Part shown: piece after piece, positions 1-48,081 of the stretch
Layout of the letters: each line of letters starts with the position of its first letter
How positions within the stretch are numbered: position 1 is the first letter of the stretch
Origin: Escherichia phage AN_ECEAS
Length of the DNA: 48,081 nucleotides
Direction: 5' to 3' (one strand)
Sequence record: PP944860.1
Notes under the pieces: generated by a model
Databases searched by the model: none
Told to the model about the DNA's origin: nothing
Seen by the model: the letters and a program-made list of their open reading frames with translations, nothing else
Made by a program: the position numbers and the translations under genes

Positions 1-75
1 TTACTTCCAGTGCTTGGTTTCTTAATCCCATTCATCACAACCGAGCAGGAATGGTCAGTTGAGTTTAACCCTCTA
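1..75. repeat. terminal direct repeat (identical to 48007-48081)
   Basis: Exact 75-bp identity of the two window ends. Confidence 0.95.
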
Positions 76-285
76 GCTCAGGAATCGAAAAAGGACCGAG
101 CTGAAATACTGAAGAATAACGTTGATTCAATAGCCGCCCTCATCACTAACGGCGTAATGGATGCTGATGAAGCACGAGATACCTTGCGCGCATTAGCCCC
201 AGAGGTTAAGATTGGTGAGGGTTCGATTGCAAATGAGCAGCCCGCTCAGGAAGAATCACCAAAAGAGGAGCCTGCAATTGAATAA
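1..285 (+). CDS. putative portal protein, C-terminal part (continues in frame from 47020..48081 across the window junction)
   Basis: Frame 1 from base 1 continues the ORF that is open at 48081; bases 1-75 duplicate 48007-48081; gene sits directly after the terminase genes. Confidence 0.5.
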   Translation, partial: LLPVLGFLIPFITTEQEWSVEFNPLAQESKKDRAEILKNNVDSIAALITNGVMDADEARDTLRALAPEVKIGEGSIANEQPAQEESPKEEPAIE

Positions 286-305
286 TAAAGGTGAGGAGAA
301 TTGGG

Positions 306-1421
306 ATGTATAAGAATCGCTTTGATACAGCAACATTCAAAGCCACTATCGACGAGAACGGATTTCTCGTTGATACACCAGTAGTGGCAAGGTTGGGTGT
401 TCAGGTTTATTACATGGAGGATGGCTCAGTCGTTCGCGAATTCAGGCCAGCAGAAGAGGTGTTTAAAGAGGAGTCTCTAGCCAGCTATCAGGGTAAGCCA
501 ATGACTCTGGACCACGTATTCGTAAACTCTGATAACGCTAAAGATGTGGTTGTTGGCTCGGTAACTGGTAAAGCGGAGGCACTTGGCAGTACAGTTATTG
601 CGCCAATTGTTGTTTACTCCCAAGAGGCAATCGACGAAGCTCGAGCTGGTAACGCCAAGGAATTATCCGTCGGTTACTCGGCAGTTCTTGATGAAACTCC
701 AGGTTGGGGCGACCCGGCAACTGGTAAGTACATTCTTAGGACTGACAACACGCAGGGTTTGGACATACCCGCTGACTGGCAAGAATTCGACGCAATACAG
801 CGAGACATTAAGGTAAACCATTTAGCTATGGTGTTCAGTGGTAGGGCTGGAATTGCTAAGCTAAATATGGACGGGCAGCAAGAAAACCCGTATACTGACA
901 ACGTTGATTTAAATACTAAGGAAAACAAAATGACAGTTAAGATTAAGATTGACTCTGTTGAAGTTGAAGTGTCTAAAGAAGTTGCAGACCATATCTCCAA
1001 GATTAACTCTGCTGTTGAAGCGCAGAAAGCCAAGGTCGACTCCATTGAAGCTGAGCGTGATGCGCTTAAGGCTAAAGTTGATGCAATGCCAGCAGAAATC
1101 GAGAAAGCAGTTGCTAAAGCGAAAGCAGACGCAGACGCGCTCGCAGCTTTGGTTGCTGTTGCTGCTGAAGCTGGTGTTAAAGCTGATGGCCTGGATGCTA
1201 AAGGCATTAAGGTAGCTTACGTTAAAGAAGTCTCTGGTCTTGATGTTTCTGAGAAGTCTGACGCATACATCGACGCAGCGTTCGACATTGCCAAAGAATC
1301 TGATAAAATGGCTGAAGTACGTAAAGCGACTACCGCTTCCGATAAATCTGACAAGTCCGACAAGGCTGATAATATCGCTGACCTTGACCCGCGTGCTTGC
1401 CTCAAGAAAATTAAAAAGTAA
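306..1421 (+). CDS. head morphogenesis protein, possibly prohead protease/scaffold (Ala/Lys-rich helical C-terminus)
   Basis: ATG 306 with RBS AAAGGTGAGGAG; position between portal and capsid genes; C-terminal coiled-coil-like low-complexity segment. Confidence 0.35.
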   Translation: MYKNRFDTATFKATIDENGFLVDTPVVARLGVQVYYMEDGSVVREFRPAEEVFKEESLASYQGKPMTLDHVFVNSDNAKDVVVGSVTGKAEALGSTVIAPIVVYSQEAIDEARAGNAKELSVGYSAVLDETPGWGDPATGKYILRTDNTQGLDIPADWQEFDAIQRDIKVNHLAMVFSGRAGIAKLNMDGQQENPYTDNVDLNTKENKMTVKIKIDSVEVEVSKEVADHISKINSAVEAQKAKVDSIEAERDALKAKVDAMPAEIEKAVAKAKADADALAALVAVAAEAGVKADGLDAKGIKVAYVKEVSGLDVSEKSDAYIDAAFDIAKESDKMAEVRKATTASDKSDKSDKADNIADLDPRACLKKIKK

Positions 1422-1432
1422 GGAGATAGATA

Positions 1433-1936
1433 ATGGCAATTCGTTCTGTAGCACTGGCAGGTATGGTAGCTGATACTTCCCTGTATAATATCGATGGCGC
1501 TTGTGTAGTTGGCGGCAATGCTCAGGCTCGCATTCAGGTTGGCACAGCAGTCACTGTCACTCCAGACCCGCTAATCGATGGTCATAAAGTTGTTATCGCA
1601 GGTGCTTCAGCAACTCTTCCGGCTTACGGCGTTGTAGTTCGCTCTAGCTATGAAACTCCTGATGGCGCAGCTCGCGGCCAGGAAGCAGTTAACGTCATGA
1701 GTCATGGCCGCATCTGGATGCGCACCAGCCTGGCAGCAAAGCCAGCTTTCGGCTCTGAGGTTTTTGTAAATGGCTCTGGCGTTGCAGTCGCTGGCCCTGC
1801 TAGCGATTCAGTCTTCGCAACTGGCTGGACCTATGCTGGCGGCTTCGCTACAGCTTACACACCTGGTTTACTTCCGATTACCGAAGAACAATCCGTTGAT
1901 GGCGCAATCGTAGAAGTTCAGGTTAAGCAAAAGTAA
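1433..1936 (+). CDS. putative head decoration/minor capsid protein
   Basis: 167-aa ORF in head module, followed by a rho-independent terminator. Confidence 0.3.
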   Translation: MAIRSVALAGMVADTSLYNIDGACVVGGNAQARIQVGTAVTVTPDPLIDGHKVVIAGASATLPAYGVVVRSSYETPDGAARGQEAVNVMSHGRIWMRTSLAAKPAFGSEVFVNGSGVAVAGPASDSVFATGWTYAGGFATAYTPGLLPITEEQSVDGAIVEVQVKQK

Positions 1937-1956
1937 AATATCAAAGCTAAATTAAA

Positions 1957-1977
1957 GCCTCCTTCGGGAGGTTTTTT
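1957..1977 (+). terminator. rho-independent terminator
   Basis: GCCTCC-TTCG-GGAGGT stem-loop followed by T6. Confidence 0.7.
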
Positions 1978-1990
1978 ATTGCCTTTTATC

Positions 1991-1999
1991 TGATAGAAT
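1991..1999 (+). promoter_or_regulatory. extended -10 promoter candidate TGATAGAAT
   Basis: TGnTAGAAT; predicted start lies after ATG 1998, supporting ATG 2031 as the collagen-gene start. Confidence 0.35.
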
Positions 2000-2030
2000 G
2001 GTAATCACCACAAATAGTCAGGAGATTCAA

Positions 2031-3491
2031 ATGGAGTTAGTTGAAATCGCTTCAAATAGCTGCGAAGGACTTGAGGCAAAAGCGAAGGCTTTAATGCCAT
2101 CATTTCAGCCTTATGACAGTATTATTCTGGTAGGTGACTTGCCAGTCAGGTGTTTAATGGCGTCTGGAACAGACCTAAGCATTACTGATATCAAGTTCCT
2201 AACTTTCGGTAGCCGAGCAAGGCTAATCACTGAAATTAACAAGATGATTGCTGATGGTTGGGAGATTTTCGGCGAGCCAAAGGCTGACGCAAACAGATTT
2301 GGCACAATTATGACCAAAGGCTTTCAGGGCGCTAAGGGTACGGCTGGTGTCGCTGGCCCGCAAGGTCCGCAGGGCGTTCAGGGTTTGCAGGGTCCAGAAG
2401 GCCCGCAAGGTCCAAAAGGTAATGATGGCGATGATGGTTCTCAAGGTGAGCGAGGACCACAAGGTCCGCAGGGTATCCGTGGCGAGCAAGGCGTTCAAGG
2501 TCCGCAGGGCATCCAGGGGCCAATCGGCTTAACTGGTGATACAGGTCAGCAGGGGCCAGCTGGTCCAACTGGTGCTACTGGTCCTCGTGGACCTCAAGGT
2601 GTGCAAGGTGAGGCTGGTCCTGCTGGCGCTACAGGTCTGGAATTTAAAGGCGCATGGGCTCCAGGTATCGAATACAAAGCAAACGACGCAGTGGCTTATA
2701 ACGGTTCAACATGGTTTGCTGTGACTGGAAATACAGACGAGACACCAGGGACGGGAACATCATGGCAGGTAATGGCATCACAAGGTTCTCGCGGACCAGC
2801 CGGACCAGAAGGCCCGCAAGGTGATGTTGGCCCGCAAGGTGAGCAAGGAATTCAAGGACCAATCGGAGCAACTGGACCATCTGGACCTCAGGGCGCAAAA
2901 GGTGATACAGGAGACACTGGACCAGCAGGACCAGAAGGACCACAAGGTTTAACTGGACCAGCCGGACCGCAAGGCATTCAAGGACCAGCTGGTGTTCGAG
3001 GTGCTACTGGTGCAACTGGTGTAAACGGAGCTAATGGCGCCACAGGACCGCAAGGGCCAGCTGGACCAAATGGTGATTCAGGTCTTAATTACACATATCA
3101 GAAATGGTCAAACGTAGCAAATGGCGTTGGGTATGTAACAATCCCCGGGATGCCTAATACACAAATAGGAGTTAACAGGAATTCTGCCGGAGCAATTGTG
3201 TACACTCTCTATAGTACTGGTGGAACCGTTAGGTATCTTGATTGGCGCGCTGAGATACCATCATATGATACAAATGCAATAACCACGGCTGCTGGCACGG
3301 CGACAACACCAAGCTCTGCTGGTGTAATAGCAACGATGAATACCGTTTTATATAATGGGTTAAGATCAGTCAAATTTATAATTAAGGATTGGGGCGCATC
3401 AAGGATTGCTGTAATTGAATGTTACCAACACGGAAGGGCTAACTCAGACGCGAGGCCTGTTACTATCGAGATGCGCTCATTCTCTTACTAA
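2031..3491 (+). CDS. collagen-like (Gly-X-Y) fibre protein with a CBM5/12-like insert between two triple-helix tracts
   Basis: Two long uninterrupted G-X-Y tracts (approx 2319-2636 and 2784-3083); ATG 2031 has RBS AGGAG whereas ATG 1998 has none; extended -10 upstream. Confidence 0.7.
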
Positions 3492-3516
3492 CTTCGACGC
3501 CTCAAGGAAGAGGCTA

Positions 3517-3544
3517 TTGCTACACCTGAAAACTCGTGTATAAT
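3517..3544 (+). promoter_or_regulatory. sigma70-type promoter candidate (TTGCTA - 16 bp - TATAAT) for the capsid gene
   Basis: -35 3517-3522, -10 3539-3544. Confidence 0.5.
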
Positions 3545-3581
3545 TAATCTCGTAATCTATTAACTAAAAGGAAGATACAGA

Positions 3582-4526
3582 ATGGCTATTAAGTTTGACG
3601 CTGAACAAGCGAAAATCACTGCTCACCTAGAGCAGATGGGCGTAGATAAAGCTGACGCCGCTGGCATCTGGACCGTCAAGCAACTGACACAGACCCTGAA
3701 GCGCAACTACGAGCGTGAATATACCGACAACTCTGTTGTTAATATCTTCCCGATCAGTAACGAAATCCCTGCTTCTGCTAAATACTTCGAGTACCCAGAA
3801 TTCGATGGCGTTTCAATCGCTCAGATTATCGCAGACTACTCCGATGACCTGCCGCTTGTTGACGCGTTCATGACTGAGAAACAAGGTAAAGTGTTCCGCT
3901 TCGGTAACGCATTCCTGATCTCCATCGATGAAATCGCAGCTGGTGCAGCAACTGGTCAATCTCTGTCTGCTCGTAAACAGGCTCTGGCTTTTGAAGCTCA
4001 CGACAACCTGCTTGACAAACTGGTATGGTTTGGCTCTGCTCCGCACGGTATTAACAGCGTATTTAATACCCCCAACGCAAGCCGCGTAACCCCGAACGCA
4101 TGGGTTGATGCCGCTGCTGCTGTTAACGATATCACTCGAATGATTGATGCTATCGAAACTAACACGCAGGGTATGCATACTGCTACTGATATCATTCTGC
4201 CAGCCTCCGCTCGCCGCTTGATGCAGCAACTGGTTCCTGGTACTACGATTAGCTATGCTCAGCTGTTCGCAACTAACAATACCAGCGTAAATATTCGCTA
4301 TTTGCAGTTCCTGGACGATATTGATGGCGCTGGCACTAAAGCAGCTCTGGCGTTTGAAAAAGACCCGCTGAACATGAGTATTGAAATTCCTGAGGCAACC
4401 CACGTATTGCCGGGTCAGCCGAAAGATTTGCATTTCAAATACCCTGTTACTTCCAAGTCTACAGGTCTGGTTGTTTACCGACCTCTGACTCTTGCTATCA
4501 TGTCTGGCATCGAAATTACCGCATAA
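3582..4526 (+). CDS. putative major capsid protein
   Basis: 314 aa; strong sigma70-like promoter upstream, RBS AAGGAAG, strong terminator directly downstream; position in head module. Confidence 0.5.
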   Translation: MAIKFDAEQAKITAHLEQMGVDKADAAGIWTVKQLTQTLKRNYEREYTDNSVVNIFPISNEIPASAKYFEYPEFDGVSIAQIIADYSDDLPLVDAFMTEKQGKVFRFGNAFLISIDEIAAGAATGQSLSARKQALAFEAHDNLLDKLVWFGSAPHGINSVFNTPNASRVTPNAWVDAAAAVNDITRMIDAIETNTQGMHTATDIILPASARRLMQQLVPGTTISYAQLFATNNTSVNIRYLQFLDDIDGAGTKAALAFEKDPLNMSIEIPEATHVLPGQPKDLHFKYPVTSKSTGLVVYRPLTLAIMSGIEITA

Positions 4527-4531
4527 TCACC

Positions 4532-4553
4532 GCCCTCTCCGGAGGGCTTTTTT
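4532..4553 (+). terminator. rho-independent terminator after capsid gene
   Basis: GCCCTC-TCCG-GAGGGC stem-loop plus T6. Confidence 0.75.
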
Positions 4554-4616
4554 ACGTCTGTACGAAGGCGTGTTTGTGCGATATAATTCACTCCTAAGAT
4601 AACAAAGGAGATTAAA

Positions 4617-4862
4617 ATGGTACGTTTAGAACACATTGGCGCATGCTCAGTTAACTACAAGGATAAATATTACCTTCCTGGTGATATCATTGAGGCTGAT
4701 GAAATCTGTACTGGCCTTAAAGCACTCATCGCTCAGGGTATTCTTGAGATTGAAGGTGACGGTAAGACTTCAAAGCAGATCGCGTTAGAGGTTAAGGCGA
4801 AATCTAGGCGCAAAGAACCGAAGACCATTGACGAAGCTCAGACTGGTCAGGAATATAAATAA
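4617..4862 (+). CDS. hypothetical protein (single-gene unit between two terminators)
   Basis: ORF with RBS AAAGGAG, flanked by terminators at 4532-4553 and 4869-4890. Confidence 0.5.
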   Translation: MVRLEHIGACSVNYKDKYYLPGDIIEADEICTGLKALIAQGILEIEGDGKTSKQIALEVKAKSRRKEPKTIDEAQTGQEYK

Positions 4863-4868
4863 CCAAAT

Positions 4869-4890
4869 GGGCGCTTCGGCGTCCGTTTTT
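4869..4890 (+). terminator. rho-independent terminator
   Basis: GGGCGC-TTCG-GCGTCC stem-loop plus T5. Confidence 0.6.
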
Positions 4891-4903
4891 GTATGGAGGT
4901 TTT

Positions 4904-5299
4904 ATGAACGAACAAGCATTGGCCTTTATGAGGTCACTAGTTCCAGCTTTGCGTAACGTGCAAGATGAAACGCTGGATGTATGGCTTGAACTTGCTAAAC
5001 TTTACATCTGCACCAGTAAATTTGGTGATGATGCTTACAAGGCGCTTGCACTGTACACTATGCACATCGCCTTTCTTGATGGTGCGCTTAAGCAGAATGA
5101 GTCTTTGGATGATTATGGCAAGAAGGTGACTAGTTACTCCCTGAGTGGTGAATTTTCCATTAGCTATGAATCAACATCTCAATCGCAGTCAGCACTAACA
5201 GCAACTCCGTGGGGCCGACTGTACTGGAATCTTCTACGTAAGAAAGGTGGTGGATTTGGCTTAATTACGTCCACTTGGCGTGGGTGTGGTTGCCTATGA
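4904..5299 (+). CDS. putative head-tail adaptor protein
   Basis: ORF with RBS GGAGG before ATG 4904; position between capsid and tail genes. Confidence 0.3.
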   Translation: MNEQALAFMRSLVPALRNVQDETLDVWLELAKLYICTSKFGDDAYKALALYTMHIAFLDGALKQNESLDDYGKKVTSYSLSGEFSISYESTSQSQSALTATPWGRLYWNLLRKKGGGFGLITSTWRGCGCL

Positions 5300-5667
5300 A
5301 TTACTCACAAGTCGAATCATTGATGCGAACTGGCATCAATATCTTTAGTGATGGTGACGGAATCTTTACCATGGAAACTGGCAAAGGCGGTGTAGAAATT
5401 GTTGATGGCGTAGAAGTTCCTGTATCTGGTGGCACTGCATTAATCAAGGGGCTGGTGAGGGGAATTAAAACCAGGGATATTGATGGTGAGTATATCCAGT
5501 TTGGTGATAAGCGAGGAATCTTTACTTCTGAAGTTCCAATCTTACAGGGGTGCAGGATTATTGTGGACGATGAAACTTACACGGTAGTTGACCCGAGGCC
5601 AGTTAAACCAACAGGTACTGTAGTCGCATATAGGCCAATCCTAAGGAGGGTTGCTACTTATGGCTAA
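5296..5667 (+). CDS. putative head closure/connector protein
   Basis: ATG 5296 overlaps upstream stop (ATGA); position. Confidence 0.3.
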   Translation: MNYSQVESLMRTGINIFSDGDGIFTMETGKGGVEIVDGVEVPVSGGTALIKGLVRGIKTRDIDGEYIQFGDKRGIFTSEVPILQGCRIIVDDETYTVVDPRPVKPTGTVVAYRPILRRVATYG

Positions 5668-6103
5668 GTTTGGTGGAAACCTCGAGGTTCAGACTTTCTA
5701 CAAAGACATTAACGGATGGATTGCGTTCGTTGAAGATTCCGTGAAGGATGTTGTTTATCTAACTGTTGAGAAGGCGTCTGAGGATATTGTAAAGCTATCC
5801 CCGGTTGACACAGGAAGATTTAAAGGCAACTGGCAGGTTACTGCGAACGCCCCAGCACAACAGGCACTTATCGACAGGGATGTTGCTGGCTCAGATACAA
5901 TAGCAAGGCTAAAGAGACAGGCGAGAGCTGTAGCTAATGCACAATCTACCAAGGTAATTTTCATATCTAACGTCGTTGATTATAGCGTTCATCTTGAGTA
6001 TGGTTCTTCATTGCAAGCGCCAAACGGGGTTCTTGGAGTGGTTGAGACAAGGTTAGGCAGGTATTTCTCTGAAGCGGTCGAGGAATCAAGGAGAAAACGA
6101 TAA
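5660..6103 (+). CDS. putative tail completion protein
   Basis: ATG 5660 with RBS AAGGAGG; position. Confidence 0.3.
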   Translation: MAKFGGNLEVQTFYKDINGWIAFVEDSVKDVVYLTVEKASEDIVKLSPVDTGRFKGNWQVTANAPAQQALIDRDVAGSDTIARLKRQARAVANAQSTKVIFISNVVDYSVHLEYGSSLQAPNGVLGVVETRLGRYFSEAVEESRRKR

Positions 6104-6501
6104 TGCAATATGAACTATCTTTAGCAGCAAGGAGGTTTGTAACTGATTTGGTTAAAACATTTCCAGTCAGGTATCCAATCTCCTACGAAAACGTAGCCTT
6201 TTCTCCACCAAGAAATGGTGGGATGTGGCTGAAATACGACTATACTGAGGCTGATACAGTAACCTATAGCTTGAGTCGAAAGTGCAAATACTATGTAGGC
6301 ATGGTTCAGTTATCTGTCTTTTTCTCCCCTGGTGATGGCGTTGATAAAGCGAGGAAACTAGCTAATCAATTGGCAGAATCAATGCTTGATGGTACAATGC
6401 TTGACACAGGCTACATTTATGAGGGCGGAGTAGTTCACCCGGTAGTGAAGTCAAAATCTGGCTGGTTTATTCCAGTTCGTTTCTATGTTCGTCTTGACTA
6501 A
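6103..6501 (+). CDS. putative tail terminator protein
   Basis: Translationally coupled ORF immediately upstream of the major tail gene. Confidence 0.3.
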   Translation: MQYELSLAARRFVTDLVKTFPVRYPISYENVAFSPPRNGGMWLKYDYTEADTVTYSLSRKCKYYVGMVQLSVFFSPGDGVDKARKLANQLAESMLDGTMLDTGYIYEGGVVHPVVKSKSGWFIPVRFYVRLD

Positions 6502-6512
6502 AAGGAAAATAT

Positions 6513-7172
6513 ATGGCCCATCTCAGCAATGGCACCCAGGTGTTCGTAGAAGGCACCAGGGGTGATACTATCGACGTAACGGCAATTTCCAACGCTGTTA
6601 CTCCTGTTTTAACTTTGTCCAGCGTGGCAGACATTGCACGCGGTGACTACCTGTTGTTTACCAGCTCTGCTTCAACTCTGCTTGCTGATAAGCAAGTTCG
6701 CGTTACCGCTGTAACTGGTTCCACTGTAACTGTTGAAGGTATTGATACCTCCAGCACCACTAAGTTCCCTGCTGGTTTAACTGGTGAAGTGGTTAAGATT
6801 CTTAGCTGGTTTGAGGTTCCTTGCGTTCAAGACGTATCCACTGACGGCGGCGAGCAGCAGTTCGTTAACTTCCAGTGTTTGTCCGATAACCGTGAGCAAC
6901 AGATTCCAACTTACAAGTCCGCGGTAACCAACACCTATACGTTCGCGCACGAATACACCAACCCGGTATATCCGATTCTGCGTAACTATGATGAGTCTGG
7001 CCAGGTTGTTGCAATTCGCCTGTTCGTACCTCGAGCCAGTGAAATGCGTCTTCAGTCAGGAACTATCGCTTTCAACGACACCCCGAGCATTGGTGTTAAC
7101 GAAATCGAAACGGTATCCATCGCTGTTTCTATTCGCGGAAGGCTAAGTTCCGTAGCTTCTGAGCTAGCATAA
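6513..7172 (+). CDS. putative major tail protein
   Basis: 219 aa, RBS AAAAGGAAA, strong terminator downstream, precedes chaperone and tape-measure genes. Confidence 0.5.
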   Translation: MAHLSNGTQVFVEGTRGDTIDVTAISNAVTPVLTLSSVADIARGDYLLFTSSASTLLADKQVRVTAVTGSTVTVEGIDTSSTTKFPAGLTGEVVKILSWFEVPCVQDVSTDGGEQQFVNFQCLSDNREQQIPTYKSAVTNTYTFAHEYTNPVYPILRNYDESGQVVAIRLFVPRASEMRLQSGTIAFNDTPSIGVNEIETVSIAVSIRGRLSSVASELA

Positions 7173-7177
7173 TAACC

Positions 7178-7200
7178 AACCCTCTTCGGAGGGTTTTTTA
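7178..7200 (+). terminator. rho-independent terminator after major tail gene
   Basis: CCCTC-TTCG-GAGGG stem-loop plus T6. Confidence 0.75.
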
Positions 7201-7203
7201 TTG

Positions 7204-7222
7204 ATAGCACTTTTTGTTAAAG
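7204..7222 (+). promoter_or_regulatory. dyad-motif promoter element ATAGCACTTTTTGTTAAAG
   Basis: TAGCA-N5-TGTTA; TATAGT 7242-7247; CATCGAAA start region; 27-nt leader to ATG 7281. Confidence 0.6.
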
Positions 7223-7280
7223 GCTAAGTCGCGGATTGCTGTATAGTTCATTCATCGAAAAGAAATGAGAGATTAATGAA

Positions 7281-7529
7281 ATGAACAACGTAAAAAACAT
7301 CATCAAACTTGCCGCTGCTCTTGGTGCTTTCTACCTGGCAATTCAGATTGTTAACCCAACTGGTAGCGCAACCGCAAACTCTGATGCAATAAAATATCAG
7401 ACCAAATTCAATAGCGCATATTCATACTGTGAAAAAGTTGCTGGCGATAAAGTTAATCAGATTATGACGCATGGTCGCGAAGTGTGCACCGAAGTTGCTC
7501 ACAACATTGTAAAAAACGAATCAAAGTAA
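7281..7529 (+). CDS. small protein with N-terminal signal/TM segment (moron inside tail module)
   Basis: Hydrophobic N-terminus KLAAALGAFYLAIQIV; own dyad-motif promoter at 7204-7222 placed right after a terminator. Confidence 0.5.
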   Translation: MNNVKNIIKLAAALGAFYLAIQIVNPTGSATANSDAIKYQTKFNSAYSYCEKVAGDKVNQIMTHGREVCTEVAHNIVKNESK

Positions 7530-7564
7530 TATAATAATTCAACATAAACAAAGGAGATAACGAG

Positions 7565-7879
7565 ATGGCAAAATTTAAACTTTCACTAAAGGCGCTGCCT
7601 GACTTTAAACTTCCAGTTAAGTTTCAGCTTGCGAATGGTGAAGATGCGGAAGTGGTACTGACGGTTAAGCACAAGAAATCATCCGAGTTGCAGGAGATTC
7701 TTAATCGTGAGAACTTCAGTACTAAAGAATTGATTAACGAAATCTGCTCTGATTGGGATTTAGAAGAGCCATTTAACGATGAGAACGTAGATGAGTTCAC
7801 CAACCTTTTTCCGGGCGCTGTGCCATCGTTGATGGATAGCTACATGAAAGCTCTGGCAGGTCAGCGAGTAAAAAACTAA
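7565..7879 (+). CDS. tail assembly chaperone (G-like)
   Basis: Small ORF immediately upstream of tape measure; ends in slippery heptamer A_AAA_AAC. Confidence 0.6.
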   Translation: MAKFKLSLKALPDFKLPVKFQLANGEDAEVVLTVKHKKSSELQEILNRENFSTKELINEICSDWDLEEPFNDENVDEFTNLFPGAVPSLMDSYMKALAGQRVKN

Positions 7880-8193
7880 AACGCGCAGTATACTTACAAT
7901 ACCAGTCACCGCCAACGGATGCTGAACTCGAAGCTATCGGAATGAAACGTTCCGATTATGAAGGTGATGAGCCTGAAGAGTTATACTTCGATGAAACAAT
8001 GATGCAAAGCTGGGATGTGTACTGTGCCATGTCAACTCAATGGCGAGTAGGGGCTTGCGGTGCCACAGGCCTTGATTATAATTGCCTTCCATTCTTGTTC
8101 AAAGTCTATAAAATAGATGATGACGAAATGGTACTTAACGACATCAGAATACTTGAGGCTAAAGCCTTAGATATGATGAACGCCAAGAAATAG
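7565..8193 (+). CDS. tail assembly chaperone -1 frameshift fusion product (G-T-like); slip at 7870-7876
   Basis: The -1 frame is open from 7840 to 8193 and overlaps the 3' end of the G-like ORF; heptamer AAAAAAC lies in the overlap. Confidence 0.55.
7870..7876 (+). other. programmed -1 ribosomal frameshift slippery heptamer A_AAA_AAC
   Basis: X_XXY_YYZ heptamer in zero frame of 7565..7879, two codons before its stop; -1 frame continues to 8193. Confidence 0.6.
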
Positions 8194-8216
8194 CCATCCT
8201 TCGGGGTGGCTTTTTT
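8193..8216 (+). terminator. rho-independent terminator-like hairpin before tape-measure gene (possibly attenuating)
   Basis: GCCATCC-TTCG-GGGTGGC stem-loop plus T6. Confidence 0.6.
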
Positions 8217-8230
8217 ATTATGGAGACAAC

Positions 8231-11203
8231 ATGGCAACTAACGAAATTGCTGGTATCACGCTAGCCGTCGACGTAGCTCAGGTCGATAAGGGTACGCAAT
8301 CCTTACAGAAATTCAGGCAAGCAAACGAGCAAGCTGCAACAGGCATTAATAGCTTCGTCAACGCCGAACTTGTAGCCAAGACTCAAGCAAGGGACACTGC
8401 AAGGCAGCTTGAGGAGCAGCGCAAATCTTTCGCATCACTTCAGCAAGCCATAGACCCAACCGCTGCTAAATTCCTGAAGTTGCAGAAAGCAGCAACAGAT
8501 TTGGACAAAGCATTTGAATCCGGGATAGTTCCTGATGATGAATTCTTCAGGCTTGGCTCTGTTATTGAAACTCAAATCAATAAGCTAAACAGGTCTAAAG
8601 CCGCTCTTAGCGAAGAAGGCAGGGCTGCACTACAGGCATCAATAGATAAAGAGAAAGCAACAACAGCAGCGCAAAAGTTCATTCAATCTCTTGAGAACGA
8701 GGCGAATGCAGCAAGCCTGACAAGGACTGAACTTCTTCAGCTTAAGGCTGCTCAGCTAGGAGTTAGTGACCAGGCTGCACCGATTATCGACAGGATTGGA
8801 AAGGCTGCCGAGGCATCTGCGGTACAATTGCAGAAGCAAAGCTCCGCTTTTGTTAAGTCTGGGCTTAGTGCCGGTCAATACAAGCAAGCAATACGACAGC
8901 TACCAGCTCAGATTACAGATATCGGAACATCTCTTGCTGGCGGCATCCCAATCTGGCTCATTGCAATTCAGCAGGGCGGTCAGATTAAGGATAGTTTTGG
9001 TGGCATTGGCAATACAGCAAGGTTTGCATTAGCAGCCATTAATCCATTAACGGCAGTTGTTGGGACTTTGGGATTGGCTCTTGGTGCTCTTGGTGTTGCA
9101 GCTTATCAGGCCGACAAGAATACTCGCGGACTAGCATCAACGATAACACTGGTTGGCAACTCAACTATTACATCAACAGCGCAGATAAATCAGGTTGTTG
9201 ATGGAATCGAGAGCTCAACGCTAGCCACGCGCGGACTTATCCAGGAGATAGCTAACAGCCTGGTAGCAAACGGCAATCTAACGCTTACACAGATAGACAA
9301 AATAACTAAGGCAACCGCGCAGTGGGCAACTGTAACATCAACTGACTCGAAAACTATTCTTGGGTACTTTGACCAGATTACAAAGGACCCAATTCAAGGT
9401 CTGATTGCACTCGATAAGCAGTTCAACTTCCTTCAGTCAGGGCAGTTAAAATACATTGAGAATATCAGGAAGACCGCTGGAGAAACGGAGGCTGTAACAG
9501 CAGCTACAGAGCTATTCGCTAACGTTATGGAAAACAGGCTCGCGGACGTTGCGCTAAGCCTTAACCCGCTTGAAAGTGCATGGAATAGCTTCAGGAAGTT
9601 TGTAAGTGAGATCTGGGATGATATAAGCAAAAGGACGCTTGGGGCGCTTAACTTAATAACTGACGTTGTTGCGGGTACGATTGAGCAGATAAGGTCGTTA
9701 ATAAACTCCGGTGATATCCTATTAGGCGAGTTTGCAATAGCCGCAACCAAGACTCTTCAGTCAATCCCTGGACTTGGGGATTTAGGCAATGAGGCAATCG
9801 CTGAACAGCAAAAGATTGTTGATGCAGCCAAGAAGCAAAATGAGGAGTTAGCAAAAAGCATAGCTGAGCGAGATGCTAGAATCAGGAAGGGTGAGCTTGG
9901 TTATGTTGAGAGTAACAATAACACCAACCCGAGCGGCAACAAAACATCAACTGATAAGGAGTTCGGAGCAAGGAAGAAGGCGCTAGCTGATGAGCTTGAT
10001 ACAATAAAGAAAGCAAGGAGCGAGAGGAATAAGGCAGTAAAAGAAGAGAGGGATTTAACTTTATCTTATGAATCTGGTGTTCTTGCTCTTCAGGCTCAGT
10101 TAAAGGTTTTACAAGAGCACAAGACGATAAACGATGTAATAAGTAACGAACGAAAGCAACTATTCCAGGAGGAAGCAAAGTTTGCAATACTTGAGCAAAG
10201 AAAGGCCGATGGCAGCTTAACTAAGTCCCAAGCTAAGCTACTTGCTCAGAAGAATATCATTCTTGAACAGGCTAAACAGAAGGCTGAGCTTGGTGACCAG
10301 ATTGTGCTTCAGGAGAGGTCAAACAAGTTACTTGATGACAACCTCAAGAAGACTGTGCAGATTAAGAATGAGGCAAATAATGTTTCGCTTGCTGCTAATT
10401 TATCTGACAGGGAGAAGCAGAGGGCAAAAGAGCTTCAGGCTCTACAGTCCAATCAGGTAAACAAAGGTGGCTCTGTTGATGATACTGACTTTCAGGCTTT
10501 ACTCGAAGCTAGGCGTAATTTCTATGCTCAAGAGGATGCGCTACGTGAAAACTGGCTCGCTGGTGTGCAGTCATCCTTCGCAAATTGGGCAGAGAGCGCG
10601 ACAGATGCTTTCTCAATTGCTGGTGAATTAACAACTTCTGTCTTTACAGGAATTACGGAGCAGATTACTAGCCTTGTGACAACTGGCACGGCAGACTTCA
10701 GGAGTTTTACCGTTGAAATCCTGAAACAGATTGCGAAGATTGCTACTCAGCTTCTGATTGTGAAGGCGATTGAGTCAAGCTTAAGTAGCTTTGGTGGCAC
10801 TGGCGGCGCAATTGGTTCAATTGGTAGCGCTCTTGGCTTTGCTGGCGGCGGTTATACTGGTGATGGTGGGAAGTATCAACCTGCCGGAACTGTGCACCGC
10901 GGTGAGTTTGTATTCACAAAAGAAGCAACAAGCAGAATTGGCGTTAAGAATCTGTATAAGCTAATGCGAGGTTATGCAAATGGCGGTGCTGTTGGTGGGC
11001 CTTCTGGATATGCTAATGGTGGAGTTGTTGGCGGTACTAATGTCAGTGTTGGTGGTGTGACGGTTAACGTAAGCTCTGGATTTAGTAGCGGTAATGATGC
11101 TAAGGCGATAGAATCTGGAGTCAAGGTTATCGTTGCTGAGGAAATCAGCAAGTCATTCCAGCAGGGCGGCAGAGCCTTTGCTTATCTGAGGGGTTACAAC
11201 TAA
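8231..11203 (+). CDS. tail tape measure protein
   Basis: 990 aa, long helical/coiled-coil regions, Gly-rich C-terminal part, canonical position after chaperones. Confidence 0.8.
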   Translation: MATNEIAGITLAVDVAQVDKGTQSLQKFRQANEQAATGINSFVNAELVAKTQARDTARQLEEQRKSFASLQQAIDPTAAKFLKLQKAATDLDKAFESGIVPDDEFFRLGSVIETQINKLNRSKAALSEEGRAALQASIDKEKATTAAQKFIQSLENEANAASLTRTELLQLKAAQLGVSDQAAPIIDRIGKAAEASAVQLQKQSSAFVKSGLSAGQYKQAIRQLPAQITDIGTSLAGGIPIWLIAIQQGGQIKDSFGGIGNTARFALAAINPLTAVVGTLGLALGALGVAAYQADKNTRGLASTITLVGNSTITSTAQINQVVDGIESSTLATRGLIQEIANSLVANGNLTLTQIDKITKATAQWATVTSTDSKTILGYFDQITKDPIQGLIALDKQFNFLQSGQLKYIENIRKTAGETEAVTAATELFANVMENRLADVALSLNPLESAWNSFRKFVSEIWDDISKRTLGALNLITDVVAGTIEQIRSLINSGDILLGEFAIAATKTLQSIPGLGDLGNEAIAEQQKIVDAAKKQNEELAKSIAERDARIRKGELGYVESNNNTNPSGNKTSTDKEFGARKKALADELDTIKKARSERNKAVKEERDLTLSYESGVLALQAQLKVLQEHKTINDVISNERKQLFQEEAKFAILEQRKADGSLTKSQAKLLAQKNIILEQAKQKAELGDQIVLQERSNKLLDDNLKKTVQIKNEANNVSLAANLSDREKQRAKELQALQSNQVNKGGSVDDTDFQALLEARRNFYAQEDALRENWLAGVQSSFANWAESATDAFSIAGELTTSVFTGITEQITSLVTTGTADFRSFTVEILKQIAKIATQLLIVKAIESSLSSFGGTGGAIGSIGSALGFAGGGYTGDGGKYQPAGTVHRGEFVFTKEATSRIGVKNLYKLMRGYANGGAVGGPSGYANGGVVGGTNVSVGGVTVNVSSGFSSGNDAKAIESGVKVIVAEEISKSFQQGGRAFAYLRGYN

Positions 11204-11234
11204 TTAACGGGGCTTCGGCCCCTAAGGATTTTAA

Positions 11235-11585
11235 ATGGCATTGCAAACATTTAACTGGTGCTTGAACGTTCTCAACGGTGGATCATTATTTAGTAACAAG
11301 AACAACGTTAGAATTGTATCCTTTGGCAACGGCTTTGAACAAAGGGGTACTGGAGGATACAGGACAAACAAAAGGACGTATACGGTTAGCTACGTTGGTC
11401 GTGAGTGGGAGGCAGTAATGAACTTCTGCTTTGATCACATTGTAAAACCTTTCGCATGGACTACGCCACAGGGTGAATTAAAGCTGTTTGTTATTCAGCA
11501 GGATAGTATCAGCGTCACTCCTAGCACAAAAGAAGTCCAGACTGTTAGCATGCAATTTACTGAAGTTTTTACTTCAATGAGTTAA
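11235..11585 (+). CDS. minor tail protein (lambda M-like)
   Basis: 116-aa ORF directly after tape measure; size and position. Confidence 0.5.
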   Translation: MALQTFNWCLNVLNGGSLFSNKNNVRIVSFGNGFEQRGTGGYRTNKRTYTVSYVGREWEAVMNFCFDHIVKPFAWTTPQGELKLFVIQQDSISVTPSTKEVQTVSMQFTEVFTSMS

Positions 11586-11590
11586 ACTAA

Positions 11591-11611
11591 GGCCCATAGA
11601 GGGCCTTTTTT
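11591..11611 (+). terminator. rho-independent terminator-like hairpin
   Basis: GGCCC-ATAGA-GGGCC stem-loop plus T6. Confidence 0.6.
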
Positions 11612-11623
11612 ATTGGAGAGAAT

Positions 11624-12379
11624 ATGGCAAGTTTAAAGTTTGAAAACCAGCTTCAATCACTTTTTCCTGGTGAAGTGGTTACGCTTATTGAGGTTGACGG
11701 AAGTAAATTCGGGGCAAGGGTTTACAGGTTTCATGGGGAGAACATCTCATACACGCCTGAAGAAATCATGCAAGCCCAAGCGTCCGGCCAGCCACTACCA
11801 TCCAAGACAATCACTTTCCGTGGAGAAGAGTATGGAGCCAGGCCTTTCGGTATTAGCGGCATTAATCTTACTTCTGACGGCAAAGCAAACAAGCTCACGC
11901 TAATTTTATCAAACGTAGACCAGGCTGTTTCCGCGCTAATACGTCAGTATAATGGCATGGTTCAGGCTAAGGTGACAATTTGGGTTACTATCAGGGATAA
12001 TATCAATGAGGACGGCAGCATTGCAGATGGTGATTATCGTAAGATGGTTTACTTTATTGAGCGCCCAAAGCAGGTTGACTACAAAACTGCCTCTTTTGAG
12101 TTATCTAGCCCAATTGATATGGATGGCATTTATATTCCAGCGAGGTTAGTCCAGTCAGTATGCTACTTCGCTTCTCGCGGCTGGTATCGCAGCGGTAACG
12201 GTTGTGATTATGCCGGGAATCGATACTTTGATAAAGACAATAATCCGGTTGATGACCCTGGCCTGGATTTCTGCGCCGGAACTGTTGATGCATGTAAGTT
12301 AAGGTTTGGTGAAAACAACCAGCTATCATTTGGAGGTTGTGCCTCTGCCAGTTTACAAGCTAAGAATAACCAGAACTAA
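11624..12379 (+). CDS. minor tail protein (lambda L-like)
   Basis: 251 aa with C-terminal Cys cluster (C..C....C..C) as in gpL; position. Confidence 0.6.
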   Translation: MASLKFENQLQSLFPGEVVTLIEVDGSKFGARVYRFHGENISYTPEEIMQAQASGQPLPSKTITFRGEEYGARPFGISGINLTSDGKANKLTLILSNVDQAVSALIRQYNGMVQAKVTIWVTIRDNINEDGSIADGDYRKMVYFIERPKQVDYKTASFELSSPIDMDGIYIPARLVQSVCYFASRGWYRSGNGCDYAGNRYFDKDNNPVDDPGLDFCAGTVDACKLRFGENNQLSFGGCASASLQAKNNQN

Positions 12380-12389
12380 GGGGAGTAAA

Positions 12390-13148
12390 GTGCTTACACC
12401 AAAAGTTAAATTAGAAATCATGCGCCACGCAAAAGAGGATTACCCAAACGAATGCTGCGGGGTTGTCACACAAAAGGGCATGGCCCAGAAGTATCACAGA
12501 ATCACTAACGCATCAAAAGACCCCGAGAGTGAATTCATTCTTAATGCCAATGAGTATGCCGATATTGTCTTTAGTCTTGGCTACAGCGAATCAATTGTCT
12601 ATATCGCTCACTCACACACCGGAGATGGAGCCACCACTCGACCAAGCCCAGCAGATATATGCAGTTGCAATGAGTGTGAGATTCCTTATGTGATTGTTAG
12701 CTACCCTGAGGGGGATATGCGAATCCTTGAGCCTGAGGATATGCCGTTAGCAGGAAGGCCGTGGGGGCTTGGTAGCTTCGATTGTTGGGGGTTGATAATG
12801 GCGTTCCACGCAAAACACGGCGTTAAACTGGCTGATTACCGCGTTAATTATCCATGGTGGAACAAGGAGTATGGCGAAAATATCTATGACGAGAATTGGA
12901 TTAAGGAAGGATTTGAGCTAGTAGAAACTGATGATATTCCAGTTGGCTCCATGATTATGATGCAGGTTCAAAGTGAGACGACAAACCACGCAGGAATCTA
13001 CATTGGAGATAACAAGTTCCTGCATCACCTTTACGGAAAGATGAGTAAAGTAGATACTTATAGCGATTACTGGCGCGAGCGCACGGTTCGCATTGTTCGC
13101 CACAAAGATTTACCAGAAGGAGTAAACTACAATGCAGAGACTGATTAA
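12390..13148 (+). CDS. tail assembly protein (lambda K-like; JAB/MPN plus NlpC/P60 motifs)
   Basis: GTG 12390 with RBS AAGGGGAG just after upstream stop; JAMM-like HSHTGDGATTRPSPAD and Cys/His pair CWGL...H. Confidence 0.65.
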   Translation: MLTPKVKLEIMRHAKEDYPNECCGVVTQKGMAQKYHRITNASKDPESEFILNANEYADIVFSLGYSESIVYIAHSHTGDGATTRPSPADICSCNECEIPYVIVSYPEGDMRILEPEDMPLAGRPWGLGSFDCWGLIMAFHAKHGVKLADYRVNYPWWNKEYGENIYDENWIKEGFELVETDDIPVGSMIMMQVQSETTNHAGIYIGDNKFLHHLYGKMSKVDTYSDYWRERTVRIVRHKDLPEGVNYNAETD

Positions 13149-13707
13149 AATTAAACTTGGATTATCCCTCGGCAGGAAGTACGGAAAGATTCACGAACTT
13201 TGCGTTGAGTCAGTGCCCGAGGCGCTAAGGGCCCTATCTGTTAACATCCCAGCGTTCAAGGAATTTATGCAAAGCCATGCCGGGCAGAACACAAGGTTTG
13301 CAATCTTCGCGGATGGTAAGAACCTTAATGAACATCGCATTAAAGACTTCAAGGCAGTTAAAGAGATTCGCATCATGCCAATCCCTCAGGGTCGAAAGAG
13401 TGGTGGGTTGTTCCAGACTGTTTTGGGGGCTGCACTAATAGGTGCCAGCTTCTTTCTTACTGGTGGTATTGCAACCGCTGTTCTTGGTGCTGGTATCTCA
13501 CTAGCTGCTGGCGGTGTAGCTCAACTGCTTTCTCCACAGGCAGCTGGATTAAAGACACAGGAGTCAGCGCAAAACAGGGCTTCATATGCCTTTGGTTCTG
13601 CCGTAAATACTGTAGCGGCTGGTTATCCTGTGTGTTTGCCATATGGGTACAGGTCTGTTGGTGGCTCAGTATTTAGCGCAGGCAGTTACTCAGAGGATAT
13701 TAGTTAA
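13132..13707 (+). CDS. tail assembly protein (lambda I-like)
   Basis: 191 aa with Gly-rich hydrophobic C-terminal half; position between K-like and J-like genes. Confidence 0.5.
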   Translation: MQRLIKIKLGLSLGRKYGKIHELCVESVPEALRALSVNIPAFKEFMQSHAGQNTRFAIFADGKNLNEHRIKDFKAVKEIRIMPIPQGRKSGGLFQTVLGAALIGASFFLTGGIATAVLGAGISLAAGGVAQLLSPQAAGLKTQESAQNRASYAFGSAVNTVAAGYPVCLPYGYRSVGGSVFSAGSYSEDIS

Positions 13708-13714
13708 AAACAAA

Positions 13715-13737
13715 GCCCGCCTAGTGCGGGTTTTTTA
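13715..13737 (+). terminator. rho-independent terminator-like hairpin
   Basis: CCCGC-CTAGT-GCGGG stem-loop plus T6. Confidence 0.6.
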
Positions 13738-13787
13738 TTTAGTGTAGAATGGCACAAATGGTCAAAACAAATACGGAGCTATGTGAT

Positions 13788-16700
13788 ATGGCACAAGATA
13801 TTAAGATTTATGGGAGTAAGGGCGGTAGCCAGAAACAGAGACAGCCTGTTGAGCAACCTGACAACCTGGTATCTGTAAACAAGGTTAAAGTACTTTTGGC
13901 GGTAGCGGATGGTGAGGTTGATAGTTCTTTTTCACTTCGTGATTTGTACCTGGCTGATGTTCCCGTTCAGAATGCAGATGGTACTTTAAACTACGAAGGA
14001 GTCACGGCTGAATTTAGGCCGGGAACTCAAGATCAGGATTATATTCCTGGACTTGACGGTGCTAACTCGGAGGTTCAGGTTAGCCGAGAAATCACCAACA
14101 GCACTCCTTACATTATTGCCGTTAACAACAGTCAGCTATCGGCAATTAGGGTTAAGTTGTTTTGGCCAAGACTGATTAGCCAAGAAAGTAATGGCGACCT
14201 TAATGGCACTACGTGCGAGTACGCGATTGACTTATCTGTTGATGGCGCAACTTACACTGAATACACGCGCGGCGTAGCTAATGGCAAGACAACTAGCGGA
14301 TACGACAGAAGTATCAGGGTTAACCTTCCAGCGGAGTTCTCTAGCGCACTGGTAAGGATTCGAAAGATTACGGCAGATTCAGAAAGTTCTACGCTGGTTA
14401 ACGACATGCAAATTACGACCTATCAGGAAGTAATTGATGCTAAATTCCGCTACCCACTTACAGCGCTGGTTTACGTTGAGTTCAGTTCTGACCTCTTCCC
14501 TAACGGAATCCCGACGATTTCAATCAAGAAGAAGTGGAAGTTGATTCGCGTTCCAACTAACTACAACCCAGAGACAAGGACTTACAGCGGAACCTGGAAC
14601 GGCACCTTTAAGATGGCGTATTCCAATAACCCGGCGTGGGTTCTTTACGACTTGGTGACGAATCAGCGTTACGGACTTGACCAGCGAGAGCTTGGCATTA
14701 CTATTGATAAGTGGGGTCTGTATGAGGCGGCGCAATTCTGTGACCAGATGGTTCCAGATGGTAAGGGTGGAGTTGAGCCGCGCTACCTGTGTGATGTTGT
14801 CATTCAGCAGAAAGTTGAAGCATATCAGGTAATCCGTGATATTTGCTCTATCTTCCGTGGGCTGACATTCTATGACGGCGAGCAGATAGGGATTGTTGTC
14901 GATAAGCCGCGTCAACCATCGTACGTATTCACCAATGACAACGTTGTTGATGGATTGTTCAACCGTACATTTGGTAGCGATAAGTCACTTTACACGGTTG
15001 CCAACGTTCAGTTTGATGACGTTGAAAACTCATACCAACAGGATGTTGAGCCAGTATTCGAGTTAGAGGCAACAAGGCGTTTTGGTTACAACCCGGTCGA
15101 CCTTACAGCTATTGGATGTACTCGCAGGAGTGAGGCAAACCGCCGCGGGCGCTGGTTATTAAAGACGAACATTCGCAGCGAGACTATTAGTTTCACTACT
15201 GGTCTGGAAGGTATGATTCCAATGATTGGTGAGGTTATTGCAGTTAATGACCAGGCATGGTCTAGCAACTACACCCTTAACCTTTCTGGTCGTATCGAGT
15301 CAGTAAGTGGGTTGCAAGTTTTTGTGCCATTTAAGATTGATGCTACTGCTGGCGACAGGATTCTAATAAACAAGCCTGATGGAATGCCAGAGTACAGGAC
15401 CATTGCATCTGTATCTGAAGATGGTATGACGCTGCAACTTAATACAGCGTTTAGCTTTACTCCTCAGCCTGACACAGTATTTGCGATTGATAAGGAAAAT
15501 CTTGCTCTTCAGCAATATGTTGTGACCGGGATTCAAAAAGCAGACAGCGATGGAGACGATGCGTTCGGTTACAGCATTACGGCAGTCGAGTACGACCCGA
15601 ATAAATACGACGAAATTGATTACGGCGTAAACATTCAGGATAGGCCATCGTCAATCGTTGAACCTGACACGCTACTTGCCCCAGAAAATGTTCAGGTGAG
15701 CAGCTACAGCAAGGTTGTGCAGGGTTTATCAGTTGAAACAATGGTAATCACCTGGGACAAAGTTCAGTACGCCAAGACTTACACGGTACAGTGGCGTAAG
15801 GAGAACGGAAACTGGATTAACGTACCGCGCACAGCAAACACAGAAGTTGATATTGAAGGTATTTATGCTGGTATTTATCAGGTTCGCGTGAGGGCTGTTT
15901 CTGATACTGAAAACGTATCCGCATGGTCTGACATTGTTTCAGCAAGCCTAACTGGTAAAATTGGAACGCCGTCTGAGCCTACGGTAATCACAGCTTCAGA
16001 TGATGAAATATTCGGCATTAGGGTTAAGTGGGGATTTCCTGAAAACTCAGCCGATACGTCATACACTGAATTGCAGCAAGTAGCCGACAATGGTGATGGT
16101 ACTTACTCACCAGAGAACGCCAGTTTGTTAACGCTAGTTCCTTACCCGGGTTACGAGTATTGGCACACTACATTGCCGGCAGGAAAGGTTATCTGGTACA
16201 GGGCGCGACTGATTGACAAGATTGGTAACGTCTCACCATGGACTGATTTTGTAAGGGGTATGGCAAGCGATGATGTGTCGTCAATCATTGGTGATATTAA
16301 GGTTGATATAGAAAACTCAGATGGGTTCAAGTATCTCCAACAGAATGCCATTGAGTCAAACGGAGCTATTCAGGCGCAAGCGGAATCAATAATTGAGAAC
16401 GCCCTGGCTAATGATGGTGACGTGCGTAGAATGACGAAGGAAAACGGCAAGAGGAAGGCCGAATTTGTTCAGGCTGTGAATCTTATCGCCGATGAAGAAA
16501 GGGCTCGCGTAGAGGCTCTGACGCAGCTTAAAGCGCAGATTGATGATGAGATTGTGGCTTCGTTGACAAGGATTGATACGGCGCTAGCGGAAGAAACGCA
16601 AGCAAGGACCACTGCGGACACTGCTTTATCTGCAAGGCTCGGTGAGAATGAAGCTGCTTTAAATGAGAAGCTGGATACTTACGTTACAGCTGATTCAATT

Positions 16701-17174
16701 GGTGCGCAGTACGGCATTAAGCTGGGTCTTACTTACAATGGGGTTGAGTACAATTCAGGGATGAGCATGGAACTAACCGGATCTGGTGGCAATGTTCGCA
16801 GTCAGGTCATATTTGATGCTAACAGGTTCGCAATCAGTAATGGGGTTAGTTCTGGCTCCGGTCAGTGGTCATTGCCTTTCGTGGTTGAGAATAATCAGGT
16901 ATTCATTCAAAGCGCAGTGATTCAGGATGGTTCAATCACTAACGCGAAGATTGGTAACCGGATTCAATCTAATAACTACGTGGCTGGTTCTCAGGGTTGG
17001 GCCATTGATAAGTCAGGCAGTGCGGAACTTAACAATGCAACTGTAAGGGGTAGTCTGTACGCAAGTAACGGCAACTTTGCGTTTAACGGAACCAACAACA
17101 CTGTTCAGATTAACAATAATGGAATTACAGTTAATTTACCGAATGGTGGAAGGGTTGTAGTTGGAGTGTGGTAA
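13788..17174 (+). CDS. central tail fibre/host specificity protein (lambda J-like)
   Basis: ~1130 aa ORF after the I-like gene; ATG 13788 has RBS ACGGAG (alternative ATG 13749 lacks one). Confidence 0.7.
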   Translation: MAQDIKIYGSKGGSQKQRQPVEQPDNLVSVNKVKVLLAVADGEVDSSFSLRDLYLADVPVQNADGTLNYEGVTAEFRPGTQDQDYIPGLDGANSEVQVSREITNSTPYIIAVNNSQLSAIRVKLFWPRLISQESNGDLNGTTCEYAIDLSVDGATYTEYTRGVANGKTTSGYDRSIRVNLPAEFSSALVRIRKITADSESSTLVNDMQITTYQEVIDAKFRYPLTALVYVEFSSDLFPNGIPTISIKKKWKLIRVPTNYNPETRTYSGTWNGTFKMAYSNNPAWVLYDLVTNQRYGLDQRELGITIDKWGLYEAAQFCDQMVPDGKGGVEPRYLCDVVIQQKVEAYQVIRDICSIFRGLTFYDGEQIGIVVDKPRQPSYVFTNDNVVDGLFNRTFGSDKSLYTVANVQFDDVENSYQQDVEPVFELEATRRFGYNPVDLTAIGCTRRSEANRRGRWLLKTNIRSETISFTTGLEGMIPMIGEVIAVNDQAWSSNYTLNLSGRIESVSGLQVFVPFKIDATAGDRILINKPDGMPEYRTIASVSEDGMTLQLNTAFSFTPQPDTVFAIDKENLALQQYVVTGIQKADSDGDDAFGYSITAVEYDPNKYDEIDYGVNIQDRPSSIVEPDTLLAPENVQVSSYSKVVQGLSVETMVITWDKVQYAKTYTVQWRKENGNWINVPRTANTEVDIEGIYAGIYQVRVRAVSDTENVSAWSDIVSASLTGKIGTPSEPTVITASDDEIFGIRVKWGFPENSADTSYTELQQVADNGDGTYSPENASLLTLVPYPGYEYWHTTLPAGKVIWYRARLIDKIGNVSPWTDFVRGMASDDVSSIIGDIKVDIENSDGFKYLQQNAIESNGAIQAQAESIIENALANDGDVRRMTKENGKRKAEFVQAVNLIADEERARVEALTQLKAQIDDEIVASLTRIDTALAEETQARTTADTALSARLGENEAALNEKLDTYVTADSIGAQYGIKLGLTYNGVEYNSGMSMELTGSGGNVRSQVIFDANRFAISNGVSSGSGQWSLPFVVENNQVFIQSAVIQDGSITNAKIGNRIQSNNYVAGSQGWAIDKSGSAELNNATVRGSLYASNGNFAFNGTNNTVQINNNGITVNLPNGGRVVVGVW

Positions 17175-17181
17175 ATGATTA

Positions 17182-17205
17182 GGCCCCTTTCGGGGCCTTT
17201 TCTTT
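17182..17205. terminator. terminator between convergent J-like gene and minus-strand gene
   Basis: GGCCCC-TTTC-GGGGCC stem-loop plus T-run. Confidence 0.7.
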
Positions 17206-18167
17206 TAGTAGAAGTTTGGTATGAATGGTAGAGCCATTGATATGTTTGTGTCGAATGGGAATTGGGCTCCCGTCTGCGTTGAGTAGTTCCCTATCACAGT
17301 GCCTGGAACTGCCCTTACGGCACCACCAGACATGCATATTCCCTTGTACCTTAAGTTGTTATACCCTCCAGTAACTCTTGTTGTAGCGCCGCACCTGAGC
17401 AGTGGGAAGAACCCTCCATTTATTGACTGGAAACCGTTAGTCATTTGTATAAAGCCACCAAGCACAAACGGTCGCCTAACGCTGGAAAAGACAATCTGTC
17501 CAGAACTATTAGACATTGTGAGTCCTGGGCCAGCTACTGGAGGGTCATTCCTGAATATCACTAACTGTACGTAAGTACTTGCTGCAACGTCATCTATGCC
17601 GCTGTAGTTTATGTTGCGGCACCAAATTGTATTACCGTCGCTCTCCAGAGAAACGTTTGGGTTATCCCATTTACCAAATGGAATCCCACTGACTGGTAGT
17701 GAGGCGGCGCCGTTAACCTGTATTCCACCAACCCATGCCGCAGACATTAACCGCGAATTGCTTGAAATTGCCAAAAAGTCAGTTGAGTTCTCAACCAGTA
17801 TTCCTGGGCTTGATGAAGACGAGGCTGGGAGTATTTCAAAGCAATTTCCAGCAAAGTCAATTATACGACCTCTTGCGCCATTGAAGTCACTAAGCGTTAT
17901 CCTGCCAGTTCCGTCATTTACCTTCTGGAACCCGTTCATATAATAAACTTCAGGTACAACATCATAAGCGTCAACGTGCACAGCCTTTGTTGGAAGGCAG
18001 AATGCTGTTGATCCTGGGGACATGGTTAAACCAAAATCCCATGATGATGCTGGCGTCGAAAGTCCATTGGTATTTATTGAGCCAGTCACAGCGGGCGCTC
18101 TTAATCCTGCCGTTATTTCCATAGGTGGCCTTCCGTCGTTGAGGTCTATCAATATACCCTGTGGCAT
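17205..18167 (-). CDS. hypothetical protein co-transcribed with lipoprotein (possible tail fibre/receptor-binding accessory)
   Basis: ATG 18167 with RBS AAGGAG; start overlaps lipoprotein stop (TAATG). Confidence 0.4.
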   Translation of the reverse strand: MPQGILIDLNDGRPPMEITAGLRAPAVTGSINTNGLSTPASSWDFGLTMSPGSTAFCLPTKAVHVDAYDVVPEVYYMNGFQKVNDGTGRITLSDFNGARGRIIDFAGNCFEILPASSSSSPGILVENSTDFLAISSNSRLMSAAWVGGIQVNGAASLPVSGIPFGKWDNPNVSLESDGNTIWCRNINYSGIDDVAASTYVQLVIFRNDPPVAGPGLTMSNSSGQIVFSSVRRPFVLGGFIQMTNGFQSINGGFFPLLRCGATTRVTGGYNNLRYKGICMSGGAVRAVPGTVIGNYSTQTGAQFPFDTNISMALPFIPNFY

Positions 18168-18412
18168 TATTTCCACTCCTTAGACCCGTGATCTGCAACT
18201 GAACCGCCATAACCTCCACCAGCCTTGCTCTCAATACCAGCGTAGCGCACATCAACTTCACCAGCCGGTACAATCACGCCACCTTTCCATTTAGCCACGC
18301 ATACACCGTTTGCTTTCGTTGCACACCATCCGTCAGGACGCGGAGCAGAAGAGCAACCCACCATTATGATTGCTGCTGCTGCGATGATTGAAAGTTTGAT
18401 TAAGTTAGTCAT
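18167..18412 (-). CDS. small lipoprotein (Cor-like superinfection-exclusion candidate)
   Basis: N-terminus [20 protein letters not shown] with lipobox-like MVGC; RBS AAGGAA; own dyad-motif promoter. Confidence 0.6.
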
Positions 18413-18473
18413 TTTCGTATTCCTTGTGAGGTTCGTTTCGATGGAGTAATCATACATCATCTATAATCTTTGT

Positions 18474-18492
18474 CTTTAGCAATTCGTGCTAT
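18474..18492 (-). promoter_or_regulatory. dyad-motif promoter element (minus strand)
   Basis: Reverse complement of ATAGCACGAATTGCTAAAG; TATGAT and CATCGAAAC follow on minus strand before lipoprotein gene. Confidence 0.6.
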
Positions 18493-18493
18493 T

Positions 18494-18507
18494 GGTTACG
18501 CGTAACC
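18494..18507. repeat. 14-bp perfect palindrome GGTTACGCGTAACC adjacent to leftward promoter
   Basis: Self-complementary sequence 2 bp from dyad motif 18474-18492. Confidence 0.6.
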
Positions 18508-18544
18508 GATGTAACTCGATGTATACCATATGCATCCGCGGGAA

Positions 18545-18860
18545 ATCGTATACACCTATTTACGCCTCGATACGCCATAGTTACATTAAAATATCTATAT
18601 ATATCAACCCTTTACTCTTATTATTATTATTATATATATTACTGTGTATATCATGTAACTACTATTCTGTAGTGTTCCGGTTATAATTTTTATATCATGT
18701 GATTTTATACAGTATTGCGAGGCACCCATACCTATGCACCATCCGCCAAGATCGGTATACACGATATACGCACCATTTACATTGAGCTATAGCTGGGCTC
18801 AGGCAGTGAAAAACGTAACCAATAGAAATGTCTACACGTAGTTACGGATTTATACGCGTA
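18545..18860. repeat. control region A: AT-rich (ATT)n block, 10-bp palindrome AGCTATAGCT, conserved CGTAACCAAT and ACGCGTATA boxes; paralogous to region B
   Basis: Blocks 18591-18650 and 18781-18860 align by eye with 38701-38760 and 38891-38970. Confidence 0.7.
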
Positions 18861-18957
18861 TACTTGATTAATTAATCGGTGATACCAATTGGACTGTGTG
18901 TCTTGCGTGCGGCATCATTACATCATCGAAATCACGCAACCAAAGAGAGATAAAGAA

Positions 18958-19152
18958 ATGCCATACTTCATCATCAAAGAGAAAAACAACGCACTGTTCG
19001 ACGACTGCTACTTTGGTGGCCCGGCTGGATACACAATTCATAAATCTGAAGCCGATCGATTCGAGACTAAGGAAGAAGCTAAGTCTATTCTGACCGGATA
19101 TTTCACTGAGGAAGATTTGAAAGCCGTTAAGATTGTTAAAGTTAAGGATTGA
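18958..19152 (+). CDS. hypothetical early protein
   Basis: ATG 18958 with RBS AAAGAGAGA; first gene right of control region A. Confidence 0.5.
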   Translation: MPYFIIKEKNNALFDDCYFGGPAGYTIHKSEADRFETKEEAKSILTGYFTEEDLKAVKIVKVKD

Positions 19153-19155
19153 ATC

Positions 19156-20127
19156 ATGACATTCAAAGTTTATTTAAATAACGAACTTAGCAACGAAGCC
19201 TATCACGAAGAGCAGGACCACATCTCTGGCTCTTCACTGGCTGAGATTCTTGCTACCTCACCAGCTAAATGGAAGTTTAAGCAGCGCAATAACTCTAGCG
19301 CAGCACTTAAGTTTGGCACACTAAGTCACTGCATGATGCTAGAGCGCGAGGTGTTTGACTCAACATACATGCGAGCTACTGACTTTGACGAAGTGGAAGG
19401 ATTGATTACTAGCCAAACGGCTTTATCCGCAGCGCTTAAAAAAGTTGGAGTTTCAGGCACGTCAGGGAAGGGTTATAACGAGCTTGTAGAGATGATGTAT
19501 AAGTGTGGTGAGGATTGGCCTGTTAAATGGTTAATTGAGCAGCAGGAGAGCGCTCATGCGCTAATTAGTGGCAAAGAGCTAGTTGCTGCGAAAGATTACG
19601 ATAAAGTAATTCAAATGCGAGAGGTTCTAACTAATATTCCGGCATATGATTCGGTAATTAATTCACCATCAGCGCAGAAAGAACTATCAATATTTGGTGA
19701 GATTCTCGGTTGTGGTGTTAAGGTTCGTCTTGACCATGTGGATGTTGTTGATGGTATTGTCTACATTACTGACTATAAAACTACGTCAGACGCAAGCCCG
19801 AGGGGGTTTGGGAAGTCAGCTTATGACCATGGATACCTGTGCAAGATGGCACTTCAGCGAGATCTGTTTGTGAAAGCCTTTAATGAGAAACGTAAGGTTG
19901 TAGTTCGCCTTCTGGCGCAGGAGAAAACAGAGCCTTACTTACCAATGAGCTACACTCTTACGGATGAACAGCTTAGAATTGGACGTTTACAATATTGTGA
20001 GGCACTGTCAATTTACAAGAATTGCAAGGAAACAAACATGTGGCCCGGATACTCAAACGGAGCAACGGAACAGGAGTTAATGATACCTGAATGGGTAATT
20101 AACAGTTATAAGGATATTATAAAGTGA
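19156..20127 (+). CDS. putative PD-(D/E)XK-family exonuclease (recombination partner of ERF)
   Basis: Motif ITDYKT consistent with D-x-K nuclease core; position upstream of ERF/SSB. Confidence 0.45.
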   Translation: MTFKVYLNNELSNEAYHEEQDHISGSSLAEILATSPAKWKFKQRNNSSAALKFGTLSHCMMLEREVFDSTYMRATDFDEVEGLITSQTALSAALKKVGVSGTSGKGYNELVEMMYKCGEDWPVKWLIEQQESAHALISGKELVAAKDYDKVIQMREVLTNIPAYDSVINSPSAQKELSIFGEILGCGVKVRLDHVDVVDGIVYITDYKTTSDASPRGFGKSAYDHGYLCKMALQRDLFVKAFNEKRKVVVRLLAQEKTEPYLPMSYTLTDEQLRIGRLQYCEALSIYKNCKETNMWPGYSNGATEQELMIPEWVINSYKDIIK

Positions 20128-20608
20128 TTGATAAATTTAATGATATCTTTAGATATGATGGTGAAAAGCTGTACTATAAAAACTGGGTAAACGGTAGAAG
20201 TAAGTCTCTTGGACTAGAGGCTGGTAGCAAACAGAATGGTTACTTGAAAGTTACAATTGGCGGCAGAAATTATAAAGTTCATAGAATTATATGGGAAATG
20301 GTTAATGGTGAAATACCTGATGGAATGGAATAGATCACATAAATCACGTAAAGGATGATAATAGGATTGAGAATCTAAGGCTGGTAACTCACAAGGAAAA
20401 CTCAAGAAATAGGAAAAAGAGGTCAGATAACTCTTCAGCAACACAGGGCGTTTCTCTGCATAAGATTACAAGGAAGTGGCAATCTTATTGCTCTGATAAT
20501 GATGGAAAAATTATGTACCTTGGATTATTTGAGGATATTAATGATGCTATTGATGCTAGGGTTAAGTTCGCCTCACAATGTGACTTCCATGAGAATCATG
20601 GTAAATAG
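20124..20608 (+). pseudogene. HNH homing endonuclease, frameshifted (N-terminal part in frame 0 to 20333, HNH core in -1 frame 20321-20608)
   Basis: Frame 0 ends ...IPDGME*; -1 frame continues IDHINHVKDDNRIENLRLV..., matching the intact paralogue at 36850..37347. Confidence 0.5.
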
Positions 20609-20623
20609 CAATAATTGCTAAAG
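20605..20623 (+). promoter_or_regulatory. dyad-motif promoter element, variant ATAGCAATAATTGCTAAAG
   Basis: Overlaps HNH pseudogene stop; upstream of ERF gene. Confidence 0.45.
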
Positions 20624-20678
20624 ACAAATCTTATAGGTGGGGTATCATTACCCCATAGAAACTAAAGAGAGATAGGTA

Positions 20679-21329
20679 ATGAAAACTTCAGAACAAAACA
20701 AGCAGGTATTGAAAGCGTTATTTGAGGCTAAATCAAAGTTTGCAAAGGCTGAAAAGTCAAAGCAGAACTCGCACCTCAAGAACAAGTACGCGACCCTTGA
20801 AGACGTTTTGGCGGCTGTAGAGCCAGGACTCGCAGATAGCGGCCTTGTCATGTTTCAAGGCATGATTGATGATGAAGCCACAACTAGAATTAAGGTTGAA
20901 ACAACTGTCTATCATGCAGAATCTGGAGAGTGGGTCAGCTTCCTGACAATCGTCCCAATCAGCAAGCAAGATGCTCAAGGTTATGGGTCATCACTTACAT
21001 ACGCTCGCCGTTACGCAATCACAGCGGCGTTAGGTTTAAGCCAGGCAGATGATGATGGTCAGTTAGCAGTTAAAGGCATCAACTCATTTAAGAAAGATTT
21101 AGCTAAGTGCAACACTCTTGATGACCTGCGAGATGTATACAAAGAAGCTAAGCAGTCTCTTGATTCAGCTGGTTGGCTGGTGATTGAACCTCACATTATT
21201 GAGCGTAAGGCAGAGATTCAGGCTAATGCAACTAACGGCTTCAATCCTGCAAAACCTAAACAGGTTGCACAAAAGTCTGTTCAAGAAGAAAAAGTTGAAG
21301 TACAATCTCAAGAAATCGACACATTCTAA
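20679..21329 (+). CDS. ERF-family single-strand annealing protein
   Basis: Motif GSSLTYARRYAITAALGL typical of ERF; adjacent to SSB. Confidence 0.7.
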   Translation: MKTSEQNKQVLKALFEAKSKFAKAEKSKQNSHLKNKYATLEDVLAAVEPGLADSGLVMFQGMIDDEATTRIKVETTVYHAESGEWVSFLTIVPISKQDAQGYGSSLTYARRYAITAALGLSQADDDGQLAVKGINSFKKDLAKCNTLDDLRDVYKEAKQSLDSAGWLVIEPHIIERKAEIQANATNGFNPAKPKQVAQKSVQEEKVEVQSQEIDTF

Positions 21330-21335
21330 TTTAAC

Positions 21336-21349
21336 GGGGCTGCGGCCCC
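21336..21349 (+). other. GC stem-loop without T-tract between ERF and SSB genes
   Basis: GGGGC-TGCG-GCCCC hairpin followed by AACATT. Confidence 0.35.
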
Positions 21350-21369
21350 AACATTAAGAGAGAAAGAAA

Positions 21370-21807
21370 ATGAGTCATGTAATTACTGGTGTTATCCGTC
21401 GCGCTCCGTTCACCAAAGAAGGTCAGAATGCTAACGGAACCTGGAAAATGTATGCAGTTGATTTAAGCGAGCGCTACAAGGACAAGGATGGTCAGGTACA
21501 TTACAGTAACTATCGAGCTGTCTTCTTCGCAAAAGAATCAATGCTTGCATGGTACGATGAGGCTTTTCAGGAAGGAAAAATTGTTAGCGTAAGCTGCGAA
21601 ACTCTTGCTGTAGATGTTCGTGATAAAGATGGTAAGACGTATGTAACCATTAACATGAACAACCCGCGACTTGAGTTTAGTCAGCGCGGTGATGGTATTC
21701 AGCAACAACAGCGCCAGCAGCCACAGCAGCAACAAAGCCAACAACCACAGCAGAACCATCAGCAACCTAAGCAGCAGCAGAACTTCGACGATGACATCCC
21801 ATTCTGA
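21370..21807 (+). CDS. ssb: single-stranded DNA-binding protein
   Basis: 145 aa, Gln/Pro-rich linker and acidic C-terminal tail ...DDDIPF. Confidence 0.8.
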   Translation: MSHVITGVIRRAPFTKEGQNANGTWKMYAVDLSERYKDKDGQVHYSNYRAVFFAKESMLAWYDEAFQEGKIVSVSCETLAVDVRDKDGKTYVTINMNNPRLEFSQRGDGIQQQQRQQPQQQQSQQPQQNHQQPKQQQNFDDDIPF

Positions 21808-21817
21808 TAAAAGATAA

Positions 21818-21839
21818 AGCCCCTTTCGGGGCTTTTTTT
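21818..21839. terminator. bidirectional terminator between SSB and tailspike genes
   Basis: AGCCCC-TTTC-GGGGCT stem-loop flanked by A-run and T7. Confidence 0.7.
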
Positions 21840-24372
21840 ATGCGAGAGAAACTCTTGAATTTGCAAATATCATGGCATCCCTTTGGTTATCAAACTGCAC
21901 AACAAAGTAATCAGCAAGACTTAACACCATACCAGTTAGTCCATCAAGGTTGATATGCAGGTTTGCAGTGCCAGATACTGAAGCCTGAGCAACTCCAAAT
22001 GTATGAACCCACTTACCGCCCTCAGTGAACACTTTCCCTAAAGATGCAGTACCAAAAATACTGATAGCACCATCTGCACCACCTTGAATCCTGTTTGCAG
22101 AGATACCCCAAACGTACCATTTGCCGGAAGTTATATTAAAGCCACCATTTATCAATTCGTACTGAGCCGCACCAGCCAATTCGTAGTATCCAGATGATTG
22201 CGAGTGTATACCCCTTGTATCAGAACCTTCACTTGCCGACCCTGTTCCACCAAAGTTGTTCCCACCAGTACCAAAAGGCCTCCTGACTAAAACAGTTCCG
22301 GAATCGGGATTAAAAACTCGACCCTTAGTAACATATCCTCTAACAGATAAGTCAGATGTACCCGTTATCTTGGCTGTCTGTGATACCAGTGACTCAACTA
22401 TAACGTTTGATGTTGAAGAGCCATTCAGGTATGCATCCTTAGCAAAAATAATACTGTTCGAATCAAGAGAGAAACTTTGATGCCCATCAGCGTTATCAAA
22501 CCTGCAACCGTAAGTAACAAGGTTTGAGTTAGACAACTCAATGTTATTAATGTAGGAGTGCTCAGCAAAGAAAACAGACGTATCAATAAGCTTCAAAACC
22601 CTTGGTAGCTCAGCACCCTCACCTACGTTAATTGCCCCACCAGTCGCTATTGCTTCAAACCATACATTTGACAAACCACAAGGCGAGGTCGGGCAATCTC
22701 CAGGTTTATTCTTTAACCTTATACCACCTCCAGCAGAGGCCTCCATTATTGAATCCCTAATCCACCATCCACCAATCCCTCCAGCACCAGGGTTAGTTGC
22801 ACTACTTGTGCTTGTCGCATCTAGCATTACTGAATATTGAGAGATTGTATCTGAGTGGTACCCGTATAAAGTGTCCGCTCCTATATGCATTTCGTCATGA
22901 GCTTTGGCTCGATACCCGTAATTCGCATTTCTAATACTTACGTTTCTGTAGGTATTTCCAATGTTGCCAGCATTTTTCCTTATACCAACATCCAGGTCAT
23001 TGAAGTAAAGCCTATCCAATACAACCCTTCCAGCATAAGGGTCATCCGGGAATTGAAAGCCGTTATTACCTTGTATTGCAGTACCTGTAAACTGCAAATC
23101 CGATAAATGCTTTTGCCTCCAGTGCGGAACCGATAGCGTTGAGGTGAGTCCGGTTTCAAAAGGTTTAACACTTATTACGGTATTATATCCAGAGCCTGAT
23201 ATGTTCCTGCCAGCAAAGGAGTAGTTATTACTCTCATAAGTTCCCGGGCTTATAACTACCGACCCGCCATCGCCAGCGGCTTCTATTGCTGAAGATATTG
23301 AGCCGCTATAGCTTGATGTGCTTTTTGAATCTGTATTTAAAATTGATGACACCTCACCCTTTGAGTAAACATCAAGGTTGGTTCTTGCCACGGACTTATC
23401 TGCAATGTCTGAAAGATTCAATGATTTTTGAAACGTCTCGGATTTTGAGTAAACATCAAGCAACCCCCTAACCCTTGACGCGCTTGATCCACCAGTTGCA
23501 GCATCACCGCCAGGCAAGCTTAGTACTTCCCTTACATAAAAAACCCTAGATCCAGTCGCACCAGAAATTGTGACATCTGCAATCCTAAAATTTGAGTTTG
23601 ACCCAGTAGACGGAGATAACCTTAATACATTAGCCGAATTAACACCCCTAGTTGCAATAACATCAATACAAATAGGAGTTGTTGAAACCGGAAACATTGA
23701 ACTAATTTCTTTTGGGGTGTTTAACATATTCCCAGGTGTGCACTGATAACGACCTCCGGAATAAAATTGCATTGTTTGCCAATCTAAAGAGGTAAGTAAT
23801 GGCGTTGTCGTGCTACCTATTCCGTGATTAGCAAAGTAAGCAACAGCCGCTGTATTTCCAGCCGCATTTATTGCTTCAACCGTCCTGTTATATGAATTTT
23901 GTGCGTTAGTGCTTGCACCAACTGCGGTCGCTGCACTTTCAGCAGCAGCAATCTGACTAGCTAACGCCTCCGCAGCTCCGGTAGTTGACTGAGTTGCCAG
24001 TTGTTCAAAACGAGGCCAATCAAAAGTATCTTGACCAATAAATTGCAGTAGACTTTCAATAGAAGTCTCTTTTGACTGGTAGTAACGCAATGTTTCCGCA
24101 ACATCCTGTGCCAACCCCTGAACAGTAATTCCATCATGAGCAAGAATTGCGTAACCAGTACCAGCGGGAACAGTTTCAGAACTTGGATTATAAACATTAA
24201 CCTGAGTATCGCTGATGATTTCAGAGATGGTGTAAATTTTCAGAGGGCTGGTTTTGAAAATGATAGTAGCACCTACACGAATCAGCGTAAGCGGCGCTTT
24301 CCATGTTGTACCGACACCAGTTACCTCTCCATTCGCGGCCAGTGACGCTGTTCCTAAGTCATAAATTGCCAT
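21838..24372 (-). CDS. tailspike/tail fibre protein with beta-helix (pectate-lyase-like) domain
   Basis: ~845 aa, Gly/Ser/Asn-rich repetitive beta-strand pattern; ATG 24372 with RBS GGAG. Confidence 0.5.
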   Translation of the reverse strand: MAIYDLGTASLAANGEVTGVGTTWKAPLTLIRVGATIIFKTSPLKIYTISEIISDTQVNVYNPSSETVPAGTGYAILAHDGITVQGLAQDVAETLRYYQSKETSIESLLQFIGQDTFDWPRFEQLATQSTTGAAEALASQIAAAESAATAVGASTNAQNSYNRTVEAINAAGNTAAVAYFANHGIGSTTTPLLTSLDWQTMQFYSGGRYQCTPGNMLNTPKEISSMFPVSTTPICIDVIATRGVNSANVLRLSPSTGSNSNFRIADVTISGATGSRVFYVREVLSLPGGDAATGGSSASRVRGLLDVYSKSETFQKSLNLSDIADKSVARTNLDVYSKGEVSSILNTDSKSTSSYSGSISSAIEAAGDGGSVVISPGTYESNNYSFAGRNISGSGYNTVISVKPFETGLTSTLSVPHWRQKHLSDLQFTGTAIQGNNGFQFPDDPYAGRVVLDRLYFNDLDVGIRKNAGNIGNTYRNVSIRNANYGYRAKAHDEMHIGADTLYGYHSDTISQYSVMLDATSTSSATNPGAGGIGGWWIRDSIMEASAGGGIRLKNKPGDCPTSPCGLSNVWFEAIATGGAINVGEGAELPRVLKLIDTSVFFAEHSYINNIELSNSNLVTYGCRFDNADGHQSFSLDSNSIIFAKDAYLNGSSTSNVIVESLVSQTAKITGTSDLSVRGYVTKGRVFNPDSGTVLVRRPFGTGGNNFGGTGSASEGSDTRGIHSQSSGYYELAGAAQYELINGGFNITSGKWYVWGISANRIQGGADGAISIFGTASLGKVFTEGGKWVHTFGVAQASVSGTANLHINLDGLTGMVLSLADYFVVQFDNQRDAMIFANSRVSLA

Positions 24373-24395
24373 TGTGTAAAGTCTCCATTTGTAAA

Positions 24396-24414
24396 ATAGC
24401 ACGAATTGCTAAAG
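24396..24414 (+). promoter_or_regulatory. dyad-motif element with no + strand gene downstream (lies in leader of the minus-strand tailspike gene)
   Basis: Perfect ATAGCACGAATTGCTAAAG; a degenerate reverse copy at about 24462-24480. Confidence 0.35.
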
Positions 24415-24438
24415 TTGATTGTAGCATCTTTGAGTCAT

Positions 24439-24459
24439 AAAAAAACCTCCCTTAGGAGG
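24439..24459 (-). terminator. rho-independent terminator (minus strand) after primase gene
   Basis: CCTCC-CTTA-GGAGG stem-loop with T7 on minus strand. Confidence 0.6.
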
Positions 24460-25383
24460 TTAGTCTAGCAATTCGCTTGCCTTGTATATTCGCTTTCTTA
24501 TGCCTGACTTGAAAAAATTATCATCATTTGGCATTACCACATCAAGATCGCGATCGTCAGCAACGGCGAGTAAATCAAAAGCGTGGCGAGTGCAAGCGAT
24601 GCGTAACTTGTATTTTCTAAGCGCGTAAGCAACCATTTCCATGTTGTAGCTGGAGTAGCAAACAATCACGCAGCGGTTGCCAGTAGCAAGATGAACGCGA
24701 ATACCATCAATCCAATTATCGACAAGATAAGCGTACTCATCATCTTTAAGGGAGCCAATAACAGACACTGACTGTCGAGTATAATCTTTTGCAGCATAGC
24801 TAACATCTCCTTCCTCATTGATAAACATTACATTGCACATTTCTTCTGATATGCCGTCACTATAAGCCATAAAGCACGGGACAGCATGGATTAATTCACC
24901 TGATTTTGTTCTACCAACATCAAATCCAAACTCGCTATAAATACCCTCGTATGTACTGAGTGGAGTTGATTCTACTCTTTCCGTCCTTTCCATTATCTCC
25001 AGGCATCTTTCGTGGTCAATCTGTGCTCCCATTTTGTAGAGCTGGGCTCTTGATGCTTGCTTGTTTGCCTTGTTAACAACTTCAACCGGGATGAGGTTCA
25101 GCCACTCACCTAGAGTGTCAATACATTCACTGAATGACTCACCCCGCATCTTCATGACCCAAATAATCCCATCACCTGACCCGCACTGGTTGCAGATAAT
25201 CCCACCGTCACCATCCTCACTAACCTTGTTTGTCCAGCGAGCGCGGTCAACTCCTCCACAATAAATACATGGCTTATGCTTTTTTGTCTGGAAGAATTTT
25301 GGGTCTGCGCCGCAAATGTTTATAAGCGCCTTATCCCACAGTCCGCGCATTCTTGGTAAAACTTCTTTCTTGTCGTAGTGCAT
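24460..25383 (-). CDS. putative DNA primase (zinc-ribbon plus TOPRIM-like region)
   Basis: CIYCGG...CNQCG zinc motif; acidic DxD cluster; divergent from helicase gene. Confidence 0.45.
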   Translation of the reverse strand: MHYDKKEVLPRMRGLWDKALINICGADPKFFQTKKHKPCIYCGGVDRARWTNKVSEDGDGGIICNQCGSGDGIIWVMKMRGESFSECIDTLGEWLNLIPVEVVNKANKQASRAQLYKMGAQIDHERCLEIMERTERVESTPLSTYEGIYSEFGFDVGRTKSGELIHAVPCFMAYSDGISEEMCNVMFINEEGDVSYAAKDYTRQSVSVIGSLKDDEYAYLVDNWIDGIRVHLATGNRCVIVCYSSYNMEMVAYALRKYKLRIACTRHAFDLLAVADDRDLDVVMPNDDNFFKSGIRKRIYKASELLD

Positions 25384-25441
25384 ATCAATCTACCTCTTAA
25401 CAAATAAAAAAGGATGTACCGATTATGGCACATCCAATCCT

Positions 25442-25915
25442 TTACTCTTTAGCTTTTCGTGCTGCTTCGTTAGCGGCCTTAATCTTGCGCCATGATCGAC
25501 ACTCTGGCTTGGTGGCTAGCTCTGCTTCAGTAACTACGCGAAGCATATGACGCTTCTTACATCGAAGTGTTAGCGGCTTACCGTTTCCGTCGAATTGCAG
25601 GTCTGGTCGGCAGAACGTAGCTCGAAATCCTTCCTTATTTCTCTTATACGCATTGTGAGCTTTCTGCGCTCCTCGAGCCGAAATCATCCCGCGATCAAAC
25701 CATTGCTCTACAGTCTGGTGAGATACGTTTAACTGCTTTGCGATGTTCGCCTTTGTTCCATAGAAATCAAGAACCATCTCCAGGCGAGCACGTAGCCCAG
25801 CCTTTACCTCATCTTTCAATACGTAGTAGCCTGACGGTCGTTTGCGTTGCTTCTTGTCTTGTGTGCGTACCGTTCCGTTATTGCCGTTAATAGTTCGTTT
25901 GTCAATTTCACACAT
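25442..25915 (-). CDS. HTH DNA-binding protein (candidate transcription regulator)
   Basis: Basic protein with HTH-like segment IAKQLNVSHQTVEQWF; its RBS region abuts dyad motif 25928-25946. Confidence 0.4.
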   Translation of the reverse strand: MCEIDKRTINGNNGTVRTQDKKQRKRPSGYYVLKDEVKAGLRARLEMVLDFYGTKANIAKQLNVSHQTVEQWFDRGMISARGAQKAHNAYKRNKEGFRATFCRPDLQFDGNGKPLTLRCKKRHMLRVVTEAELATKPECRSWRKIKAANEAARKAKE

Positions 25916-25927
25916 CTCATTACCTCA

Positions 25928-25946
25928 ATAGCACTTTTTGTTAAAC
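25928..25946 (+). promoter_or_regulatory. dyad-motif promoter element ATAGCACTTTTTGTTAAAC
   Basis: Upstream of helicase gene; TATTAT-like hexamer ~20 bp downstream; 12 bp from start of divergent HTH gene. Confidence 0.55.
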
Positions 25947-26011
25947 AATAGGTTCGATAATTGATATTATACAGCAATGCAACGAACTAACAAACTGTCA
26001 GGATACTTAAA

Positions 26012-29000
26012 ATGCTTCCAGTAGAGCGCTTAGTGGCAAACTTTGATCAAGAGAAAATCAAACAGATTCAGAAAGATTACCAGTTTGGAGACATAACTCC
26101 TTACGAATTCCAGTGTGTAACATTTGACGCAATTGGTAAGGCTATTGGTAAGTACGAGGCTCCATTCATCGCAGACCTGTCTGTATCTGCTGGTAAAACA
26201 ATAATTCTTGCCATGATTGGGAAAAGAATGGAGCAACTTGGACTTCCTTATATGGTACTGTCTCGCCAGTCAGAGATTATCAGCCAGAACGCAGAGGAAC
26301 TCCGTAACTTCGGTATCCGTAATAGCGTCTATTGCGCTGGACTTAACGTTAAATCAGTTTACTACCCAACCATAGTGGCTAGTGAGGGTACAGCTGCCAA
26401 TGGCCTGTTTAAGGGGCTTGGTGACTATGTTCCTGCTGTTATCGCGATAGATGAGTGCTTAACTGGAGACACGATGATAACCACCGATTCAGGGATGATG
26501 AGGATTGATAGCGAAGACCTTATCAATCATAAAATAAAATGCATAAACGAAAGCACTGGTGATTACTTCTATCATAAGCCAAAAAGAGTTTTTACTAATG
26601 GTGTAAGACATGTATCATCAATTAAATTAGAAAGCGGAGAGGAAATAAAATGCACGAGTACACACAAACTTTATTCGAACGGCTGCTGGGTAGGAGCGGG
26701 AAAACTTCGTATTGGGATGAATCTGTCGCTAGACGGCTCGCAGGACAAATTTACGAAAAAGCTCCTGCGTGCAAGTGTGGCTGTGGTGAAAAAGTTATGC
26801 CGCATTCAAGCAAGGGGTTAGGCGTACTTCTTAAGAACCCTTTCGATTTCTATTTGGATTACAGAACGGGGCATCATAATTCAACCGTCAACCCATCAAT
26901 GGAGGTTGATGACTTTTTACATCAAAACATTCTTGCGGCAATGGCTGGTGATGGTTGCTTGATTAAAAATACAGAAAAAGGAACGCATAGGCTATCTTGG
27001 AATATGGGAAATAAGGAGCACGCACTAAGCAAGGTTGAAAGGTTTGCAAAACTAAACCCTAGATACAGGGAGAAGAAAAACCCTGGATTTGGCGACAACT
27101 GGTTTTGCGTATCAACATCATGTACGAAAGTTCTGGATTCATATGCTGATAAGTACGGAAATTCTAAGGATGGTTACGATATTGGAAAGATATGCAGAGA
27201 GCTTGATCCAGTTGGTTGGGCTGCTTACTTTGGTGATGATGGTCATTGCACTGTAAGCTCAGGGAAGAGGGTTGTAGAAATCCACACCGAATCATTTAGC
27301 AGGCGTGAAGTTCAATCAGTAGTTGATGCGCTAATAGCATTTATTGCTAATGACGGAGTTAATGTTAGAAGCTATATTGGCGGCAAGAAAAAGAGAGAGC
27401 TTTACTCAGTATCAATAACAACGAGGTCGGCACAAGATGAGTTTTTTAAGAGAATTAGTAAGCACATGGAAAATGGCGTGGAATACAAAATCAAGCAAAA
27501 TTAAAGACATCTCACCCATTGGCAAGGAACTTGTTTGGGATATAGAGATGCCTGAGCACCATAATTTCATTGCTGACGGGGTCGTGGCACATAATTGCCA
27601 CATGGTGGACCATATGGATATCGTAGAAGCTGAAGAGAATGAGGAAACATTCGAGCAGATGAGCACGAAGAAGGGTGAGATGGTCTTTAAGGATGGTGTG
27701 AATACCGGGCTTCTTGGCACTGGTCGCGCGCAATACACGTTAATCATTACCGAAATGAAGCGTCGATGCAAGGAGAAGTACGGTCGCGAACTTCGTATCT
27801 TTGGGTTAACTGGTAGCCCGTACCGTAACAACGACCACATTGTAGTTAGTAACCCAAATGTCCGTGGATTCTGGCGCAAAACTGTAATGCAAGTGCCAAC
27901 CAGCTACCTTGTTGACTTGGGGTTCGTTGTTCCTACTGTCTACGGTGAAGTTGGTGATTTGGGCTACGACCTTAGTGAGTTCACTCCTGATGGAAGTGAT
28001 GGGGTTAAGGACTTCAGCAAGAAAGAAATGGATGCGATGGCTGCAAAGATTCACGAAAACCAAACGATGACACAAAAGATAATGGGATTTGCTGCTAGGT
28101 TTATGGAAACAAGGAATGCTGCATTGGTAACTTGCGCTGGCAAACAGCATTGCGAGGAGGCGGCAGCCGCACTTCCAGAAGGTGTTACTTGGGCGATAGT
28201 TACCAACTCCACTGGTGATAAGAAGCGTAGAGAGATACTTGAGAAGGCAGCCAGCGGAGAATATAAGTTCATATTTCAGATTGGTTGCCTCACAACTGGC
28301 GTAAACTGCCCCCCGTGGGATACAAGCATTATCCTGAGGAAGGTTGGTAGCATTACTCTACTCATTCAGTTGCTTGGTCGTGGTATGCGTATCCTTAAGA
28401 AGAAGCACAAAGAAGCTGGAATGGTAAAAGATGACCATGTTGTTCTTGATTTTGCCGGGACGCTTGACGATATGGCAGAACTCTACTTCGACCCAATTAT
28501 AGAAGAGGTTCAGGACCAGAAGTTTAAGTCATCCAGGAAAGGGGGTGATGAACCAAGAATTTGCCCAGCATGTTCTTATGAGAATTCTCCTTTCGCACGG
28601 CGCTGTAATAATGTGATTGACGGTAAACGATGCGAGCATTTTTTTCAGTTCCGTCTTTGCGAAGATATTGAGGACCCGCAGACGAAAGTTATCGTTAAGA
28701 AAGGTTGCGGAGAGAAAAATGACGTTGCAGCAAAGAACTGCCGCTGCTGCGGAGAGATGCTGATAGACCCAAATGCAAAGCTATCTGGAAAAATGTATCG
28801 GAAAGGGGACTGGTTGAGAGTTTATGACTTCAAGATTGGGTTGACAAAAAACCAGTCAGGGATCGTTGCTTCATATGAGGTAATGGCTCATAGTGGAGAT
28901 AAGTTCCGAGCTTATGAAACATTCTTCCCGGAGTCAGACCATCGTGTTTGTTCTGTCAAATGGAAGGCGTTTTGCTCAACTCACATCGAGAACAGGACTG

Positions 29001-29146
29001 AGGCTTTTAGGATTGGCAGATTGCGTAATGCTAAAATGATTATGACAAATGCACATCTTTTCCGTGCGCCGCTAAGGATTACGCACCGCAAGAATCAGAA
29101 GTCGCAAGATATTATCGCCAACAAATCATTTACGATGGAGGATTGA
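26012..29146 (+). CDS. SF2 DNA helicase interrupted by an intein in motif II (exteins 26012-26455 and 27596-29146)
   Basis: Walker A SVSAGKT; DE|CH box restored on splicing; motif VI QLLGRGMR; C-terminal zinc ribbons; reading frame is not continuous through the intein. Confidence 0.7.
26456..27595 (+). mobile_element. intein with LAGLIDADG homing-endonuclease domain (endonuclease domain in a different frame)
   Basis: N-terminal CLTGDT and block B TSTH; C-terminal ...HNFIADGVVAHN followed by Cys; two LAGLIDADG-like motifs ILAAMAGDGCL and WAAYFGDDGHC in ORF 26650..27504. Confidence 0.75.
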
Positions 29147-29147
29147 T

Positions 29148-29567
29148 ATGAAAATCACAGACAAAGGTGATTACCTCGAGTTCTATGGCGGACCGGTGAA
29201 GTCATGCCCAAAGGAAGACGATGAACAAATCTTCTGCTCTGATTGGGTGAAATACAACTATCCGCAGATTGTTTACTGGCACACGATTAACGAAAATAAA
29301 AAGAGCATTGGTCAAGCAATAAAAGACCAAGCCAAGGGGCTTCTCAAAGGTGTGTCAGACTGCTTATTTCTGATACCTGAGTCATTGCGTGGCGGTTATC
29401 CATTTGGCGCCATAGAGTTAAAGAGGGCTGGTAAAACGCAAGCAAGCCCAGTTAGCAATGAGCAAAAGTCATTCCTAAAAAGCGTAAGGGAATCAGGCGG
29501 TTTCGCAGCGGTGGCTTATGGAAGAGAGGGTTTTCTTGCGGCATTCGCAGAGATGATAAGAAAATAG
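29148..29567 (+). CDS. putative VRR-NUC-type nuclease
   Basis: 139 aa with ...GAIELKRAG... motif; coupled to helicase stop. Confidence 0.4.
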   Translation: MKITDKGDYLEFYGGPVKSCPKEDDEQIFCSDWVKYNYPQIVYWHTINENKKSIGQAIKDQAKGLLKGVSDCLFLIPESLRGGYPFGAIELKRAGKTQASPVSNEQKSFLKSVRESGGFAAVAYGREGFLAAFAEMIRK

Positions 29568-29582
29568 CACGAATTGCTAAAG
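29564..29582 (+). promoter_or_regulatory. dyad-motif promoter element ATAGCACGAATTGCTAAAG
   Basis: Overlaps stop of 29148..29567; TATTAT and CATCGAAACG follow; upstream of 29646. Confidence 0.6.
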
Positions 29583-29645
29583 ACGAATTGGTGAGTTGGT
29601 GTATTATCAACTCATCGAAACGAAACAAAGAGAGAGATAAATAAA

Positions 29646-29834
29646 ATGAAAGACATTATTACTAAAGAATCCCAAAGCTACTACGCCTCATACTATGAGA
29701 CAGTTAATGGTTTTAAATTTATTGATATAGAGCAAGGTGGAAACGCCGTTACGCTAACTAGCGAAAAAGATTTAAATGACATGATTTCGTTCTTAGAAAA
29801 AGTGAAAGAGCATTTAAATAGCACGAATTGCTAA
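29646..29834 (+). CDS. hypothetical protein
   Basis: Own dyad-motif promoter; RBS AGAGAGA; C-terminus NSTNC encoded by the next promoter motif. Confidence 0.45.
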   Translation: MKDIITKESQSYYASYYETVNGFKFIDIEQGGNAVTLTSEKDLNDMISFLEKVKEHLNSTNC

Positions 29835-29836
29835 AG
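29818..29836 (+). promoter_or_regulatory. dyad-motif promoter element ATAGCACGAATTGCTAAAG
   Basis: TATAGT 29856-29861, CATCGAAAC with predicted +1 near 29868; motif also encodes NSTNC* of upstream ORF. Confidence 0.6.
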
Positions 29837-29895
29837 AGATTTCGCAGGGACGCGATATAGTTACTCCATCGAAACAAAACGCAGAGAGAAAGAAA

Positions 29896-30084
29896 ATGGC
29901 TACTATCTATACTGGTAAATTCTACGAATCACGCAAGACTGGTTACGAATATGAATTAGTAATTACAGATGACGGTTATGCTCTTGATGATGGTGAAGGA
30001 TACGCATTTGAAGTTAGCCCAACTTACAAATATGATCTGGAAACTGTTAAAAACGAATTCGGCGAAAAATTTGATGAGGTATAA
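29896..30084 (+). CDS. hypothetical protein
   Basis: Own dyad-motif promoter; RBS AGAGAGAAAG. Confidence 0.45.
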   Translation: MATIYTGKFYESRKTGYEYELVITDDGYALDDGEGYAFEVSPTYKYDLETVKNEFGEKFDEV

Positions 30085-30089
30085 GAGTA

Positions 30090-30311
30090 ATGGCAATTTT
30101 AACATTTGACAAACAATGGGAACTATTTCAGGCAATGGGGGTTCAGGAGCTACACAATGCTGGTTATAAAGGTAACTCATGGTTTTTAGCAGGATGCCTT
30201 GATTACAGCTTTGAAGAAGATTACTTGCGAACGGACATCGAAACATGGCGCGAACGCATGGTTGCAGACATTGCGGAAATGAAAAAAGATTGCCCGGAGG
30301 ATTTTGAATAA
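30090..30311 (+). CDS. hypothetical protein
   Basis: ORF in tightly packed operon. Confidence 0.4.
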   Translation: MAILTFDKQWELFQAMGVQELHNAGYKGNSWFLAGCLDYSFEEDYLRTDIETWRERMVADIAEMKKDCPEDFE

Positions 30312-30436
30312 TGAAAATCTTAGATAAGGAGATGTTCGAAATTGCACAGACTTATGCAAATGAAGCAGTTAAAACCGGATCAGAATATTGTTGGATGTGT
30401 GCTAAAGAATATCTGAAAATGGCTTATGACTTATGA
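30311..30436 (+). CDS. hypothetical small protein (41 aa)
   Basis: ATG 30311 with RBS GGAGG; overlaps both neighbours by 1-4 nt. Confidence 0.3.
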   Translation: MKILDKEMFEIAQTYANEAVKTGSEYCWMCAKEYLKMAYDL

Positions 30437-30681
30437 TAGTTGAAACCGGACGCGCCGCAGTTTGGGCGCATTGCGGAGAGGCGGGATTGCAGGATGACAT
30501 CAAGAAAATATCTAAATACTTCGATATTCAAGAAATCAGCGTTGTCTACGGCGGTAAGTTTTCATATATACAAGATCGTCCAAGGAAATATGTAAGAGTT
30601 AAACCAGGTGCCAGGATTGATGTTAACGAGTTCCTTAAATCTGAGGGATTCAAGTTTAAGATAACGAAGCATAAGGATTAA
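30433..30681 (+). CDS. hypothetical protein
   Basis: ORF, translationally coupled. Confidence 0.4.
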   Translation: MIVETGRAAVWAHCGEAGLQDDIKKISKYFDIQEISVVYGGKFSYIQDRPRKYVRVKPGARIDVNEFLKSEGFKFKITKHKD

Positions 30682-30683
30682 TC

Positions 30684-30830
30684 ATGAAGCCACACGAATA
30701 TTCAGCATTGGTTAACGGGTTACTTGAGGTTTCTATAAAATTCAAGGATACGCAGCAGTTAAGGGAGCAGCTATCACGAGAACTCTCAAGGCATGGTATT
30801 AGACCGAGTCATAAGATGGAAAAGGATTGA
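30684..30830 (+). CDS. hypothetical small protein (48 aa)
   Basis: ATG 30684 after RBS AAGGA; fills gap between flanking genes. Confidence 0.3.
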   Translation: MKPHEYSALVNGLLEVSIKFKDTQQLREQLSRELSRHGIRPSHKMEKD

Positions 30831-30832
30831 GC

Positions 30833-31084
30833 ATGTTGGGTTTAGATTTTCAGCCGGAGCATTACGATTTAGTATATGGTCAAAGTGGTGCGAAGTTTAG
30901 AGCGATACCTATTTCTGACTGGTTTCCTCCTGACTACGTGGATGTTAATGCGAAGACGAAGGATGGTAAATGGGTACAGATTTACTATTCCCCAGCGTGC
31001 GGGAATCTCTGCATGACAGACCTGGACCAGAAATTAGAAATTAGTGCAGATTTAATTGATTACTGGTTGAAAGAGGTTGTATGA
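30833..31084 (+). CDS. hypothetical protein
   Basis: ATG 30833 with RBS AAAGGA. Confidence 0.4.
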   Translation: MLGLDFQPEHYDLVYGQSGAKFRAIPISDWFPPDYVDVNAKTKDGKWVQIYYSPACGNLCMTDLDQKLEISADLIDYWLKEVV

Positions 31085-31155
31085 AGTACACAGCCCTAGT
31101 AGCATTAGTACCACTGTTTAGCTTTACTATCTTATATTTTATTGTGATGAACTAA
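31081..31155 (+). CDS. possible 24-aa hydrophobic peptide
   Basis: ATGA overlap with upstream gene; entirely hydrophobic; speculative. Confidence 0.2.
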   Translation: MKYTALVALVPLFSFTILYFIVMN

Positions 31156-31165
31156 GGACTTAAAA

Positions 31166-32299
31166 ATGGCAGCATCAAAGATTACAAATGAACAGCTTAT
31201 CGAAGAGCTGAAAAGCGGCCTGACTAACAAGGCAATTGCAGAGAAGTACGGCATGAATATTCGCAACGTTGAGCTTCGTCGCAGTAAGTTGGCTAAGAGT
31301 GGTATTGGGCATGGTAATGAAGGTATCAAGAAGCTAGTTCCTGACGGTTATTTAGTCAAGGGCACCTCAACAATGATTGATGCGGAAGGGAATGAGAAGC
31401 TGCGTTGGGTTAAGACTTCGATTGATGCTGAGAAGCAAGAAGAGATGCTTCAGCAGATTGTTAAGGCTCTTACAGACGAGGTTCCTCGCGAGACTCCAAA
31501 GCCACTCAGTGAATCAAGCTATGAAGATACATTGAGTCTCTACCCTGTATTTGATATGCACATTGGCGCAATGGCTCACCATGCAGAGTGTGGGGAGAAC
31601 TACAGTACAGAAATTGCAGAGCGAGTGCTTAACCAATACTTTGATTATGCAGTTGCTAAGGCCCCGAATTCATCAAAAGCCGTATTACTGATTGGTGGAG
31701 ACTTCCTTCACTCGGATGGAATGGAAGCTGTAACTCCAACCAGCAAGCACGTACTTGATCAAGATAGCCGTTATCATAAACTTGTCTACGTAGCTGTTCG
31801 TGCAACTCGCCGCGCCGTCAGTAAGATGCTTGACAAGCATAAAGAGGTTGAGGTTCAGATTATACCAGGCAACCACGACCTTTCTGGGATGATTTGGCTT
31901 CGAGCTGCAATGGCTGCCTTCTACATGGATGAGCCTCGTGTAAATGTTGATGCCTCACCAGCCGCTCTTCACGTGACGGAGTTTGGTAAAACATTGTTGG
32001 GTTACTGCCATGGTCATGAATTGCGAAAGCCTGACACTCGTCTTTCAACTCTTGCGCGCGACCATCGCAAAGCATTTGGTAATGCTGAATACGTTTATAC
32101 ACATAGTGGCCATTATCATCATCAGACGGTTACTGAGGGTAATCTTGGAATTGATGAGTCACACGGTCAGTTGGGTGCTAAAGATGCGTACAGCGCAAAC
32201 GGAGGGTATCGCTCTTATCGTCAGGCCTCAGTAATTATCTATAGCTCAGAGTACGGTGAAGTTGGTCGATTCACTTGCCGACCTGAAATGTTTAAGTAA
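31166..32299 (+). CDS. HTH domain fused to calcineurin-like metallophosphoesterase
   Basis: N-terminal LTNKAIAEKYGMNIRNVELRRSKL; phosphoesterase motifs DMH, GGDFLHSD, GNHD, GHE, GHYHH. Confidence 0.55.
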   Translation: MAASKITNEQLIEELKSGLTNKAIAEKYGMNIRNVELRRSKLAKSGIGHGNEGIKKLVPDGYLVKGTSTMIDAEGNEKLRWVKTSIDAEKQEEMLQQIVKALTDEVPRETPKPLSESSYEDTLSLYPVFDMHIGAMAHHAECGENYSTEIAERVLNQYFDYAVAKAPNSSKAVLLIGGDFLHSDGMEAVTPTSKHVLDQDSRYHKLVYVAVRATRRAVSKMLDKHKEVEVQIIPGNHDLSGMIWLRAAMAAFYMDEPRVNVDASPAALHVTEFGKTLLGYCHGHELRKPDTRLSTLARDHRKAFGNAEYVYTHSGHYHHQTVTEGNLGIDESHGQLGAKDAYSANGGYRSYRQASVIIYSSEYGEVGRFTCRPEMFK

Positions 32300-32317
32300 T
32301 AGCACTTTTTGTTAATA
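32299..32317 (+). promoter_or_regulatory. dyad-motif promoter element ATAGCACTTTTTGTTAATA
   Basis: Between metallophosphoesterase and HAD phosphatase genes. Confidence 0.5.
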
Positions 32318-32372
32318 AAGCCTCAAAGGATTGAGGCAAAATGAATAAACGATAACGATATGAGGAGTTGTA

Positions 32373-32846
32373 ATGATTTACGTGTTTGATATTGATGGAA
32401 CTGTTGCTAACAATGAACATAGAAGCCACCTCTTACCATCTAGTGACCTTCACTTGACTTCAAGTTGGAGTGATTACAATAGAGCCTGTTCTGGAGATTC
32501 ACCGATAATCCCAATGATAAACATGATGAATGCGTTAGCTGAGTTATCGCCAGTTTACATCATGACTTCAAGAAGTGACGAAGTCGAATGTATGACGCTT
32601 GAATGGCTTCAGTATAATAATATTAATTATGATGGAATATATATGAGGAGTAGATTGGATAACAGAAATGACTATATCATTAAAGAGATGTGGCTAAATG
32701 ATTTGTGTAATGGTGACAAAGCAAGTGTGATAATCTTTGAGGATAATCCTAATGTTATCAGTCACCTAAGGAATTGCGGATATACTGTAATGTCAGTTTG
32801 TGAATATAAAGAATTACCAAAAGACTGCGAATCTCACGGAGAATAA
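32373..32846 (+). CDS. HAD-family phosphatase
   Basis: N-terminal FDIDGT (DxDGT); AT-rich composition; RBS GAGGAG. Confidence 0.5.
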   Translation: MIYVFDIDGTVANNEHRSHLLPSSDLHLTSSWSDYNRACSGDSPIIPMINMMNALAELSPVYIMTSRSDEVECMTLEWLQYNNINYDGIYMRSRLDNRNDYIIKEMWLNDLCNGDKASVIIFEDNPNVISHLRNCGYTVMSVCEYKELPKDCESHGE

Positions 32847-32847
32847 A

Positions 32848-33402
32848 ATGAAAAAGTTAATCATCCTTAATGCACCCCCTGGTGCTGGAAAAGATACAGT
32901 TGCAGATATCATTGTTAATCTTGGAATTTGCAAGGATAAGGTTTCATTCAAGTCACCAATGTTTAATGTTGCAAAAGGAATACTATCAAGTGATGAGTTT
33001 GATGGATTTATTAATAATTACGATGACCGAGAGTACAAAGAATCACCACACGAATTTCTTGGTGGAATGACTGTTCGTGAATTTATGATTTGGATTAGCG
33101 AATCAGTTATGAAGCCAGTCTTTGGTGATGATGTTTTCGGCAAAAGGCTCACACAATCACTTGGTGATGGATGCTACATTTGTTCAGACGGTGGATTTGC
33201 GAGTGAAATCGAACCACTGATTGGCAACGGCGTTGAGGTTACATTGATTAGGCTTCACAGGCCTGGTTATACTTTCGAAGGAGATAGTAGGTCATACCTT
33301 AGTTGCGTCTGCGCAAGAGAGATTGATGTTGATGTTATTGAAGGTGATATTAAAAGAACTACAGAAAAAGTAATTAGTGCAATCAATAGCACGAATTGCT
33401 AA
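32848..33402 (+). CDS. P-loop kinase, probably deoxynucleoside monophosphate kinase
   Basis: N-terminal KKLIILNAPPGAGKDTVADII resembling T4 gp1-type dNMP kinase P-loop; RBS GGAG. Confidence 0.5.
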   Translation: MKKLIILNAPPGAGKDTVADIIVNLGICKDKVSFKSPMFNVAKGILSSDEFDGFINNYDDREYKESPHEFLGGMTVREFMIWISESVMKPVFGDDVFGKRLTQSLGDGCYICSDGGFASEIEPLIGNGVEVTLIRLHRPGYTFEGDSRSYLSCVCAREIDVDVIEGDIKRTTEKVISAINSTNC

Positions 33403-33404
33403 AC
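33386..33404 (+). promoter_or_regulatory. dyad-motif promoter element ATAGCACGAATTGCTAAAC
   Basis: AATAAT hexamer and CATCGAAAAC follow; upstream of 33461. Confidence 0.6.
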
Positions 33405-33460
33405 AATCACCTTAGAGATGCGGAATAATCAACACATCGAAAACAAGAGAGGATTCAAAA

Positions 33461-33634
33461 ATGACTAAATTATACTGCGTTAAAAACAACTCCAAGACAC
33501 TGCCTTTTACCGAGAGCCAACCTTATAGCGGAGAGTCGCTTGGAGATGGTTACTACAAGATTTACGGAGACGATATGACTCACATCCTTGCGCCGATTGA
33601 TGGCTCTTTGGTGGAATTTATTATCGCAGATTAA
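33461..33634 (+). CDS. hypothetical small protein (57 aa)
   Basis: Below track cutoff; dyad-motif promoter, RBS AGAGAGGA, terminator downstream; preferred over antisense ORF 33470..33703. Confidence 0.45.
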   Translation: MTKLYCVKNNSKTLPFTESQPYSGESLGDGYYKIYGDDMTHILAPIDGSLVEFIIAD

Positions 33635-33661
33635 CACATCAAAAACATAGATTTGCATGCG

Positions 33662-33687
33662 GGGGGCCTTTTGGCTCCCTTTTTTTT
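33662..33687 (+). terminator. rho-independent terminator upstream of lysis cassette
   Basis: GGGGGCC-TTTT-GGCTCCC stem-loop plus T8. Confidence 0.65.
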
Positions 33688-33761
33688 GCTTATAATTTGC
33701 CACCGCCTAATGTATGATATTTGCACTATGTATTGACAAATTAGGATTTAAAGGTGATCAC

Positions 33762-33977
33762 ATGAGGGAAGTAATTAACGCCGCCACGGCATCAACCGGC
33801 GGAGCCGCTGTAACTGGTGCCGCAACTGGTCAAATGACTATAGCAATAATCAGCCTTGTGGCTCTTGTTGTTTTCGGGCTGTGGGGAGCATATTGGAAGT
33901 TTAAGGACAGTCAGGCAATCAGGAAGGCTCTAGAGTCGGGTGATTTAAAGACAGCTATCAATATTAGGAGTAAGTAA
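33762..33977 (+). CDS. putative holin (single TM segment)
   Basis: TM segment MTIAIISLVALVVFGLWGAYW with charged C-terminus; directly upstream of endolysin. Confidence 0.5.
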   Translation: MREVINAATASTGGAAVTGAATGQMTIAIISLVALVVFGLWGAYWKFKDSQAIRKALESGDLKTAINIRSK

Positions 33978-34462
33978 TGAAGCAGAAGCTGGTAATTAGT
34001 GCAGCGACGGCTGTGGCAATATACATCGCAGCGCCGATTATTGAGCTAGTAGAAGGTGTGGAATACAAGCCTTACATGGACATTGCAGGCATTCCTACGG
34101 TTTGTTCAGGTATCACTGGTCCTGATGTGGTGTGGGGTAAAAAGTACAGTGCAAGGGAGTGCAGGAACTTACTGGAGAAACACATCCAGATTCATGGAAA
34201 GTATGTGCAGGATGCAGTAACTTACCCAATCTCTCCACAGACAAGGGCGGCGTTAATCAGCTTTAGCTACAACGTTGGTGGCGCTGCAATGAGGAAGTCA
34301 ACGGCAGTAAGGCTGATTAATCAGGGCAAGATTGAAGAGGGTTGTAATGCTCTCGCCTCCTGGAATAAAGCTCGAGTAAATGGCAAGCTAAAAGTTGTTA
34401 AAGGCCTCGTTAACAGGCGCAACGAGGAGATTAAATTATGCTTAAGTGGGGTGGGTAAATGA
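33977..34462 (+). CDS. endolysin, lysozyme-type with N-terminal signal-anchor (SAR-like)
   Basis: Catalytic spacing E-x8-D-x5-T (ELVEGVEYKPYMDIAGIPTV); hydrophobic N-terminus ISAATAVAIYIAAPII. Confidence 0.7.
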   Translation: MKQKLVISAATAVAIYIAAPIIELVEGVEYKPYMDIAGIPTVCSGITGPDVVWGKKYSARECRNLLEKHIQIHGKYVQDAVTYPISPQTRAALISFSYNVGGAAMRKSTAVRLINQGKIEEGCNALASWNKARVNGKLKVVKGLVNRRNEEIKLCLSGVGK

Positions 34463-34845
34463 AGGCTGCGTTAATTGCTGCGGTAATTATACTTTCTGGT
34501 TGCTCGGCAACATCTGCGCTGACCGGGTTGATTGGTAGTAAGCCAGAGATTAGCGCTCAAGCAGGTGCGGAGAATAACAAGGTTGGAGTAGGGCTAACTA
34601 ATAAGGTTGATTCAAGTTCCAGCGCAAAGGCTGAAGTGAAGAACTCTAAGGTTGACACTCTTGATAGTTCAAGCGGTAAAAAGACTTCTGATAACTCAAT
34701 CAAGGCATCAACAATCACGGCTGAGAAGATTGAAATCACCAACAATGACTCGTCTGCAATCCCGTGGATTGGGAGTGGAATCATGTTTTGCGTCATCATC
34801 ATTCTGCTCTTAATGATATTCAGGAAAAACAAAAAAGCCCCGTAA
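34459..34845 (+). CDS. unimolecular spanin (lipoprotein signal plus C-terminal TM segment)
   Basis: N-terminal lipobox LSGC and C-terminal TM FCVIIILLLMIF in one polypeptide; last gene of lysis cassette. Confidence 0.6.
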   Translation: MKAALIAAVIILSGCSATSALTGLIGSKPEISAQAGAENNKVGVGLTNKVDSSSSAKAEVKNSKVDTLDSSSGKKTSDNSIKASTITAEKIEITNNDSSAIPWIGSGIMFCVIIILLLMIFRKNKKAP

Positions 34846-34859
34846 TGGGGCTATTTTTA
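34836..34859. terminator. bidirectional terminator between spanin gene and convergent minus-strand operon
   Basis: AGCCCC-GTAAT-GGGGCT stem-loop with A-run upstream and T-run downstream; includes spanin stop codon. Confidence 0.7.
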
Positions 34860-35192
34860 TGCAAACAATTCGTCATCACTCATGTTGGCTATGTTCATCA
34901 TCTCACTGACGTAATCACTGGACCTACCTTCAAGGCTCATGAATTCAAACTGAAATGGTCGCTTAATTGAACCCTTACACCAGTACACTCCATTAACTCC
35001 ATCAAGATAACCAGCCGTAAGCATTCTCGCCATAAACTCCTTCGAGCAACTTGAGGCAAAATACCTTTCATCAACCCCGGCAGCCTTGGCCATCCTTGCG
35101 CAATCCTTGTGCTTATAGATGAATCTTGCCAGGTGCTGGCGGTTGAAGTTCTTGTATCCTTCGCAGAAATTATACAGGTCGAGCAGGTACAT
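34857..35192 (-). CDS. hypothetical protein
   Basis: Last gene of leftward operon; convergent terminator shared with spanin. Confidence 0.45.
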   Translation of the reverse strand: MYLLDLYNFCEGYKNFNRQHLARFIYKHKDCARMAKAAGVDERYFASSCSKEFMARMLTAGYLDGVNGVYWCKGSIKRPFQFEFMSLEGRSSDYVSEMMNIANMSDDELFA

Positions 35193-35195
35193 AAA

Positions 35196-36779
35196 TTACC
35201 CCAGCAATCGTGGATTAATGTAAATTTTATCACCAATCAGGCATGTGTAGTTTTTCTCATCAAGCATAGGAATCAAGTGGTCCTTAATGCGAGTCATAAT
35301 TCCAGCCTGAGCTTCAAAAGGTTTAACCTTGCGTGCAGCCTCATACAACGAGCGAACACCAACAACACCTTTACCATTCTTGCCCTGCTTAATCAGGATA
35401 TCAACCAGCTTGTTCATCTCGGCATTGTCACCAGCATGACCAGCAGCACTAGCTGATGACAAATACGTCTTGCTTAGCTCGTTGAAAATCATAACTGCCT
35501 CCTGCATTGTCTCCAGTTCAATCTCTCTGGACTTCTGCGGGCTAGAGCCAGTTTGTGAGGACCAGTTACGAATAACGTGAAGTACGGAAGCGATGCGGAT
35601 TGCTTGCTTATCAAACTTACCAAGAGCACCGCGCAACATTGTGTGAGAATACTTGCCACCATCACCAAGATGAGGCTCCATCTCCTGACGTGCTCGGTTA
35701 AGGTAACGCATTGATGATGCGCTTACTGTTAGCTTAACCTCTACTTCATTCATAATCTCATGAACAAGACGGAAGTAGTCCGCTTTCAGGCCGCCATCAA
35801 TAGCCTCGTATGTTGAATCACCATTAGCATCAACAAATACGCGGTCGCCAAGGAATGACTTTTCGCGCACCAGAAGGAAACGCTCAGATACACCAATACC
35901 ACGCGCACCAGCATTCATAATGGCATTGATTGTTTCATCCTGAGCAATTACGGAGATGCATCCCATAGCCACAAAGCTCATGTTATTTTCTGCGTTCGCA
36001 CGGGCAATTGACACATTACCTGCATCCCATGCTTTCAGCACGAGCTCGCTGTTCGTTTTCTTAGAGCCATTACCATATGTCATACCCAACAATGAGTTGA
36101 CGCTAGTTGCCTCATCCGAGATTACCGAGAAGTTACCCTGGCGGTTGTTGATTCGCGCAAGGCCTTCTGGTGTAGTATCGGAGACAGGGAATACGATATC
36201 GCACAGCTTCTCAAGTTTTTCCTCCAGGTCTTCTTTATCTTCAAACAATGAAGCCATTTCAGAAGGTGATTTCTCCTGCTTCATCTCTTTAGCCAGGGCG
36301 GACAGTTTAGCCATAATCTTTTTTCGATCACGTTTACGTACTTCATTCAACCGCTCAGTCTCAGCAATCATTGGCGCGATTGCCAGTGAGTTAATGGCTG
36401 ACTTACCAGTTGAAGGAGGCTGGCTCGTCACGACATAAAGAGATGTCGGCTGCTGGGTTCCGTGATACTCAACAGTGAAGCGCCCAAGCATTGCAGCGGA
36501 CACGCAGCCCAGAAAGTGCATATAAGCAGATGACTCAGGGAACTGAACTGAGCGAGCGATGTTGGCTGACAGCTTGCCAACAATATCAATGTCATTACCG
36601 AGTGAGATTACTGGATATTTGTCATTCCCAGCATCAATCTCGACAGGTGCTTTCCAGAATGATTGAGACTGGCGATAACCATTTGCATTAATTGCTACGC
36701 GAAGTGGTGGAAGGTTGTCTGTAGCTGCAATTGCCATAACTTGTTCAACAGATAGTTTATCTTCGTTGAAATCAAACAT
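35196..36779 (-). CDS. P-loop NTPase of unknown function
   Basis: 527 aa with Walker-A-like PPSTGKSA; own dyad-motif promoter. Confidence 0.45.
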   Translation of the reverse strand: MFDFNEDKLSVEQVMAIAATDNLPPLRVAINANGYRQSQSFWKAPVEIDAGNDKYPVISLGNDIDIVGKLSANIARSVQFPESSAYMHFLGCVSAAMLGRFTVEYHGTQQPTSLYVVTSQPPSTGKSAINSLAIAPMIAETERLNEVRKRDRKKIMAKLSALAKEMKQEKSPSEMASLFEDKEDLEEKLEKLCDIVFPVSDTTPEGLARINNRQGNFSVISDEATSVNSLLGMTYGNGSKKTNSELVLKAWDAGNVSIARANAENNMSFVAMGCISVIAQDETINAIMNAGARGIGVSERFLLVREKSFLGDRVFVDANGDSTYEAIDGGLKADYFRLVHEIMNEVEVKLTVSASSMRYLNRARQEMEPHLGDGGKYSHTMLRGALGKFDKQAIRIASVLHVIRNWSSQTGSSPQKSREIELETMQEAVMIFNELSKTYLSSASAAGHAGDNAEMNKLVDILIKQGKNGKGVVGVRSLYEAARKVKPFEAQAGIMTRIKDHLIPMLDEKNYTCLIGDKIYINPRLLG

Positions 36780-36834
36780 TACTTCTCTCCGTATTGTTTC
36801 TGAGCGGATATTATATCAACAGCCGCTTATAATA

Positions 36835-36853
36835 CATTATCAATTTGTGCTAT
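36835..36853 (-). promoter_or_regulatory. dyad-motif promoter element, variant ATAGCACAAATTGATAATG (minus strand)
   Basis: TATAAT follows 22 nt after the TTGATA arm; upstream of 35196..36779. Confidence 0.5.
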
Positions 36854-37347
36854 TTGCCATGATTTGGGTGATAACCCAGCCTCACCTCTGCAACAATTCT
36901 TGCCTCACATGCAGAGATAAAGTCATCAAAAAAACCAAGGTGAACAGTCTTTCCACCACTCTGTATTGAGGCCCTCCACTTACCTGTTCTTTTGTATATG
37001 GCGACTCCAGTTACACCACTTTTATTATCAAACCTTAATGATGAGTTCATTGAATTCACTTTTTGGGTAACAAGCCTTAGATTTTCAATCCTATTGTCAC
37101 GCCTATTTCCATTTATGTGGTCTATGAATAGACAATCAGGTATGTCTCCATTAGTCATCTCCCATATAATTCTGTGAGCCATTGTGTAGCCGATTCCCTT
37201 ATTGCTAACCCTAACGTACCCGCTTGTTGTAACCTCCGTGTTAACTGGCTTATTTGCATATTTTGTATTCCAAGATTGAGTTCTATCTGACCTCTCCTTT
37301 CTGTACAAAACTGAATCTTTTATATAAAAAATTTCATTCCAGTTCAT
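36850..37347 (-). CDS. HNH homing endonuclease
   Basis: Motif IDHINGNRRDNRIENLRLV plus C-terminal AP2-like region; ATG 37347 overlaps upstream stop. Confidence 0.65.
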   Translation of the reverse strand: MNWNEIFYIKDSVLYRKERSDRTQSWNTKYANKPVNTEVTTSGYVRVSNKGIGYTMAHRIIWEMTNGDIPDCLFIDHINGNRRDNRIENLRLVTQKVNSMNSSLRFDNKSGVTGVAIYKRTGKWRASIQSGGKTVHLGFFDDFISACEARIVAEVRLGYHPNHGK

Positions 37348-37730
37348 GAGTATTTTGCTTCCATTTTGTATGTGCCACACAATGTTTTAAAGCCAACGTC
37401 ATCCCTGTACAGCTGCCATGCAAAGCCACCCTCATCATAGATGTACCCCGCTTGCTGGCCCAGTCCAGAGTGAAGGTTTACGATATATCTCTTGCCTTCT
37501 TTGAAGTCTTTCTTAACTCCTGACTTATGGTTAACATTAGTGCAGTAAAGCGTCTTCGTCTTAATGTATTTCCCACGCTCTTCAAGATTAATCCACTTGC
37601 CATTTTTCTTGATTTGCTCAAATTCAACTTCCTCAGCGACACCGTTAACCCACTGGTGAATCTTTTTAACGCGAGCTTTAAACAGTTTGTTATCGTTGCT
37701 AATCCAATTTTTGGTTATCGTAGTAGTCAT
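37344..37730 (-). CDS. hypothetical protein
   Basis: ATG 37730 preceded by RBS GAAGAGAG and a complete dyad-motif promoter. Confidence 0.45.
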   Translation of the reverse strand: MTTTITKNWISNDNKLFKARVKKIHQWVNGVAEEVEFEQIKKNGKWINLEERGKYIKTKTLYCTNVNHKSGVKKDFKEGKRYIVNLHSGLGQQAGYIYDEGGFAWQLYRDDVGFKTLCGTYKMEAKYS

Positions 37731-37780
37731 TATTTTACTCTCTTCGTTGTTTCATTTCGATGAAATAACTATACAGGAAA

Positions 37781-37794
37781 AGCCCCGAAGGGCT
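37781..37794 (-). terminator. terminator-like hairpin embedded in a promoter spacer (minus strand)
   Basis: AGCCC-CGAA-GGGCT stem; T4 on minus strand; sits between dyad motif and -10 hexamer. Confidence 0.4.
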
Positions 37795-37811
37795 TTAGCA
37801 ATTCGTGCTAT
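37793..37811 (-). promoter_or_regulatory. dyad-motif promoter element (minus strand) with terminator hairpin in its spacer
   Basis: Minus strand reads motif, GC hairpin plus T-run, TATAGT, CATCGAAATG, RBS, ATG 37730. Confidence 0.6.
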
Positions 37812-37956
37812 TTCGTGCCTTCTCAATCGCCTTCAGCATAATCTCGTGAGACTCAAGCAAGTCCTCGTTGAACCAGTCTCCGCAAGGCCACCCCTTCCCA
37901 CTGTAAGCGGCAACAACGCTCAAGTCGTAATAGTTAATGTCAGATGGTAGAAGCAT
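37795..37956 (-). CDS. hypothetical small protein (53 aa)
   Basis: Below track cutoff; RBS AAGGTGA; ends ...NSTNC* inside the downstream promoter motif. Confidence 0.3.
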   Translation of the reverse strand: MLLPSDINYYDLSVVAAYSGKGWPCGDWFNEDLLESHEIMLKAIEKARNSTNC

Positions 37957-38159
37957 TATTCAGTCACCTTAAAAGTTGCAATTCCTGGGATGACTACGTA
38001 ATCAAGGCATTTAAGCGCCTGGAACGTATCGTGGTTCTTGTGCGGACGATCTCCGGTAATAAGGCACATGTCATTTTTAAACTCAGTAGCGTTGTATTCA
38101 GAACCCTTATTGAAGGCATCGTTAAAGTCTTTAATTACGTTCGTGCAAATTAGCTTCAT
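37956..38159 (-). CDS. hypothetical small protein
   Basis: ATG 38159 with RBS AAGGAA; antisense + ORFs rejected. Confidence 0.35.
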   Translation of the reverse strand: MKLICTNVIKDFNDAFNKGSEYNATEFKNDMCLITGDRPHKNHDTFQALKCLDYVVIPGIATFKVTE

Positions 38160-38170
38160 TATCTCATTCC

Positions 38171-38356
38171 TTACCAGGGTAAACATTCGTCGCAGCCGAG
38201 GCCATCGCAGCACAGATAATAATCTTCTGACTGGAATTGCTTAGCCAGGTCGATATCGATGCGTCCGCGTAAAACCATATCAGTATAGTCACTGTTCAAT
38301 CCAATCAGCGCACATTCCTGCTTTAATTGCTCAAATGCTTCGTCTTTAAGTTTCAT
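38171..38356 (-). CDS. hypothetical small Cys-rich protein
   Basis: RBS AGGAGAGGG and dyad-motif promoter 38410-38428; C-terminal CCDGLGCDEC. Confidence 0.45.
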   Translation of the reverse strand: MKLKDEAFEQLKQECALIGLNSDYTDMVLRGRIDIDLAKQFQSEDYYLCCDGLGCDECLPW

Positions 38357-38409
38357 ATCCCTCTCCTCGTTGTTGATGGATTCATTATGGCCTCGTCGCC
38401 AGTTTTTGT

Positions 38410-38428
38410 CATTAGCAAAAAGTGCTAT
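38410..38428 (-). promoter_or_regulatory. dyad-motif promoter element (minus strand), ATAGCACTTTTTGCTAATG
   Basis: Upstream of 38171..38356; iteron block immediately upstream. Confidence 0.55.
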
Positions 38429-38443
38429 TCGTTGGATTTATCT

Positions 38444-38544
38444 ATTGTTGCAGCTATTGCAATGATTATCATGATTATTGCACATATAGCAATATTGCAT
38501 GGAATGCAATGATGTTTTTGATTGTTGCAGAATTTGCAATGATT
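38444..38544. repeat. iteron-like array: ATTGTTGCAG-N3-TTGCAATGATT twice (38444-38467, 38521-38544) plus palindrome GCAATATTGC and ATGCAATGATG between
   Basis: Direct 24-bp repeats ~77 bp apart and TGCAAT-containing dyads. Confidence 0.6.
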
Positions 38545-38664
38545 GATGTGGGGTGAATGAATAGTGGATGAACTACCATACAAGTTGATTTTGATTCTTG
38601 CTGAGCCAATTTGGATATACACGTTATCGAAGTTATGGTGTGTATATGAGGTGCGCTTCCGAAG

Positions 38665-38975
38665 AATCATACACGCCTACCACGCGAGATTACGCAATGG
38701 TTACATAATAATATCTATATATATCAACCTTTTACTATATTATTATTATTATTATATATATGTATGTATATGGTGTAGATTGGTCGTATGGATGGGTCGA
38801 TAGTTTTTCTATGAAAACTACTAATTTTATCTATATAGATACATATGCATACCCCCGGCGAATCCGCGTAAAATCTTACACAGGGTAATTACACCAGCTA
38901 TAGCTGGGCTGAGAGGTCAAAAAGCGTAACCAATGCAGATATAAACACAACATAACACTTGATAACGCGTATATT
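38665..38975. repeat. control region B: paralogue of region A
   Basis: Shares AT-rich (ATT)n block, palindrome CCAGCTATAGCTGG (38894-38907), AAAGCGTAACCAATG and AACGCGTATA boxes. Confidence 0.7.
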
Positions 38976-39028
38976 CATGATACCATGGTTTCATCTTAAC
39001 GAAGAGCAACCAATCAGGAGTAACGAAT

Positions 39029-39550
39029 ATGTCAGAACATAAAGAAGCAGTAAGTTTGGGTGAAATCATTCGATACATGGCGAGTCAGGCGCTCAAGTCA
39101 GAAGACAAAGTGTGCACAGTCCCTGTGACCATGATTGCTCGTCAATACTTCGGCATGAGTCGTGAGACGTTCGTATCGCTAAGTGGTGAGGAGGTTCTAC
39201 CTGGTGGTGAATACCACATGCCAAAACTAAAAGCGTCATACGTTTCAAACACCGTAAGCCGAATGCCTGAGATTAAGGCGGCTGACGTGCGCTCAAGGTT
39301 CTCACTTAGTTTTACCGACTTTGAGGGCGAGAGTGAGACATACTGCGCATCACTTAGCCTGGTTCCTGGCGCTGTAAAATCCGGCTCAAGAAGCAAAGCA
39401 GAGCAAGAGAAGGAGGCGGCTACCATTGAAAGGTTCAAGGCTCGATTGTTGAAACTATCACCAAGCGTCGCTGGTCTTGAAGGTGATGAACTTAAGGGTG
39501 CAGTATCAATGATTAACGCATACCAGGAAATGATTAAGGAGACTAAATAG
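39029..39550 (+). CDS. hypothetical early protein (first gene right of control region B)
   Basis: ATG 39029 with RBS AGGAG. Confidence 0.5.
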   Translation: MSEHKEAVSLGEIIRYMASQALKSEDKVCTVPVTMIARQYFGMSRETFVSLSGEEVLPGGEYHMPKLKASYVSNTVSRMPEIKAADVRSRFSLSFTDFEGESETYCASLSLVPGAVKSGSRSKAEQEKEAATIERFKARLLKLSPSVAGLEGDELKGAVSMINAYQEMIKETK

Positions 39551-39651
39551 TAGGTATCCTAGTAGACTACCATACCACTTTCGGTACGGTGAGGAGGAGG
39601 TTGAGGCGGCTATGGAGTTTTATCGGAAAGCTAAGTCACTCCTGAATGGAA

Positions 39652-39670
39652 ATAGCACTTTTTGCCTAAC
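39652..39670 (+). promoter_or_regulatory. dyad-motif promoter element ATAGCACTTTTTGCCTAAC
   Basis: CATAAT-like hexamer and CATCGAAACG follow; upstream of 39733. Confidence 0.55.
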
Positions 39671-39732
39671 GCAATAATGCCATGGATGGCATAATTATCT
39701 CATCGAAACGAGAGGCACAAAGGAAAACGAAA

Positions 39733-39921
39733 ATGGCTAAGCGCATCACTAAAGAACTTAAAGTCCTGAATAAAGAAAACGTAATCACCATCCTGACAAT
39801 GTTCGGATACAACGAAGAGTCAGCGATTGCAAAGGTTGAGGCTGGTTACGATGTTGCAGTACGTAGTATGCCGGAAGCAACCTCAAAAGGTATCGCCGAC
39901 TTCCTGGCTACCTGCTACTGA
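39733..39921 (+). CDS. hypothetical protein
   Basis: ATG 39733 with RBS AAAGGAAAA; dyad-motif promoter 39652-39670. Confidence 0.45.
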   Translation: MAKRITKELKVLNKENVITILTMFGYNEESAIAKVEAGYDVAVRSMPEATSKGIADFLATCY

Positions 39922-39976
39922 GTTATCTTACAAGGCATCTCGCGGGGTGCCTCAATAAGACAACTGGAGAAACAGC

Positions 39977-40162
39977 ATGAAAACTAAAATGGTACATAAG
40001 AGCGAAGTTAAGATTGGCGATACTGTTATCCATCGTGGCTATCTTAGAACTGTAAATGCCAACACTTTTAGTAAGGATGAGTTTATGGGACTACTTCTTT
40101 GGGGCGACTCCTACCGGCTTGGGCAGGAGATGGTTGAAGTTATAATTGATGTTAAGTTTTGA
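39977..40162 (+). CDS. hypothetical protein
   Basis: RBS CTGGAGAAA. Confidence 0.45.
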   Translation: MKTKMVHKSEVKIGDTVIHRGYLRTVNANTFSKDEFMGLLLWGDSYRLGQEMVEVIIDVKF

Positions 40163-40181
40163 ATAGCACAAATTGTTAAAC
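40163..40181 (+). promoter_or_regulatory. dyad-motif promoter element ATAGCACAAATTGTTAAAC
   Basis: TATAGT ~20 bp downstream; upstream of 40239. Confidence 0.55.
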
Positions 40182-40238
40182 CTTCCGCAAGGCCATTTGA
40201 TATAGTGGCCTTATTAAAGCAAAGCAAGAGAGGGTGGG

Positions 40239-40469
40239 ATGGATAGGAACAAATATGAAAGAGAGATTACTGGGCTTAATGGCGAGCGGGCTGTTGTTGA
40301 TGTGTATCGCACGCTATCAGCGTTCAACGTTACAGACCCAGCATGTCAGCATGCAATCAAAAAGCTGCTCTGCATGGGTTTACGAGGTCACAAGGATGTT
40401 ATCACAGACCTTGATGACGCAATAGACTCACTGAACAAGATGAAAACTTACCTGGAACAAACGAAATGA
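40239..40469 (+). CDS. hypothetical protein
   Basis: RBS AGAGGGTGGG; dyad-motif promoter 40163-40181. Confidence 0.45.
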   Translation: MDRNKYEREITGLNGERAVVDVYRTLSAFNVTDPACQHAIKKLLCMGLRGHKDVITDLDDAIDSLNKMKTYLEQTK

Positions 40470-40699
40470 TTACAATTAACCTGTCAGAGAAAGATGCAGC
40501 AATCCTTAAATCGATCATAATGAAGCCGATGTACTCTACGCTCACCTTTGAGCAGATGCGTGTCGTAAAAGAGACTAGCGCGCAAATCAACAATCAGCAG
40601 TTCGACGTATCAGACTTCGAGTCATCTCGCCAGTACGAGCAGCTAAGCGTGCAGAATGCTGGCTACCTCACTAACTGGGATAAGGCGACAAAGAGATGA
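40466..40699 (+). CDS. hypothetical protein
   Basis: ATGA-coupled ORF. Confidence 0.4.
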   Translation: MITINLSEKDAAILKSIIMKPMYSTLTFEQMRVVKETSAQINNQQFDVSDFESSRQYEQLSVQNAGYLTNWDKATKR

Positions 40700-40842
40700 T
40701 TTACATTCACACTTACTATACAGGAAAGTTTAACAGCGTTAAGCACGTGCGTGTGCATGAAACATACGAATCGGCACATAGTCAGCTTAGAGTTCTTGGT
40801 GGAACAATTACAATGTGTGAAATTGTTGAAGAATACAGATAG
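40696..40842 (+). CDS. hypothetical small protein (48 aa)
   Basis: ATGA-coupled; stop TAG lies inside promoter motif 40839-40857. Confidence 0.3.
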   Translation: MIYIHTYYTGKFNSVKHVRVHETYESAHSQLRVLGGTITMCEIVEEYR

Positions 40843-40857
40843 CACGAATTGCTAAAC
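40839..40857 (+). promoter_or_regulatory. dyad-motif promoter element ATAGCACGAATTGCTAAAC
   Basis: Hairpin in spacer, CATAAT-like hexamer, CATCGACAACG; upstream of 40915. Confidence 0.55.
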
Positions 40858-40914
40858 AATCGCCGGAGTAATCCGGCATAATTACTACATCGACAACGAA
40901 CGAGTAAATGAAGA

Positions 40915-41127
40915 ATGAAAATTAAAATTATCGACGTGAACCACATACCAGAAGAAGGCGTTCTGACACTTGAAGAATGCGGGTTTAAGGTTGGTGACGT
41001 ATTAGAAGTAACCGGTCGGTTCGGGTGTGGTAGCTTATCAGCTCGAGAGATTCGTGATACTGAGTTAGTATCAATAGGACAGATGGTTAGTTTTGAAGAA
41101 GGCGAGTACAAGGTGGTCGAAGAATGA
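40915..41127 (+). CDS. hypothetical protein
   Basis: Dyad-motif promoter upstream. Confidence 0.45.
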   Translation: MKIKIIDVNHIPEEGVLTLEECGFKVGDVLEVTGRFGCGSLSAREIRDTELVSIGQMVSFEEGEYKVVEE

Positions 41128-41303
41128 AATTCCAGAAAAGTAACCCTAAGCTCCAGGCTAACAACTTCGATGGTTACACAACATTTATCATCGCCCAGGC
41201 TTTCGGTTTGCATGATGAACCTAAGGTTCATACTATCCACTTAAATGAAGAGCAAGCTCGAGAACTGGCTTTCGAGATTCTTGATCAATTGAATAAAATT
41301 TAA
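41124..41303 (+). CDS. hypothetical small protein (59 aa)
   Basis: ATGA-coupled; below track cutoff. Confidence 0.35.
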   Translation: MKFQKSNPKLQANNFDGYTTFIIAQAFGLHDEPKVHTIHLNEEQARELAFEILDQLNKI

Positions 41304-41313
41304 GGTTTATAAA

Positions 41314-41736
41314 ATGAAATTAAGCAAATCTCAAAGGGAAGAGTTGAAGGGCAAGTTCGGTGGTCGCTGCGCTTATTGTGGGTGTGAACTACCTGAGAAA
41401 GGCTGGCATGCTGACCATGTTGAACCGGTGCTACGTAAATCTGAGGTATGCATGAAGGCAGCGGAGAAAGGAACTTTCAAGCTGAAGGCGACAGGTGAGT
41501 TTAATCGACCACAAGCTGATCGAATGGAAAACCTTTACCCTGCATGTGCTCCATGCAACCTCATGAAAACTTGCTATTCCCTTGAAATGTTCAGGGAACA
41601 GGTGTCTCTTCAAGTCGCTCGCGGGCGTAAGAGCAGCATGAATTTTCGCACGGCAGAGCGGTTCGGCCTCATCTCCATAGTGGAGGATCCAGTTGTTTTC
41701 TGGTTTGAGAAGTTTGAGCAAATTAACAAAATCTGA
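41314..41736 (+). CDS. HNH nuclease (zinc-binding, McrA-like)
   Basis: CAYCG...HADHVEP...NLYPACAPCN motif set. Confidence 0.6.
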   Translation: MKLSKSQREELKGKFGGRCAYCGCELPEKGWHADHVEPVLRKSEVCMKAAEKGTFKLKATGEFNRPQADRMENLYPACAPCNLMKTCYSLEMFREQVSLQVARGRKSSMNFRTAERFGLISIVEDPVVFWFEKFEQINKI

Positions 41737-41746
41737 GGATAGAGAA

Positions 41747-41881
41747 ATGCATACTGGGTTAATGATGGATGAAGTTCTGGTTGAAGCATTGCCATGGTTA
41801 CTCTGGTCATTGGGCTTCATGATTATTTACATGATTTCAGCAGCCGTAGATGACGCTAAAAGCGATTCTAACGAACTATAA
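41747..41881 (+). CDS. small membrane protein
   Basis: ATG 41747 with RBS GAGGATAGAGAA; TM segment LPWLLWSLGFMIIYMISAAV. Confidence 0.35.
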   Translation: MHTGLMMDEVLVEALPWLLWSLGFMIIYMISAAVDDAKSDSNEL

Positions 41882-41899
41882 TTTAAGTGAGGTGATTGC

Positions 41900-42061
41900 A
41901 TGATTAAGATCGTATACATTGGTCAGGATGATTATATGGCGCGCTTAAAGCATGGCGACGTATTCTATGCAGAGCCTAGCGAAGATGGCAATGGGTACTT
42001 CATTAAAAACAAGCACGATGAGGAGCTTTACATAGCAAACCACGAGGCTCTTGTTTACTAA
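41900..42061 (+). CDS. hypothetical small protein (53 aa)
   Basis: RBS AGTGAGGTGA; below track cutoff. Confidence 0.3.
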   Translation: MIKIVYIGQDDYMARLKHGDVFYAEPSEDGNGYFIKNKHDEELYIANHEALVY

Positions 42062-42201
42062 TGGATAACTACGAAACACCAAGCCAGTGGGCTAAACGGA
42101 TGATGGATGAGGCTAAGACTGGCGAGGTTGCCATGATGTACTTCGAGCTGATGAATCTATGGAAGGAGCGTGAAGATAAAATAAACAGCACGAATAGCTA
42201 A
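42061..42201 (+). CDS. hypothetical small protein (46 aa)
   Basis: Coupled ORF ending ...NSTNS* within promoter motif 42185-42203. Confidence 0.3.
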   Translation: MDNYETPSQWAKRMMDEAKTGEVAMMYFELMNLWKEREDKINSTNS

Positions 42202-42203
42202 AC
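42185..42203 (+). promoter_or_regulatory. dyad-motif promoter element, variant ACAGCACGAATAGCTAAAC
   Basis: TATAAT 20 bp downstream; upstream of 42258. Confidence 0.5.
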
Positions 42204-42257
42204 ACCAAAGGCATGGATGCCATATAATTTATATATCAAACAGCGAGAGGTTAGAAA

Positions 42258-42494
42258 ATGTTCGGATTAGAAGACGCATACTTTAACGCAGTCAAGCGAC
42301 AGGCTGACAAGCTGAATGAAGAGTACGGCAAGCTGGGTGTAAAGAAGAAAGATGATAAGGTTGTGGCGGCACTGATTACCCAGGTTTGGGGGCCAGTTTC
42401 GACATTAATTGCTCGTGATAAGTTTGTGTGGATTGCTGGCTATCGAAAAGGTCGAGTGGGTCATGATGAGAATGGGAATAGCCTTTATGAGTAA
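42258..42494 (+). CDS. hypothetical protein
   Basis: RBS GAGAGG; dyad-motif promoter 42185-42203. Confidence 0.45.
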   Translation: MFGLEDAYFNAVKRQADKLNEEYGKLGVKKKDDKVVAALITQVWGPVSTLIARDKFVWIAGYRKGRVGHDENGNSLYE

Positions 42495-42576
42495 AGATTT
42501 TCAGGAATTTTTAGAAAGCATAGCGATAGGTATCTTTATTGGTTTTGTGTTCATGGCGGTCCTGACGGTGGTATGA
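42487..42576 (+). CDS. possible 29-aa hydrophobic peptide
   Basis: Overlaps upstream stop; single TM-like segment; speculative. Confidence 0.2.
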   Translation: MSKDFQEFLESIAIGIFIGFVFMAVLTVV

Positions 42577-42606
42577 TGAGTGTACTAATCTAGTGGTGGT
42601 CTAAGT

Positions 42607-42708
42607 ATGAATGATATTATTATTGATTTAGTGTTAACTTTGATTGCTGTTGTTCTTGCTATTGCTACAGGTGCAGGGATGCTTTTACTTGTAATGAGAC
42701 TTTCTTAA
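42607..42708 (+). CDS. possible 33-aa hydrophobic peptide
   Basis: Single TM-like segment; speculative. Confidence 0.2.
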   Translation: MNDIIIDLVLTLIAVVLAIATGAGMLLLVMRLS

Positions 42709-42738
42709 TGGATGTTGATAAGAACAGGAGCCATATGT

Positions 42739-42930
42739 ATGAATGAAAACGACAATAACCACAAGCATCGCTACGTTTACGTGTTCACATCAAATATTAA
42801 CGATTTTGACATTAAAGCGCTAAACGACAAGTACCATGAGTCAACAAAACAAAGTCTATTTGTTGGTGAAAGCTGTTCATTCTACGAGTGCAAAGATTGT
42901 GGCAAGATGCTTATAACTGAGGAGTTTTGA
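42739..42930 (+). CDS. hypothetical protein with C-terminal Cys cluster
   Basis: ATG 42739 with RBS AGGAG. Confidence 0.4.
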   Translation: MNENDNNHKHRYVYVFTSNINDFDIKALNDKYHESTKQSLFVGESCSFYECKDCGKMLITEEF

Positions 42931-43127
42931 TGAATAAAATTATTAAGAAAGGCGATGCTATCAAGTGCACAAAGGCAGTATCGGATGACTTCATGGATGG
43001 ATGCGATTACCAGGTCGAAAAGGTATCGAAGACTGGCCACGTATTCTGCTACAGCGATAATGGCGAATTGGTGAGCATTGACTACCCGTATGACCAGAAT
43101 TATGGGAAATTCGAAAGAGTAAGTTGA
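42927..43127 (+). CDS. hypothetical protein
   Basis: ATGA-coupled ORF. Confidence 0.4.
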   Translation: MMNKIIKKGDAIKCTKAVSDDFMDGCDYQVEKVSKTGHVFCYSDNGELVSIDYPYDQNYGKFERVS

Positions 43128-43315
43128 CACATCTAACCCTGACTGGTACATTAACAACTGTAGACAGACGAGGCCACCAAGTGGCAACGGCGCACGGAGC
43201 GCAACACAAAGTCCATAGCTCACTAAGCAGCGTATATGGCGAAATCGGTCGAGAAACTCGACGCTGGAAGCGTAACCAGCAATCCTTCAATAGCGCAATC
43301 GCTACTCAAGGATTT

Positions 43316-43391
43316 GTTCTGCTGGCGTAACAGGATAACGCAAAGACCTCCTAAGTCTTAGTTACTGGTTCGAGTCCAGTGCGGAACACCA
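43316..43391 (+). tRNA. tRNA-Arg (anticodon CCU), CCA encoded
   Basis: Hand-folded cloverleaf: 7-bp acceptor stem, U8, D-arm GCGT/ACGC, anticodon stem AAGAC/GTCTT with loop CTCCTAA, T-arm ACTGG-TTCGAGT-CCAGT, discriminator A. Confidence 0.8.
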
Positions 43392-43422
43392 AATTAAGAA
43401 ACCAATAATCCTGGGGGATTAA

Positions 43423-43635
43423 ATGAAAAAAGTAACAATCATCGTAAAAGATATTGAAAGCGGCACTTCCCAAAAATTCAACGCAACACTTGACCGTGAA
43501 CATAAATGCTTAAAGGGTGTGATTGGCGGGGTTTCAGTTAGCGCGGATATTAAAGGTTATCTCGAGCTTGAAAGAGAAATTCAAAACTATAGCAATCAGA
43601 GCGGGAAGATAAAAAATGCAGCTCTGGGATGTTAA
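43423..43635 (+). CDS. hypothetical protein
   Basis: RBS GGGGGA. Confidence 0.4.
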   Translation: MKKVTIIVKDIESGTSQKFNATLDREHKCLKGVIGGVSVSADIKGYLELEREIQNYSNQSGKIKNAALGC

Positions 43636-43804
43636 GCTTTCAATCCGATTAATGGGTCGTAGTTGCAAAAGTTGCACTCAAGAATTTATCGCGTCGGTTA
43701 CTGCTAAGTCCTCAGAGGAAGCAGTAGCGAAAGTTAAGGTAATGTCTGGTGCCGACCCGGATTACCACAAATTCCTAGTAGCTTACGTTCGTGAGCGAAA
43801 GTAA
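43616..43804 (+). CDS. hypothetical protein
   Basis: Overlapping ORF; terminator downstream. Confidence 0.35.
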   Translation: MQLWDVKLSIRLMGRSCKSCTQEFIASVTAKSSEEAVAKVKVMSGADPDYHKFLVAYVRERK

Positions 43805-43857
43805 AAGAAGTTCTACTCTCTGTTTGTTTCATATCTCTCGTTGTTGTTCGATACTTC

Positions 43858-43881
43858 GCCCTCTTCTTGAGGGCTTTTTTT
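43858..43881 (+). terminator. rho-independent terminator before packaging module
   Basis: GCCCTC-TTCTT-GAGGGC stem-loop plus T7. Confidence 0.7.
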
Positions 43882-43892
43882 CGTTTGCTATA

Positions 43893-43901
43893 TGATATAA
43901 T
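43893..43901 (+). promoter_or_regulatory. extended -10 promoter candidate TGATATAAT upstream of the TerS gene
   Basis: Exact TGnTATAAT just downstream of terminator 43858-43881. Confidence 0.4.
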
Positions 43902-43928
43902 GCATCTCTAAACAAAGGAGGTAACAAA

Positions 43929-44453
43929 ATGAAAGACGAAAACTTCACCAGTCAGGCGCAGGAAAAGGTCAGCTCTGGCAACTTTAAAGCCATGTACAAT
44001 AAAAAGTACTCAGACATTACAACGCTAGCCAAAAACCGAAGCATGACACCCGAACAGCTATTTGAATTCGCCGTGAAATACTTCTCATGGGCTGAGGACC
44101 AGGCAATCAAGGCAATCGAGACAGCCAGCTTCCAGGGTGTGGTAAAAGAGAGCCTGGTGCACAAACCACGAGTCTTCACGCTAACCGGATTCTGCCTTTA
44201 CTGCGGCGTCACCCATAGCGCCATCGAGAAATGGAGGAAGTCGGCTGGTTACGATGAGGTGATGGCATTCATTGATTCCGTGATTCGCGAGCAAAAGTAC
44301 CAGTTAGCAGCGTCCGGCATCATTAACCCTGGCATGATTTCTAAAGAGCTCGGTATCGACAAGCCGCAGGAGATTAACATCACCAGCACATCTTCAGCCA
44401 ACGACGTCGATACGATGAAAGAGGCGCTCGAATCGGTTATTAGCAAGTTGTAG
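43929..44453 (+). CDS. putative terminase small subunit
   Basis: 174 aa, RBS AAGGAGG, immediately upstream of HNH and TerL. Confidence 0.5.
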   Translation: MKDENFTSQAQEKVSSGNFKAMYNKKYSDITTLAKNRSMTPEQLFEFAVKYFSWAEDQAIKAIETASFQGVVKESLVHKPRVFTLTGFCLYCGVTHSAIEKWRKSAGYDEVMAFIDSVIREQKYQLAASGIINPGMISKELGIDKPQEINITSTSSANDVDTMKEALESVISKL

Positions 44454-44468
44454 CACTTTTTGTTAAAA
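44450..44468 (+). promoter_or_regulatory. dyad-motif promoter element GTAGCACTTTTTGTTAAAA
   Basis: GATAAT hexamer downstream; upstream of HNH gene 44521. Confidence 0.5.
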
Positions 44469-44520
44469 ATAGCGAACCAATCAGTGGGATAATGGGTCAC
44501 TAAATAAACAAGGAGAATAT

Positions 44521-44997
44521 ATGGATTGGGGTGATTTCTTCTATCTTAGTGATGATTCCGTTTCTGGTATAAAGTGGAAGGTTAATAAGGGTCGGTCAAT
44601 GGCTGGTGACGACGCTTTAACATCTGTTGGTAATGGATATTACAAAGGCAGACTCAACCAGAAGACAACGTACGCCCACAGGGTCGTTTACTTTCTTAAC
44701 TATGGCGTAATCCCTGATGTTATAGATCATATGGATGGTAATGGGCTTAACAACTCAATAGAAAACCTAAGGGATGGCACCACAGCCAAGAATATGCAAA
44801 ACAAGCTATGTAAGGGTTACAGCTACAATAAGAGGGATGACGTTTATTATGCTCAGGTAACTACAAATGGGGTGACTAAACATGTAGGTTCTTTTGCAAG
44901 CAAGGAATTGGCTATTGCTGCTTACCTAAAGGAGAAGGAATTGCAGCATGATTTCTATAACAAAGAGAGGAAGATATGCTTGTTTGGGAAAGTATGA
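44521..44997 (+). CDS. HNH homing endonuclease (terminase-associated position)
   Basis: Motif VIDHMDGNGLNNSIENLR plus AP2-like C-terminus; RBS AAGGAGAA; overlaps TerL start. Confidence 0.65.
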   Translation: MDWGDFFYLSDDSVSGIKWKVNKGRSMAGDDALTSVGNGYYKGRLNQKTTYAHRVVYFLNYGVIPDVIDHMDGNGLNNSIENLRDGTTAKNMQNKLCKGYSYNKRDDVYYAQVTTNGVTKHVGSFASKELAIAAYLKEKELQHDFYNKERKICLFGKV

Positions 44998-46538
44998 GCC
45001 AGCAGGAAAAGCTGGCTGTAAAACTTATATCAGAGAATAGTTTTGAGGGATTTTTAAGGTGCTGGTTTTCCATTACTCAGGGTGAGAGATACATCCCTAA
45101 CTGGCACCACAAGTATCTTTGCAGAATCATCGATGAGATTATCGCAGGTGAGCGTAAGGACACAATCATCAACATAGCACCCGGGAGTGGGAAGACAGAG
45201 ATAGCATCAATTCACTTCCCAGCCTACTCCATGGTTAAGTTGAAGAAGGTAAGGAACCTTAACATCTCGTTTGCCGACTCACTTGTTAAGCGTAACTCTA
45301 AGCGAGTGCGTGACCTGATTAAGTCGGTTGAGTTCCAGGAGTTGTGGCCCTGCAAGTTTGGCACATGTAAGGATGATGAGCTACAGATTCTGGATGAGTC
45401 TGGTAAGGTTCGGTTTGAGTCAATATCTAAGGCTGCTGGAGGCCAAATAACCGGCGCAAGGGGTGGATATATAACGGATTCATATAGCGGAGCGGTTCTG
45501 TTAGATGATTTTGACAAACCAGCCGACATGCTTTCTGCTGTTTTTCGCGCTAACAATCACGTGATGCTAAAGAATACAATACGCTCTCGTAGGGCGAGCT
45601 CCGTAAAAGGAAAGGCGACGCCGATTATCTCTATCCAACAGCGCCTTCATGTGAATGATAGTACGTGGTTCATGATGAATGGCGGTATGGGTATTAGCTT
45701 CGACTTGATTAAGATACCGGCGCTCGTAACTGAGGATTACGTCGAAACGCTTCCTGACTGGATTAAGCAGCAATTCATTGATGACGTTCTATCAAGCGAA
45801 TATATTGAGCGTGATGGTGTTAGGTACTATAGCTATTTCCCTGGCAAGGAATCTGTTCACGACCTAGTTGCAATGTGGGATTCTGATAGCTATACATTCC
45901 TTAGCCAGTATCAGCAAGAACCAGTAGCACTTGGCGGCAACCTGATTAACGTAGACTGGCTTCAACGCATTAGCGACACTCTGCGACCGCCAGCTAAGTA
46001 CGATTACAGGTTTATGGTCCTTGATACTGCGATGACAACCAAAAGTTACAGCGACTTTAGTGTCATGCAGCTATGGGGTTATAAGGATGGGAAGATTTAT
46101 CTGCTTGACCAGCGGCGCGGTAAATTTGAAGCTCCTGAGCTCGAGGCTGAGTTATTGAATTTCGAGAAGATGGCTAGGGCATCCAATCAGATAGATGGCA
46201 TCCTTCGTAAAATCATCATCGAGAAGAAAGCCTCTGGTATTGGCCTGATTCAATCAGCCGGAAGGGTTATGCGAACGCCTATCGAGCCGTACGTTCCTGA
46301 TAACGATAAGCTGACTCGCGTAATGAGTGCATTGCCGCAGATTAAAGCTGGTAACGTAATCCTTCCGGAGTCTGCTACTTGGCTTAATGGCTTGCTAACG
46401 GAGATTGCGGCATTCACGGCAGATGATTCACATGTTCACGATGACCAGATAGACTGTTTGACAATGGCTGTCAACCTGGTACTGAACATTGCAGAAGACC
46501 CTAAATCGAGGATGATGCGCCTCGCTGGCATCAAATAG
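44976..46538 (+). CDS. terminase large subunit
   Basis: Walker A IAPGSGKT, Walker B VLLDD, C-terminal nuclease acidic motifs; RBS AGAGAGGAAG. Confidence 0.8.
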   Translation: MLVWESMSQQEKLAVKLISENSFEGFLRCWFSITQGERYIPNWHHKYLCRIIDEIIAGERKDTIINIAPGSGKTEIASIHFPAYSMVKLKKVRNLNISFADSLVKRNSKRVRDLIKSVEFQELWPCKFGTCKDDELQILDESGKVRFESISKAAGGQITGARGGYITDSYSGAVLLDDFDKPADMLSAVFRANNHVMLKNTIRSRRASSVKGKATPIISIQQRLHVNDSTWFMMNGGMGISFDLIKIPALVTEDYVETLPDWIKQQFIDDVLSSEYIERDGVRYYSYFPGKESVHDLVAMWDSDSYTFLSQYQQEPVALGGNLINVDWLQRISDTLRPPAKYDYRFMVLDTAMTTKSYSDFSVMQLWGYKDGKIYLLDQRRGKFEAPELEAELLNFEKMARASNQIDGILRKIIIEKKASGIGLIQSAGRVMRTPIEPYVPDNDKLTRVMSALPQIKAGNVILPESATWLNGLLTEIAAFTADDSHVHDDQIDCLTMAVNLVLNIAEDPKSRMMRLAGIK

Positions 46539-46553
46539 CACGTTTTGCTAAAG
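46535..46553 (+). promoter_or_regulatory. dyad-motif promoter element ATAGCACGTTTTGCTAAAG
   Basis: Overlaps TerL stop; TATAGT 46574-46579; upstream of moron 46608. Confidence 0.55.
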
Positions 46554-46607
46554 ACGCGCCGCCAAGGATGGCTTATAGTTACTTCACGCAAACGAGAGGA
46601 GTAAAAA

Positions 46608-46961
46608 ATGAAAGCAGTATTTAAAGGGTATAAAAAAGCTGGTTATTTTGATTTTACCGTTGGTAAGATTTATGACTTATCAAGAACGCCTGGAAGTAAT
46701 AATGAATACGTCAAAGTTAAGGATGATAAAGGCTATTTGGGCGTAATTAATCTTAGTGTTTATGATTTCGAAGTTATAGAGCCTACCGATTTTGTCGTTA
46801 AAGGTGATAATTTTAAAGTTGAAAAGGCTGGGATTAAATACTTCATCAACAAAGACATAGTAACTAAAGAGGCATTTTATGAAGTCAGAAGGGAGGTTCG
46901 CCAGTTAACACTTAATGGAGTGAAAACATCATCAATCAAGTTCGAAGTAAAATTCGAGTAA
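46608..46961 (+). CDS. hypothetical protein (AT-rich moron between TerL and portal)
   Basis: Own dyad-motif promoter 46535-46553 and own terminator; RBS GAGAGGAG. Confidence 0.5.
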   Translation: MKAVFKGYKKAGYFDFTVGKIYDLSRTPGSNNEYVKVKDDKGYLGVINLSVYDFEVIEPTDFVVKGDNFKVEKAGIKYFINKDIVTKEAFYEVRREVRQLTLNGVKTSSIKFEVKFE

Positions 46962-46983
46962 CCATAAAAGCTATGCTAAACTA

Positions 46984-47005
46984 AGCCCCTAAATGGGGCT
47001 TTTTA
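46984..47005 (+). terminator. rho-independent terminator after moron 46608..46961
   Basis: AGCCCC-TAAAT-GGGGCT stem-loop plus T4. Confidence 0.6.
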
Positions 47006-47019
47006 TTGGAGCAAATAAA

Positions 47020-48081
47020 ATGGTAAAAGCAGATTCATACGCCACGCAATTTCTTGGTGGCTCCAGTGATGGTAGCGAGATTTACGGGCACTTTGGCAAC
47101 ACGTATCTTACACCTCCTTTCGCTGATTCACTGTACGCATCAAACTCAATTGTACGCCGCATCGTCGACACCATACCGGAGACAGCAATCGCCGCAGGTT
47201 TCCATATCGATGGTATTGATAACGAAGGTGAATTCTGGTCCAGGTGGGATTACCTGAAGGTTAACGAGTCAATCTCTGACGCATGGTCATGGGCGAGGTT
47301 ATTTGGCGGCTCTGCAATTGTGGCTATCGTTAAGGACAATCGTGCGCTAACTAGCCCGGTACGTGAAGGCGCGGAACTTGAATCACTTCGCGTTTATGAG
47401 CGTAGCCAGGTAAGAGTTCAGACTAAGGAGGAAAACCCTCGCAATGTGCGATTCGGTAAGCCATTAACGTATCGCATCACGCCAGAAGGTGGCGCCATGT
47501 TTTATGATGTGCACTACTCGCGAGTTCACATTATTGATGGCGAGAAGATTCCTAGTTCATTGCGTCGCGGTAATGACGGGTGGGGTGCTAGCGTTCTGGT
47601 TCCTGACCTGCTTGAATCAATCAAGGATTATCAGACGTGTGAGAAACTGGCAACTCAGTTATTGCGCCGCAAGCAGCAGGCGGTGTGGAAGGCTAAAGGC
47701 CTTGCTGAACTGTGTGACGACGCGGAAGGTTTTGGTGCGGCGAGGTTGAGGCTTGCCCAGGTTGATGATAACTCTGGCGTTGGTCGCGCGATTGGTATCG
47801 ACGCTGAAGCTGAAGAGTACAGCGTTCTTAACTCGGATATTGGTGGGATTGATGGATTCCTCGATAAGAAGTTCGACAGAATTGTTGCTCTGAGCGGTAT
47901 CCATGAAATCATTCTCAAAGGTCGTAACGTTGGCGGGTTGTCATCAAGCCAGAATACAGCGCTAGAGACTTTCCACAAGCTAATCGACCGCAAGCGCAAT
48001 GAGGAGTTACTTCCAGTGCTTGGTTTCTTAATCCCATTCATCACAACCGAGCAGGAATGGTCAGTTGAGTTTAACCCTCTA
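47020..48081 (+). CDS. putative portal protein, N-terminal part (ORF open at window end, continues at 1..285)
   Basis: ATG 47020 with RBS GGAG; no stop before window end; position after terminase. Confidence 0.5.
   Translation, partial: MVKADSYATQFLGGSSDGSEIYGHFGNTYLTPPFADSLYASNSIVRRIVDTIPETAIAAGFHIDGIDNEGEFWSRWDYLKVNESISDAWSWARLFGGSAIVAIVKDNRALTSPVREGAELESLRVYERSQVRVQTKEENPRNVRFGKPLTYRITPEGGAMFYDVHYSRVHIIDGEKIPSSLRRGNDGWGASVLVPDLLESIKDYQTCEKLATQLLRRKQQAVWKAKGLAELCDDAEGFGAARLRLAQVDDNSGVGRAIGIDAEAEEYSVLNSDIGGIDGFLDKKFDRIVALSGIHEIILKGRNVGGLSSSQNTALETFHKLIDRKRNEELLPVLGFLIPFITTEQEWSVEFNPL
48007..48081. repeat. terminal direct repeat (identical to 1-75)
   Basis: Exact 75-bp identity of the two window ends. 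Confidence 0.95.

Follow-up and report, generated by a model that had tools for sequence, protein, structure and literature searches.

Stem-loops in the putative promoter cassettes of a T1-like Escherichia phage: at best a weak terminator between a palindromic box and the -10 element of a leftward gene block

Overlapping promoter and terminator signals are a known outcome of compact genomes, and three described kinds of promoter combine some of the elements considered here. Class II sigma-70 promoters are exemplified by those with a CRP or FNR site at -41.5, and by lambda cI acting at PRM; to our knowledge, a structured spacer is not a feature of this class. The MotA/AsiA middle promoters of T4 pair a MotA box near -30 with a sigma-70 -10 element, and at the promoters of N4 a virion RNA polymerase of about 3500 aa recognises a hairpin of fixed form, its stem 5-7 bp long and its loop 3 nt. 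T1-like phages themselves are common, are present in therapy collections and are notorious laboratory contaminants, and as far as we know their transcription programme is almost unmapped.

The closest described elements are the 21-nt direct repeats of phage TLS (DR1-DR18, consensus aaATAGCACnnnTTGnTAAAA), which are said to be present in T1, Rtp, and Rogue1 as well, and whose function was left open between a stoperator, an enhancer-binding site, and an UP element (PMC11447400). Table S1 of that work places terminators directly after DR12 (T62) and DR10 (T57) without comment, and its text cites the "transcripton" idea for the terminators of T1. The T1 record NC_005833 annotates terminators at 38973-39001, 39998-40024, and 41980-42007. 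Regarding T1 promoters, fragments Pdam and Porf65 drive GFP; Orf23 (Pir) acts as an activator on the dam and hol promoters and as a repressor on recE and on its own promoter; Orf65 activates its own promoter, and Porf65 is reported to be Pir-independent (Laganenka et al., PMC6737242). The repeat and its adjoining terminators are already public. Beyond these two papers, the literature searched for the motif, for Drexlerviridae transcript mapping, and for overlapping terminators and promoters yielded nothing further: neither a box-N19-(-10) architecture, nor box-embedded stop codons, nor covarying, strand-biased promoter stem-loops, nor transcript 5'- or 3'-end data for any Drexlerviridae phage.

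The window, i.e., the whole stretch of DNA analysed here, comprises 48,081 nucleotides of Escherichia phage AN_ECEAS (PP944860.1). Its region 36500-43000 (6.5 kb) is 100% identical to Escherichia phage ES (OR466728.1; Drexlerviridae, Braunvirinae, T1/Rtp-like), and many other T1-like phages are 73-88% identical to parts of it. The focal site lies within a block of leftward (minus-strand) genes and has the following layout.

37811 to 37793, minus strand: 19-nt upstream motif of the putative promoter, ATAGCACGAATTGCTAAAG, a palindrome TAGCA-N5-TGCTA with a PWM score of 31.5, the top score.
37796 to 37779, minus strand: RNA stem-loop AAAGCCC-UUCG-GGGCUUU, 7 bp with a cUUCGg loop, read directly.
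37792 to 37774, minus strand: 19-nt spacer CCCTTCGGGGCTTTTCCTG, from the motif to the -10 element.
37773 to 37768, minus strand: -10 element TATAGT, spaced 19 nt from the motif.
37753 to 37762, minus strand: conserved start region CATCGAAATG (family consensus CATCGAAAC, from 93 aligned cassettes).
37795 to 37956, minus strand: upstream 53-aa ORF, 87-91% identical in 7 related genomes.
37344 to 37730, minus strand: downstream 128-aa ORF that the cassette would serve, with its ATG 63 nt past the motif end.

The cassette is oriented with transcription, on the same strand as the neighbouring genes, and 81 nt separate the motif start at 37811 from the ATG at 37730, which is preceded by a Shine-Dalgarno-like GAGAG. 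The upstream ORF runs into the cassette: the motif is encoded by its last six codons, and its stop codon TAA (37797-37795) falls within the motif as well as within the hairpin's 5' arm. Four of the 7 base pairs of the stem are G-C, with a folding energy of about -9.7 kcal/mol. The stem takes in the final 4 nt of the motif and the greater part of the 19-nt spacer, which holds its 3' part and a short U-run (UUUU CC UG); on the minus strand it is followed by T and then CCTGTAT, and downstream of TATAGT come TATTT and CATCGAAAT. Judging from position, transcription would start at the A at 37761, 7 nt past the -10 element. The sequence-only reading had described a leftward promoter at 37793-37811 whose 19-bp spacer is a GC hairpin plus T-run; the 7-bp UUCG stem is indeed there, but 37793-37811 is the motif and not the spacer.

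The focal motif belongs to a family. Its 17-mer core has 14 copies in the window at up to 3 mismatches, compared with 0.07 expected, and a PWM scan of the window gives 21 sites with a score above 15. At 19 of these 21 sites a -10-like hexamer follows 18-20 nt past the motif, compared with 9.6% of random positions (P ~8e-18), and at 15 of them the distance is exactly 19 nt (P ~1e-19). The conserved CATCGAAAC follows 5-6 nt past the -10 element. Owing to this coupling of motif and hexamer, the 19 motif-plus-(-10) units of the window are regarded as putative promoter cassettes, the layout coming from sequence statistics. Stop codons of upstream genes fall within the motif in 10 of the 19 window cassettes (five with TAG at motif positions 2-4, five with TAA at 15-17) and abut it in 3 more. 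The distance from the motif to the next start codon is mostly 53-66 nt, with a full range of 12-85 nt. These junctions are tightly packed units of about 80 nt.

No -35 hexamer is present at 17 +/- 1 nt from the cassette -10 elements. TTGCTA within the box was considered as a -35 element and rejected, as it lies 22 nt from the -10 element and the focal cassette is absent from the sigma-70 scan: it is not among the 36 sites listed for the window. Two other cassettes are listed there, with weak TAAACA -35-like hexamers (42199 and 40853). If transcription starts 7 nt past the hexamer, the box TAGCA-N5-TGCTA is centred at about -42 and spans approximately -50 to -32. With a box near -42, no -35 element, a 19-nt spacer, and a sigma-70 -10 element, the cassettes probably correspond, by analogy, to the class II activator-dependent type. 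They share with class II promoters a dyad at about -42 in place of the -35 element and a fixed distance to a good -10 element; the box, however, is unrelated to CRP and FNR sites, and the activator is a candidate only. T4 middle promoters likewise combine a phage-specific box in place of -35 with a host-type -10 element, and TTGCTAAA loosely resembles TGCTTTA, but the window box is palindromic and centred at -42, about 12 bp further upstream than the MotA position of -30.

As for the published repeats, the focal motif gaaATAGCACGAATTGCTAAAG matches the Drexlerviridae consensus aaATAGCACnnnTTGnTAAAA. The TLS repeats and the window motif have this consensus in common, as well as orientation with transcription and a similar distance to the start codon (~76 nt); in contrast, the TLS work reports no fixed -10 element at 19 nt, no embedded stem-loops, and no overlap with terminators (PMC11447400). 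The three annotated T1 terminators fall in cassette spacers, following motifs 38953, 39976, and 41956. They are recorded in NC_005833 as plain rho-independent terminators with no promoter link, in the arrangement that the sequence-only reading had noticed in the window.

The leading candidate for the box-binding activator is the window's homologue of Pir.

25442 to 25915, minus strand: Pir homologue, a conserved HTH protein 54% identical to T1 Orf23, with weak Cro-like HTH matches in a Pfam scan of three window proteins.

When the motif is mapped onto the T1 fragments, Pdam and Porf65 each contain a full cassette, with a strong box in Porf65, and Ppir has a box in reverse orientation downstream of the -10 element, i.e., in an operator position; no box is present in PrecE or Phol. 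Two observations speak against assigning the box to Pir: Porf65 bears a strong box and yet is reported to be Pir-independent, and Phol is Pir-activated without one. A second candidate was T1 Orf65, which represses Ppir and activates its own promoter, a box-bearing one. It was rejected, as the box is universal while neither the window nor any of five further Braunvirinae genomes encodes an Orf65 homologue.

According to the sequence-only reading, the focal element both terminates the upstream transcript and forms the promoter. For the first half of this claim, hairpins and their tails were scored with a d'Aubenton-Carafa-type function (threshold d > 0). The window has 16 sites above the threshold, with d between 14.5 and 54.2 and 5-8 consecutive T's in every case; shuffled sequence gives 0-2 sites. 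The focal hairpin reaches at best d = -2.2 (GCCCUUCGGGGC, -6.3 kcal/mol, tail UUUUCCUGUAUAGUU), and only if it is trimmed to GCCC/GGGC, while the full-length stem has d = -37. Where an intrinsic terminator would have a U-rich tract of about 7-9 nt directly 3' of the stem, its tail UUUUCCUGUAUAGUU offers four U's followed by CC, with a T-score of 3.5 after the 4-bp stem and 1.5 past the full stem. A separate program scan of the window for terminators does not call the focal stem.

The resemblance to canonical intrinsic terminators, i.e., a GC-rich stem-loop at a stop codon followed by U's, is limited by the short U-run (4 U, then CC), a score just below threshold, and the overlap with a promoter. 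An efficient intrinsic terminator whose DNA doubles as the promoter spacer would agree with the GC stem, its stable cUUCGg loop, and the UUUU followed by a U-rich -10 and discriminator (UAUAGUUAUUU), and also with the terminators that the T1 record annotates in three cassette spacers. We nevertheless consider this reading unlikely. Besides scoring below the 16 clear window terminators (14-54) and escaping the program scan, the focal hairpin has just 4 U's, of which three pair with the AAA of the motif, and the stop codon sits inside the stem; a ribosome terminating at such a TAA would delay folding of the hairpin. Positive scores are also rare in the family, with d > 0 in 7 of 115 cassettes from seven genomes and d > -10 in 9; even among the annotated T1 terminators only the one after motif 41956 scores positively (9.0), the other two being negative. 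A terminator acting on the plus strand was rejected as well, as its tail TTTAGCAATT gives a hand-estimated score well below zero and no plus-strand gene converges on the site. By sequence criteria, efficient termination at 37776-37811 is thus unlikely, and the focal stem would be at most a leaky terminator or a pause or 3'-end stem. Of the proposed dual element, the promoter cassette with a spacer hairpin is retained, and the terminator is marginal.

The other sites in the window that bear on this comparison are listed below.

25412 to 25435, minus strand: strong predicted terminator GGATGTGCC-ATAATC-GGTACATCC, then U6AUUU; d = 34.5.
24446 to 24459, minus strand: canonical terminator CCTCCTAAGGGAGG, then T7, directly 3' of the primase stop codon; d = 25.7.
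40861 to 40876, plus strand: in-spacer hairpin GCCGGAGTAATCCGGC of cassette 40839-40857; -10.7 kcal/mol, no U-run, d = -37.
42204 to 42222: spacer dyad GGCATGGATGCC.
39671 to 39690: spacer dyad GCCATGGATGGC.
40188 to 40211, plus strand: stem enclosing the -10 element, of the commonest class, with AAGGCC / GGCCTT arms round TATAGT; cassette 40163-40181.

The first two are the only motif-linked sites among the 16 clear terminators. The loop of 25412-25435 holds the -10 element (CATAAT) of the cassette with motif 25447-25465, and the element lies 3' of the pir-like gene, between it and the primase gene; the same arrangement is found in Rtp and, as DR10 plus T57, in TLS. Judged by these sequence features, it is the clearest case of a terminator within a promoter in the window, and it was missing from the earlier list of sites. 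That list had instead included 24462-24480 as a second example of the focal arrangement, which does not hold: this motif relic has the 10-mer CGAATTGCTA in common with the consensus, but scores below 8 in the PWM scan, in the chance range, no -10 element follows at 18-20 nt, and the nearby hairpin is the terminator of the primase gene. A second promoter at this position was therefore rejected. The short GC dyads cited for three further spacers are present at 40861-40876, 42204-42222, and 39671-39690; the first of them, having no U-run, is not a sense-strand terminator. By the same sequence criteria, true terminator-in-promoter elements are present in the Drexlerviridae, but as the exception.

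Comparison with orthologous cassettes gives a mixed picture of how well the focal hairpin is kept. Its stem is intact in at least six sources (the window, T145P1, SU57, L010, L011, and L012), in T145P1 and SU57 after the same 53-aa ORF. Msk and A110b have one uncompensated stem substitution each, and Msk also a 1-nt insertion in the loop; Rtp and 12397V carry a different 4-5-bp hairpin (CGCAAGGATGCG) at the orthologous position, and in the orthologous cassette of EC3a no hairpin was found. The U-run differs between copies of the module: TTTTCCTG, TTTCAATG (T145P1), TTATGCTG (L010), TTTTATTG (L011), and TTTTGTTG (SU57). This variation bears on termination in both directions, since relatives offer better U-runs than the window (those of L011 and SU57, 12397V cassette 19710, and T145P1 cassette 42323 with d = 18), while the run is degraded in T145P1 and L010. 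In three IMG/VR contigs the focal motif and hairpin also occur behind different upstream genes, with the same downstream gene family, so the module travels with the promoter and not with the upstream message; the search behind this result returned 6 loci, three of which duplicate genomes already in the set.

Taken alone, the focal hairpin is not significant (z = -1.4; p = 0.04 over 23 nt and 0.095 over 40 nt). This value, together with the uncompensated mutations in Msk and A110b, the other spacers of Rtp, 12397V, and EC3a, and the recurrence of the module elsewhere as a unit, would suit a functionless hairpin, i.e., a freely varying spacer that is a passenger of a duplicated promoter module. 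We find this improbable, given that at least six sources retain an intact stem and that the family-wide excess, covariation, and context dependence described below make neutrality unlikely as a general rule.

Across the 19 window cassettes, summed minimum free energies of the spacers amount to -60.2 compared with -37.1 +/- 6.4 in dinucleotide shuffles (p ~0.001), which bears out the expectation that spacer dyads are commoner than in shuffled sequence. For the longer region that runs from the motif end as far as 12 nt beyond the -10 element, the sums are -151.4 and -87.3 +/- 8.5, a value reached by 0 of 1000 shuffles. The comparison was extended to Rtp, T1, A110b, T145P1, Msk, and 12397V, which brings the set to 115 distinct cassettes in seven genomes, the window included. 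On the sense strand their folding energies add up to -1106 kcal/mol, compared with -562 +/- 21 for shuffled sequence (z = -25), with the reservation that the set includes orthologues and shuffle-based p-values therefore overstate independence. Structure is lost in chimeras whose spacer and -10 region come from two different cassettes (z = -5.5 for the window, -10.2 for T1, -7.4 for Rtp, and -15 overall), and complementarity is thus specific to each cassette. The stem at 40188-40211 is an example of a strong one, with -12.9 kcal/mol and z = -3.6, and an identical module is found in T1 at 3535.

Covariation was computed on an ungapped alignment of the 93 cassettes with 19-nt spacers. In the in-spacer helix (columns 26-29/34-37) 67.7% of the cells are paired, compared with 49.3 +/- 2.2% after shuffling (0/500) and 35-44% in slid controls, and the covariation score is 0.552 versus 0.262. 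For the helix flanking the -10 element (columns 27-32/45-50) the respective fractions are 46.2% and 38.9 +/- 1.4% (0/500). The register 32-38/47-53, which would pair GATGGGG with CCCCATC, was rejected, as its complementarity exists at the consensus level only, with no covariation. Counts of G.U versus A.C pairs in fixed registers were also set aside as proof of action at the RNA level, because the excess is mostly due to column composition; the strand comparison of whole folds, given below, serves that purpose instead. Rfam gave no family match apart from a tRNA.

The dominant hairpin encloses the -10 element in 67 of the 115 cassettes, lies in the spacer in 15, is intermediate in 5, and is weak or absent in 28; stems occur in at least three registers, with loops of 4-12 nt. 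The spacer dyads are real, yet they are the minority form of a broader stem-loop feature, and the excess over shuffles, the loss in chimeras, and the covariation show that cassette hairpins are under selection. With respect to N4, the cassettes are similar in having a stem-loop within the promoter region; their stems, however, vary in register and have 4-12-nt loops, and the largest ORF of the window encodes 1141 aa, compared with the polymerase of about 3500 aa.

Three observations point to cassette stems acting in RNA that reads through from upstream. First, folding is biased toward the sense strand (-1106 versus -916 for the antisense strand over the 115 cassettes), whereas shuffles show the reverse (-562 versus -627). 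Second, the profile over cassettes shows stems finishing at or just 5' of the predicted start site, and transcripts started by the cassette would consequently be without the 5' arm. Third, cassettes with no co-directional upstream gene have weaker stems (mean -5.3 versus -9.9 kcal/mol, p = 0.005, also p = 0.003), a comparison in which ORF calling is crude and orthologous cassettes are non-independent. Examples of weak stems are window cassettes 18474(-) and 25928(+), the right-end cassettes of Rtp and T1, and their orthologues. In addition, motif 7204 is the sole one with a canonical terminator just upstream (7180-7193), and at this junction no genome has a cassette stem. Most cassette stems have no U-run.

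Alternatively, the inverted repeats could be a DNA-level promoter feature, e.g., a stem-loop of the non-template strand at the -10 element that aids melting or the activator. The better-folding strand is indeed the non-template strand, the -10 hexamer lies in the loop in 67 of the 115 cassettes, and the module travels with the downstream gene. On the other hand, cassettes that are first in their unit retain the box and the -10 element while their stems are weak or absent, stem position differs over three registers, in the spacer or round the -10 element, and at the focal site the -10 element is outside the stem. Short arms with 4-12-nt loops are also poor candidates for extrusion from duplex DNA, and we give this explanation little credence.

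Still less probable, in our estimate, is that the stem-loops, instead of terminating transcription, serve in read-through RNA as sites that, for example, an RNase or an RNA-binding protein would recognise or process. Sense-strand bias and covariation without U-runs are compatible with such sites, and CANGGATG occurs at a fixed position just 5' of the -10 element in 13 of 94 cassettes; a stem sub-family NNCA-NGGA-UGNN presumably resembles high-affinity CsrA sites. The focal UUCG-loop hairpin, however, is outside that sub-family, and GATG, which is semi-conserved at this position whatever the class, may be a DNA-level promoter element.

The reading that we prefer, with a probability of roughly 0.55, is that the focal stem makes polymerase pause or terminate leakily, and/or protects the upstream message as a 3' stem-loop, and that the downstream gene relies chiefly on its own activator-dependent promoter. 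Leftward transcripts that cross the three small ORFs would originate at cassette 38410-38428 and at early promoters still further upstream, if there are any. Ribosomes would be released at the TAA (37797-37795), upon which the cUUCGg stem could fold, and the UUUUCCUGU tract 3' of it may stop a minority of the polymerases. In the remaining RNA, the stem may persist after processing as a 3'-proximal structure on the three-ORF message. Since the predicted start lies about 7 nt past TATAGT, RNA started at the focal cassette would be without the stem, whose formation would be confined to read-through transcripts. Transcription of the 128-aa gene, and perhaps of the next ORF (36850-37380), would come mainly from a start near 37761 once the box-binding activator is present. 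Where a long U-run follows the stem, as at 25412-25435, the same design would give a strong terminator. In most internal cassettes a stem-loop lies between the box and the start site; as upstream genes end inside or against the box, any 3'-end signal of the upstream message would have to sit in the unconstrained spacer and at positions -6 to -1.

Whether this extends to a general junction rule for the Drexlerviridae, i.e., an activator-dependent promoter with a covarying stem-loop existing only in read-through RNA, is more doubtful, and we put it forward tentatively. If the rule is true, the direct repeats are the upstream half of the main promoter class of the family, and each junction is a compact insulator between gene modules. 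RNAs derived from upstream and those started by the cassette would then differ in fate, whether through attenuation, 3'-end protection, processing, or a CsrA-like reader of GGA loops. For annotators, automatic terminator calls in T1 and TLS cassettes overlap promoters, and for synthetic biology about 80 bp with a stop codon, a 3' stem-loop, an inducible promoter, and a 5' UTR would make a very compact part. As for the phages themselves, conserved 21-nt repeats that were still classed as of unknown function in 2024 become part of a testable model of how each genome may separate and switch its gene modules, of which there are about 20.

Two stop codons are built into the 19-nt palindromic motif TAGCA-N5-TGCTA, and among the 19 cassettes of the window (motif, 19-nt spacer and −10 hexamer at a gene junction) upstream genes make use of one or the other in ten:

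29564, 36835, 38410, 44450 and 46535: TAG at motif positions 2-4 is the stop of the upstream gene (5/19 cassettes)
20605, 29818, 33386, 37793 and 42185: TAA at motif positions 15-17 is the stop of the upstream gene (5/19 cassettes)

The promoter box therefore systematically overlaps coding sequence. The late (structural) region has a strong terminator, and no cassette, in almost all of its intergenic gaps; the early and middle regions have cassettes instead. Many canonical terminators of the late region carry TTCG or TTTCG loops; examples lie at:

1958-1971, 4868-4885, 7180-7193, 8193-8210, 17182-17197 and 21819-21832

Within the spacers, a sub-family of hairpins follows the pattern NNCA-NGGA-TGNN, with 4-bp stems and a 3' end 1 nt ahead of the −10:

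39677-39688: NNCA-NGGA-TGNN hairpin
42210-42221: NNCA-NGGA-TGNN hairpin
46563-46574: NNCA-NGGA-TGNN hairpin

The same hairpins occur in many cassettes of the compared genomes L002, L005, L006, and L007, and their outer pairs covary (GCCA/TGGC, GGCA/TGCC, CGCA/TGCG, and TCCA/TGGA). The sequence CANGGATG, found in 13 of 94 cassettes, resembles the CsrA SELEX site RUACARGGAUGU, in which GGA is placed in a hairpin loop. According to the ungapped alignment of cassettes with 19-nt spacers, a semi-conserved GATG lies 3 nt upstream of the −10 (alignment columns 32-35, spacer positions 13-16), being exact in 20/94 cassettes, while others have the related GTTG, GGTG, or GACG. This GATG and the CATC conserved at the predicted start site are complementary, so that the consensus cassette forms a palindrome around the −10 (GATGGGGTATAGTTACCCCATC).

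The motif copy at 24396-24414 (+) has a perfect PWM score (31.5); it points the opposite way from the minus-strand genes on either side and is not followed by a −10. On the minus strand it starts 3 nt past the −10-like TACAAT (24423-24418) and lies ahead of ATGGCAATTTATGAC (near 24370), where the tail-fibre gene likely starts; this placement is operator-like. Phage T1 likewise has an orphan copy, at 34902-34920.

The sole tRNA of the window is of a kind that other T1-like phages are reported to have as well:

43316-43391, plus strand: tRNA-Arg, anticodon CCT

As for Escherichia phage ES (OR466728.1), its deposited annotation puts implausible names on very small ORFs (e.g., 6183-6422, 6478-6663, and 8401-8562), among them a 79-aa "capsid maturation protease", a 53-aa "endolysin", and ORFs of 61-67 aa called "DNA helicase", and should not be relied on.

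The divergent pir/helicase region lies at:

25916-26011: the region in the window
36417-36581: the region in phage T1

In T1 the helicase-cassette −10 (TATTAT) overlaps the pir-strand TATAAT back to back. The box then lies downstream of the pir −10, in keeping with the negative autoregulation published for pir (PMC6737242). Pir is a candidate box activator, because the T1 hol promoter was reported to be Pir-activated and Porf65, which has a strong box, Pir-independent (PMC6737242), and the hol fragment (42728-42893) contains no full box. What that fragment does have is the half-site AATAGCA and, after it, GGCTGGCATGATTTACATGCTGGCC plus T5, a strong hairpin of terminator-like form. The box subtypes GAA, TTT, and AAA may have different readers.

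What the first reader, a model, noticed from the sequence alone, without database searches (positions are those of the whole stretch)
38444..38544. Iteron-like array unique to control region B, immediately upstream of a leftward promoter
ATTGTTGCAG-N3-TTGCAATGATT occurs twice as a 24-bp direct repeat (38444-38467 and 38521-38544), with the perfect palindrome GCAATATTGC (38489-38498) and ATGCAATGATG between them. The array abuts dyad promoter 38410-38428 and the AT-rich block of region B. This matches the textbook layout of an iteron-type origin or of a multi-site operator.
Basis: partly seen in the sequence, partly recalled or inferred. Interest (0 to 1): 0.65.

Follow-up and report, generated by a model that had tools for sequence, protein, structure and literature searches.

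The report
Four-palindrome array beside phage packaging start
The repeats are real: they are four conserved 15-bp palindromic protein-binding sites lying 30-130 bp to the left of where T1-like phages make the first cut to package their DNA, so they are more likely part of the packaging start signal (pac) than a replication origin, though neither has been tested.

Summary
The window is a T1-like coliphage (Drexlerviridae, 100% identical to phage ES over the 1,701 bases compared). The "24-bp direct repeat + palindrome" is an array of four 15-bp dyad sites, TTGC-N7-GCAA, at 38448, 38478, 38495 and 38525. Spacing is 30/17/30, two-fold symmetric about 38493.5. No shuffle gave such a cluster.

Across 12 related phages the half-sites are 98% conserved and the spacers 70%. 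The region is non-coding, matches no Rfam family and does not fold unusually well.

The array sits where T1-like genomes begin. Two independent PhageTerm termini in relatives (MSK, UDF157lw) map to window 38576 and ~38570, 31-37 bp right of site 4. T1, Rtp, TLS, ESCO41 and SU57 records also open within 38448-38594.

Best reading: the recognition part of the headful-packaging start site (pac), confidence 0.5. Rivals: an operator array for a dimeric regulator (0.2) and a replication origin (0.15). No phage protein (TerS, DUF3987 helicase, Cro-like regulator) co-varies cleanly with the array type, so the binding protein is unknown.

The parts
38384..38412 (-). Leftward promoter P_left: -35 ATGACA (38412-38407), 17-nt spacer, -10 CATAAT (38389-38384). 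It drives the leftward operon that ends with the DUF3987 helicase.
   Evidence: Consensus scan scored it 10 of 12. Both the -10 and the -35 positions are conserved in relatives. It has the same layout as 15 other repeat-associated promoters in the window.
38413..38427 (.). It is one copy of the dispersed Drexlerviridae 21-nt intergenic repeat and is centred about -43 from the predicted start of P_left.
   Evidence: 17 matches in the window against about 1 expected. It fits the TLS consensus aaATAGCACnnnTTGnTAAAA. Each copy is followed by a -10-like hexamer at a fixed distance.
38433..38442 (+). GGATTTATCT. It matches 9 consecutive bases (GATTTATCT) of the core of the P22 pac site (AAGATTTATCTG). 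GATTTAT is kept in most class-A relatives.
   Evidence: Sequence. P22 pac sequence as quoted in PMC11447400 and PMC9611059. Conservation. The small terminase here is a P22 gp3 homologue. This is a lead only; it could be chance.
38448..38462 (.). Dyad site 1: TTGCA-GCTAT-TGCAA.
   Evidence: Half-sites are conserved in 11 of the 12 class-A phages; Rtp alone has TTGA in the left half-site.
38478..38492 (.). Dyad site 2: TTGCA-CATAT-AGCAA.
38489..38498 (.). Palindrome GCAATATTGC, the junction of sites 2 and 3 and the two-fold centre of the whole array (38493.5). T1 and Rogue1 records open at the equivalent of 38494, and Rtp at 38488.
38495..38509 (.). Dyad site 3: TTGCA-TGGAA-TGCAA.
   Evidence: Retained in T1 (record positions 2-16) and in the class-C metagenomic phages.
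38525..38539 (.). Dyad site 4: TTGCA-GAATT-TGCAA.
   Evidence: Retained in T1 (positions 32-46, same 30-bp spacing from site 3) and in class C (31 bp).
38546..38569 (+). Purine-rich G/T patch (GTGGGGTGAATGAATAGTGGAT). Its sequence varies, but a patch of this kind follows the array in the Drexlerviridae clades examined.
38570..38606 (+). Conserved block GAACTACCATACAAGTTGATTTTGATTCTTGCTGAGCC. It holds the inferred first packaging cut (38570-38576) and a second copy of TTTTGATTnTTGC, 73 bp from the copy inside the array.
   Evidence: MSK PhageTerm terminus 36,862 (PMC8421802) maps to 38576. The UDF157lw record was re-opened at its PhageTerm terminus (PMC10838988) and maps to about 38570. The repeat is D4.
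38700..38775 (.). Conserved AT-rich block (ATAATATCTATATATATCAACC..., (ATT)n). It could be a DNA-unwinding element or a cluster of promoters.
   Evidence: Two leftward promoter-like hits at 38779-38751 and 38770-38742.
38959..38986 (+). Rightward promoter P_right (TTGATA-16-TACCAT with an upstream TG) for the DUF7174 gene at 39029.
43929..44453 (+). Small terminase subunit (TerS), a homologue of P22 gp3. It is the expected pac-recognition protein.
   Evidence: PF16677, E = 6e-12; phrog_606; PDB 3P9A, E = 1e-13.
44976..46538 (+). Large terminase subunit (TerL).
   Evidence: phrog_38 and Terminase_6C.
35196..36779 (-). DUF3987 (MCM-like) replicative helicase in the leftward operon. It is the candidate reader if the array is an origin.
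   Evidence: PF13148, E = 1e-40. The family is described as a replicative helicase with a C-terminal winged helix (PMC4889955). A family member has 5'-3' helicase activity (PMC11724360).
25442..25915 (-). Cro/CI-like helix-turn-helix regulator (homologue of T1 ST23), encoded next to the primase. It is a candidate dimeric reader of the palindromes.
   Evidence: phrog_2856, plus sub-threshold P22_Cro and CI_repr hits. At least 85% identical across all class-A phages for which it was recovered.

Best explanation
The array is the recognition part of the pac region, the site where headful packaging of the concatemer starts.

Proposed mechanism:
1. A protein complex assembles on the four palindromes. 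It is either the terminase (a P22 gp3-type small subunit plus TerL) or a dimeric accessory protein that recruits the terminase.
2. The first cut is made about 31-37 bp to the right of site 4, at 38570-38576, just past a purine-rich patch.
3. DNA is then packaged rightward, through the early genes and the terminase genes.
4. Later headfuls are cut without sequence specificity.

The layout resembles SPP1, where contact points flank the cut. A second copy of TTTTGATTnTTGC lies on the far side of the cut.

Shown here: the array is real, unique, non-coding, built of dyad sites and under selection at the half-sites; and genome termini in relatives map next to it.

Inferred: that the array, rather than a neighbouring element, is what is recognised, and which protein recognises it.
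For: (1) Two independent read-based termini:
- MSK: PhageTerm reported headful packaging with a forward-strand terminus at 36,862 (PMC8421802). This maps to window 38576.
- UDF157lw (a different subfamily): its record was re-opened at the PhageTerm terminus (PMC10838988). Position 1 maps to about 38570.

(2) Other record ends and termini fall in 38448-38594:
- T1 position 1, with its 2.8-kb terminal repeat annotated, maps to 38494.
- Rtp maps to 38488.
- ESCO41 is cut at 38447|38448.
- SU57, placed by PhageTerm plus a coverage step, ends at 38593.
- The TLS pac site, mapped through a submolar restriction fragment, lies at the right edge of the homologous array.

(3) The array is unique in the genome. 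It is absent from the bacterial species-representative genomes and the plasmid collection searched.

(4) Block 38407-38606 is the best-conserved part of a 670-bp intergenic region in about 129 phage records. Half-sites are 98% conserved against 70% for spacers.

(5) Every Drexlerviridae clade examined has some short-repeat array at the same spot, between the promoter palindrome and a G-rich patch. T1 and class-C phages keep sites 3 and 4 at the same spacing.

(6) Sd1 and e4/1c share a 93% identical TerS and the array, but differ in the block to the right of the cut. So the array is the shared element.

(7) TerS is a P22 gp3 homologue, and a P22-pac-core-like GATTTATCT sits just left of site 1.
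Against: - There are no end-mapping or binding data for this phage itself.
- The putative helix-turn-helix recognition helix of TerS differs among phages that carry the same array: THSAIEKW, NINRFARW and GHNAISKW.
- Class-A arrays span three TerS clades that are only 61-66% identical, while classes C and F have TerS 62-69% identical but different arrays.
- No alignment column of TerS, or of any other shared protein, separates array-bearing clades from the rest.
- The sites are dyad-symmetric one-base variants of a promoter palindrome. That fits a dimeric transcription-factor-type reader better than a TerS ring.
- A two-fold symmetric array does not by itself explain one-directional packaging.
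- T1, Rtp and Rogue1 record starts may be conventions copied from one another.
- The recognised element could instead be the block at 38570-38606.
Confidence: 0.5

Rival explanations
1. Operator array. The four palindromes bind a dimeric phage helix-turn-helix regulator, for example the Cro-like ST23 homologue at 25442-25915, or the unknown factor that reads the related promoter palindromes. Binding would control the divergent early and middle transcription units: P_left, promoters in the AT-rich block, and possibly read-through into the leftward operon. Proximity to the packaging cut would then be incidental or only regulatory.
For: - Each site is a 15-bp inverted repeat with 5-bp half-sites one helical turn apart, and the spacers are free to vary.
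- The sites differ by one base per half-site from the TAGCA-N5-TGCTA palindrome found about 43 bp upstream of 16 promoters. TWGCA-N5-TGCWA occurs 15 times against 0.29 expected.
- The array lies between divergent transcription units.
- The Cro-like regulator is at least 85% conserved in all class-A phages for which it was recovered.
- The two clades with the most different arrays (NBD2, TLS) have divergent recognition helices in an otherwise similar regulator.
Against: - Site centres lie 78-155 bp upstream of the predicted P_left start and overlap no conserved -35 or -10 element.
- The match between regulator helix type and array type is not one-to-one. C and F helices are nearly identical but their arrays differ, and the GGAATA-type motif occurs with four different helices.
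- It leaves unexplained why termini in five genera fall at or beside the array.
Confidence: 0.2
2. Replication origin. The symmetric four-site array would be the loading platform for the phage initiator: the MCM-like DUF3987 helicase with its C-terminal winged helix, or the Cro-like protein encoded next to the primase. The conserved AT-rich block at 38700-38775 would melt. This resembles the lambda origin (four dyad iterons plus an AT-rich tract) or the palindromic core origins of SV40 and papillomaviruses.
For: - Four dyad sites in a two-fold symmetric layout, with a conserved AT-rich block nearby.
- The array heads the operon that encodes the replicative helicase.
- Every phage pair with helicase identity of 86% or more shares the array class.
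- No other iteron-like cluster was seen in the window, and the TLS authors found no origin elsewhere in their genome.
Against: - There is no experimental evidence for an origin here in any T1-like phage.
- The AT-rich block is 155 bp away, not adjacent.
- NBD2 has a helicase 82-84% identical to class A (C-terminus 74-82%) but a completely different array. T1 has a helicase only 57% identical yet keeps sites 3 and 4.
- The apparent tracking of helicase and array is confounded by linkage: they lie only 1.7-4 kb apart.
- Cumulative GC skew turns at the strand switches of the genes, including the one here, so it gives no independent sign of an origin.
Confidence: 0.15
3. Binding sites for a host protein, such as a nucleoid-associated or LacI/CytR-type factor, that the phage uses to bend or mark the terminal region.
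For: - No phage protein shows residues that co-vary with the presence of the dyads.
- The dyads persist in clades A, B and C, whose phage proteins are only 42-60% identical.
- From memory only: the CytR half-site GTTGCATT resembles TGTTGCA.
Against: - Other clades infecting the same hosts carry unrelated arrays at the same spot, which argues for a phage-specific reader.
- No host factor was tested.
- The array sequence has no match in the bacterial genome contigs searched.
Confidence: 0.05

Closest known systems
SPP1 pac site (pacL-pacC-pacR) and P1 pac site (two clusters of hexamer repeats flanking the cut)
   Same: - A non-coding packaging-start region.
- Several short recognition repeats lie beside, and partly on both sides of, the first cut.
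- Packaging is headful, proceeds in one direction, and gives limited permutation.

The SPP1 description is from PMC9611059. The P1 architecture is from my own knowledge (Sternberg and Coulby).
   Different: - There is no sequence similarity to either site.
- The repeats here are 15-bp palindromes in a symmetric 30/17/30 layout.
- There are no GATC or Dam sites.
- The site lies 5.4 kb from terS rather than in or next to the terminase genes.
- Binding by TerS is untested and is not supported by co-variation.
P22 pac site (22-bp asymmetric GAAGATTTATCTGAAGTCGTTA, read by gp3)
   Same: - TerS here is a gp3 homologue (3P9A, E = 1e-13).
- GATTTATCT occurs at 38434-38442, just left of site 1.
- The TLS authors used the same resemblance (AGATTT) to place their pac site.
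   Different: - P22 pac is a single asymmetric site inside gene 3.
- Here only GATTTAT is conserved among relatives.
- The dominant conserved feature here is the palindrome array, which P22 lacks.
Lambda origin (four dyad-symmetric iterons bound by O-protein dimers, plus an AT-rich tract)
   Same: Four sites, each internally dyad-symmetric, with an AT-rich block to one side (own knowledge; lambda iterons are also mentioned in PMC11447400).
   Different: - Lambda iterons are evenly spaced direct copies inside the initiator gene, with the AT tract adjacent.
- Here the spacing is 30/17/30, the AT block is 155 bp away, and no O-like initiator is encoded.
- Genome termini map here.
Drexlerviridae 21-nt intergenic direct repeat (TLS 'DR', aaATAGCACnnnTTGnTAAAA)
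   Same: - The element at 38413-38427 is a member of this family.
- The array sites share its 5-N5-5 palindromic architecture and 4 of 5 half-site bases.
   Different: - The array sites read TTGCA/TGCAA, not TAGCA/TGCTA.
- They are clustered four-fold and are not each followed by a -10 element.
- Their type varies between clades, whereas the dispersed repeat is constant across the family.

Membership tests
pac site of a headful-packaging phage | Coincides with the unique first-cut terminus of virion DNA. | tested here: met
   Tested indirectly, in relatives only. PhageTerm termini of MSK and UDF157lw map to 38576 and about 38570. T1, Rtp, TLS, SU57 and ESCO41 record ends map to 38448-38594. 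This phage itself was not measured.
pac site of a headful-packaging phage | Occurs once per genome. | tested here: met
   The 24-mer and the dyad cluster occur only here.
pac site of a headful-packaging phage | Specifically recognised by the small terminase, so co-evolution with TerS is expected. | tested here: inconclusive
   No pair of phages with TerS at least 88% identical has different arrays. However, three TerS clades only 61-66% identical share the array, equally divergent TerS pairs do not, and the recognition helix varies within the class. Binding cannot be tested with these tools.
pac site of a headful-packaging phage | Sufficient in cis to direct packaging or transduction of foreign DNA. 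| not testable with these tools
   Needs a plasmid transduction assay.
Iteron-type replication origin | Three or more head-to-tail direct repeats of an initiator-binding site, regularly phased. | tested here: not met
   The units are palindromes spaced 30/17/30 and arranged symmetrically, not regularly phased direct repeats.
Iteron-type replication origin | Adjacent AT-rich unwinding element. | tested here: inconclusive
   A conserved AT-rich block exists at 38700-38775, but it is 155 bp from site 4 and also holds promoter-like hexamers.
Iteron-type replication origin | A cognate initiator is encoded and co-varies with the repeats. | tested here: inconclusive
   The DUF3987 helicase is at least 86% identical in all class-A phages. 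But NBD2 (82-84% identical) has an unrelated array, and T1 (57%) keeps two of the sites. Linkage confounds the comparison.
Iteron-type replication origin | Supports initiation of replication. | not testable with these tools
   No published origin mapping for T1-like phages was found.
Multi-site operator of a dimeric helix-turn-helix regulator | Palindromic sites of 14-17 bp with conserved half-sites. | tested here: met
   TTGC-N7-GCAA occurs four times. Half-sites are 98% conserved against 70% for spacers.
Multi-site operator of a dimeric helix-turn-helix regulator | Sites overlap or closely flank the promoter elements they control. | tested here: not met
   Site centres lie at about -78 to -155 from P_left, and there is no conserved promoter inside the array.
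Multi-site operator of a dimeric helix-turn-helix regulator | A cognate regulator whose recognition helix co-varies with the site. | tested here: inconclusive
   Regulator helices diverge in NBD2 and TLS, which have different arrays. The mapping is not one-to-one elsewhere.
Drexlerviridae 21-nt intergenic repeat (applies to 38413-38427 only) | Matches aaATAGCACnnnTTGnTAAAA, lies between genes, is oriented with transcription, and sits about 70 bp upstream of a start codon. | tested here: met
   The reverse complement of 38409-38430 reads GAATAGCACTTTTTGCTAATG. It lies 72 nt from the start codon at 38356. The four array sites do not meet this consensus.

The most novel reading that the evidence does not exclude
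The array is a specificity-switched, four-fold copy of the phage's own promoter palindrome. A dimeric phage regulator, not TerS, reads it and licenses or positions the first terminase cut, and possibly replication initiation from the adjacent AT-rich block. The terminal control region would then couple the transcription programme to packaging. The different arrays in other T1-like clades would be interchangeable modules of the same switch.
Probability: 0.12. Interest if true: 0.7.

Novelty: new variant of a known kind. Interest (0 to 1): 0.45.

Why it matters
T1 is one of the classical T phages, and T1-like phages are a widespread nuisance in laboratory and industrial cultures. Yet in the papers I could read, neither their pac site nor their origin has been defined at the sequence level:
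- Authors have guessed 'ATATA repeats' or a six-base resemblance to P22.
- One recent paper states that no iteron-like repeats exist.

A precisely delimited array of four palindromes, with the cut placed about 31-37 bp to its right, gives a concrete target for mutation. It would allow three questions to be tested:
- What does a P22 gp3-type terminase actually recognise? How small terminases read pac sites is still an open problem.
- Can pac-based transduction or packaging tools be built for these phages?
- Why do different T1-like clades carry different repeat modules at the same position?

Tried and rejected
- **Protein-coding.** ORFs overlap the array (38327-38512+, 38422-38556+, 38425-38670-). 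Relatives show single-base indels and no three-base periodicity, and nothing is annotated there. Rejected.
- **Structured RNA or DNA.** There was no Rfam hit above noise (best E = 0.73). The DNA fold z-score was -1.3. Rejected.
- **Array type against TerS and helicase.** I compared 20 manually checked genomes and 24 TerS loci. No clean answer. An automated version for the helicase loci picked the wrong repeat copies and was discarded.
- **Residue-level test.** I looked for alignment columns separating dyad-bearing clades (A, B, C) from the others in 29 shared proteins. None was found.
- **Paralogy between the Cro-like regulator and the 111-aa protein** that the TLS authors call a helix-turn-helix protein. 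None.
- **Array outside lytic T1-like phages** (satellites, prophages, plasmids). No hits in genome contigs or plasmids.
- **Anchor searches.** The DUF7174 alignment was too divergent to use as an anchor. A single-protein TerS search gave only 3 loci.
- **Literature.** The T1 (Roberts 2004), Rtp (Wietzorrek 2006) and Casjens-Gilcrease papers are not held. I therefore could not establish how the T1 and Rtp position 1 were defined. The DTL, OzMSK, KanT1 and Rogue1 papers gave no terminus positions.
- **Host-factor ideas** (Fur-box-like TGATTATCATGATTAT, CytR-like GTTGCA) were only eyeballed. The Fur-like stretch is not conserved in relatives.
- **Structure prediction of the helicase C-terminus** was considered but not run, because it would not discriminate between the hypotheses.

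Full report
**Identity of the window.** Window 37900-39600 is 100% identical to Escherichia phage ES (Drexlerviridae, Braunvirinae), and about 25 other T1-like coliphages match parts of it. The first 75 nt of the window equal the last 75 nt, so its ends are an assembly overlap and not physical ends.

The finding lies in a 670-bp intergenic region between two diverging sets of genes:
- On the left, a leftward operon starts at 38356. It contains small ORFs, an HNH gene and the DUF3987 helicase at 35196-36779.
- On the right, rightward early genes start at 39029 with a DUF7174 protein. The small terminase (TerS, 43929-44453), an HNH insert and the large terminase (TerL, 44976-46538) lie 5-6 kb further on.

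The same divergent layout is annotated in IME542, JulesPiccard, CY1, Sd1, 12210I, T1, Rtp and TLS.

**Checking the observation.**
- The 24-mer pattern occurs only at 38444 and 38521. No shuffle produced a match.
- TGCAATGAT occurs three times in 48 kb, all here. TTGCA is about 27-fold enriched.

**Revised anatomy.** The array is four copies of a 15-bp inverted repeat, TTGC-N7-GCAA, more fully TTGCA-N5-TGCAA with an extended half-site A[TA][TC][AG]TTGCA.
- The sites start at 38448, 38478, 38495 and 38525.
- Start-to-start spacing is 30, 17 and 30 bp, so the array is two-fold symmetric about 38493.5.
- Only six perfect TTGC-N7-GCAA sites exist in the window (1.76 expected) and four are here.
- A cluster of four never arose in 2,000 whole-window or 20,000 local shuffles.

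**Conservation.**
- A distant BLASTN search finds this stretch in 129 phage records, mostly at 80-90% identity.
- In a nine-phage alignment, block 38407-38606 is strongly conserved, whereas 38607-38700 and 38780-38950 are not. Indels are not multiples of three.
- Across 12 class-A phages from Braunvirinae, Rogunavirinae and Nouzillyvirus, the eight half-sites are 98% identical to the window and the N7 spacers 70%. That is the signature of protein-binding dyads.
- There is no Rfam match and no unusual single-strand fold (z = -1.3).
- The array has no match in the bacterial genome contigs or the plasmid collection.

**The neighbouring 'dyad promoter'.** TAGCAAAAAGTGCTAT at 38413-38428 is one of 17 matches in the window, against about 1 expected. 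It fits the 21-nt intergenic repeat described for TLS, T1, Rtp and Rogue1 (PMC11447400). Three further points came out of this work:
- The repeat is itself a palindrome, TAGCA-N5-TGCTA.
- Sixteen oriented copies are each followed about 22 nt later by a -10-like hexamer, and often by a conserved CATCGAAA leader. They are therefore promoter elements with weak -35 boxes, which suggests dependence on an activator.
- P_left is one of them: -35 ATGACA at 38412-38407 and -10 CATAAT at 38389-38384.

The array sites have the same 5-N5-5 architecture and differ at one half-site position. TWGCA-N5-TGCWA occurs 15 times against 0.29 expected.

**Location relative to genome ends.** This is the main evidence on function. 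Headful (pac-initiated) packaging is reported for T1-like phages including TLS, MSK, SU57 and UDF157lw. Mapped to window coordinates:

| Phage | Basis | Window position |
|---|---|---|
| MSK | PhageTerm, forward-strand terminus at 36,862 (p = 1.6e-9), none on the reverse strand | 38576 (GGACTA\|CCATAC) |
| UDF157lw (Rogunavirus) | Record re-organised at its PhageTerm terminus | about 38570 |
| SU57 | PhageTerm plus a coverage step | record ends at 38593 |
| TLS | Submolar restriction fragment | record opens at the right edge of its own repeat array |
| T1 | Record position 1; repeat_region 1-2800 annotated | 38494, the array centre |
| Rogue1 | Record position 1 | 38494 |
| Rtp | Record position 1 | 38488 |
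| ESCO41 | Record cut | 38447\|38448, the first base of site 1 |

Some of these record starts may be conventions copied from T1. The MSK and UDF157lw values are independent and read-based, and they agree within about 6 nt. The first packaging cut is therefore about 31-37 bp right of site 4, just past a purine-rich patch and inside a second conserved block (38570-38606). That block repeats the array's TTTTGATTnTTGC motif 73 bp downstream (repeat D4).

**Other clades.** I built helicase- and TerS-anchored loci from IMG/VR. Every Drexlerviridae clade examined has a 120-150-bp array of short repeats between the promoter palindrome and a G-rich patch. The motif type is modular:
- Class A has four TTGC-N7-GCAA sites.
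- T1-like phages have a GGAATAAT/ATTATTCC-type left half plus sites 3 and 4 at the same 30-bp spacing.
- Class C metagenomic phages have a different left half plus sites 3 and 4 at 31 bp.
- Other clades carry TGATGATTG-type, AAGTTGTCAT-type or GACCGATTGGTCTA (TLS) repeats.

**Which protein reads it?**

*TerS.* It is a P22 gp3 homologue (PF16677; PDB 3P9A with E = 1e-13).
- Class-A arrays occur with three TerS clades only 61-66% identical.
- Their putative recognition helices differ: THSAIEKW, NINRFARW and GHNAISKW.
- Classes C and F have TerS 62-69% identical but different arrays.

*DUF3987 helicase.* The family is described as an MCM-like replicative helicase with a C-terminal winged helix (PMC4889955). 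A family member has demonstrated 5'-3' helicase activity (PMC11724360).
- It is at least 86% identical in all class-A phages.
- NBD2 (82-84% identical) has an unrelated array, and T1 (57%) keeps two of the sites.
- It lies only 1.7-4 kb from the array, so linkage confounds the comparison.

*Cro-like regulator (25442-25915).* It is at least 85% conserved in class A. Its recognition helix diverges in NBD2 and TLS, the two clades with the most different arrays, but the mapping is not one-to-one elsewhere.

No alignment column in any of 29 shared proteins separates dyad-bearing clades from the rest. This is the main weakness of every model.

**Interpretation.**
- *pac (confidence about 0.5).* The only experimental anchors, the termini, put the array in the role that the left-hand contact points play in SPP1, where the contacts flank the cut (PMC9611059). 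From my own knowledge, P1 has a similar layout, with repeat clusters flanking the cut. A P22-pac-core-like GATTTATCT at 38434-38442 is a weak extra lead.
- *Operator array (0.2).* The dyad symmetry and the kinship with the promoter palindrome keep this alive.
- *Origin (0.15).* The symmetric four-site layout, the nearby AT-rich block and the helicase operon keep a lambda- or SV40-style origin alive. There is no positive evidence for origin function, and the layout is not that of classical direct iterons.
- *Host-factor site (0.05).* A minor possibility.

The functions need not be exclusive.

**Comparison with what is known.** Packaging-start regions with several recognition repeats are a known kind. 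The papers I could read propose only 'ATATA repeats' or 'AGATTT' for T1-like pac sites, and one states that TLS has no iteron-like repeats. The particular element here has three features I did not find described:
- four palindromes in a 30/17/30 symmetric layout;
- one-base variants of the phage's own promoter palindrome;
- modular replacement of the array between clades.

I rate it a new variant of a known kind, of moderate interest. It turns the undefined pac site (and possibly the origin) of a classical phage family into a directly testable 200-bp target.

Noticed in passing
window 7204, 18492, 24396, 25928, 27334, 29564, 29818, 32299, 33386, 36853, 37811, 38428, 40163, 40839, 44450, 46535: There are sixteen oriented copies of ATAGCAC-N3-TTGnTA (palindromic core TAGCA-N5-TGCTA). 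Each is followed about 22 nt later by a -10-like hexamer, and many by a conserved CATCGAAA leader. This looks like a family of activator-dependent promoters with weak -35 boxes. The activator is unknown.
   Followed up: partly
whole window; 38357-39028: GATC is strongly avoided: 37 sites against about 188 expected, and none in the terminal intergenic region. The homologous arrays of T1, TLS and NBD2 contain several GATC sites, and the TLS paper reports that GATC sites in T1 and TLS DNA are adenine-methylated.
   Followed up: no
window 1-75 and 48007-48081: The first 75 nt are identical to the last 75 nt. This is a circular-assembly overlap, so the unit genome is 48,006 bp and the window ends are not physical termini.
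   Followed up: yes
window 36850-37380, 41314-41736, 44521-44997: There are three HNH endonuclease genes. One sits between TerS and TerL. None of the three has a counterpart in Msk or 12397V, so they are probably mobile homing endonucleases.
   Followed up: partly
window 26012-26821 and 27437-29146: The homologue of the T1 ST22 ATP-dependent helicase appears as two ORFs, with an overlapping 284-aa ORF (26650-27504) between them. Relatives align to only about 58% of the first piece. This may be an insertion or an intein-like element.
   Followed up: no
L001 (phage ES record OR466728): Product names in the ES annotation look misassigned. For example, 61-67-aa ORFs are called 'DNA helicase' and small ORFs are called 'capsid maturation protease' or 'endolysin'.
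   Followed up: no
L013 880-1003 / L012 1-60 (TLS junction): TLS carries two tandem GACCGATTGGTCTA palindromic repeats and GATTTGATT repeats at the position homologous to the array. The TLS paper states that no iteron-like repeats exist in the genome.
   Followed up: partly
window 36683-36697: A single hybrid palindrome, TTGCATTAATTGCTA (one array-type half and one promoter-type half), lies inside the 5' end of the helicase gene.
   Followed up: no
window 38463-38478: TGATTATCATGATTAT between sites 1 and 2 resembles an E. coli Fur box. Relatives have GATTCACATGATTAT, so it is probably fortuitous.
   Followed up: no
MK9072xx records (43 near-identical 44,219-bp phages): Six of the 43 assemblies are opened within about 300 bp of the array, where about 0.5 would be expected by chance. 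This is consistent with a coverage discontinuity at a physical end near here.
   Followed up: partly

Follow-up and report, generated by a model that had tools for sequence, protein, structure and literature searches.

A phage-encoded tRNA-Arg(CCU) in Escherichia phage AN_ECEAS and the concentration of its cognate codon, AGG, in virion genes

Escherichia phage AN_ECEAS encodes a genuine tRNA-Arg that reads AGG, and AGG is a codon that this phage uses far more often than its host. Here, we analyzed the whole 48,081-base stretch of DNA (PP944860.1), referred to as the window, in which the 76-nt gene occupies positions 43316 to 43391 on the + strand. The gene has a conserved cloverleaf and the expected synthetase identity elements, and the codon use of the phage and its relatives follows its anticodon. 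We think it likely that the tRNA is functional and tops up the scarcest Arg decoder of the cell for phage translation. As a discovery the gene carries little weight: it is an ordinary finding, described from sister phages as early as 2012, and textbooks already explain phage tRNAs by codon compensation. What is new here is quantitative, namely, that AGG is the top Arg codon of the phage, that its excess is concentrated in virion genes and seen only in tRNA carriers, and that its use follows whether the anticodon is CCU or UCU.

Results

A single tRNA-Arg(CCU) gene with all canonical features

ARAGORN called one tRNA across the window, a tRNA-Arg with anticodon cct at 43316 to 43391 (+), coordinates exactly equal to those proposed for a tRNA-Arg(CCU) in the initial annotation, which had been made by reading the sequence. 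The Rfam tRNA model RF00005 matched 43316 to 43388 over its full length (model positions 1 to 71 of 71) with 58.9 bits, well above the gathering score of 29 (E = 2.7 × 10−10), with no non-canonical pairs flagged; it was the only Rfam family above threshold in the window. Both predictors thus upheld the call. The anticodon CCT (C34 C35 U36; 43350 to 43352, +; gene position 35 in ARAGORN, also located by structural parsing) lies within the loop CUCCUAA. The stems are 7, 4, 5, and 5 bp long and the T-loop is UUCGA; all 21 pairs are standard, U5-G68 being a wobble. The nucleotides conserved in tRNAs are present as well (U8, G18G19 in the D-loop, U33, and GGTTCGA in the T-arm), and CCA is encoded at 43389 to 43391, so that each feature listed earlier from a hand-folded structure (U8, the D-loop GG, U33, the T-loop TTC, and the encoded CCA) could be read in the sequence. 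The MFE fold of the gene alone, computed from the single sequence, is a cloverleaf. Its energy z-score is only −1.6, a modest value that is usual for tRNAs, and the tRNA call therefore rests on the covariance model and the comparative data described below.

The identity set of E. coli ArgRS comprises A20, C35, U36 or G36, and A73 or G73. A20, C35, U36, and A73 are all found in the phage tRNA, and G18G19A20, C35, and U36 are invariant among 14 phage homologs. On the strength of these identity elements, the phage tRNA is predicted to be chargeable by E. coli ArgRS.

The gene is widespread among relatives and often left unannotated

Over 24 kb, the window matched Escherichia phage ES (OR466728.1; Drexlerviridae, Braunvirinae) at 100% identity, in a rotated arrangement in which window position 1 corresponds to ES position 4361. 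By blastn, the 76-nt gene was matched in 120 phage records. About 38 of these, from several genera and many with an annotated tRNA-Arg, were 90 to 100% identical (including ES, IMM-001, JK06, Rogue1, AKS96, AHP24/AHS24/AHP42, C119, phiKP26, TR1-3, Sf12, Sd1, and phiEB49), and ∼79 further records were 80 to 90% identical. Identity reached 100% for ES and IMM-001 and 96 to 97% for Rogue1, JK06, and AKS96; it was 92 to 100% to the annotated tRNA-Arg genes of Rogue1, AKS96, TR1-3, Sf12, and phiEB49. A scan of IMG/VR with the conserved T-arm plus acceptor motif returned 11 contigs, none beyond the loci already included in this study.

For Rogue1 and JK06, the gene was described as "an arginyl-tRNA ... 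recognizing the rare codon AGG" (Kropinski et al. 2012; PMC3496638), and "1 arginyl-tRNA" was given for four further phages (Niu et al. 2014; PMC4070988). The tRNA is unannotated in the GenBank records of ES, Rtp, DTL, JK06, C119, and others, and according to one paper Rtp and DTL do not have it, contrary to the tRNA-Arg(UCU) gene that we see there. The locus is a mosaic hotspot of tRNA gain and loss: Sd1 has a tRNA-Trp, phiEB49 has a tRNA-Val, the viral contig locus L049 has a six-tRNA array, and T1 has no tRNA.

Every stem of the cloverleaf shows compensatory changes

Homologs were compared by a structure-aware parse of 14 phage tRNAs. MAFFT had placed the 3′ anticodon strands of the CCU and UCU genes out of register, and this parse was used instead, together with a covariance-model alignment. 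Compensatory double changes were observed in all four stems among the 14 homologs: U2-A71 alternates with C2-G71 in the acceptor stem, G12-C23 with U12-A23 in the D stem, A27-U43 (window and TR3) with G27-C43 (Rogue1 group) in the anticodon stem, and A49-U65 with G49-C65 in the T stem, where Rogue1 has a G-U intermediate. The covariance model was built from seven CCU genes and used to align 23 tRNAs, drawn from the fetched loci and the host. In this alignment, 99.1% of cells were standard pairs, and a double-sided change was seen in 18 of the 21 pairs. None of 500 shuffles reached the observed value for any of five covariation measures, and sliding the partners by 1 to 3 columns reduced pairing to 25 to 48%. 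Fitting the alignment to the model biases it toward the structure; the margin, however, is very large. At the level of sequence comparison, the compensatory changes in four stems, taken with the invariant identity nucleotides, show that a working cloverleaf is under purifying selection.

The phage tRNA shares its anticodon loop, but not its stems, with host argW

The host counterpart of the phage tRNA is argW, the tRNA-Arg(CCU) of E. coli K-12. The two genes have the same anticodon, a 4-nt variable loop, A20, A73, and CCA, and they agree fully in the 7-nt anticodon loop CUCCUAA and at G39. Overall identity is nevertheless only ∼63%: all four stems differ, and the longest common run, of ∼9 to 10 nt, lies in the anticodon loop. 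A blastn search of 5,426 E. coli genomes with the phage gene found nothing. Given the low identity to argW and the lack of a match in these genomes, recent capture from the host and carriage by a prophage were both ruled out.

A promoter candidate, a structured leader, and small open reading frames surround the gene

The tRNA gene ends a block of small mosaic + strand open reading frames (ORFs), consistent with its original description as part of an accessory region, and lies ∼540 nt (537 nt) upstream of the small terminase gene. A sigma-70-like promoter candidate at 43124 to 43152 (+) consists of TTGACA, a 17-nt spacer, and TACATT with a TG extension (10 of 12 consensus matches). In a consensus scan, promoter-like sites in the region were no more numerous than in shuffles; a −35/−10 pair, however, aligns with it in each of TR3, Rogue1, phiKP26, Sd1, Sf12, and phiEB49. 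We infer that 43124 to 43152 functions as a promoter.

Between this candidate and the tRNA lies a non-coding structured leader of ∼160 nt (43153 to 43315, +). Its MFE of −49.2 kcal/mol compares with −37.5 ± 3.9 kcal/mol for shuffles (z = −3.0; 0 of 200 shuffles as good). No Rfam family was detected in the leader, a scan of 42900 to 43950 at E ≤ 10 giving chance-level matches only. The leader hairpins are kept via compensatory changes in the window/TR3 group and in the Rogue1 group. We also searched the 190-nt upstream stretch for a decayed second tRNA using the pseudogene mode of ARAGORN, which returned nothing credible; the additional ARAGORN calls made at a threshold of 50% lie on the other strand and overlap the genuine tRNA gene.

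A 68-amino-acid (aa) ORF with a TTG start (43124 to 43330, +) extends through the leader into the 5′ end of the tRNA. It is unannotated in ES and TR3. The equivalent sequence of TR3 and Rogue1 contains stops in all three frames, and the TTG start falls inside the −35 box TTGACA; we therefore consider this ORF spurious, as the initial annotation had suspected. Both this ORF and a second one at 43236 to 43361 were ruled out as genes, their frames not being conserved in relatives.

Downstream, a small ORF of 70 aa (43423 to 43635, +) begins 31 nt past the tRNA and is annotated in ES, with no Pfam family found for its product. In a pattern scan, nothing resembling a terminator separated the tRNA from this ORF, and the two are probably co-transcribed. 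The first terminator-like site after the tRNA is a hairpin followed by a T-run at 43858 to 43884 (+), just before TerS; a terminator is annotated in the corresponding position of T1, also immediately ahead of TerS. The small terminase subunit itself (43929 to 44453, +; PF16677 GP3_package, E = 6 × 10−12; syntenic with TR3, Rogue1, and T1) opens the AGG-rich packaging/virion block and is followed by genes for an HNH endonuclease and the large terminase.

AGG is the commonest Arg codon of the phage and is concentrated in virion genes

In the 73 annotated coding sequences (CDS) of ES, AGG accounts for 187 of 593 Arg codons (31.5%) and for 187 of 13,580 codons overall (13.8 per 1,000). It is the commonest of the six Arg codons, ahead of CGC (128), CGT (111), CGA (77), AGA (76), and CGG (14). 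To compare phage and host, a single ORF-calling procedure was applied to the window and to a 50-kb sample of E. coli K-12; AGG occurred at 15.1 per 1,000 codons in the window versus 1.2 per 1,000 (2.1% of Arg) in K-12. The codon count envisaged at the outset thus found AGG about tenfold commoner in the phage than in the host. This bears out the claim that AGG is rare in the host (1.2 per 1,000 in K-12 versus 13.8 to 15.1 in the phage), and the excess supports codon supply, the first of the two roles that had been suggested for the tRNA.

The excess is unevenly distributed within the genome. AGG makes up 42% of Arg codons in packaging/virion genes (18.0 per 1,000 codons), compared to 21% in replication/recombination/lysis genes (9.6 per 1,000) and 11% in the small ORFs that precede the tRNA (4.7 per 1,000; Fisher P ≈ 10−6 for virion genes versus either other class). 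The tape measure gene uses AGG for 25 of its 39 Arg codons (64%), compared to 31 of 62 in Rogue1 and 6 of 38 in T1; two large tail-fiber-like genes contain 22 AGG codons each, and tandem AGG-AGG pairs occur three times in the phage. The enrichment of AGG in virion genes was also seen with ORF-based gene calling in ES (39% versus 14 to 19%; P = 3 × 10−9) and in Rogue1 (31% versus 14 to 17%; P = 5 × 10−8). In T1, which lacks the tRNA, this enrichment was absent (12% versus 6 to 11%; P = 0.41).

The gene for the major capsid protein (PF09950; window positions 3582 to 4526) departs from this pattern, with neither AGG nor AGA among its 10 Arg codons. The T1 major capsid gene is likewise without AGG or AGA, and that of Rogue1 is nearly so. 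Because the protein made most abundantly has none of its 10 Arg codons as AGG, this codon probably remains sub-optimal despite the phage tRNA.

AGG use tracks the anticodon across relatives

We extended the comparison to 51 TerL-related loci from viral contigs plus T1 and Rogue1. Median AGG use was 13.5 per 1,000 codons in carriers of a tRNA-Arg(CCU) (n = 9; range, 10.6 to 15.1), 7.5 in carriers of a tRNA-Arg(UCU) at the same locus (n = 6; range, 5.6 to 9.8), and 4.2 in loci with no tRNA found (n = 39; range, 2.2 to 11.1). The UCU carriers had the highest AGA use among the groups (8.7 per 1,000). AGG use differed between CCU carriers and loci with no tRNA found (Mann-Whitney P = 4 × 10−6) and between CCU and UCU carriers (P = 0.002), although the CCU carriers come mostly from one clade, so that the groups are not phylogenetically independent and these P values overstate independence. 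One independent lineage is represented by L049, whose TerL is 56% identical and whose six-tRNA array includes a different tRNA-Arg(CCU); its AGG use is 13.5 per 1,000. The median G+C content is ∼0.46 in all three groups, and at this equal G+C content the ratio AGG/(AGG+AGA) is 0.65 in CCU carriers versus 0.45 where no tRNA was found. In TerL alone, the median number of AGG codons, out of ∼30 Arg codons, is 10 in CCU carriers, 6.5 in UCU carriers, and 2 in loci with no tRNA found. Some loci without a tRNA in the stretch examined, these being partial genomes, are still fairly AGG rich (L020, 9.1; L046, 8.2; L051/L052, 9.5 to 11.1 per 1,000). L020 was considered as a possible tRNA-less sibling of L049, which would have made it a counterexample; the two are only ∼70% identical at the nucleotide level. 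Across these relatives, AGG use tracks whether the anticodon is CCU or UCU.

Discussion

Codon supply as the favored explanation

The cellular tRNA-Arg(CCU) is among the least abundant tRNAs of E. coli. Consecutive AGG codons cause E. coli ribosomes to stall and to shift frame, and plasmids carrying argU/argW are used in heterologous expression for this reason. Supply of this decoder by the phage could proceed as follows. Host RNA polymerase would most likely transcribe from the sigma-70-type promoter ∼165 nt upstream of the tRNA, producing a transcript that would comprise the structured leader, the tRNA, and the downstream small ORFs. Host enzymes would then excise the tRNA, its CCA being already encoded, and host ArgRS would charge it via A20, C35, U36, and A73. 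The charged tRNA would read AGG, which is concentrated in the packaging, tail, and tail-fiber genes just downstream, and the larger supply of AGG decoder would be expected to benefit these AGG-rich virion genes and thereby phage fitness. The correlation between tRNA and codon gives no direction, and the tRNA may have let AGG drift upward in the phage instead of having been acquired to satisfy an existing demand.

An extension of this idea, which we regard as speculative and unlikely, is that a translational gate is formed jointly by the tRNA and the AGG-rich virion genes (or that the tRNA guards against a tRNA-Arg nuclease still to be discovered). With such a gate, the upstream small ORFs (11% AGG) would be translatable with host tRNAs alone, whereas the packaging, tail, and tail-fiber genes (42%; tape measure, 64%) would be translated efficiently only after the phage tRNA has accumulated; the conserved structured leader could then be a co-processed small RNA of the same device. 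If true, the arrangement would control the timing or stoichiometry of virion protein synthesis or make late translation independent of the scarce argW/argU pool.

Alternatives to codon supply

Counter-defense, which would be compatible with codon supply, is an alternative that we judge to be rather improbable. Here, the phage copy would replace or outlast a host tRNA-Arg cleaved or depleted by an anticodon nuclease. Phage tRNAs are known to rescue infection from tRNA-cleaving defenses (PMC11464382, PMC11555353; OLD preprint), colicin D, which cuts tRNA-Arg, is among the E. coli tRNases considered in the anticodon-loop evasion hypothesis (PMC10264068), and activated retron Eco2 cleaves host tRNA-Arg among several tRNAs (PMC12916289). 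The four stems that differ from argW could also matter to a nuclease that reads stems. However, the evasion signature, mutations in the anticodon loop, is absent, loop and G39 being the same as in argW. A literature search found no anti-phage system specific for tRNA-Arg(CCU)/argW, and Eco2 gives no defense against Drexlerviridae (PMC12916289). Moreover, counter-defense on its own would not predict that AGG is in tenfold excess, that it is concentrated in virion genes, or that it follows the anticodon across relatives. The second role raised in the initial annotation, replacement of a host tRNA targeted by a defense system, therefore found no support here, given an anticodon loop identical to that of argW.

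We consider it highly unlikely that the gene is a neutral passenger that horizontal transfer left behind in a mosaic region and that mutational bias alone raised AGG. The region is indeed mosaic and a hotspot of tRNA gain and loss, and the phage has a lower G+C content than the host (44% versus 52%), an A+T richness that favors AGR over CGN codons. Such a bias would favor AGA, yet AGG/(AGG+AGA) is higher in CCU carriers. The compensatory changes in four stems and the invariant identity nucleotides amount to purifying selection, and the gene is kept at 92 to 100% identity in ∼38 records from several genera.

That the gene is the remnant of an attP matching host argW can be dismissed as vanishingly improbable: CPS-53 in K-12 and Stx2 prophages (PMC7946995) are integrated at argW, but the phage gene is full length, shares no run longer than ∼9 to 10 nt with argW, and belongs to the virulent Drexlerviridae, with an integrase annotated in none of ES, T1, and Rogue1, and its low identity to argW (∼63%) together with its absence by blastn from the 5,426 E. 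coli genomes effectively refutes the idea. There is equally little chance that the locus codes for protein instead of, or besides, the tRNA, as the open frames of 68 and 41 aa and the small hypothetical proteins annotated nearby in IMM-001 and Rogue1 might suggest, since TR3 and Rogue1 have three-frame stops over the equivalent stretch, indels among relatives ignore the reading frame, and substitutions preserve RNA hairpins instead.

Significance

The omission of the tRNA from database records (ES, Rtp, DTL, JK06, C119, and others) is a practical point for annotation. Beyond this, the phage offers an unusually clean minimal system in which to ask what purpose phage tRNAs serve: a single tRNA is paired with a single codon, the tenfold excess of this codon is largely confined to virion genes, and natural comparators carry a CCU tRNA, a UCU tRNA, or no tRNA.

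Comparison with known phage tRNAs

The closest known genes are the tRNA-Arg(CCU) genes of the Rogunavirus/Braunvirinae phages (vB_EcoS_Rogue1, JK06, AHP24/AHS24/AHP42/AKS96, TR1-3, Sf12, and phiEB49). These represent the same gene with the same anticodon and promoter-like element, at the same site upstream of the small terminase (syntenic with TR3 and Rogue1), and they differ from the copy described here by two to six substitutions, including several compensatory ones. The Rtp-like phages (Rtp, DTL, CEB_EC3a, IME253, and MSK) are, like AN_ECEAS, virulent T1-like phages with a single tRNA for a rare Arg codon at the same locus, upstream of TerS/TerL, and their T-arm and acceptor stem are near-identical to those of the CCU gene. 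Their anticodon, in contrast, is UCU, which reads AGA plus AGG by wobble; most copies have an extra D-arm nucleotide (77 to 78 nt versus 76 nt here), and AGG use is lower and AGA use higher than in CCU carriers. The UCU variants are chimeric, with a D-arm and anticodon arm identical to host argU at 36 of 37 positions, unlike the CCU gene.

Phage tRNAs that counter defense systems, such as T5 tRNA-Lys against PARIS, tRNA-Tyr against Retron-Eco7, and tRNA-Thr against OLD, are, as here, phage copies of a host tRNA species. They differ in that the nuclease is known and the anticodon loop or stem is typically altered, whereas the loop of the present tRNA is that of the host.

Codon-compensating tRNAs are known from other phages. 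The idea is that of Bailly-Bechet et al. 2007 (as summarized in PMC11555353 and PMC7946995), and Stx2 phages carry two tRNA-Arg genes (PMC7946995). For the sets of T4, T5, and the Stx phages, the last being tRNA-Arg/tRNA-Met or ileZ-argN-argO, the cognate codons are common in the phage and rare in the host, as is the case for AGG here. Compared to the T4, T5, and Stx sets, the phage described here has a single tRNA that serves one codon, and that codon is now its top Arg codon.

Gain, loss, and recombination at the tRNA site

The tRNA site upstream of the terminase genes is a hotspot for tRNA gain and loss. In Sd1 (L013:8633-8706), a tRNA-Trp lies 5 nt upstream of the tRNA-Arg; in phiEB49 (L016:3275-3351), a tRNA-Val(AAC) lies 1 nt downstream of it; and another related locus (L049:8325-8972) carries an array of six tRNAs (Arg, Ser, Ser, Asn, Trp, and Met). 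Phage T1 carries no tRNA at the equivalent site. In the window, an abrupt mosaic boundary lies at ∼43160, directly 3′ of the promoter-like site (43124-43152); from this point on, the sequence resembles TR3, Rao1, and CY1. Relative to TR3, the window also has an additional 70-aa ORF (43423-43635), located between the tRNA and the ORF annotated DUF3667-like in TR3. Together, the abrupt boundary and the extra ORF point to a tRNA located at a recombination joint.

Farther downstream, an HNH endonuclease ORF (44521-44997, + strand; PF13392) separates the small from the large terminase gene, its 3′ end overlapping the start of TerL (44976) by 22 nt. This ORF, present in TR3 and Rao1 and absent from Rogue1 and T1, has the appearance of an inserted mobile homing endonuclease.

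A structured leader precedes the tRNA

The noncoding leader that runs from the promoter-like site to the tRNA (43153-43315, + strand) is predicted to fold more stably than expected (z = −3.0), with 0 of 200 shuffled sequences folding equally well. Its hairpins are preserved by compensatory changes across two phage groups, as illustrated by GCCAC-CAA-GUGGC in the window versus CUAGC-CAA-GCUAG in TR3. A search of the leader against Rfam returned no family match. One possibility is that the leader serves as a processing signal; another is that it is a small stable RNA coprocessed with the tRNA.

AGG usage in the capsid gene and in possible exceptions

In a genome whose most frequent Arg codon is AGG, the major capsid protein gene (3582-4526, + strand; Pfam PF09950) encodes its 10 Arg residues without using AGG or AGA. 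The gene with the highest expression retains host-preferred CGN codons. Four relatives (L020 [IMGVR_UViG_3300048919_000084], L046, L051, and L052) have fairly high AGG usage (8 to 11 per 1,000 codons) and no tRNA in the fetched stretch, which is part of each genome. A tRNA may lie outside that stretch, and these relatives are candidate exceptions to the association of AGG use with the tRNA.

Window ends and the phage ES record

Bases 1-75 of the window recur exactly at its end (48007-48081). This repeat is most likely an overlap from circularized assembly of a circularly permuted genome rather than a biological repeat. The record of the near-identical phage ES (OR466728.1) has ∼310 additional bases at its 3′ end compared with the window, and many of its product names look misassigned; for example, "terminase small subunit" labels 25730-26167, while the Pfam GP3_package match is to the ORF at 283-807, and "endolysin," "u-spanin," and "capsid maturation protease" label early-region ORFs of 45 to 80 aa.

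A tRNA-Arg(UCU) variant in Rtp-like phages

In six Rtp-like relatives, the equivalent locus is occupied by a tRNA-Arg(UCU) (L007:8764-8841, L008:2451-2528, L009:4662-4739, L010 [DTL]:9079-9156, L011 [Rtp, NC_007603]:4893-4969, and L040:7289-7366). It agrees with the phage CCU gene in the T-arm and acceptor stem, while positions 8 to 43, comprising the D-arm and anticodon arm, are identical to host argU at 36 of 37 nucleotides; most copies (78 nt) are lengthened by one nucleotide, located in either the 3′ D-stem or the D-loop. The gene therefore looks chimeric, and its two-part resemblance suggests that gene conversion or a half-swap involving the host gave rise to it. Whereas the gene has been said to be missing from Rtp and DTL (PMC8421802), both ARAGORN and the covariance model found tRNA-Arg(UCU) in these two phages, unannotated in their sequence records.

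Follow-up and report, generated by a model that had tools for sequence, protein, structure and literature searches.

A probable free-standing HNH–AP2 homing endonuclease cassette between the terminase genes of a T1-like Escherichia phage

Introduction

The free-standing homing endonucleases of the Seg and Mob groups in T4-like phages are encoded in intergenic positions between essential genes, as MobE is between nrdA and nrdB. Their genes are sporadic in distribution, have their own expression signals and show co-conversion of flanking markers, and homing has been demonstrated for some of them; the translation of some T4 endonuclease genes is gated by RNA structure. I-HmuI is an intron-encoded HNH homing endonuclease that ends in a helix–turn–helix module and nicks one DNA strand. 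Homing endonucleases of the HNH–AP2 type were reportedly proposed by Magnani and colleagues, in 2004, to be the ancestors of plant AP2/ERF factors.

The HNH proteins of the HK97 gp74 type have a [CxxC]2 zinc site, and their genes lie beside cos in the order HNH–TerS–TerL–portal in cos-site phages and prophages (PMC3592412). In the Drexlerviridae, HNH genes have been described as mobile and sporadic (PMC13164509; PMC8594841), and the genomes of T1-like relatives have been reported to be circularly permuted (PMC4070988).

Here we describe an HNH gene between the genes for the small (TerS) and large (TerL) terminase subunits in a 48,081-nt stretch of DNA from Escherichia phage AN_ECEAS (sequence record PP944860.1); this whole stretch is referred to as the window. 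Over 43800-46600, the window and Escherichia phage ES (OR466728.1; Drexlerviridae, Braunvirinae) have 100% identity. ES is a T1-like E. coli phage, and the locus is called ES below. The ES protein resembles I-HmuI (Bacillus phage SPO1, 1U3E) in being a zinc-less HNH_3 protein in which the D-H...N-L-R...N motif can be aligned, but it is free-standing in an intergenic slot and carries a C-terminal AP2-fold domain. It shares the nuclease–AP2 fusion with the HNH–AP2 mobile genes of phages and bacteria, although its AP2 domain does not reach the Pfam threshold and is seen only by profile and fold. Compared with the Seg and Mob genes of T4-like phages, the ES gene belongs to another phage family and has another DNA-binding module, and its homing would be understood by analogy with them. 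Both the ES protein and HK97 gp74 belong to the HNH superfamily and are encoded near terminase genes; however, the ES protein has neither the gp74-type zinc site nor the gp74-type gene order, and it is not conserved among relatives with the same terminase.

The same slot and the same HNH_3–AP2 architecture are found in Rtp (rtp20), JeanPiccard (bas02_0002), BEK2/BEK26, Rao1 (gp12) and AHP24_02. In the Braunvirinae, the HNH genes at this junction have a promoter-leader in common with ES; only those of JeanPiccard and EC147/BEK26 belong to the ES lineage (lineage A; Table 1), the others being 25-31% identical to it. GenBank labels the relatives at this junction as (putative) homing endonucleases (Rtp rtp20, JeanPiccard and the BEK phages), and its label for the ES gene is already HNH protein. 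In the literature, we found no report of an experimental characterization of the Drexlerviridae HNH genes at this junction.

Layout of the terminase junction

Because the first 75 nt of the window are repeated at 48007-48081 as an assembly overlap, the window is a circular-assembly copy of a 48,006-bp genome. The gene order in ES is TerS–HNH–TerL (Table 1). As the preliminary description had stated, an HNH/AP2-type gene, recognized by its HNH_3 match and by an AP2 profile and fold, lies between the two subunit genes and overlaps the TerL start. The TerL start was placed at the ATG at 44976 because the TerL proteins of relatives begin M(S/SN/AN)L(V/I)WEE. The TerL ribosome-binding site, GAGAGG (44965-44970), is inside the HNH reading frame, and the TerL N terminus reads M-L/I-V/I-W-E in lineage-A genomes versus MS(N)LVWE in genomes with an empty site. 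Upstream of TerS there are a terminator, a promoter-like site and small open reading frames, and no HNH gene. The HNH gene is outside any intron or intein: it is intergenic, with TerS and TerL both intact, and an Rfam scan of 43500-45500 returned no family at E<=1, whether group I intron or other RNA.

Table 1. Features of the ES terminase junction, other HNH genes of the window and lineages of HNH_3–AP2 genes at the junction
Feature	Position	Strand	Details
TerS gene	43929-44453	+	174 aa; Pfam GP3_package 6.1e-12; phrog_606 3.2e-57
Dyad motif TAGCACTTTTTGTTAA	44451-44466	+	Member of the genome-wide TAGCA-N5-TG[CT]TA family
Inserted cassette	44454-44975	+	522 nt: promoter-like unit, leader and most of the HNH reading frame
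-10-like hexamer GATAAT	44488-44493	+	22 nt after the dyad
Shine-Dalgarno AAGGAG	44510-44515	+	Strong; 5 nt 5' of the HNH ATG; read off the sequence
HNH gene	44521-44997	+	ATG, 158 aa; real open reading frame
HNH_3 catalytic core	44671-44799	+	Residues 51-93; Pfam PF13392, E=3.9e-11
AP2-like domain	44812-44943	+	About residues 98-141; family profile and fold
HNH 3' end / TerL start overlap	44976-44997	+	22 nt
TerL gene	44976-46538	+	520 aa; phrog_38 1.4e-105; Terminase_6C; TIGR01630
TerL 5' tract of discordant ancestry	44976-45125	+	Nucleotide identity comparison
Second HNH_3–AP2 gene	20124-20608	+	Split by a frameshift (1-nt deletion)
Third HNH_3–AP2 gene	36850-37347	-	Intact; HNH_3 8.7e-21
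Fourth HNH gene, different family (PF01844, CxxC type)	41314-41736	+	Pfam HNH 8.8e-5; phrog_2118 7.4e-55
Lineage A			ES; JeanPiccard, 75% identity to ES; EC147/BEK26, 55-58% identity to ES
Lineage B			Rao1, TR1-3, CY1
Lineage C			Rtp rtp20
Lineage D			BEK2, BEK3, 2725-N35, FP
Lineage E			AHP24, BECP10, Klebsiella phage cp24

Domains and conservation of the HNH protein

A domain search, a check suggested in the preliminary description, returned HNH_3 (PF13392) for the ES protein, whereas AP2 was found through a family profile and not through Pfam. The HNH_3 match is above the Pfam cut-off at 42.9 bits, PF01844 is not matched, and the protein also matches PHROG 99 ('HNH endonuclease') at 3.4e-43. 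All 14 family members compared have D69-H70, N82 and N91/N94 unchanged, and these residues can be aligned with those of I-HmuI. CxxC zinc ligands are absent from the protein, which has just two isolated Cys residues. No NCBIfam match was obtained for either the HNH protein or TerS.

The profile built from the 14 family members matches I-HmuI (1U3E) over positions 1-99, which comprise the N terminus and the HNH region, with E=1.7e-10. Over positions 100-148 it matches plant AP2/ERF domains, those of WRI1 and TEM1 among them, with E=6e-5 for 7WQ5; Pfam AP2 matched neither the whole ES protein nor its C-terminal 64 aa alone. An AF2 model computed from a six-sequence alignment is mediocre as a whole (pLDDT 66, pTM 0.39), and only its AP2 half was used because the HNH half is unreliable. 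In that half, strands at 100-103, 108-115 and 118-125 and a helix at 128-141 are predicted with pLDDT of 80-90, and the best PDB matches returned by Foldseek are AP2 domains (7ET4 and 1GCC), with weak E values of 0.1-0.3. The AP2 label thus holds at the level of the profile and the predicted fold only.

Comparison of the HNH gene with its 75%-identical orthologue in JeanPiccard gives a dN/dS of 0.10, which indicates purifying selection. This value bears on the possibility that the gene is an inactive remnant, a decaying nuclease gene without remaining activity. The HNH_3 score of the ES protein is lower than the 74-83 bits of its paralogues, the residues after the catalytic His are N-N-S instead of the usual D-N-R, and other copies are visibly decayed, namely the frameshifted gene at 20124 and the BEK2 gene with its DH-to-DR change. 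The ES reading frame, however, is full-length, has a strong ribosome-binding site and retains all family-invariant residues under the selection just described. Moreover, N-N-S is common to the lineage-A relatives and is therefore a trait of that lineage, not decay. We consider a remnant extremely improbable.

Other HNH genes in the genome

The preliminary description counted four HNH-type genes, and all four are present, although one is frameshifted and another is of a different family (Table 1). The second HNH_3–AP2 gene reads GAATAG where GAAATAG would preserve the frame, and its two halves match the family profile at 1.3e-21 and 2e-36. The third, whose likely start is MNWNEIFY at 37347, has a weak AP2 match (0.023, below the Pfam cut-off). 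Homologues of the fourth, at 41314, are scattered in unrelated phages, such as P22-like and T4-like genomes. This gene was considered as a gp74-like terminase partner and rejected, given that its homologues are scattered and that the gene itself is not conserved in the family. The repeated invasion by homing endonucleases that the preliminary description had proposed is supported by the scattered distribution of HNH genes.

The dyad motif upstream of the HNH gene

The motif before the HNH gene belongs to a family of sites that is strongly over-represented in the window. The 19-mer at 44450-44468 is present four times when <=2 mismatches are allowed (0.04 expected), and the 16-mer TAGCACTTTTTGTTAA has four exact copies and nine matches at <=3 mismatches (0.9 expected). 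The dyad at its core, TAGCA-N5-TG[CT]TA, is found at 16 sites, giving 27 strand hits versus 0.2 expected from shuffles. A hexamer with at least five of six matches to TATAAT follows 21-23 nt downstream at 14 of these 16 sites, and an open reading frame starts 55-68 nt after the motif at 13. The HNH unit is typical in these respects, with the dyad at 44451-44465, GATAAT at 44488-44493 and the ATG 55 nt beyond the dyad.

A canonical sigma-70 scan of 44450-44520 found no promoter. The 22 nt between dyad and hexamer are too long, and the TTG(C/T)TA half therefore cannot act as a -35 element. With GATAAT taken as the -10 element, the centre of the dyad falls near -42, a position at which activators that overlap the -35 region would bind, and the unit may be regarded as a putative non-canonical promoter for the HNH gene. 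In every Braunvirinae relative checked, the motif is also present after the TerL stop and is therefore a general signal of that phage group; in ES, the next dyad motif (46536-46551) opens with the TAG stop of TerL. 'Phage-specific promoters' are referred to in a supplementary figure of the publication on IMM-001. The preliminary description had credited the HNH gene with its own dyad-motif promoter: the motif is real and is missing from the junctions of HNH-less relatives, whereas its promoter activity is what we infer.

The dyad is joined to the end of TerS. In ES the TerS stop, TAG (44451-44453), forms the first three bases of the motif. A TAG stop followed by CACTT or CAATT was found in all seven HNH-bearing Braunvirinae relatives examined, whereas HNH-less relatives have TAA or TGA and their TerS/TerL junctions lack the dyad unit. 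There is no terminator between the dyad unit and TerL, which are about 0.5 kb apart. An RNA structure in the leader that would gate translation of the HNH gene was considered but is not supported: the leaders of ES, Rao1 and Rtp fold no better than shuffles (z of 0.04 to -0.86); that of JeanPiccard alone reaches z = -2.4.

Empty and occupied junctions among relatives

The ES cassette stands in place of a TerS–TerL spacer that is 16-19 nt long in relatives. In IMM-001, the closest relative, with TerS and TerL proteins 95% identical, the junction has 16 nt and reads TAA-GAATGGAGAGAGTAGA-ATG. IME253, T145P1 and EC3a have a spacer of 17-19 nt, TAA-CAATAAGAGGGTATAAC(AC)-ATG, of which the junctions of SU57 and DTL are close variants, and in Rogue1 TerS and TerL overlap and there is no insert. 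The possibility that the IMM-001 spacer is a scar of cassette loss was considered; it resembles the 3' end of the ES cassette over the ribosome-binding site only. A junction was scored as occupied according to the length of sequence that tblastn matches spanned with TerS+TerL as the query. By this measure, an insert of about 0.5 kb is present at the junction in 16 of the 60 most similar phage records and in 3 of 41 records in an evenly spread, family-wide sample. A few phages (PCEc3, AugustePiccard) have instead an insert of about 100 nt with a hydrophobic open reading frame of 31-33 aa.

This distribution bears on the role that the preliminary description had suggested for the gene, that of assisting terminase cleavage. 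In such a role, the HNH protein would bind TerL and stimulate or complete packaging cuts, like HK97 gp74 or the HNH proteins of staphylococcal cos phages. The gene does adjoin TerS and TerL, is co-transcribed with both and is interlocked, at the level of translation, with the start of TerL; purifying selection on it is strong (dN/dS 0.10), and lineage A has been kept at the junction across two subfamilies. The protein, however, is HNH_3/I-HmuI-like and lacks the [CxxC]2 zinc site by which the terminase-associated HNH proteins are defined (PMC3592412), and its gene lies between the subunit genes, an order that differs from HNH–TerS–TerL–portal beside cos. Neither the circular permutation reported for genomes of this phage group (PMC4070988) nor the 75-nt assembly overlap points to cos ends. 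The gene is missing from IMM-001 and from most of the family, and the slot also holds HNH proteins that are 26-31% identical to that of ES, one of them with a mutated catalytic His. The preliminary description had itself named relatives without an HNH gene at this locus as evidence against a helper, and viable close relatives are empty there (IMM-001, IME253, T145P1, EC3a, SU57, DTL and Rogue1).

EC3a, which was examined in full, keeps one HNH gene at another site, between primase and a regulator, and on this ground alone an HNH protein acting in trans would still be conceivable. Such a helper would need to be a protein of another lineage encoded at another site. On the evidence as a whole, we regard a function as terminase accessory factor as very unlikely.

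HNH lineages in the slot and their common leader

At least five lineages of HNH_3–AP2 genes (A-E; Table 1) occur at the TerS/TerL junction. Lineages B, C and D are 42-47% identical to one another, and lineage A, which is found at the junction across two subfamilies, is 25-31% identical to the other lineages. All relatives of the ES protein with at least 55% identity are encoded at exactly this junction (JeanPiccard, EC147, BEK26 and the metagenomic contigs L022-L024), whereas a relative with 42% identity is located elsewhere, between the head genes of a phage with a P22-type portal.

In the Braunvirinae, lineages A-D have one common promoter-leader, and their HNH proteins are only 26-45% identical. 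The leader comprises the TAG stop of TerS, the dyad, a GGCCCA...TGGGCC repeat around the -10-like hexamer, a ribosome-binding site (GAGGTG) and the first ~10 codons of the gene (MNWHD.F.Y). Compared with the leader of Rao1, that of ES is 76% identical, and those of JeanPiccard and of lineages C and D are 88-95% identical; the similarity collapses about 30 nt into the reading frame. When 50,697 phage records were searched with blastn, the leader was found in only 14, in every case at the TerS/HNH junction, and at no empty junction.

The common leader and the contrast in synonymous divergence described below indicate that replacement affected the reading frames and spared the leader and the TerL flank. 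Paralogues elsewhere in the ES genome have the same conserved 5' codons, which makes it plausible that reading frames would be swapped by crossing-over within them. The junction may possibly be a fixed cassette slot, with the leader and ~10 codons as its left arm and the TerL start as its right arm, between which HNH–AP2 reading frames have been swapped repeatedly; we put this forward tentatively and with more doubt than conviction. Because TerL obtains its ribosome-binding site, its start codon and perhaps a promoter from the cassette, the slot may to some extent stabilize itself, and it may alter terminase expression.

Mobility and turnover at the junction

In pairs of related occupied genomes, divergence is much lower in the HNH gene than in the genes beside it, a mark of homing. 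Between EC147 and BEK26, dS is 0.07 for the HNH gene, 0.45 for TerL and ~2 for TerS, and a sharply bounded tract of 96-99% identity extends from ~30 nt before the HNH gene to ~100 nt into TerL. In lineage-D pairs, dS of the HNH gene is 0.18-0.21 versus 0.36-0.65 for the flanks. The opposite pattern is seen between Rtp (lineage C) and BEK2 (lineage D): their TerL genes are close (dS 0.55), but their HNH genes are saturated, with 43% amino acid identity, and the site was therefore occupied independently. SU57, which has an empty site, belongs to the same TerL clade (TerL dS of 0.37 to BEK2), such that empty, C-occupied and D-occupied alleles are interleaved in one clade. In BEK2 the catalytic DH of the HNH protein has changed to DR, and the loss of this His (to Arg) indicates decay. 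The VWDELT sequence at the TerL 5' end of lineages B-D was considered as an immunity change and rejected; it is a clade marker that is also present in the empty-site genomes SU57 and DTL.

For ES itself, the sole evidence of horizontal movement is the 5' tract of TerL. Over TerL nt 60-150, ES is 84-86% identical to JeanPiccard and AugustePiccard and 71% identical to IMM-001, whereas beyond nt 300 the values are 86-91% for IMM-001 and 70-78% for JeanPiccard. At the level of nucleotide identity, this tract resembles a co-conversion tract. Synonymous sites between ES and JeanPiccard are saturated, and therefore no recent transfer is visible in ES. Between ES and EC147, amino acid identity is 55% for the HNH protein and 49-51% for the terminase proteins; such similar divergence within lineage A would also fit long vertical residence and selection for another function.

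A different fate for the cassette would be co-option as a resident element that no longer homes and is kept for the promoter, ribosome-binding site and start codon that it gives to TerL. TerL expression would then be uncoupled from TerS, and loss of the cassette would require precise repair. The placement of the TerL ribosome-binding site and ATG inside the HNH reading frame, the remodelled TerL N terminus (MLVWE versus MSNLVWE), the dyad unit ~0.5 kb 5' of TerL with no terminator between them and the lack of a recent-transfer signal in ES all agree with co-option. A DNA element co-opted in this way would need no protein, yet the reading frame is intact, its catalytic residues are kept and its dN/dS is 0.10. 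Furthermore, relatives with an empty site express TerL without the cassette, and a single TerL clade contains gains, losses and replacements interspersed with one another. Co-option is, in our assessment, improbable.

Discussion

At this locus we see the domain identity of the protein, a presence/absence polymorphism, the occupation of one site by several lineages, purifying selection, and signatures of mosaicism or low divergence. We conclude that the ES gene product is very probably a free-standing homing endonuclease, with an I-HmuI-like HNH part and an AP2 domain, and that its gene is carried on a cassette of ~0.52 kb that replaces the TerS–TerL spacer. By analogy, the protein would have nuclease activity and a target site, and the cassette would have promoter activity.

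The mechanism that we propose is drawn by analogy with characterized free-standing phage homing endonucleases. When a cell is infected at the same time by a relative whose junction is empty, the enzyme would nick or cut the relative's genome at or near the sequence made up of the TerS stop, the spacer and the TerL start. Repair by recombination would then copy the cassette into that genome, along with some of the adjoining TerL sequence. In ES the insertion stands in place of the spacer, which is proposed to protect its own genome. For expression of the HNH gene, the cassette would bring a strong ribosome-binding site and a promoter unit with the dyad motif of the phage, and its 3' end would now provide the ribosome-binding site and start codon of TerL.

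As a homing endonuclease, the ES cassette is an ordinary case of an already known type in a known hot spot; insertions of this type are frequent in the phage family and are gained and lost within it. The annotation is settled in favour of a mobile homing-endonuclease cassette and not a packaging component. In phage engineering, the cassette is probably deletable or usable as an insertion site. The 5' end of TerL is a source of disturbance in phylogenies of the Drexlerviridae built on this gene. For studies of homing-endonuclease turnover, the junction is a compact natural system in which empty, occupied, replaced and decayed states are found in one family and have one expression signal in common. 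The interest beyond the known type lies in the one conserved promoter-leader across four HNH lineages, which implies the replacement of reading frames in a fixed slot.

Probable homing endonuclease genes at and near the terminase junction

The coordinates of the features discussed here, in ES (Escherichia phage AN_ECEAS) and its relatives, are collected in the table. At the junction between the terminase small-subunit (TerS) and large-subunit (TerL) genes, the relative BEK2 has an HNH gene in which the catalytic His is replaced by Arg (IDR versus IDH) and NDNR by NVNR. The FP and 2725-N35 phages, in which the sequence is 96–98% identical to that of BEK2, both retain IDH and NDNR. The BEK2 gene looks like a freshly inactivated copy. 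In some relatives, the junction holds no HNH gene and has instead an insert of about 100 nt, which encodes a hydrophobic peptide of 31–33 aa. Relatives have a second hot spot for homing endonucleases at the junction directly 3′ of TerL; at this site, ES has nothing but a dyad unit and the gene for a small virion protein.

A tRNA-Arg gene lies on the other side of the junction, 5′ of TerS, and relatives have a tRNA-Arg annotated at the matching position. Between this gene and TerS comes a terminator-like hairpin, GCCCTCTTCTTGAGGGC with a T-run after it; next is a promoter-like site containing TGATATAAT. Therefore, a single transcript that starts here and spans TerS, the HNH gene and TerL is also possible.

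The HNH_3-AP2 gene (zinc-less HNH nuclease plus AP2-fold domain) that lies between the exonuclease VIII-like and recombinase genes of ES is split by a one-base deletion, which is either a real pseudogene mutation or a sequencing error. The same slot in phage TR1 contains an intact HNH gene encoding 163 aa. For this stretch of ES, the GenBank entry reads ‘capsid maturation protease’ and ‘head morphogenesis protein’, a label that does not fit the sequence.

Table. Coordinates of features in ES and its relatives
Feature	Sequence	Coordinates	Remark
Junction HNH gene	BEK2 (L010)	576-1088	
Junction insert, ~100 nt	PCEc3 (L004)	2900-3001	
Junction insert, ~100 nt	AugustePiccard (L015)	526-621	
Second hot spot, downstream of TerL	BEK26 (L007)	4523-5005	
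Second hot spot, downstream of TerL	AugustePiccard (L015)	2321-2716	
Small virion-protein gene	ES	46608-46961	
tRNA-Arg	ES	43316-43391	anticodon CCT; ~540 nt 5′ of TerS
Terminator-like hairpin and promoter-like site	ES	43858-43896	
HNH_3-AP2 gene	ES	20124-20608	deletion around 20328-20333
Helicase region	ES	26012-29146	
Regulator gene, 157 aa	ES	25442-25915	minus strand; phrog_2856, 8e-84; weak P22_Cro match
Dyad adjoining regulator	ES	25929-25944	
Dyad sites, first eight of 16	ES	7205, 18477, 20606, 24397, 25929, 27335, 29565, 29819	
Dyad sites, last eight of 16	ES	32300, 33387, 37796, 38413, 40164, 40840, 44451, 46536	
TAG stop/dyad start, TerS	ES	44451-44453	
TAG stop/dyad start, TerL	ES	46536-46538	
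TAG stop/dyad start, frameshifted HNH gene	ES	20606-20608	

Helicase region and window ends

The helicase region of ES is split into three overlapping ORFs (269, 284 and 569 aa); the helicase of phage EC3a is one 664-aa protein. The first ORF gives weak Intein_splicing/HINT hits (E=3e-4). This arrangement suggests that the gene may be interrupted by an intein or another insertion, perhaps together with frameshifts. At the ends of the window, positions 1-75 are repeated exactly at 48007-48081. The repeat is an overlap from the assembly of a genome that is circular or permuted; counted once, it leaves a unique length of 48,006 bp.

A putative promoter class built on a dyad

The TAGCA-N5-TG[CT]TA dyad gives 27 strand hits across the window, compared with 0.2 expected, and is also found after the TerL stop in every Braunvirinae relative checked. 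The majority of copies form a stereotyped unit, in which the dyad is followed after 22 nt by a −10-like hexamer, often with CATCGAA behind it, and then by an ORF start about 55–68 nt 3′ of the dyad. These units look more like a putative promoter class of the activator-type or phage-specific kind than like standard sigma-70 promoters. A candidate for the dyad-binding protein is a helix-turn-helix ‘transcriptional regulator’, the gene for which immediately adjoins a dyad within a divergent intergenic region. At three genes (TerS, TerL and the frameshifted HNH gene), the first three dyad bases are the TAG stop codon. Because these stops double as dyad bases, the gene ends are fused with the next expression unit.

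What the first reader, a model, noticed from the sequence alone, without database searches (positions are those of the whole stretch)
46535..47005. AT-rich moron with own promoter and terminator inserted between terminase large subunit and portal genes
46608..46961 (117 aa, Lys/Asp-rich) is bracketed by dyad-motif promoter 46535-46553 and terminator 46984-47005 and is markedly more AT-rich than TerL and portal. Insertions at the terminase-portal boundary are unusual and make this a candidate accessory or anti-defence gene.
Basis: partly seen in the sequence, partly recalled or inferred. Interest (0 to 1): 0.5.

Follow-up and report, generated by a model that had tools for sequence, protein, structure and literature searches.

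The report
Accessory small gene between terminase and portal
A real, unusually AT-rich 117-codon gene with its own phage-type promoter sits between the terminase and portal genes of this T1-like coliphage; it belongs to a small, optional and fast-evolving phage gene family of unknown function, so it is a fairly ordinary accessory ("moron-like") gene, not a packaging component.

Summary
The window is Escherichia phage ES (Drexlerviridae, Braunvirinae). ORF 46608..46961 lies between TerL and the portal gene. Its GC is 0.328 against 0.46-0.50 in the flanks, the lowest 0.23% of the genome. The dyad motif at 46533-46553 precedes it and a hairpin terminator at 46983-47005 follows it.

- **Optional gene:** homologues occur in 39 phage records, against 938 that carry this TerL type. 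T1, DTL, Rao1, AHS24 and BEK6 lack it.
- **Independent history:** the cassette evolves separately from its flanks. ES and IMM-001 share 85% of TerL, 57.5% of the cassette and 88% of portal.
- **Second sites:** paralogues with the same promoter-ORF-terminator layout sit between tail genes L and K in other phages. A promoterless copy sits beside DNA ligase in Vequintavirinae.
- **Promoter:** it is the phage's own generic repeat, already described in phage TLS, not a foreign element.
- **Terminator:** it is backbone. Relatives without the gene keep it.

The product is phrog_14592, labelled "virion structural protein" with no experiment I could trace. AlphaFold predicts an SH3-like barrel joined to a small alpha/beta domain. 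No family of known function matches. An anti-defence role is untested.

The parts
46533..46553 (+). Copy of the T1-like 21-nt intergenic repeat (AAATAGCACGTTTTGCTAAAG), with dyad TAGCA-N5-TGCTA. The TerL stop codon TAG (46536-46538) forms its first bases.
   Evidence: 16 copies in the window against 1.8 expected. It matches the TLS consensus aaATAGCACnnnTTGnTAAAA at 20 of 21 positions. It is conserved upstream of every locus-1 homologue examined.
46574..46579 (+). -10-like hexamer TATAGT, 23 nt after the repeat core. The inferred transcription start is near 46586.
   Evidence: 15 of 17 good repeat copies carry a 5/6 TATAAT match 21-23 nt downstream. The hexamer is conserved in relatives. The start site is inferred, not shown.
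46594..46601 (+). Shine-Dalgarno sequence GAGAGGAG, 6 nt before the ATG.
   Evidence: Read directly from the sequence. The same ACGAGAGGAG leader occurs in other repeat-driven units and in relatives.
46608..46961 (+). Coding sequence of 117 aa (13.5 kDa, pI 9.1), a member of phrog_14592. Predicted N-terminal SH3-like barrel (residues 1-57), disordered variable linker (61-72) and C-terminal beta-beta-alpha-beta domain (76-116).
46915..46982 (+). DNA-level conserved 3' end of the ORF (SSIKFEVKFE*) plus the 'ccataaaagctatgctaaacta' junction. Probable recombination boundary of the cassette.
   Evidence: Mean pairwise identity is 0.70-0.89 here against 0.14-0.6 in the ORF body across 8 phages. Megablast hits H26-H38 begin at window 46926.
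46983..47005 (+). Intrinsic terminator (AAGCCCC-TAAAT-GGGGCTT followed by TTTAT). It is a backbone element shared with phages that lack the ORF. The portal RBS (GGAG) follows directly.
   Evidence: Terminator scan and RNA fold. Present between TerL and portal in Rao1, DTL, AHS24, BEK6 and in T1.
44976..46538 (+). Terminase large subunit, the left flank.
   Evidence: Pfam Terminase_6C. GenBank terL.
47020..48081 (+). Portal protein, the right flank. It runs off the end of the window.
   Evidence: Pfam Phage_portal_3, E 1e-59. GenBank DUF1073 protein.

Best explanation
The feature is a dispensable accessory gene cassette, moron-like in the broad sense, of T1-like coliphages. It was inserted between the TerL stop codon and the ancestral TerL-portal terminator.

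How it is expressed: the cassette brings a complete portable expression module. This consists of the family's generic 21-nt repeat with dyad TAGCA-N5-TGCTA, a -10 hexamer 22-23 nt downstream, a conserved leader and a strong RBS. The 117-codon gene can therefore be transcribed on its own by host RNA polymerase. Most transcripts should stop at the backbone terminator just before the portal gene.

What it encodes: a small soluble intracellular protein with an SH3-like beta-barrel, a hypervariable linker and a small alpha/beta domain. It is not part of the core packaging or assembly machinery.

What it most likely does: it binds a host or host-defence protein during infection, in a counter-defence or host-takeover role.

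Shown: presence/absence polymorphism, evolution independent of the flanks, reuse of the module at a second locus, purifying selection, and the predicted fold. Inferred: promoter activity, timing of expression, intracellular action, and the host-interaction function. My confidence is about 0.8 that this is a non-essential accessory cassette and about 0.3 that its role is specifically counter-defence or host interaction. The score below is for the combined statement.
For: - **Patchy distribution.** TerL C-terminus relatives occur in 938 phage records, 121 of them at 60% identity or more. The ORF family occurs in only 39.
- **Gene-less relatives.** T1, DTL, Rao1, AHS24 and BEK6 go TerL-terminator-portal with 36-54 nt between the genes.
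- **Mosaicism.** ES versus IMM-001: TerL 85%, cassette 57.5%, portal 88%. ACG-M12 versus phiEB49: TerL 68.5%, cassette 94.5%.
- **Divergence pattern.** The ORF body is the divergence hot spot while its ends are conserved.
- **Same module at a second locus.** Repeat + TATAGT + ACGAGAGGAG leader + AT-rich paralogue + hairpin + TTTTTTATTGGAG lies between tail genes L and K in AugustePiccard and ACG-M12. phiEB49, JulesPiccard and BEK6 also have paralogues away from the TerL-portal junction. ES has no insert at the L|K junction.
- **Non-structural context elsewhere.** In Vequintavirinae W70/A73 the homologue is embedded in a run of small ORFs next to DNA ligase.
- **Real coding gene under selection.** dN/dS is 0.15 and AlphaFold2 pLDDT is 82.7.
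- **Repeat geometry.** 15 of 17 copies have a -10 hexamer at 21-23 nt and a start codon 68-83 nt from the repeat. This agrees with TLS, where repeats lie about 76 nt upstream of start codons in the direction of transcription.
- **No free structural niche.** ES already encodes a dedicated cement/decoration protein at 1433..1936, PF22758 E 2e-21.
- **Composition.** The gene is among the most AT-rich 0.23% of the genome.
Against: - No functional evidence of any kind exists. There is no hit to anti-defence or defence-related models or to any characterised family.
- RefSeq and PHROGs call the family 'virion structural protein'.
- Both Drexlerviridae insertion sites lie inside the late structural operon.
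- The repeat's promoter function is unproven. The TLS authors also considered stoperator, enhancer-site and UP-element readings.
- The repeat also precedes ordinary late genes: HNH-TerL at 44451 and the tail chaperones at 7205. It therefore gives no evidence of special timing.
- The terminator is not cassette-specific at this site.
Confidence: 0.55

Rival explanations
1. It is a minor, optional virion protein, such as an accessory head or tail decoration, as the RefSeq/PHROG label 'virion structural protein' implies. Its own promoter makes it in quantity late in infection, and it binds the particle through its beta-rich domains.
For: - phrog_14592 is filed under 'head and packaging' as 'virion structural protein', and RefSeq uses that name for Rtp22, Jk06 JK_35, phiEB49 gp57/gp37 and ACG-M12 gp63/gp45.
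- Both Drexlerviridae loci lie inside structural modules, TerL|portal and tail L|K.
- A small beta-rich two-domain protein driven by a strong RBS and its own promoter fits an abundant product.
Against: - I could trace no experiment behind the label.
- Most relatives with near-identical virion genes lack the gene.
- In Vequintavirinae it lies beside DNA ligase among small non-structural ORFs.
- ES already has a cement protein.
- There is no structural similarity to known decoration proteins.
Confidence: 0.2
2. The selected function is regulatory. The cassette matters mainly because it delivers an extra promoter upstream of the portal and head genes (or of the tail K-I-J genes at the second locus). 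Read-through of the terminator would boost downstream late expression, and the ORF itself would be of secondary importance.
For: - The upstream promoter module is better conserved (0.75-0.77) than the ORF body (0.14-0.6).
- No other repeat or consensus promoter lies between 46536 and the portal start.
- The same module was reused upstream of another late gene block.
Against: - A good intrinsic terminator lies between the ORF and the downstream gene at both loci.
- The ORF is kept intact with conserved N- and C-termini, dN/dS 0.15 and a confident fold.
- A promoterless, terminator-less copy is kept in Vequintavirinae.
- Gene-less relatives manage without any promoter here.
Confidence: 0.1
3. 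It is a packaging accessory factor that works with TerL or portal, for example by modulating headful packaging or terminase-portal docking, and it is encoded next to its partners.
For: Its position between TerL and portal is conserved in 37 or so Drexlerviridae records and in metagenomic contigs. The ES copy is basic, pI 9.1.
Against: - It is absent from most phages with the same TerL/portal type, including T1.
- Paralogues lie in the tail module and beside DNA ligase.
- The family is generally acidic, median pI 5.05, so the basic charge of the ES copy is not conserved.
- The alleles do not co-vary with TerL.
Confidence: 0.05

Closest known systems
Morons of tailed phages (Juhala/Hendrix concept: an extra gene with its own promoter and terminator between genes that are adjacent in relatives)
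   Same: The gene is present or absent between two otherwise adjacent late genes. Its composition differs from its flanks. It has its own promoter-like element upstream and a terminator downstream, and it evolves as an independent mosaic unit.
   Different: - The phage is virulent, so there is no prophage expression or lysogenic conversion.
- The promoter is the phage's own generic repeat, not a foreign one.
- The terminator at this site belongs to the backbone.
- The family circulates only among coliphages and is not known from bacterial genes.
phrog_14592 / RefSeq 'virion structural protein' (Rtp22, Jk06 JK_35, phiEB49 gp57 and gp37, ACG-M12 gp63 and gp45, Bas01 gp5 and gp24)
   Same: Full-length sequence membership with E 9e-29, and all 33 aligned relatives hit the same PHROG. 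The genomic position is the same as Rtp22, gp57 and their equivalents.
   Different: - The ES allele is only 32-50% identical to the named members.
- It is basic where the family is acidic.
- It is the most AT-rich of the locus-1 alleles examined, 0.328 against 0.33-0.44.
- The 'structural' label itself is unverified.
21-nt intergenic direct repeats of phage TLS, T1, Rtp and Rogue1 (German et al. 2024, PMC11447400), and the 'transcripton' organisation of the T1 late region
   Same: The consensus, the orientation and the distance to the start codon all match. The late region is broken up by many intrinsic terminators.
   Different: In ES I additionally see a fixed -10 hexamer 21-23 nt downstream. 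That places the dyad centre near -42/-43, as at class II activator sites. The TLS paper leaves the function open.
Gp54 of phage Bas11 (PDB 9axb): a small, non-essential SH3-like beta-barrel protein of a T1-like phage that triggers the CapRel-SJ46 defence
   Different: - There is no sequence similarity.
- Gp54 is a single six-stranded barrel of 66 aa, whereas this protein has a second domain.
- This is an analogy only, not evidence of relationship.

Membership tests
Moron (extra transcription unit in a phage genome) | Gene present between two genes that are directly adjacent in related phages | tested here: met
   TerL and portal are separated by only 36-54 nt in T1, DTL, Rao1, AHS24 and BEK6. 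Homologues occur in 39 records against 938 with this TerL type.
Moron (extra transcription unit in a phage genome) | Own promoter immediately upstream | tested here: inconclusive
   The repeat + TATAGT + leader module is present and conserved. It is not a canonical sigma-70 promoter by the consensus scan, and its activity has never been measured.
Moron (extra transcription unit in a phage genome) | Own terminator immediately downstream, acquired with the gene | tested here: not met
   A terminator is present, but the same element exists in phages without the gene. At the second locus (tail L|K) the terminator does come with the cassette.
Moron (extra transcription unit in a phage genome) | Nucleotide composition distinct from neighbouring genes | tested here: met
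   GC 0.328 against 0.461 and 0.496, the lowest 0.23% of windows. The trait is allele-specific: the Rtp and Jk06 alleles are 0.43-0.44.
Moron (extra transcription unit in a phage genome) | Expressed from a prophage, or of benefit to the lysogen | not testable with these tools
   I did not check this genome for lysogeny genes. That Drexlerviridae are virulent phages is established knowledge, and the SU57 paper title calls that relative a virulent T1-like phage. Expression was not measured.
phrog_14592 ('virion structural protein') | Full-length match to the family profile | tested here: met
   E 9.3e-29, residues 1-117 on profile positions 2-116 of 116. All 33 of 33 aligned relatives match.
phrog_14592 ('virion structural protein') | Physical presence in virions | not testable with these tools
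   No proteomic or structural report was found. The phiEB49 and Rtp papers are not held in the library.
T1-like 21-nt intergenic repeat (TLS DR element) | Sequence consensus aaATAGCACnnnTTGnTAAAA | tested here: met
   46533-46553, AAATAGCACGTTTTGCTAAAG, matches at 20 of 21 positions.
T1-like 21-nt intergenic repeat (TLS DR element) | Intergenic, in the direction of transcription, about 76 nt upstream of a start codon | tested here: met
   The motif core starts 72 nt before the ATG (75 nt from the start of the full repeat), on the same strand as the gene.
SH3-like small beta-barrel fold | Five-stranded barrel superposable on SH3 domains | tested here: inconclusive
Known anti-phage-defence or counter-defence protein families | Sequence match to a described family | tested here: not met
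   No PADLOC hit at E up to 1. No Pfam or NCBIfam hit. No dedicated anti-defence library was available.
Homing endonuclease or other selfish nuclease gene | HNH, GIY-YIG or LAGLIDADG nuclease domain | tested here: not met
   No Pfam domain was found. The neighbouring ORF 44521..44997 is the HNH gene.

The most novel reading that the evidence does not exclude
The phrog_14592 proteins are a previously unrecognised family of counter-defence or defence-trigger proteins of T1-like and rV5-like coliphages. They would be carried on a self-contained 'repeat promoter-ORF-terminator' cassette that hops between intergenic sites of the late operon, and its hypervariable middle would reflect an arms race with host immunity. 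A related possibility is that the dyad repeat centred near -42 is the binding site of a phage-encoded class-II-type activator, so that these cassettes plug into a phage-wide regulon.
Probability: 0.25. Interest if true: 0.6.

Novelty: new member of a known kind. Interest (0 to 1): 0.3.

Why it matters
This result corrects two tempting readings. The gene is not a packaging component, despite its position. There is also no traceable evidence that it is a virion protein, despite its database label.

It marks the TerL|portal junction and the tail L|K junction of Braunvirinae and Rogunavirinae as exchange hot spots. A small gene family is swapped, lost and duplicated there together with a portable expression module. 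Loci of this kind are where counter-defence genes have often been found, so the family is a reasonable low-cost candidate for deletion and host-panel tests in the BASEL phages Bas01 and Bas02, which carry two copies each.

It also gives the published but unexplained T1-like 21-nt repeats a sharper, testable geometry: a -10 hexamer at a fixed 22 nt.

Tried and rejected
- **Pseudogene argument.** I first took the 'frameshifted' copies in ACG-M12 and phiEB49 as evidence of decay. The break is an A7 versus A8 homopolymer. The repaired frame shows dN/dS 0.15, with the part after the shift fully conserved. It is probably a sequencing artefact, so I dropped the argument.
- **Nucleic-acid binding.** The basic pI of the ES protein suggested this. 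I rejected it as a family trait because 30 of 33 members are acidic.
- **Distant large-protein hits.** P0041-P0044 in the 1.84-billion-protein search are Ig, lectin or repeat proteins and are spurious.
- **Portal-based locus search.** The search for related loci with the portal protein in IMG/VR returned nothing. With the family alignment it returned only 3 loci.
- **Unavailable library.** The AFDB50 fold library was not on the machine.
- **RNA families.** Rfam gave only a sub-threshold terminator-like match.
- **Paralogue in this genome.** There is none at E below 0.01.
- **Literature.** Searches for locus tags, proteomics and transcription start sites in Drexlerviridae found nothing on this gene.
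- **Direction of the event.** Outgroup comparison favours insertion (T1 and most TerL relatives lack the gene). However, the 'AAATAGC' left-half remnant in DTL and BEK6 could also mean secondary deletions. This was not resolved per lineage.
Full report
**Identity of the window.** The region 44900-48081 is 100% identical to Escherichia phage ES, OR466728.1, 48,315 bp, Drexlerviridae, Braunvirinae. Window position equals record position + 43,646. The local gene order is:
- TerS, 43929..44453 (GP3_package)
- HNH endonuclease, 44521..44997
- TerL, 44976..46538 (Terminase_6C)
- the ORF in question, 46608..46961
- portal, from 47020 (Phage_portal_3, E 1e-59)

GenBank calls the ORF a hypothetical protein, WNO47587.1.

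**Checking the observation.**
- *ORF and ribosome-binding site.* The ORF is real, with an ATG start and 117 aa. A strong Shine-Dalgarno sequence, GAGAGGAG, lies 6 nt upstream.
- *Composition.* GC is 0.328 and GC3 0.297. TerL is 0.461/0.507, portal is 0.496/0.496 and the genome is 0.441. Only 0.23% of all 354-nt windows are as AT-rich, z = -2.9. The other very AT-rich stretches mostly lie next to further copies of the same repeat.
- *Dyad.* TAGCACGTTTTGCTA at 46536-46550 is one of 16 matches at up to 3 mismatches, against 1.8 expected. None of 100 shuffles reached 16.
- *Terminator.* The scan finds a 7-bp stem with 5 G-C pairs at 46983-47001, then a T tract. The intergenic RNA folds at -16.5 kcal/mol, z = -2.2.
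- *Protein composition.* It is Lys-rich (17 K) but has only 8 Asp. It is 13.5 kDa with pI 9.1 and has no hydrophobic segment.

The description is therefore correct apart from 'Asp-rich'.

**The upstream element.** The dyad is the core of a 21-nt repeat already published for the T1-like phage TLS. Its consensus is aaATAGCACnnnTTGnTAAAA. TLS has 18 intergenic copies, in the direction of transcription, about 76 nt upstream of start codons. The authors say similar repeats occur in T1, Rtp and Rogue1. They left the function open between stoperator, enhancer site and UP element (PMC11447400).

In ES, 15 of 17 good copies are followed 21-23 nt later by a 5/6 match to TATAAT. A start codon lies 68-83 nt from the start of the motif, usually after a CATCGAAA...GAGAGG leader. 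The copy at 46533-46553 fits this pattern: TATAGT at 46574-46579 and the ATG 72 nt from the motif core.

The TTGCTA half-site is too far from the -10 (22-23 nt) to serve as a normal -35. The plain sigma-70 scan accordingly calls nothing here. Counting back from an inferred start near 46586, the dyad centre falls at about -42/-43. That is the geometry of class II activator sites. This last point is my inference.

The repeat also precedes ordinary late genes: HNH-TerL at 44451 and the tail chaperone genes at 7205. It is therefore the phage's generic expression signal, not a foreign promoter. Promoter activity itself remains unproven.

**Comparative anatomy of the locus.** tblastn finds homologues at 32-50% identity in 38 other phage records. 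Apart from the two Vequintavirinae records, those whose context I inspected have it between TerL and portal. They include Rtp rtp22, Jk06 JK_35, phiEB49 gp57, ACG-M12 gp63, CEB_EC3a gp67, Bas01 gp5, Opt-719 and IMM-001. Two metagenomic contigs show the same order.

The C-terminal 120 aa of TerL has relatives in 938 phage records, 121 of them at 60% identity or more. The gene is therefore a minority trait. In Rao1, DTL, AHS24, BEK6 and T1 the TerL stop is followed within 36-54 nt by the portal start.

Those gene-less junctions still contain the element '(t)gataaacta-GCCCC..GGGGC-ttttttattggag-ATG'. In T1 and AHS24 it is annotated as a rho-independent terminator. The terminator is therefore backbone. 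The indel consists of the repeat promoter plus the ORF, and it begins right at the TerL stop codon, which is the TAG of TAGCAC. T1 (Tunavirinae) and most other TerL relatives have no detectable homologue, so insertion is the more parsimonious direction. Later losses in individual lineages are not excluded.

**Independent evolution of the cassette.**
- Across eight phages, mean pairwise DNA identity is 0.64-0.85 in the TerL 3' end and 0.75-0.77 in the promoter module.
- It falls to 0.14-0.6 in the ORF body.
- It rises to 0.82-0.89 over the last ~45 nt of the ORF plus the terminator.
- ES and IMM-001 share 85% of TerL and 88% of portal but only 57.5% of the cassette (34.5% at the protein level).
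- ACG-M12 and phiEB49 show the reverse: TerL 68.5%, cassette 94.5%.

This is the signature of allele swapping by recombination in conserved boundary sequences.

**A second insertion site and a third context.** A divergent branch of the family lies between the lambda-L-like and K-like minor tail genes in AugustePiccard (bas01_0024) and ACG-M12 (gp45). Its C-terminus reads ...MNGxDVTKSFF...GVSVFIDFEV. phiEB49 gp37, JulesPiccard and BEK6 have hits to this branch at comparable positions away from TerL, although I did not fetch their contexts.

These copies carry the same layout: repeat, TATAGT, CATCGAAACGAGAGGAG leader, an AT-rich ORF (GC 0.34-0.37 against 0.45 in the flanks), then 'taaactag', a hairpin and 'ttttttattggag'. 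ES has no insert at that junction and no terminator there. At the second locus the terminator therefore does travel with the cassette. ES has no paralogue anywhere in its genome.

In the Vequintavirinae phages W70 and A73, and in a 140-kb IMG/VR contig, a homologue sits in a tightly packed run of small ORFs next to DNA ligase. It has no repeat and no terminator. That context is not structural.

**The protein.** A profile search of 1.84 billion representative proteins returns only about 26 genuine clusters. All are stand-alone proteins of 100-140 aa. The four larger hits are spurious Ig or lectin repeat proteins.

All members fall in phrog_14592, 'virion structural protein'. Nothing matches in Pfam, NCBIfam, PADLOC or PDB sequences.

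The alignment shows three parts: a conserved N-terminal block (MKAVFKGY..FTxGKxY..DDxG..YDFE), a hypervariable linker with indels, and a conserved C-terminal block (KYxINGxxV..F....GV..SSIKFEVKFE).

The family is acidic, with median pI 5.05, and the ES copy is the exception. Purifying selection is evident, with dN/dS 0.15 between CEB_EC3a and ACG-M12. The apparent frameshift in ACG-M12 and phiEB49 is an A7/A8 homopolymer difference and is probably an artefact.

**What it most likely is.** The best-supported reading is a dispensable accessory cassette with its own expression module. It encodes a small soluble protein that is not part of the core packaging or assembly machinery. ES already has a dedicated cement protein (PF22758). 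I think a host-interaction role, meaning counter-defence or host takeover through protein binding, is the most likely function. The reasons are the patchy distribution, the hypervariable centre, the allele swapping and the non-structural context in Vequintavirinae. This is inference, at roughly 0.3.

The main rival, at about 0.2, is an optional virion decoration protein, as the database label says. I could find no experiment behind that label, but I also cannot exclude it. Two weaker rivals remain:
- *Promoter delivery.* This fits poorly with the terminator downstream and with the conserved ORF.
- *Packaging co-factor.* This fits poorly with the gene's absence from T1 and with paralogues located elsewhere.

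**Comparison with known things.** The feature behaves like a moron in three of the classical respects: extra gene, own promoter-like signal and deviant composition. It fails the 'own terminator' criterion at this site, and the prophage-expression criterion does not apply to a virulent phage family. It is a member of an existing but uncharacterised PHROG. Both the repeat and the terminator-punctuated late region were already described for T1 and TLS.

**Verdict.** The finding is a new member of a known kind and of modest interest (0.3). The points worth keeping are the cassette's reuse at two late-operon junctions, its mosaic behaviour, and the fixed repeat-to--10 geometry. Together these make both the gene family and the unexplained T1-like repeat experimentally approachable.

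Noticed in passing
window 7205, 18477(-), 20606, 24397, 25929, 27335, 29565, 29819, 32300, 33387, 37796(-), 38413(-), 39653, 40164, 40840, 44451, 46536: A genome-wide family of the 21-nt T1-like repeat (TAGCACnnnTTGCTA core). It nearly always has a TATAAT-like hexamer 21-23 nt downstream and a CATCGAAA..GAGAGG leader. The dyad centre falls near -42/-43 of the inferred start, which is the geometry of a class II activator site. The repeat is published for TLS, but its function is unresolved.
   Followed up: partly
window 25442-25915 (-), next to the repeat copy at 25929: A 157-aa ORF with sub-threshold Cro/HTH matches (P22_Cro, E 6e-5). It corresponds in position to the ORF annotated 'transcriptional regulator' (ST23) in T1. 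It is a candidate for the factor that binds the dyad repeat. I did not test this.
   Followed up: no
window 44451-44997: An HNH endonuclease gene (HNH_3, E 4e-11) lies between TerS and TerL and overlaps the TerL start by 22 nt. It is preceded by its own repeat copy at 44451. Relatives vary: DTL, CEB_EC3a and ACG-M12 have no HNH gene here, and Bas01 has a homing endonuclease between TerL and the ORF homologue instead.
   Followed up: partly
L018 2501-2818 (Bas01), L019 2510-2863 (ACG-M12); equivalent ES junction at window ~12379: Paralogues of the ORF family are inserted between the minor tail genes L and K in other Drexlerviridae, with the same repeat-ORF-terminator layout. ES lacks this insert. 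BEK6 has no copy at the TerL|portal junction, but tblastn finds a paralogue of this branch elsewhere in its genome (15676-15978); I did not fetch that context.
   Followed up: yes
L014 4001-4336 (phage W70, Vequintavirinae); L013 4001-4372 (140-kb IMG/VR contig): A family member is embedded in a run of small ORFs directly upstream of DNA ligase, with no repeat and no terminator. This shows transfer of the gene between unrelated coliphage groups.
   Followed up: partly
L006 ~2690-2700 and L004 ~2690-2700: The ORF homologues of ACG-M12 (also ECH1 and SCS31) and of phiEB49 are annotated as truncated because of an A7 run where CEB_EC3a has A8. The frame after the shift is perfectly conserved, so this is probably a homopolymer sequencing error or slippage, not a pseudogene.
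   Followed up: yes
window 46915-46982: The last ~45 nt of the ORF and the following 20 nt are more conserved at the DNA level (0.82-0.89) than the neighbouring TerL and portal coding sequences. This holds even between alleles with about 33% protein identity. It is a likely recombination boundary, or an unrecognised cis element in front of the terminator.
   Followed up: partly
window 11589-11618; also 4532, 7178, 8192, 13712, 17181: The late operon is punctuated by many intrinsic terminators. The one at 11589 is followed by the identical TTTTTATTGGAG + ATG arrangement seen before the portal gene. How downstream late genes are transcribed through these terminators is unclear.
   Followed up: no
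window 43316-43391: A tRNA-Arg (anticodon CCT) lies upstream of the terminase genes, as reported for other T1-like phages.
   Followed up: no
window 1 / 43647 / 48081: The window is a circular permutation of the GenBank record. Window position 43647 equals record position 1. Read that way, the window ends at record position 4435 and lacks about 234 bp of the 48,315-bp record.
   Followed up: no
phage records PP134917.1 and PQ314493.1; MF630922.1: 'Pseudomonas phage PsgS01F' has the same length (44,679 bp) as Escherichia phage UALMA_PCEc3 and gives near-identical matches, so its host label is doubtful. IMM-001 is a 32-kb 'complete genome' with implausible product names such as 30S ribosomal protein S4 and beta-ketoacyl synthase, and its copy of the ORF is not annotated.
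   Followed up: no
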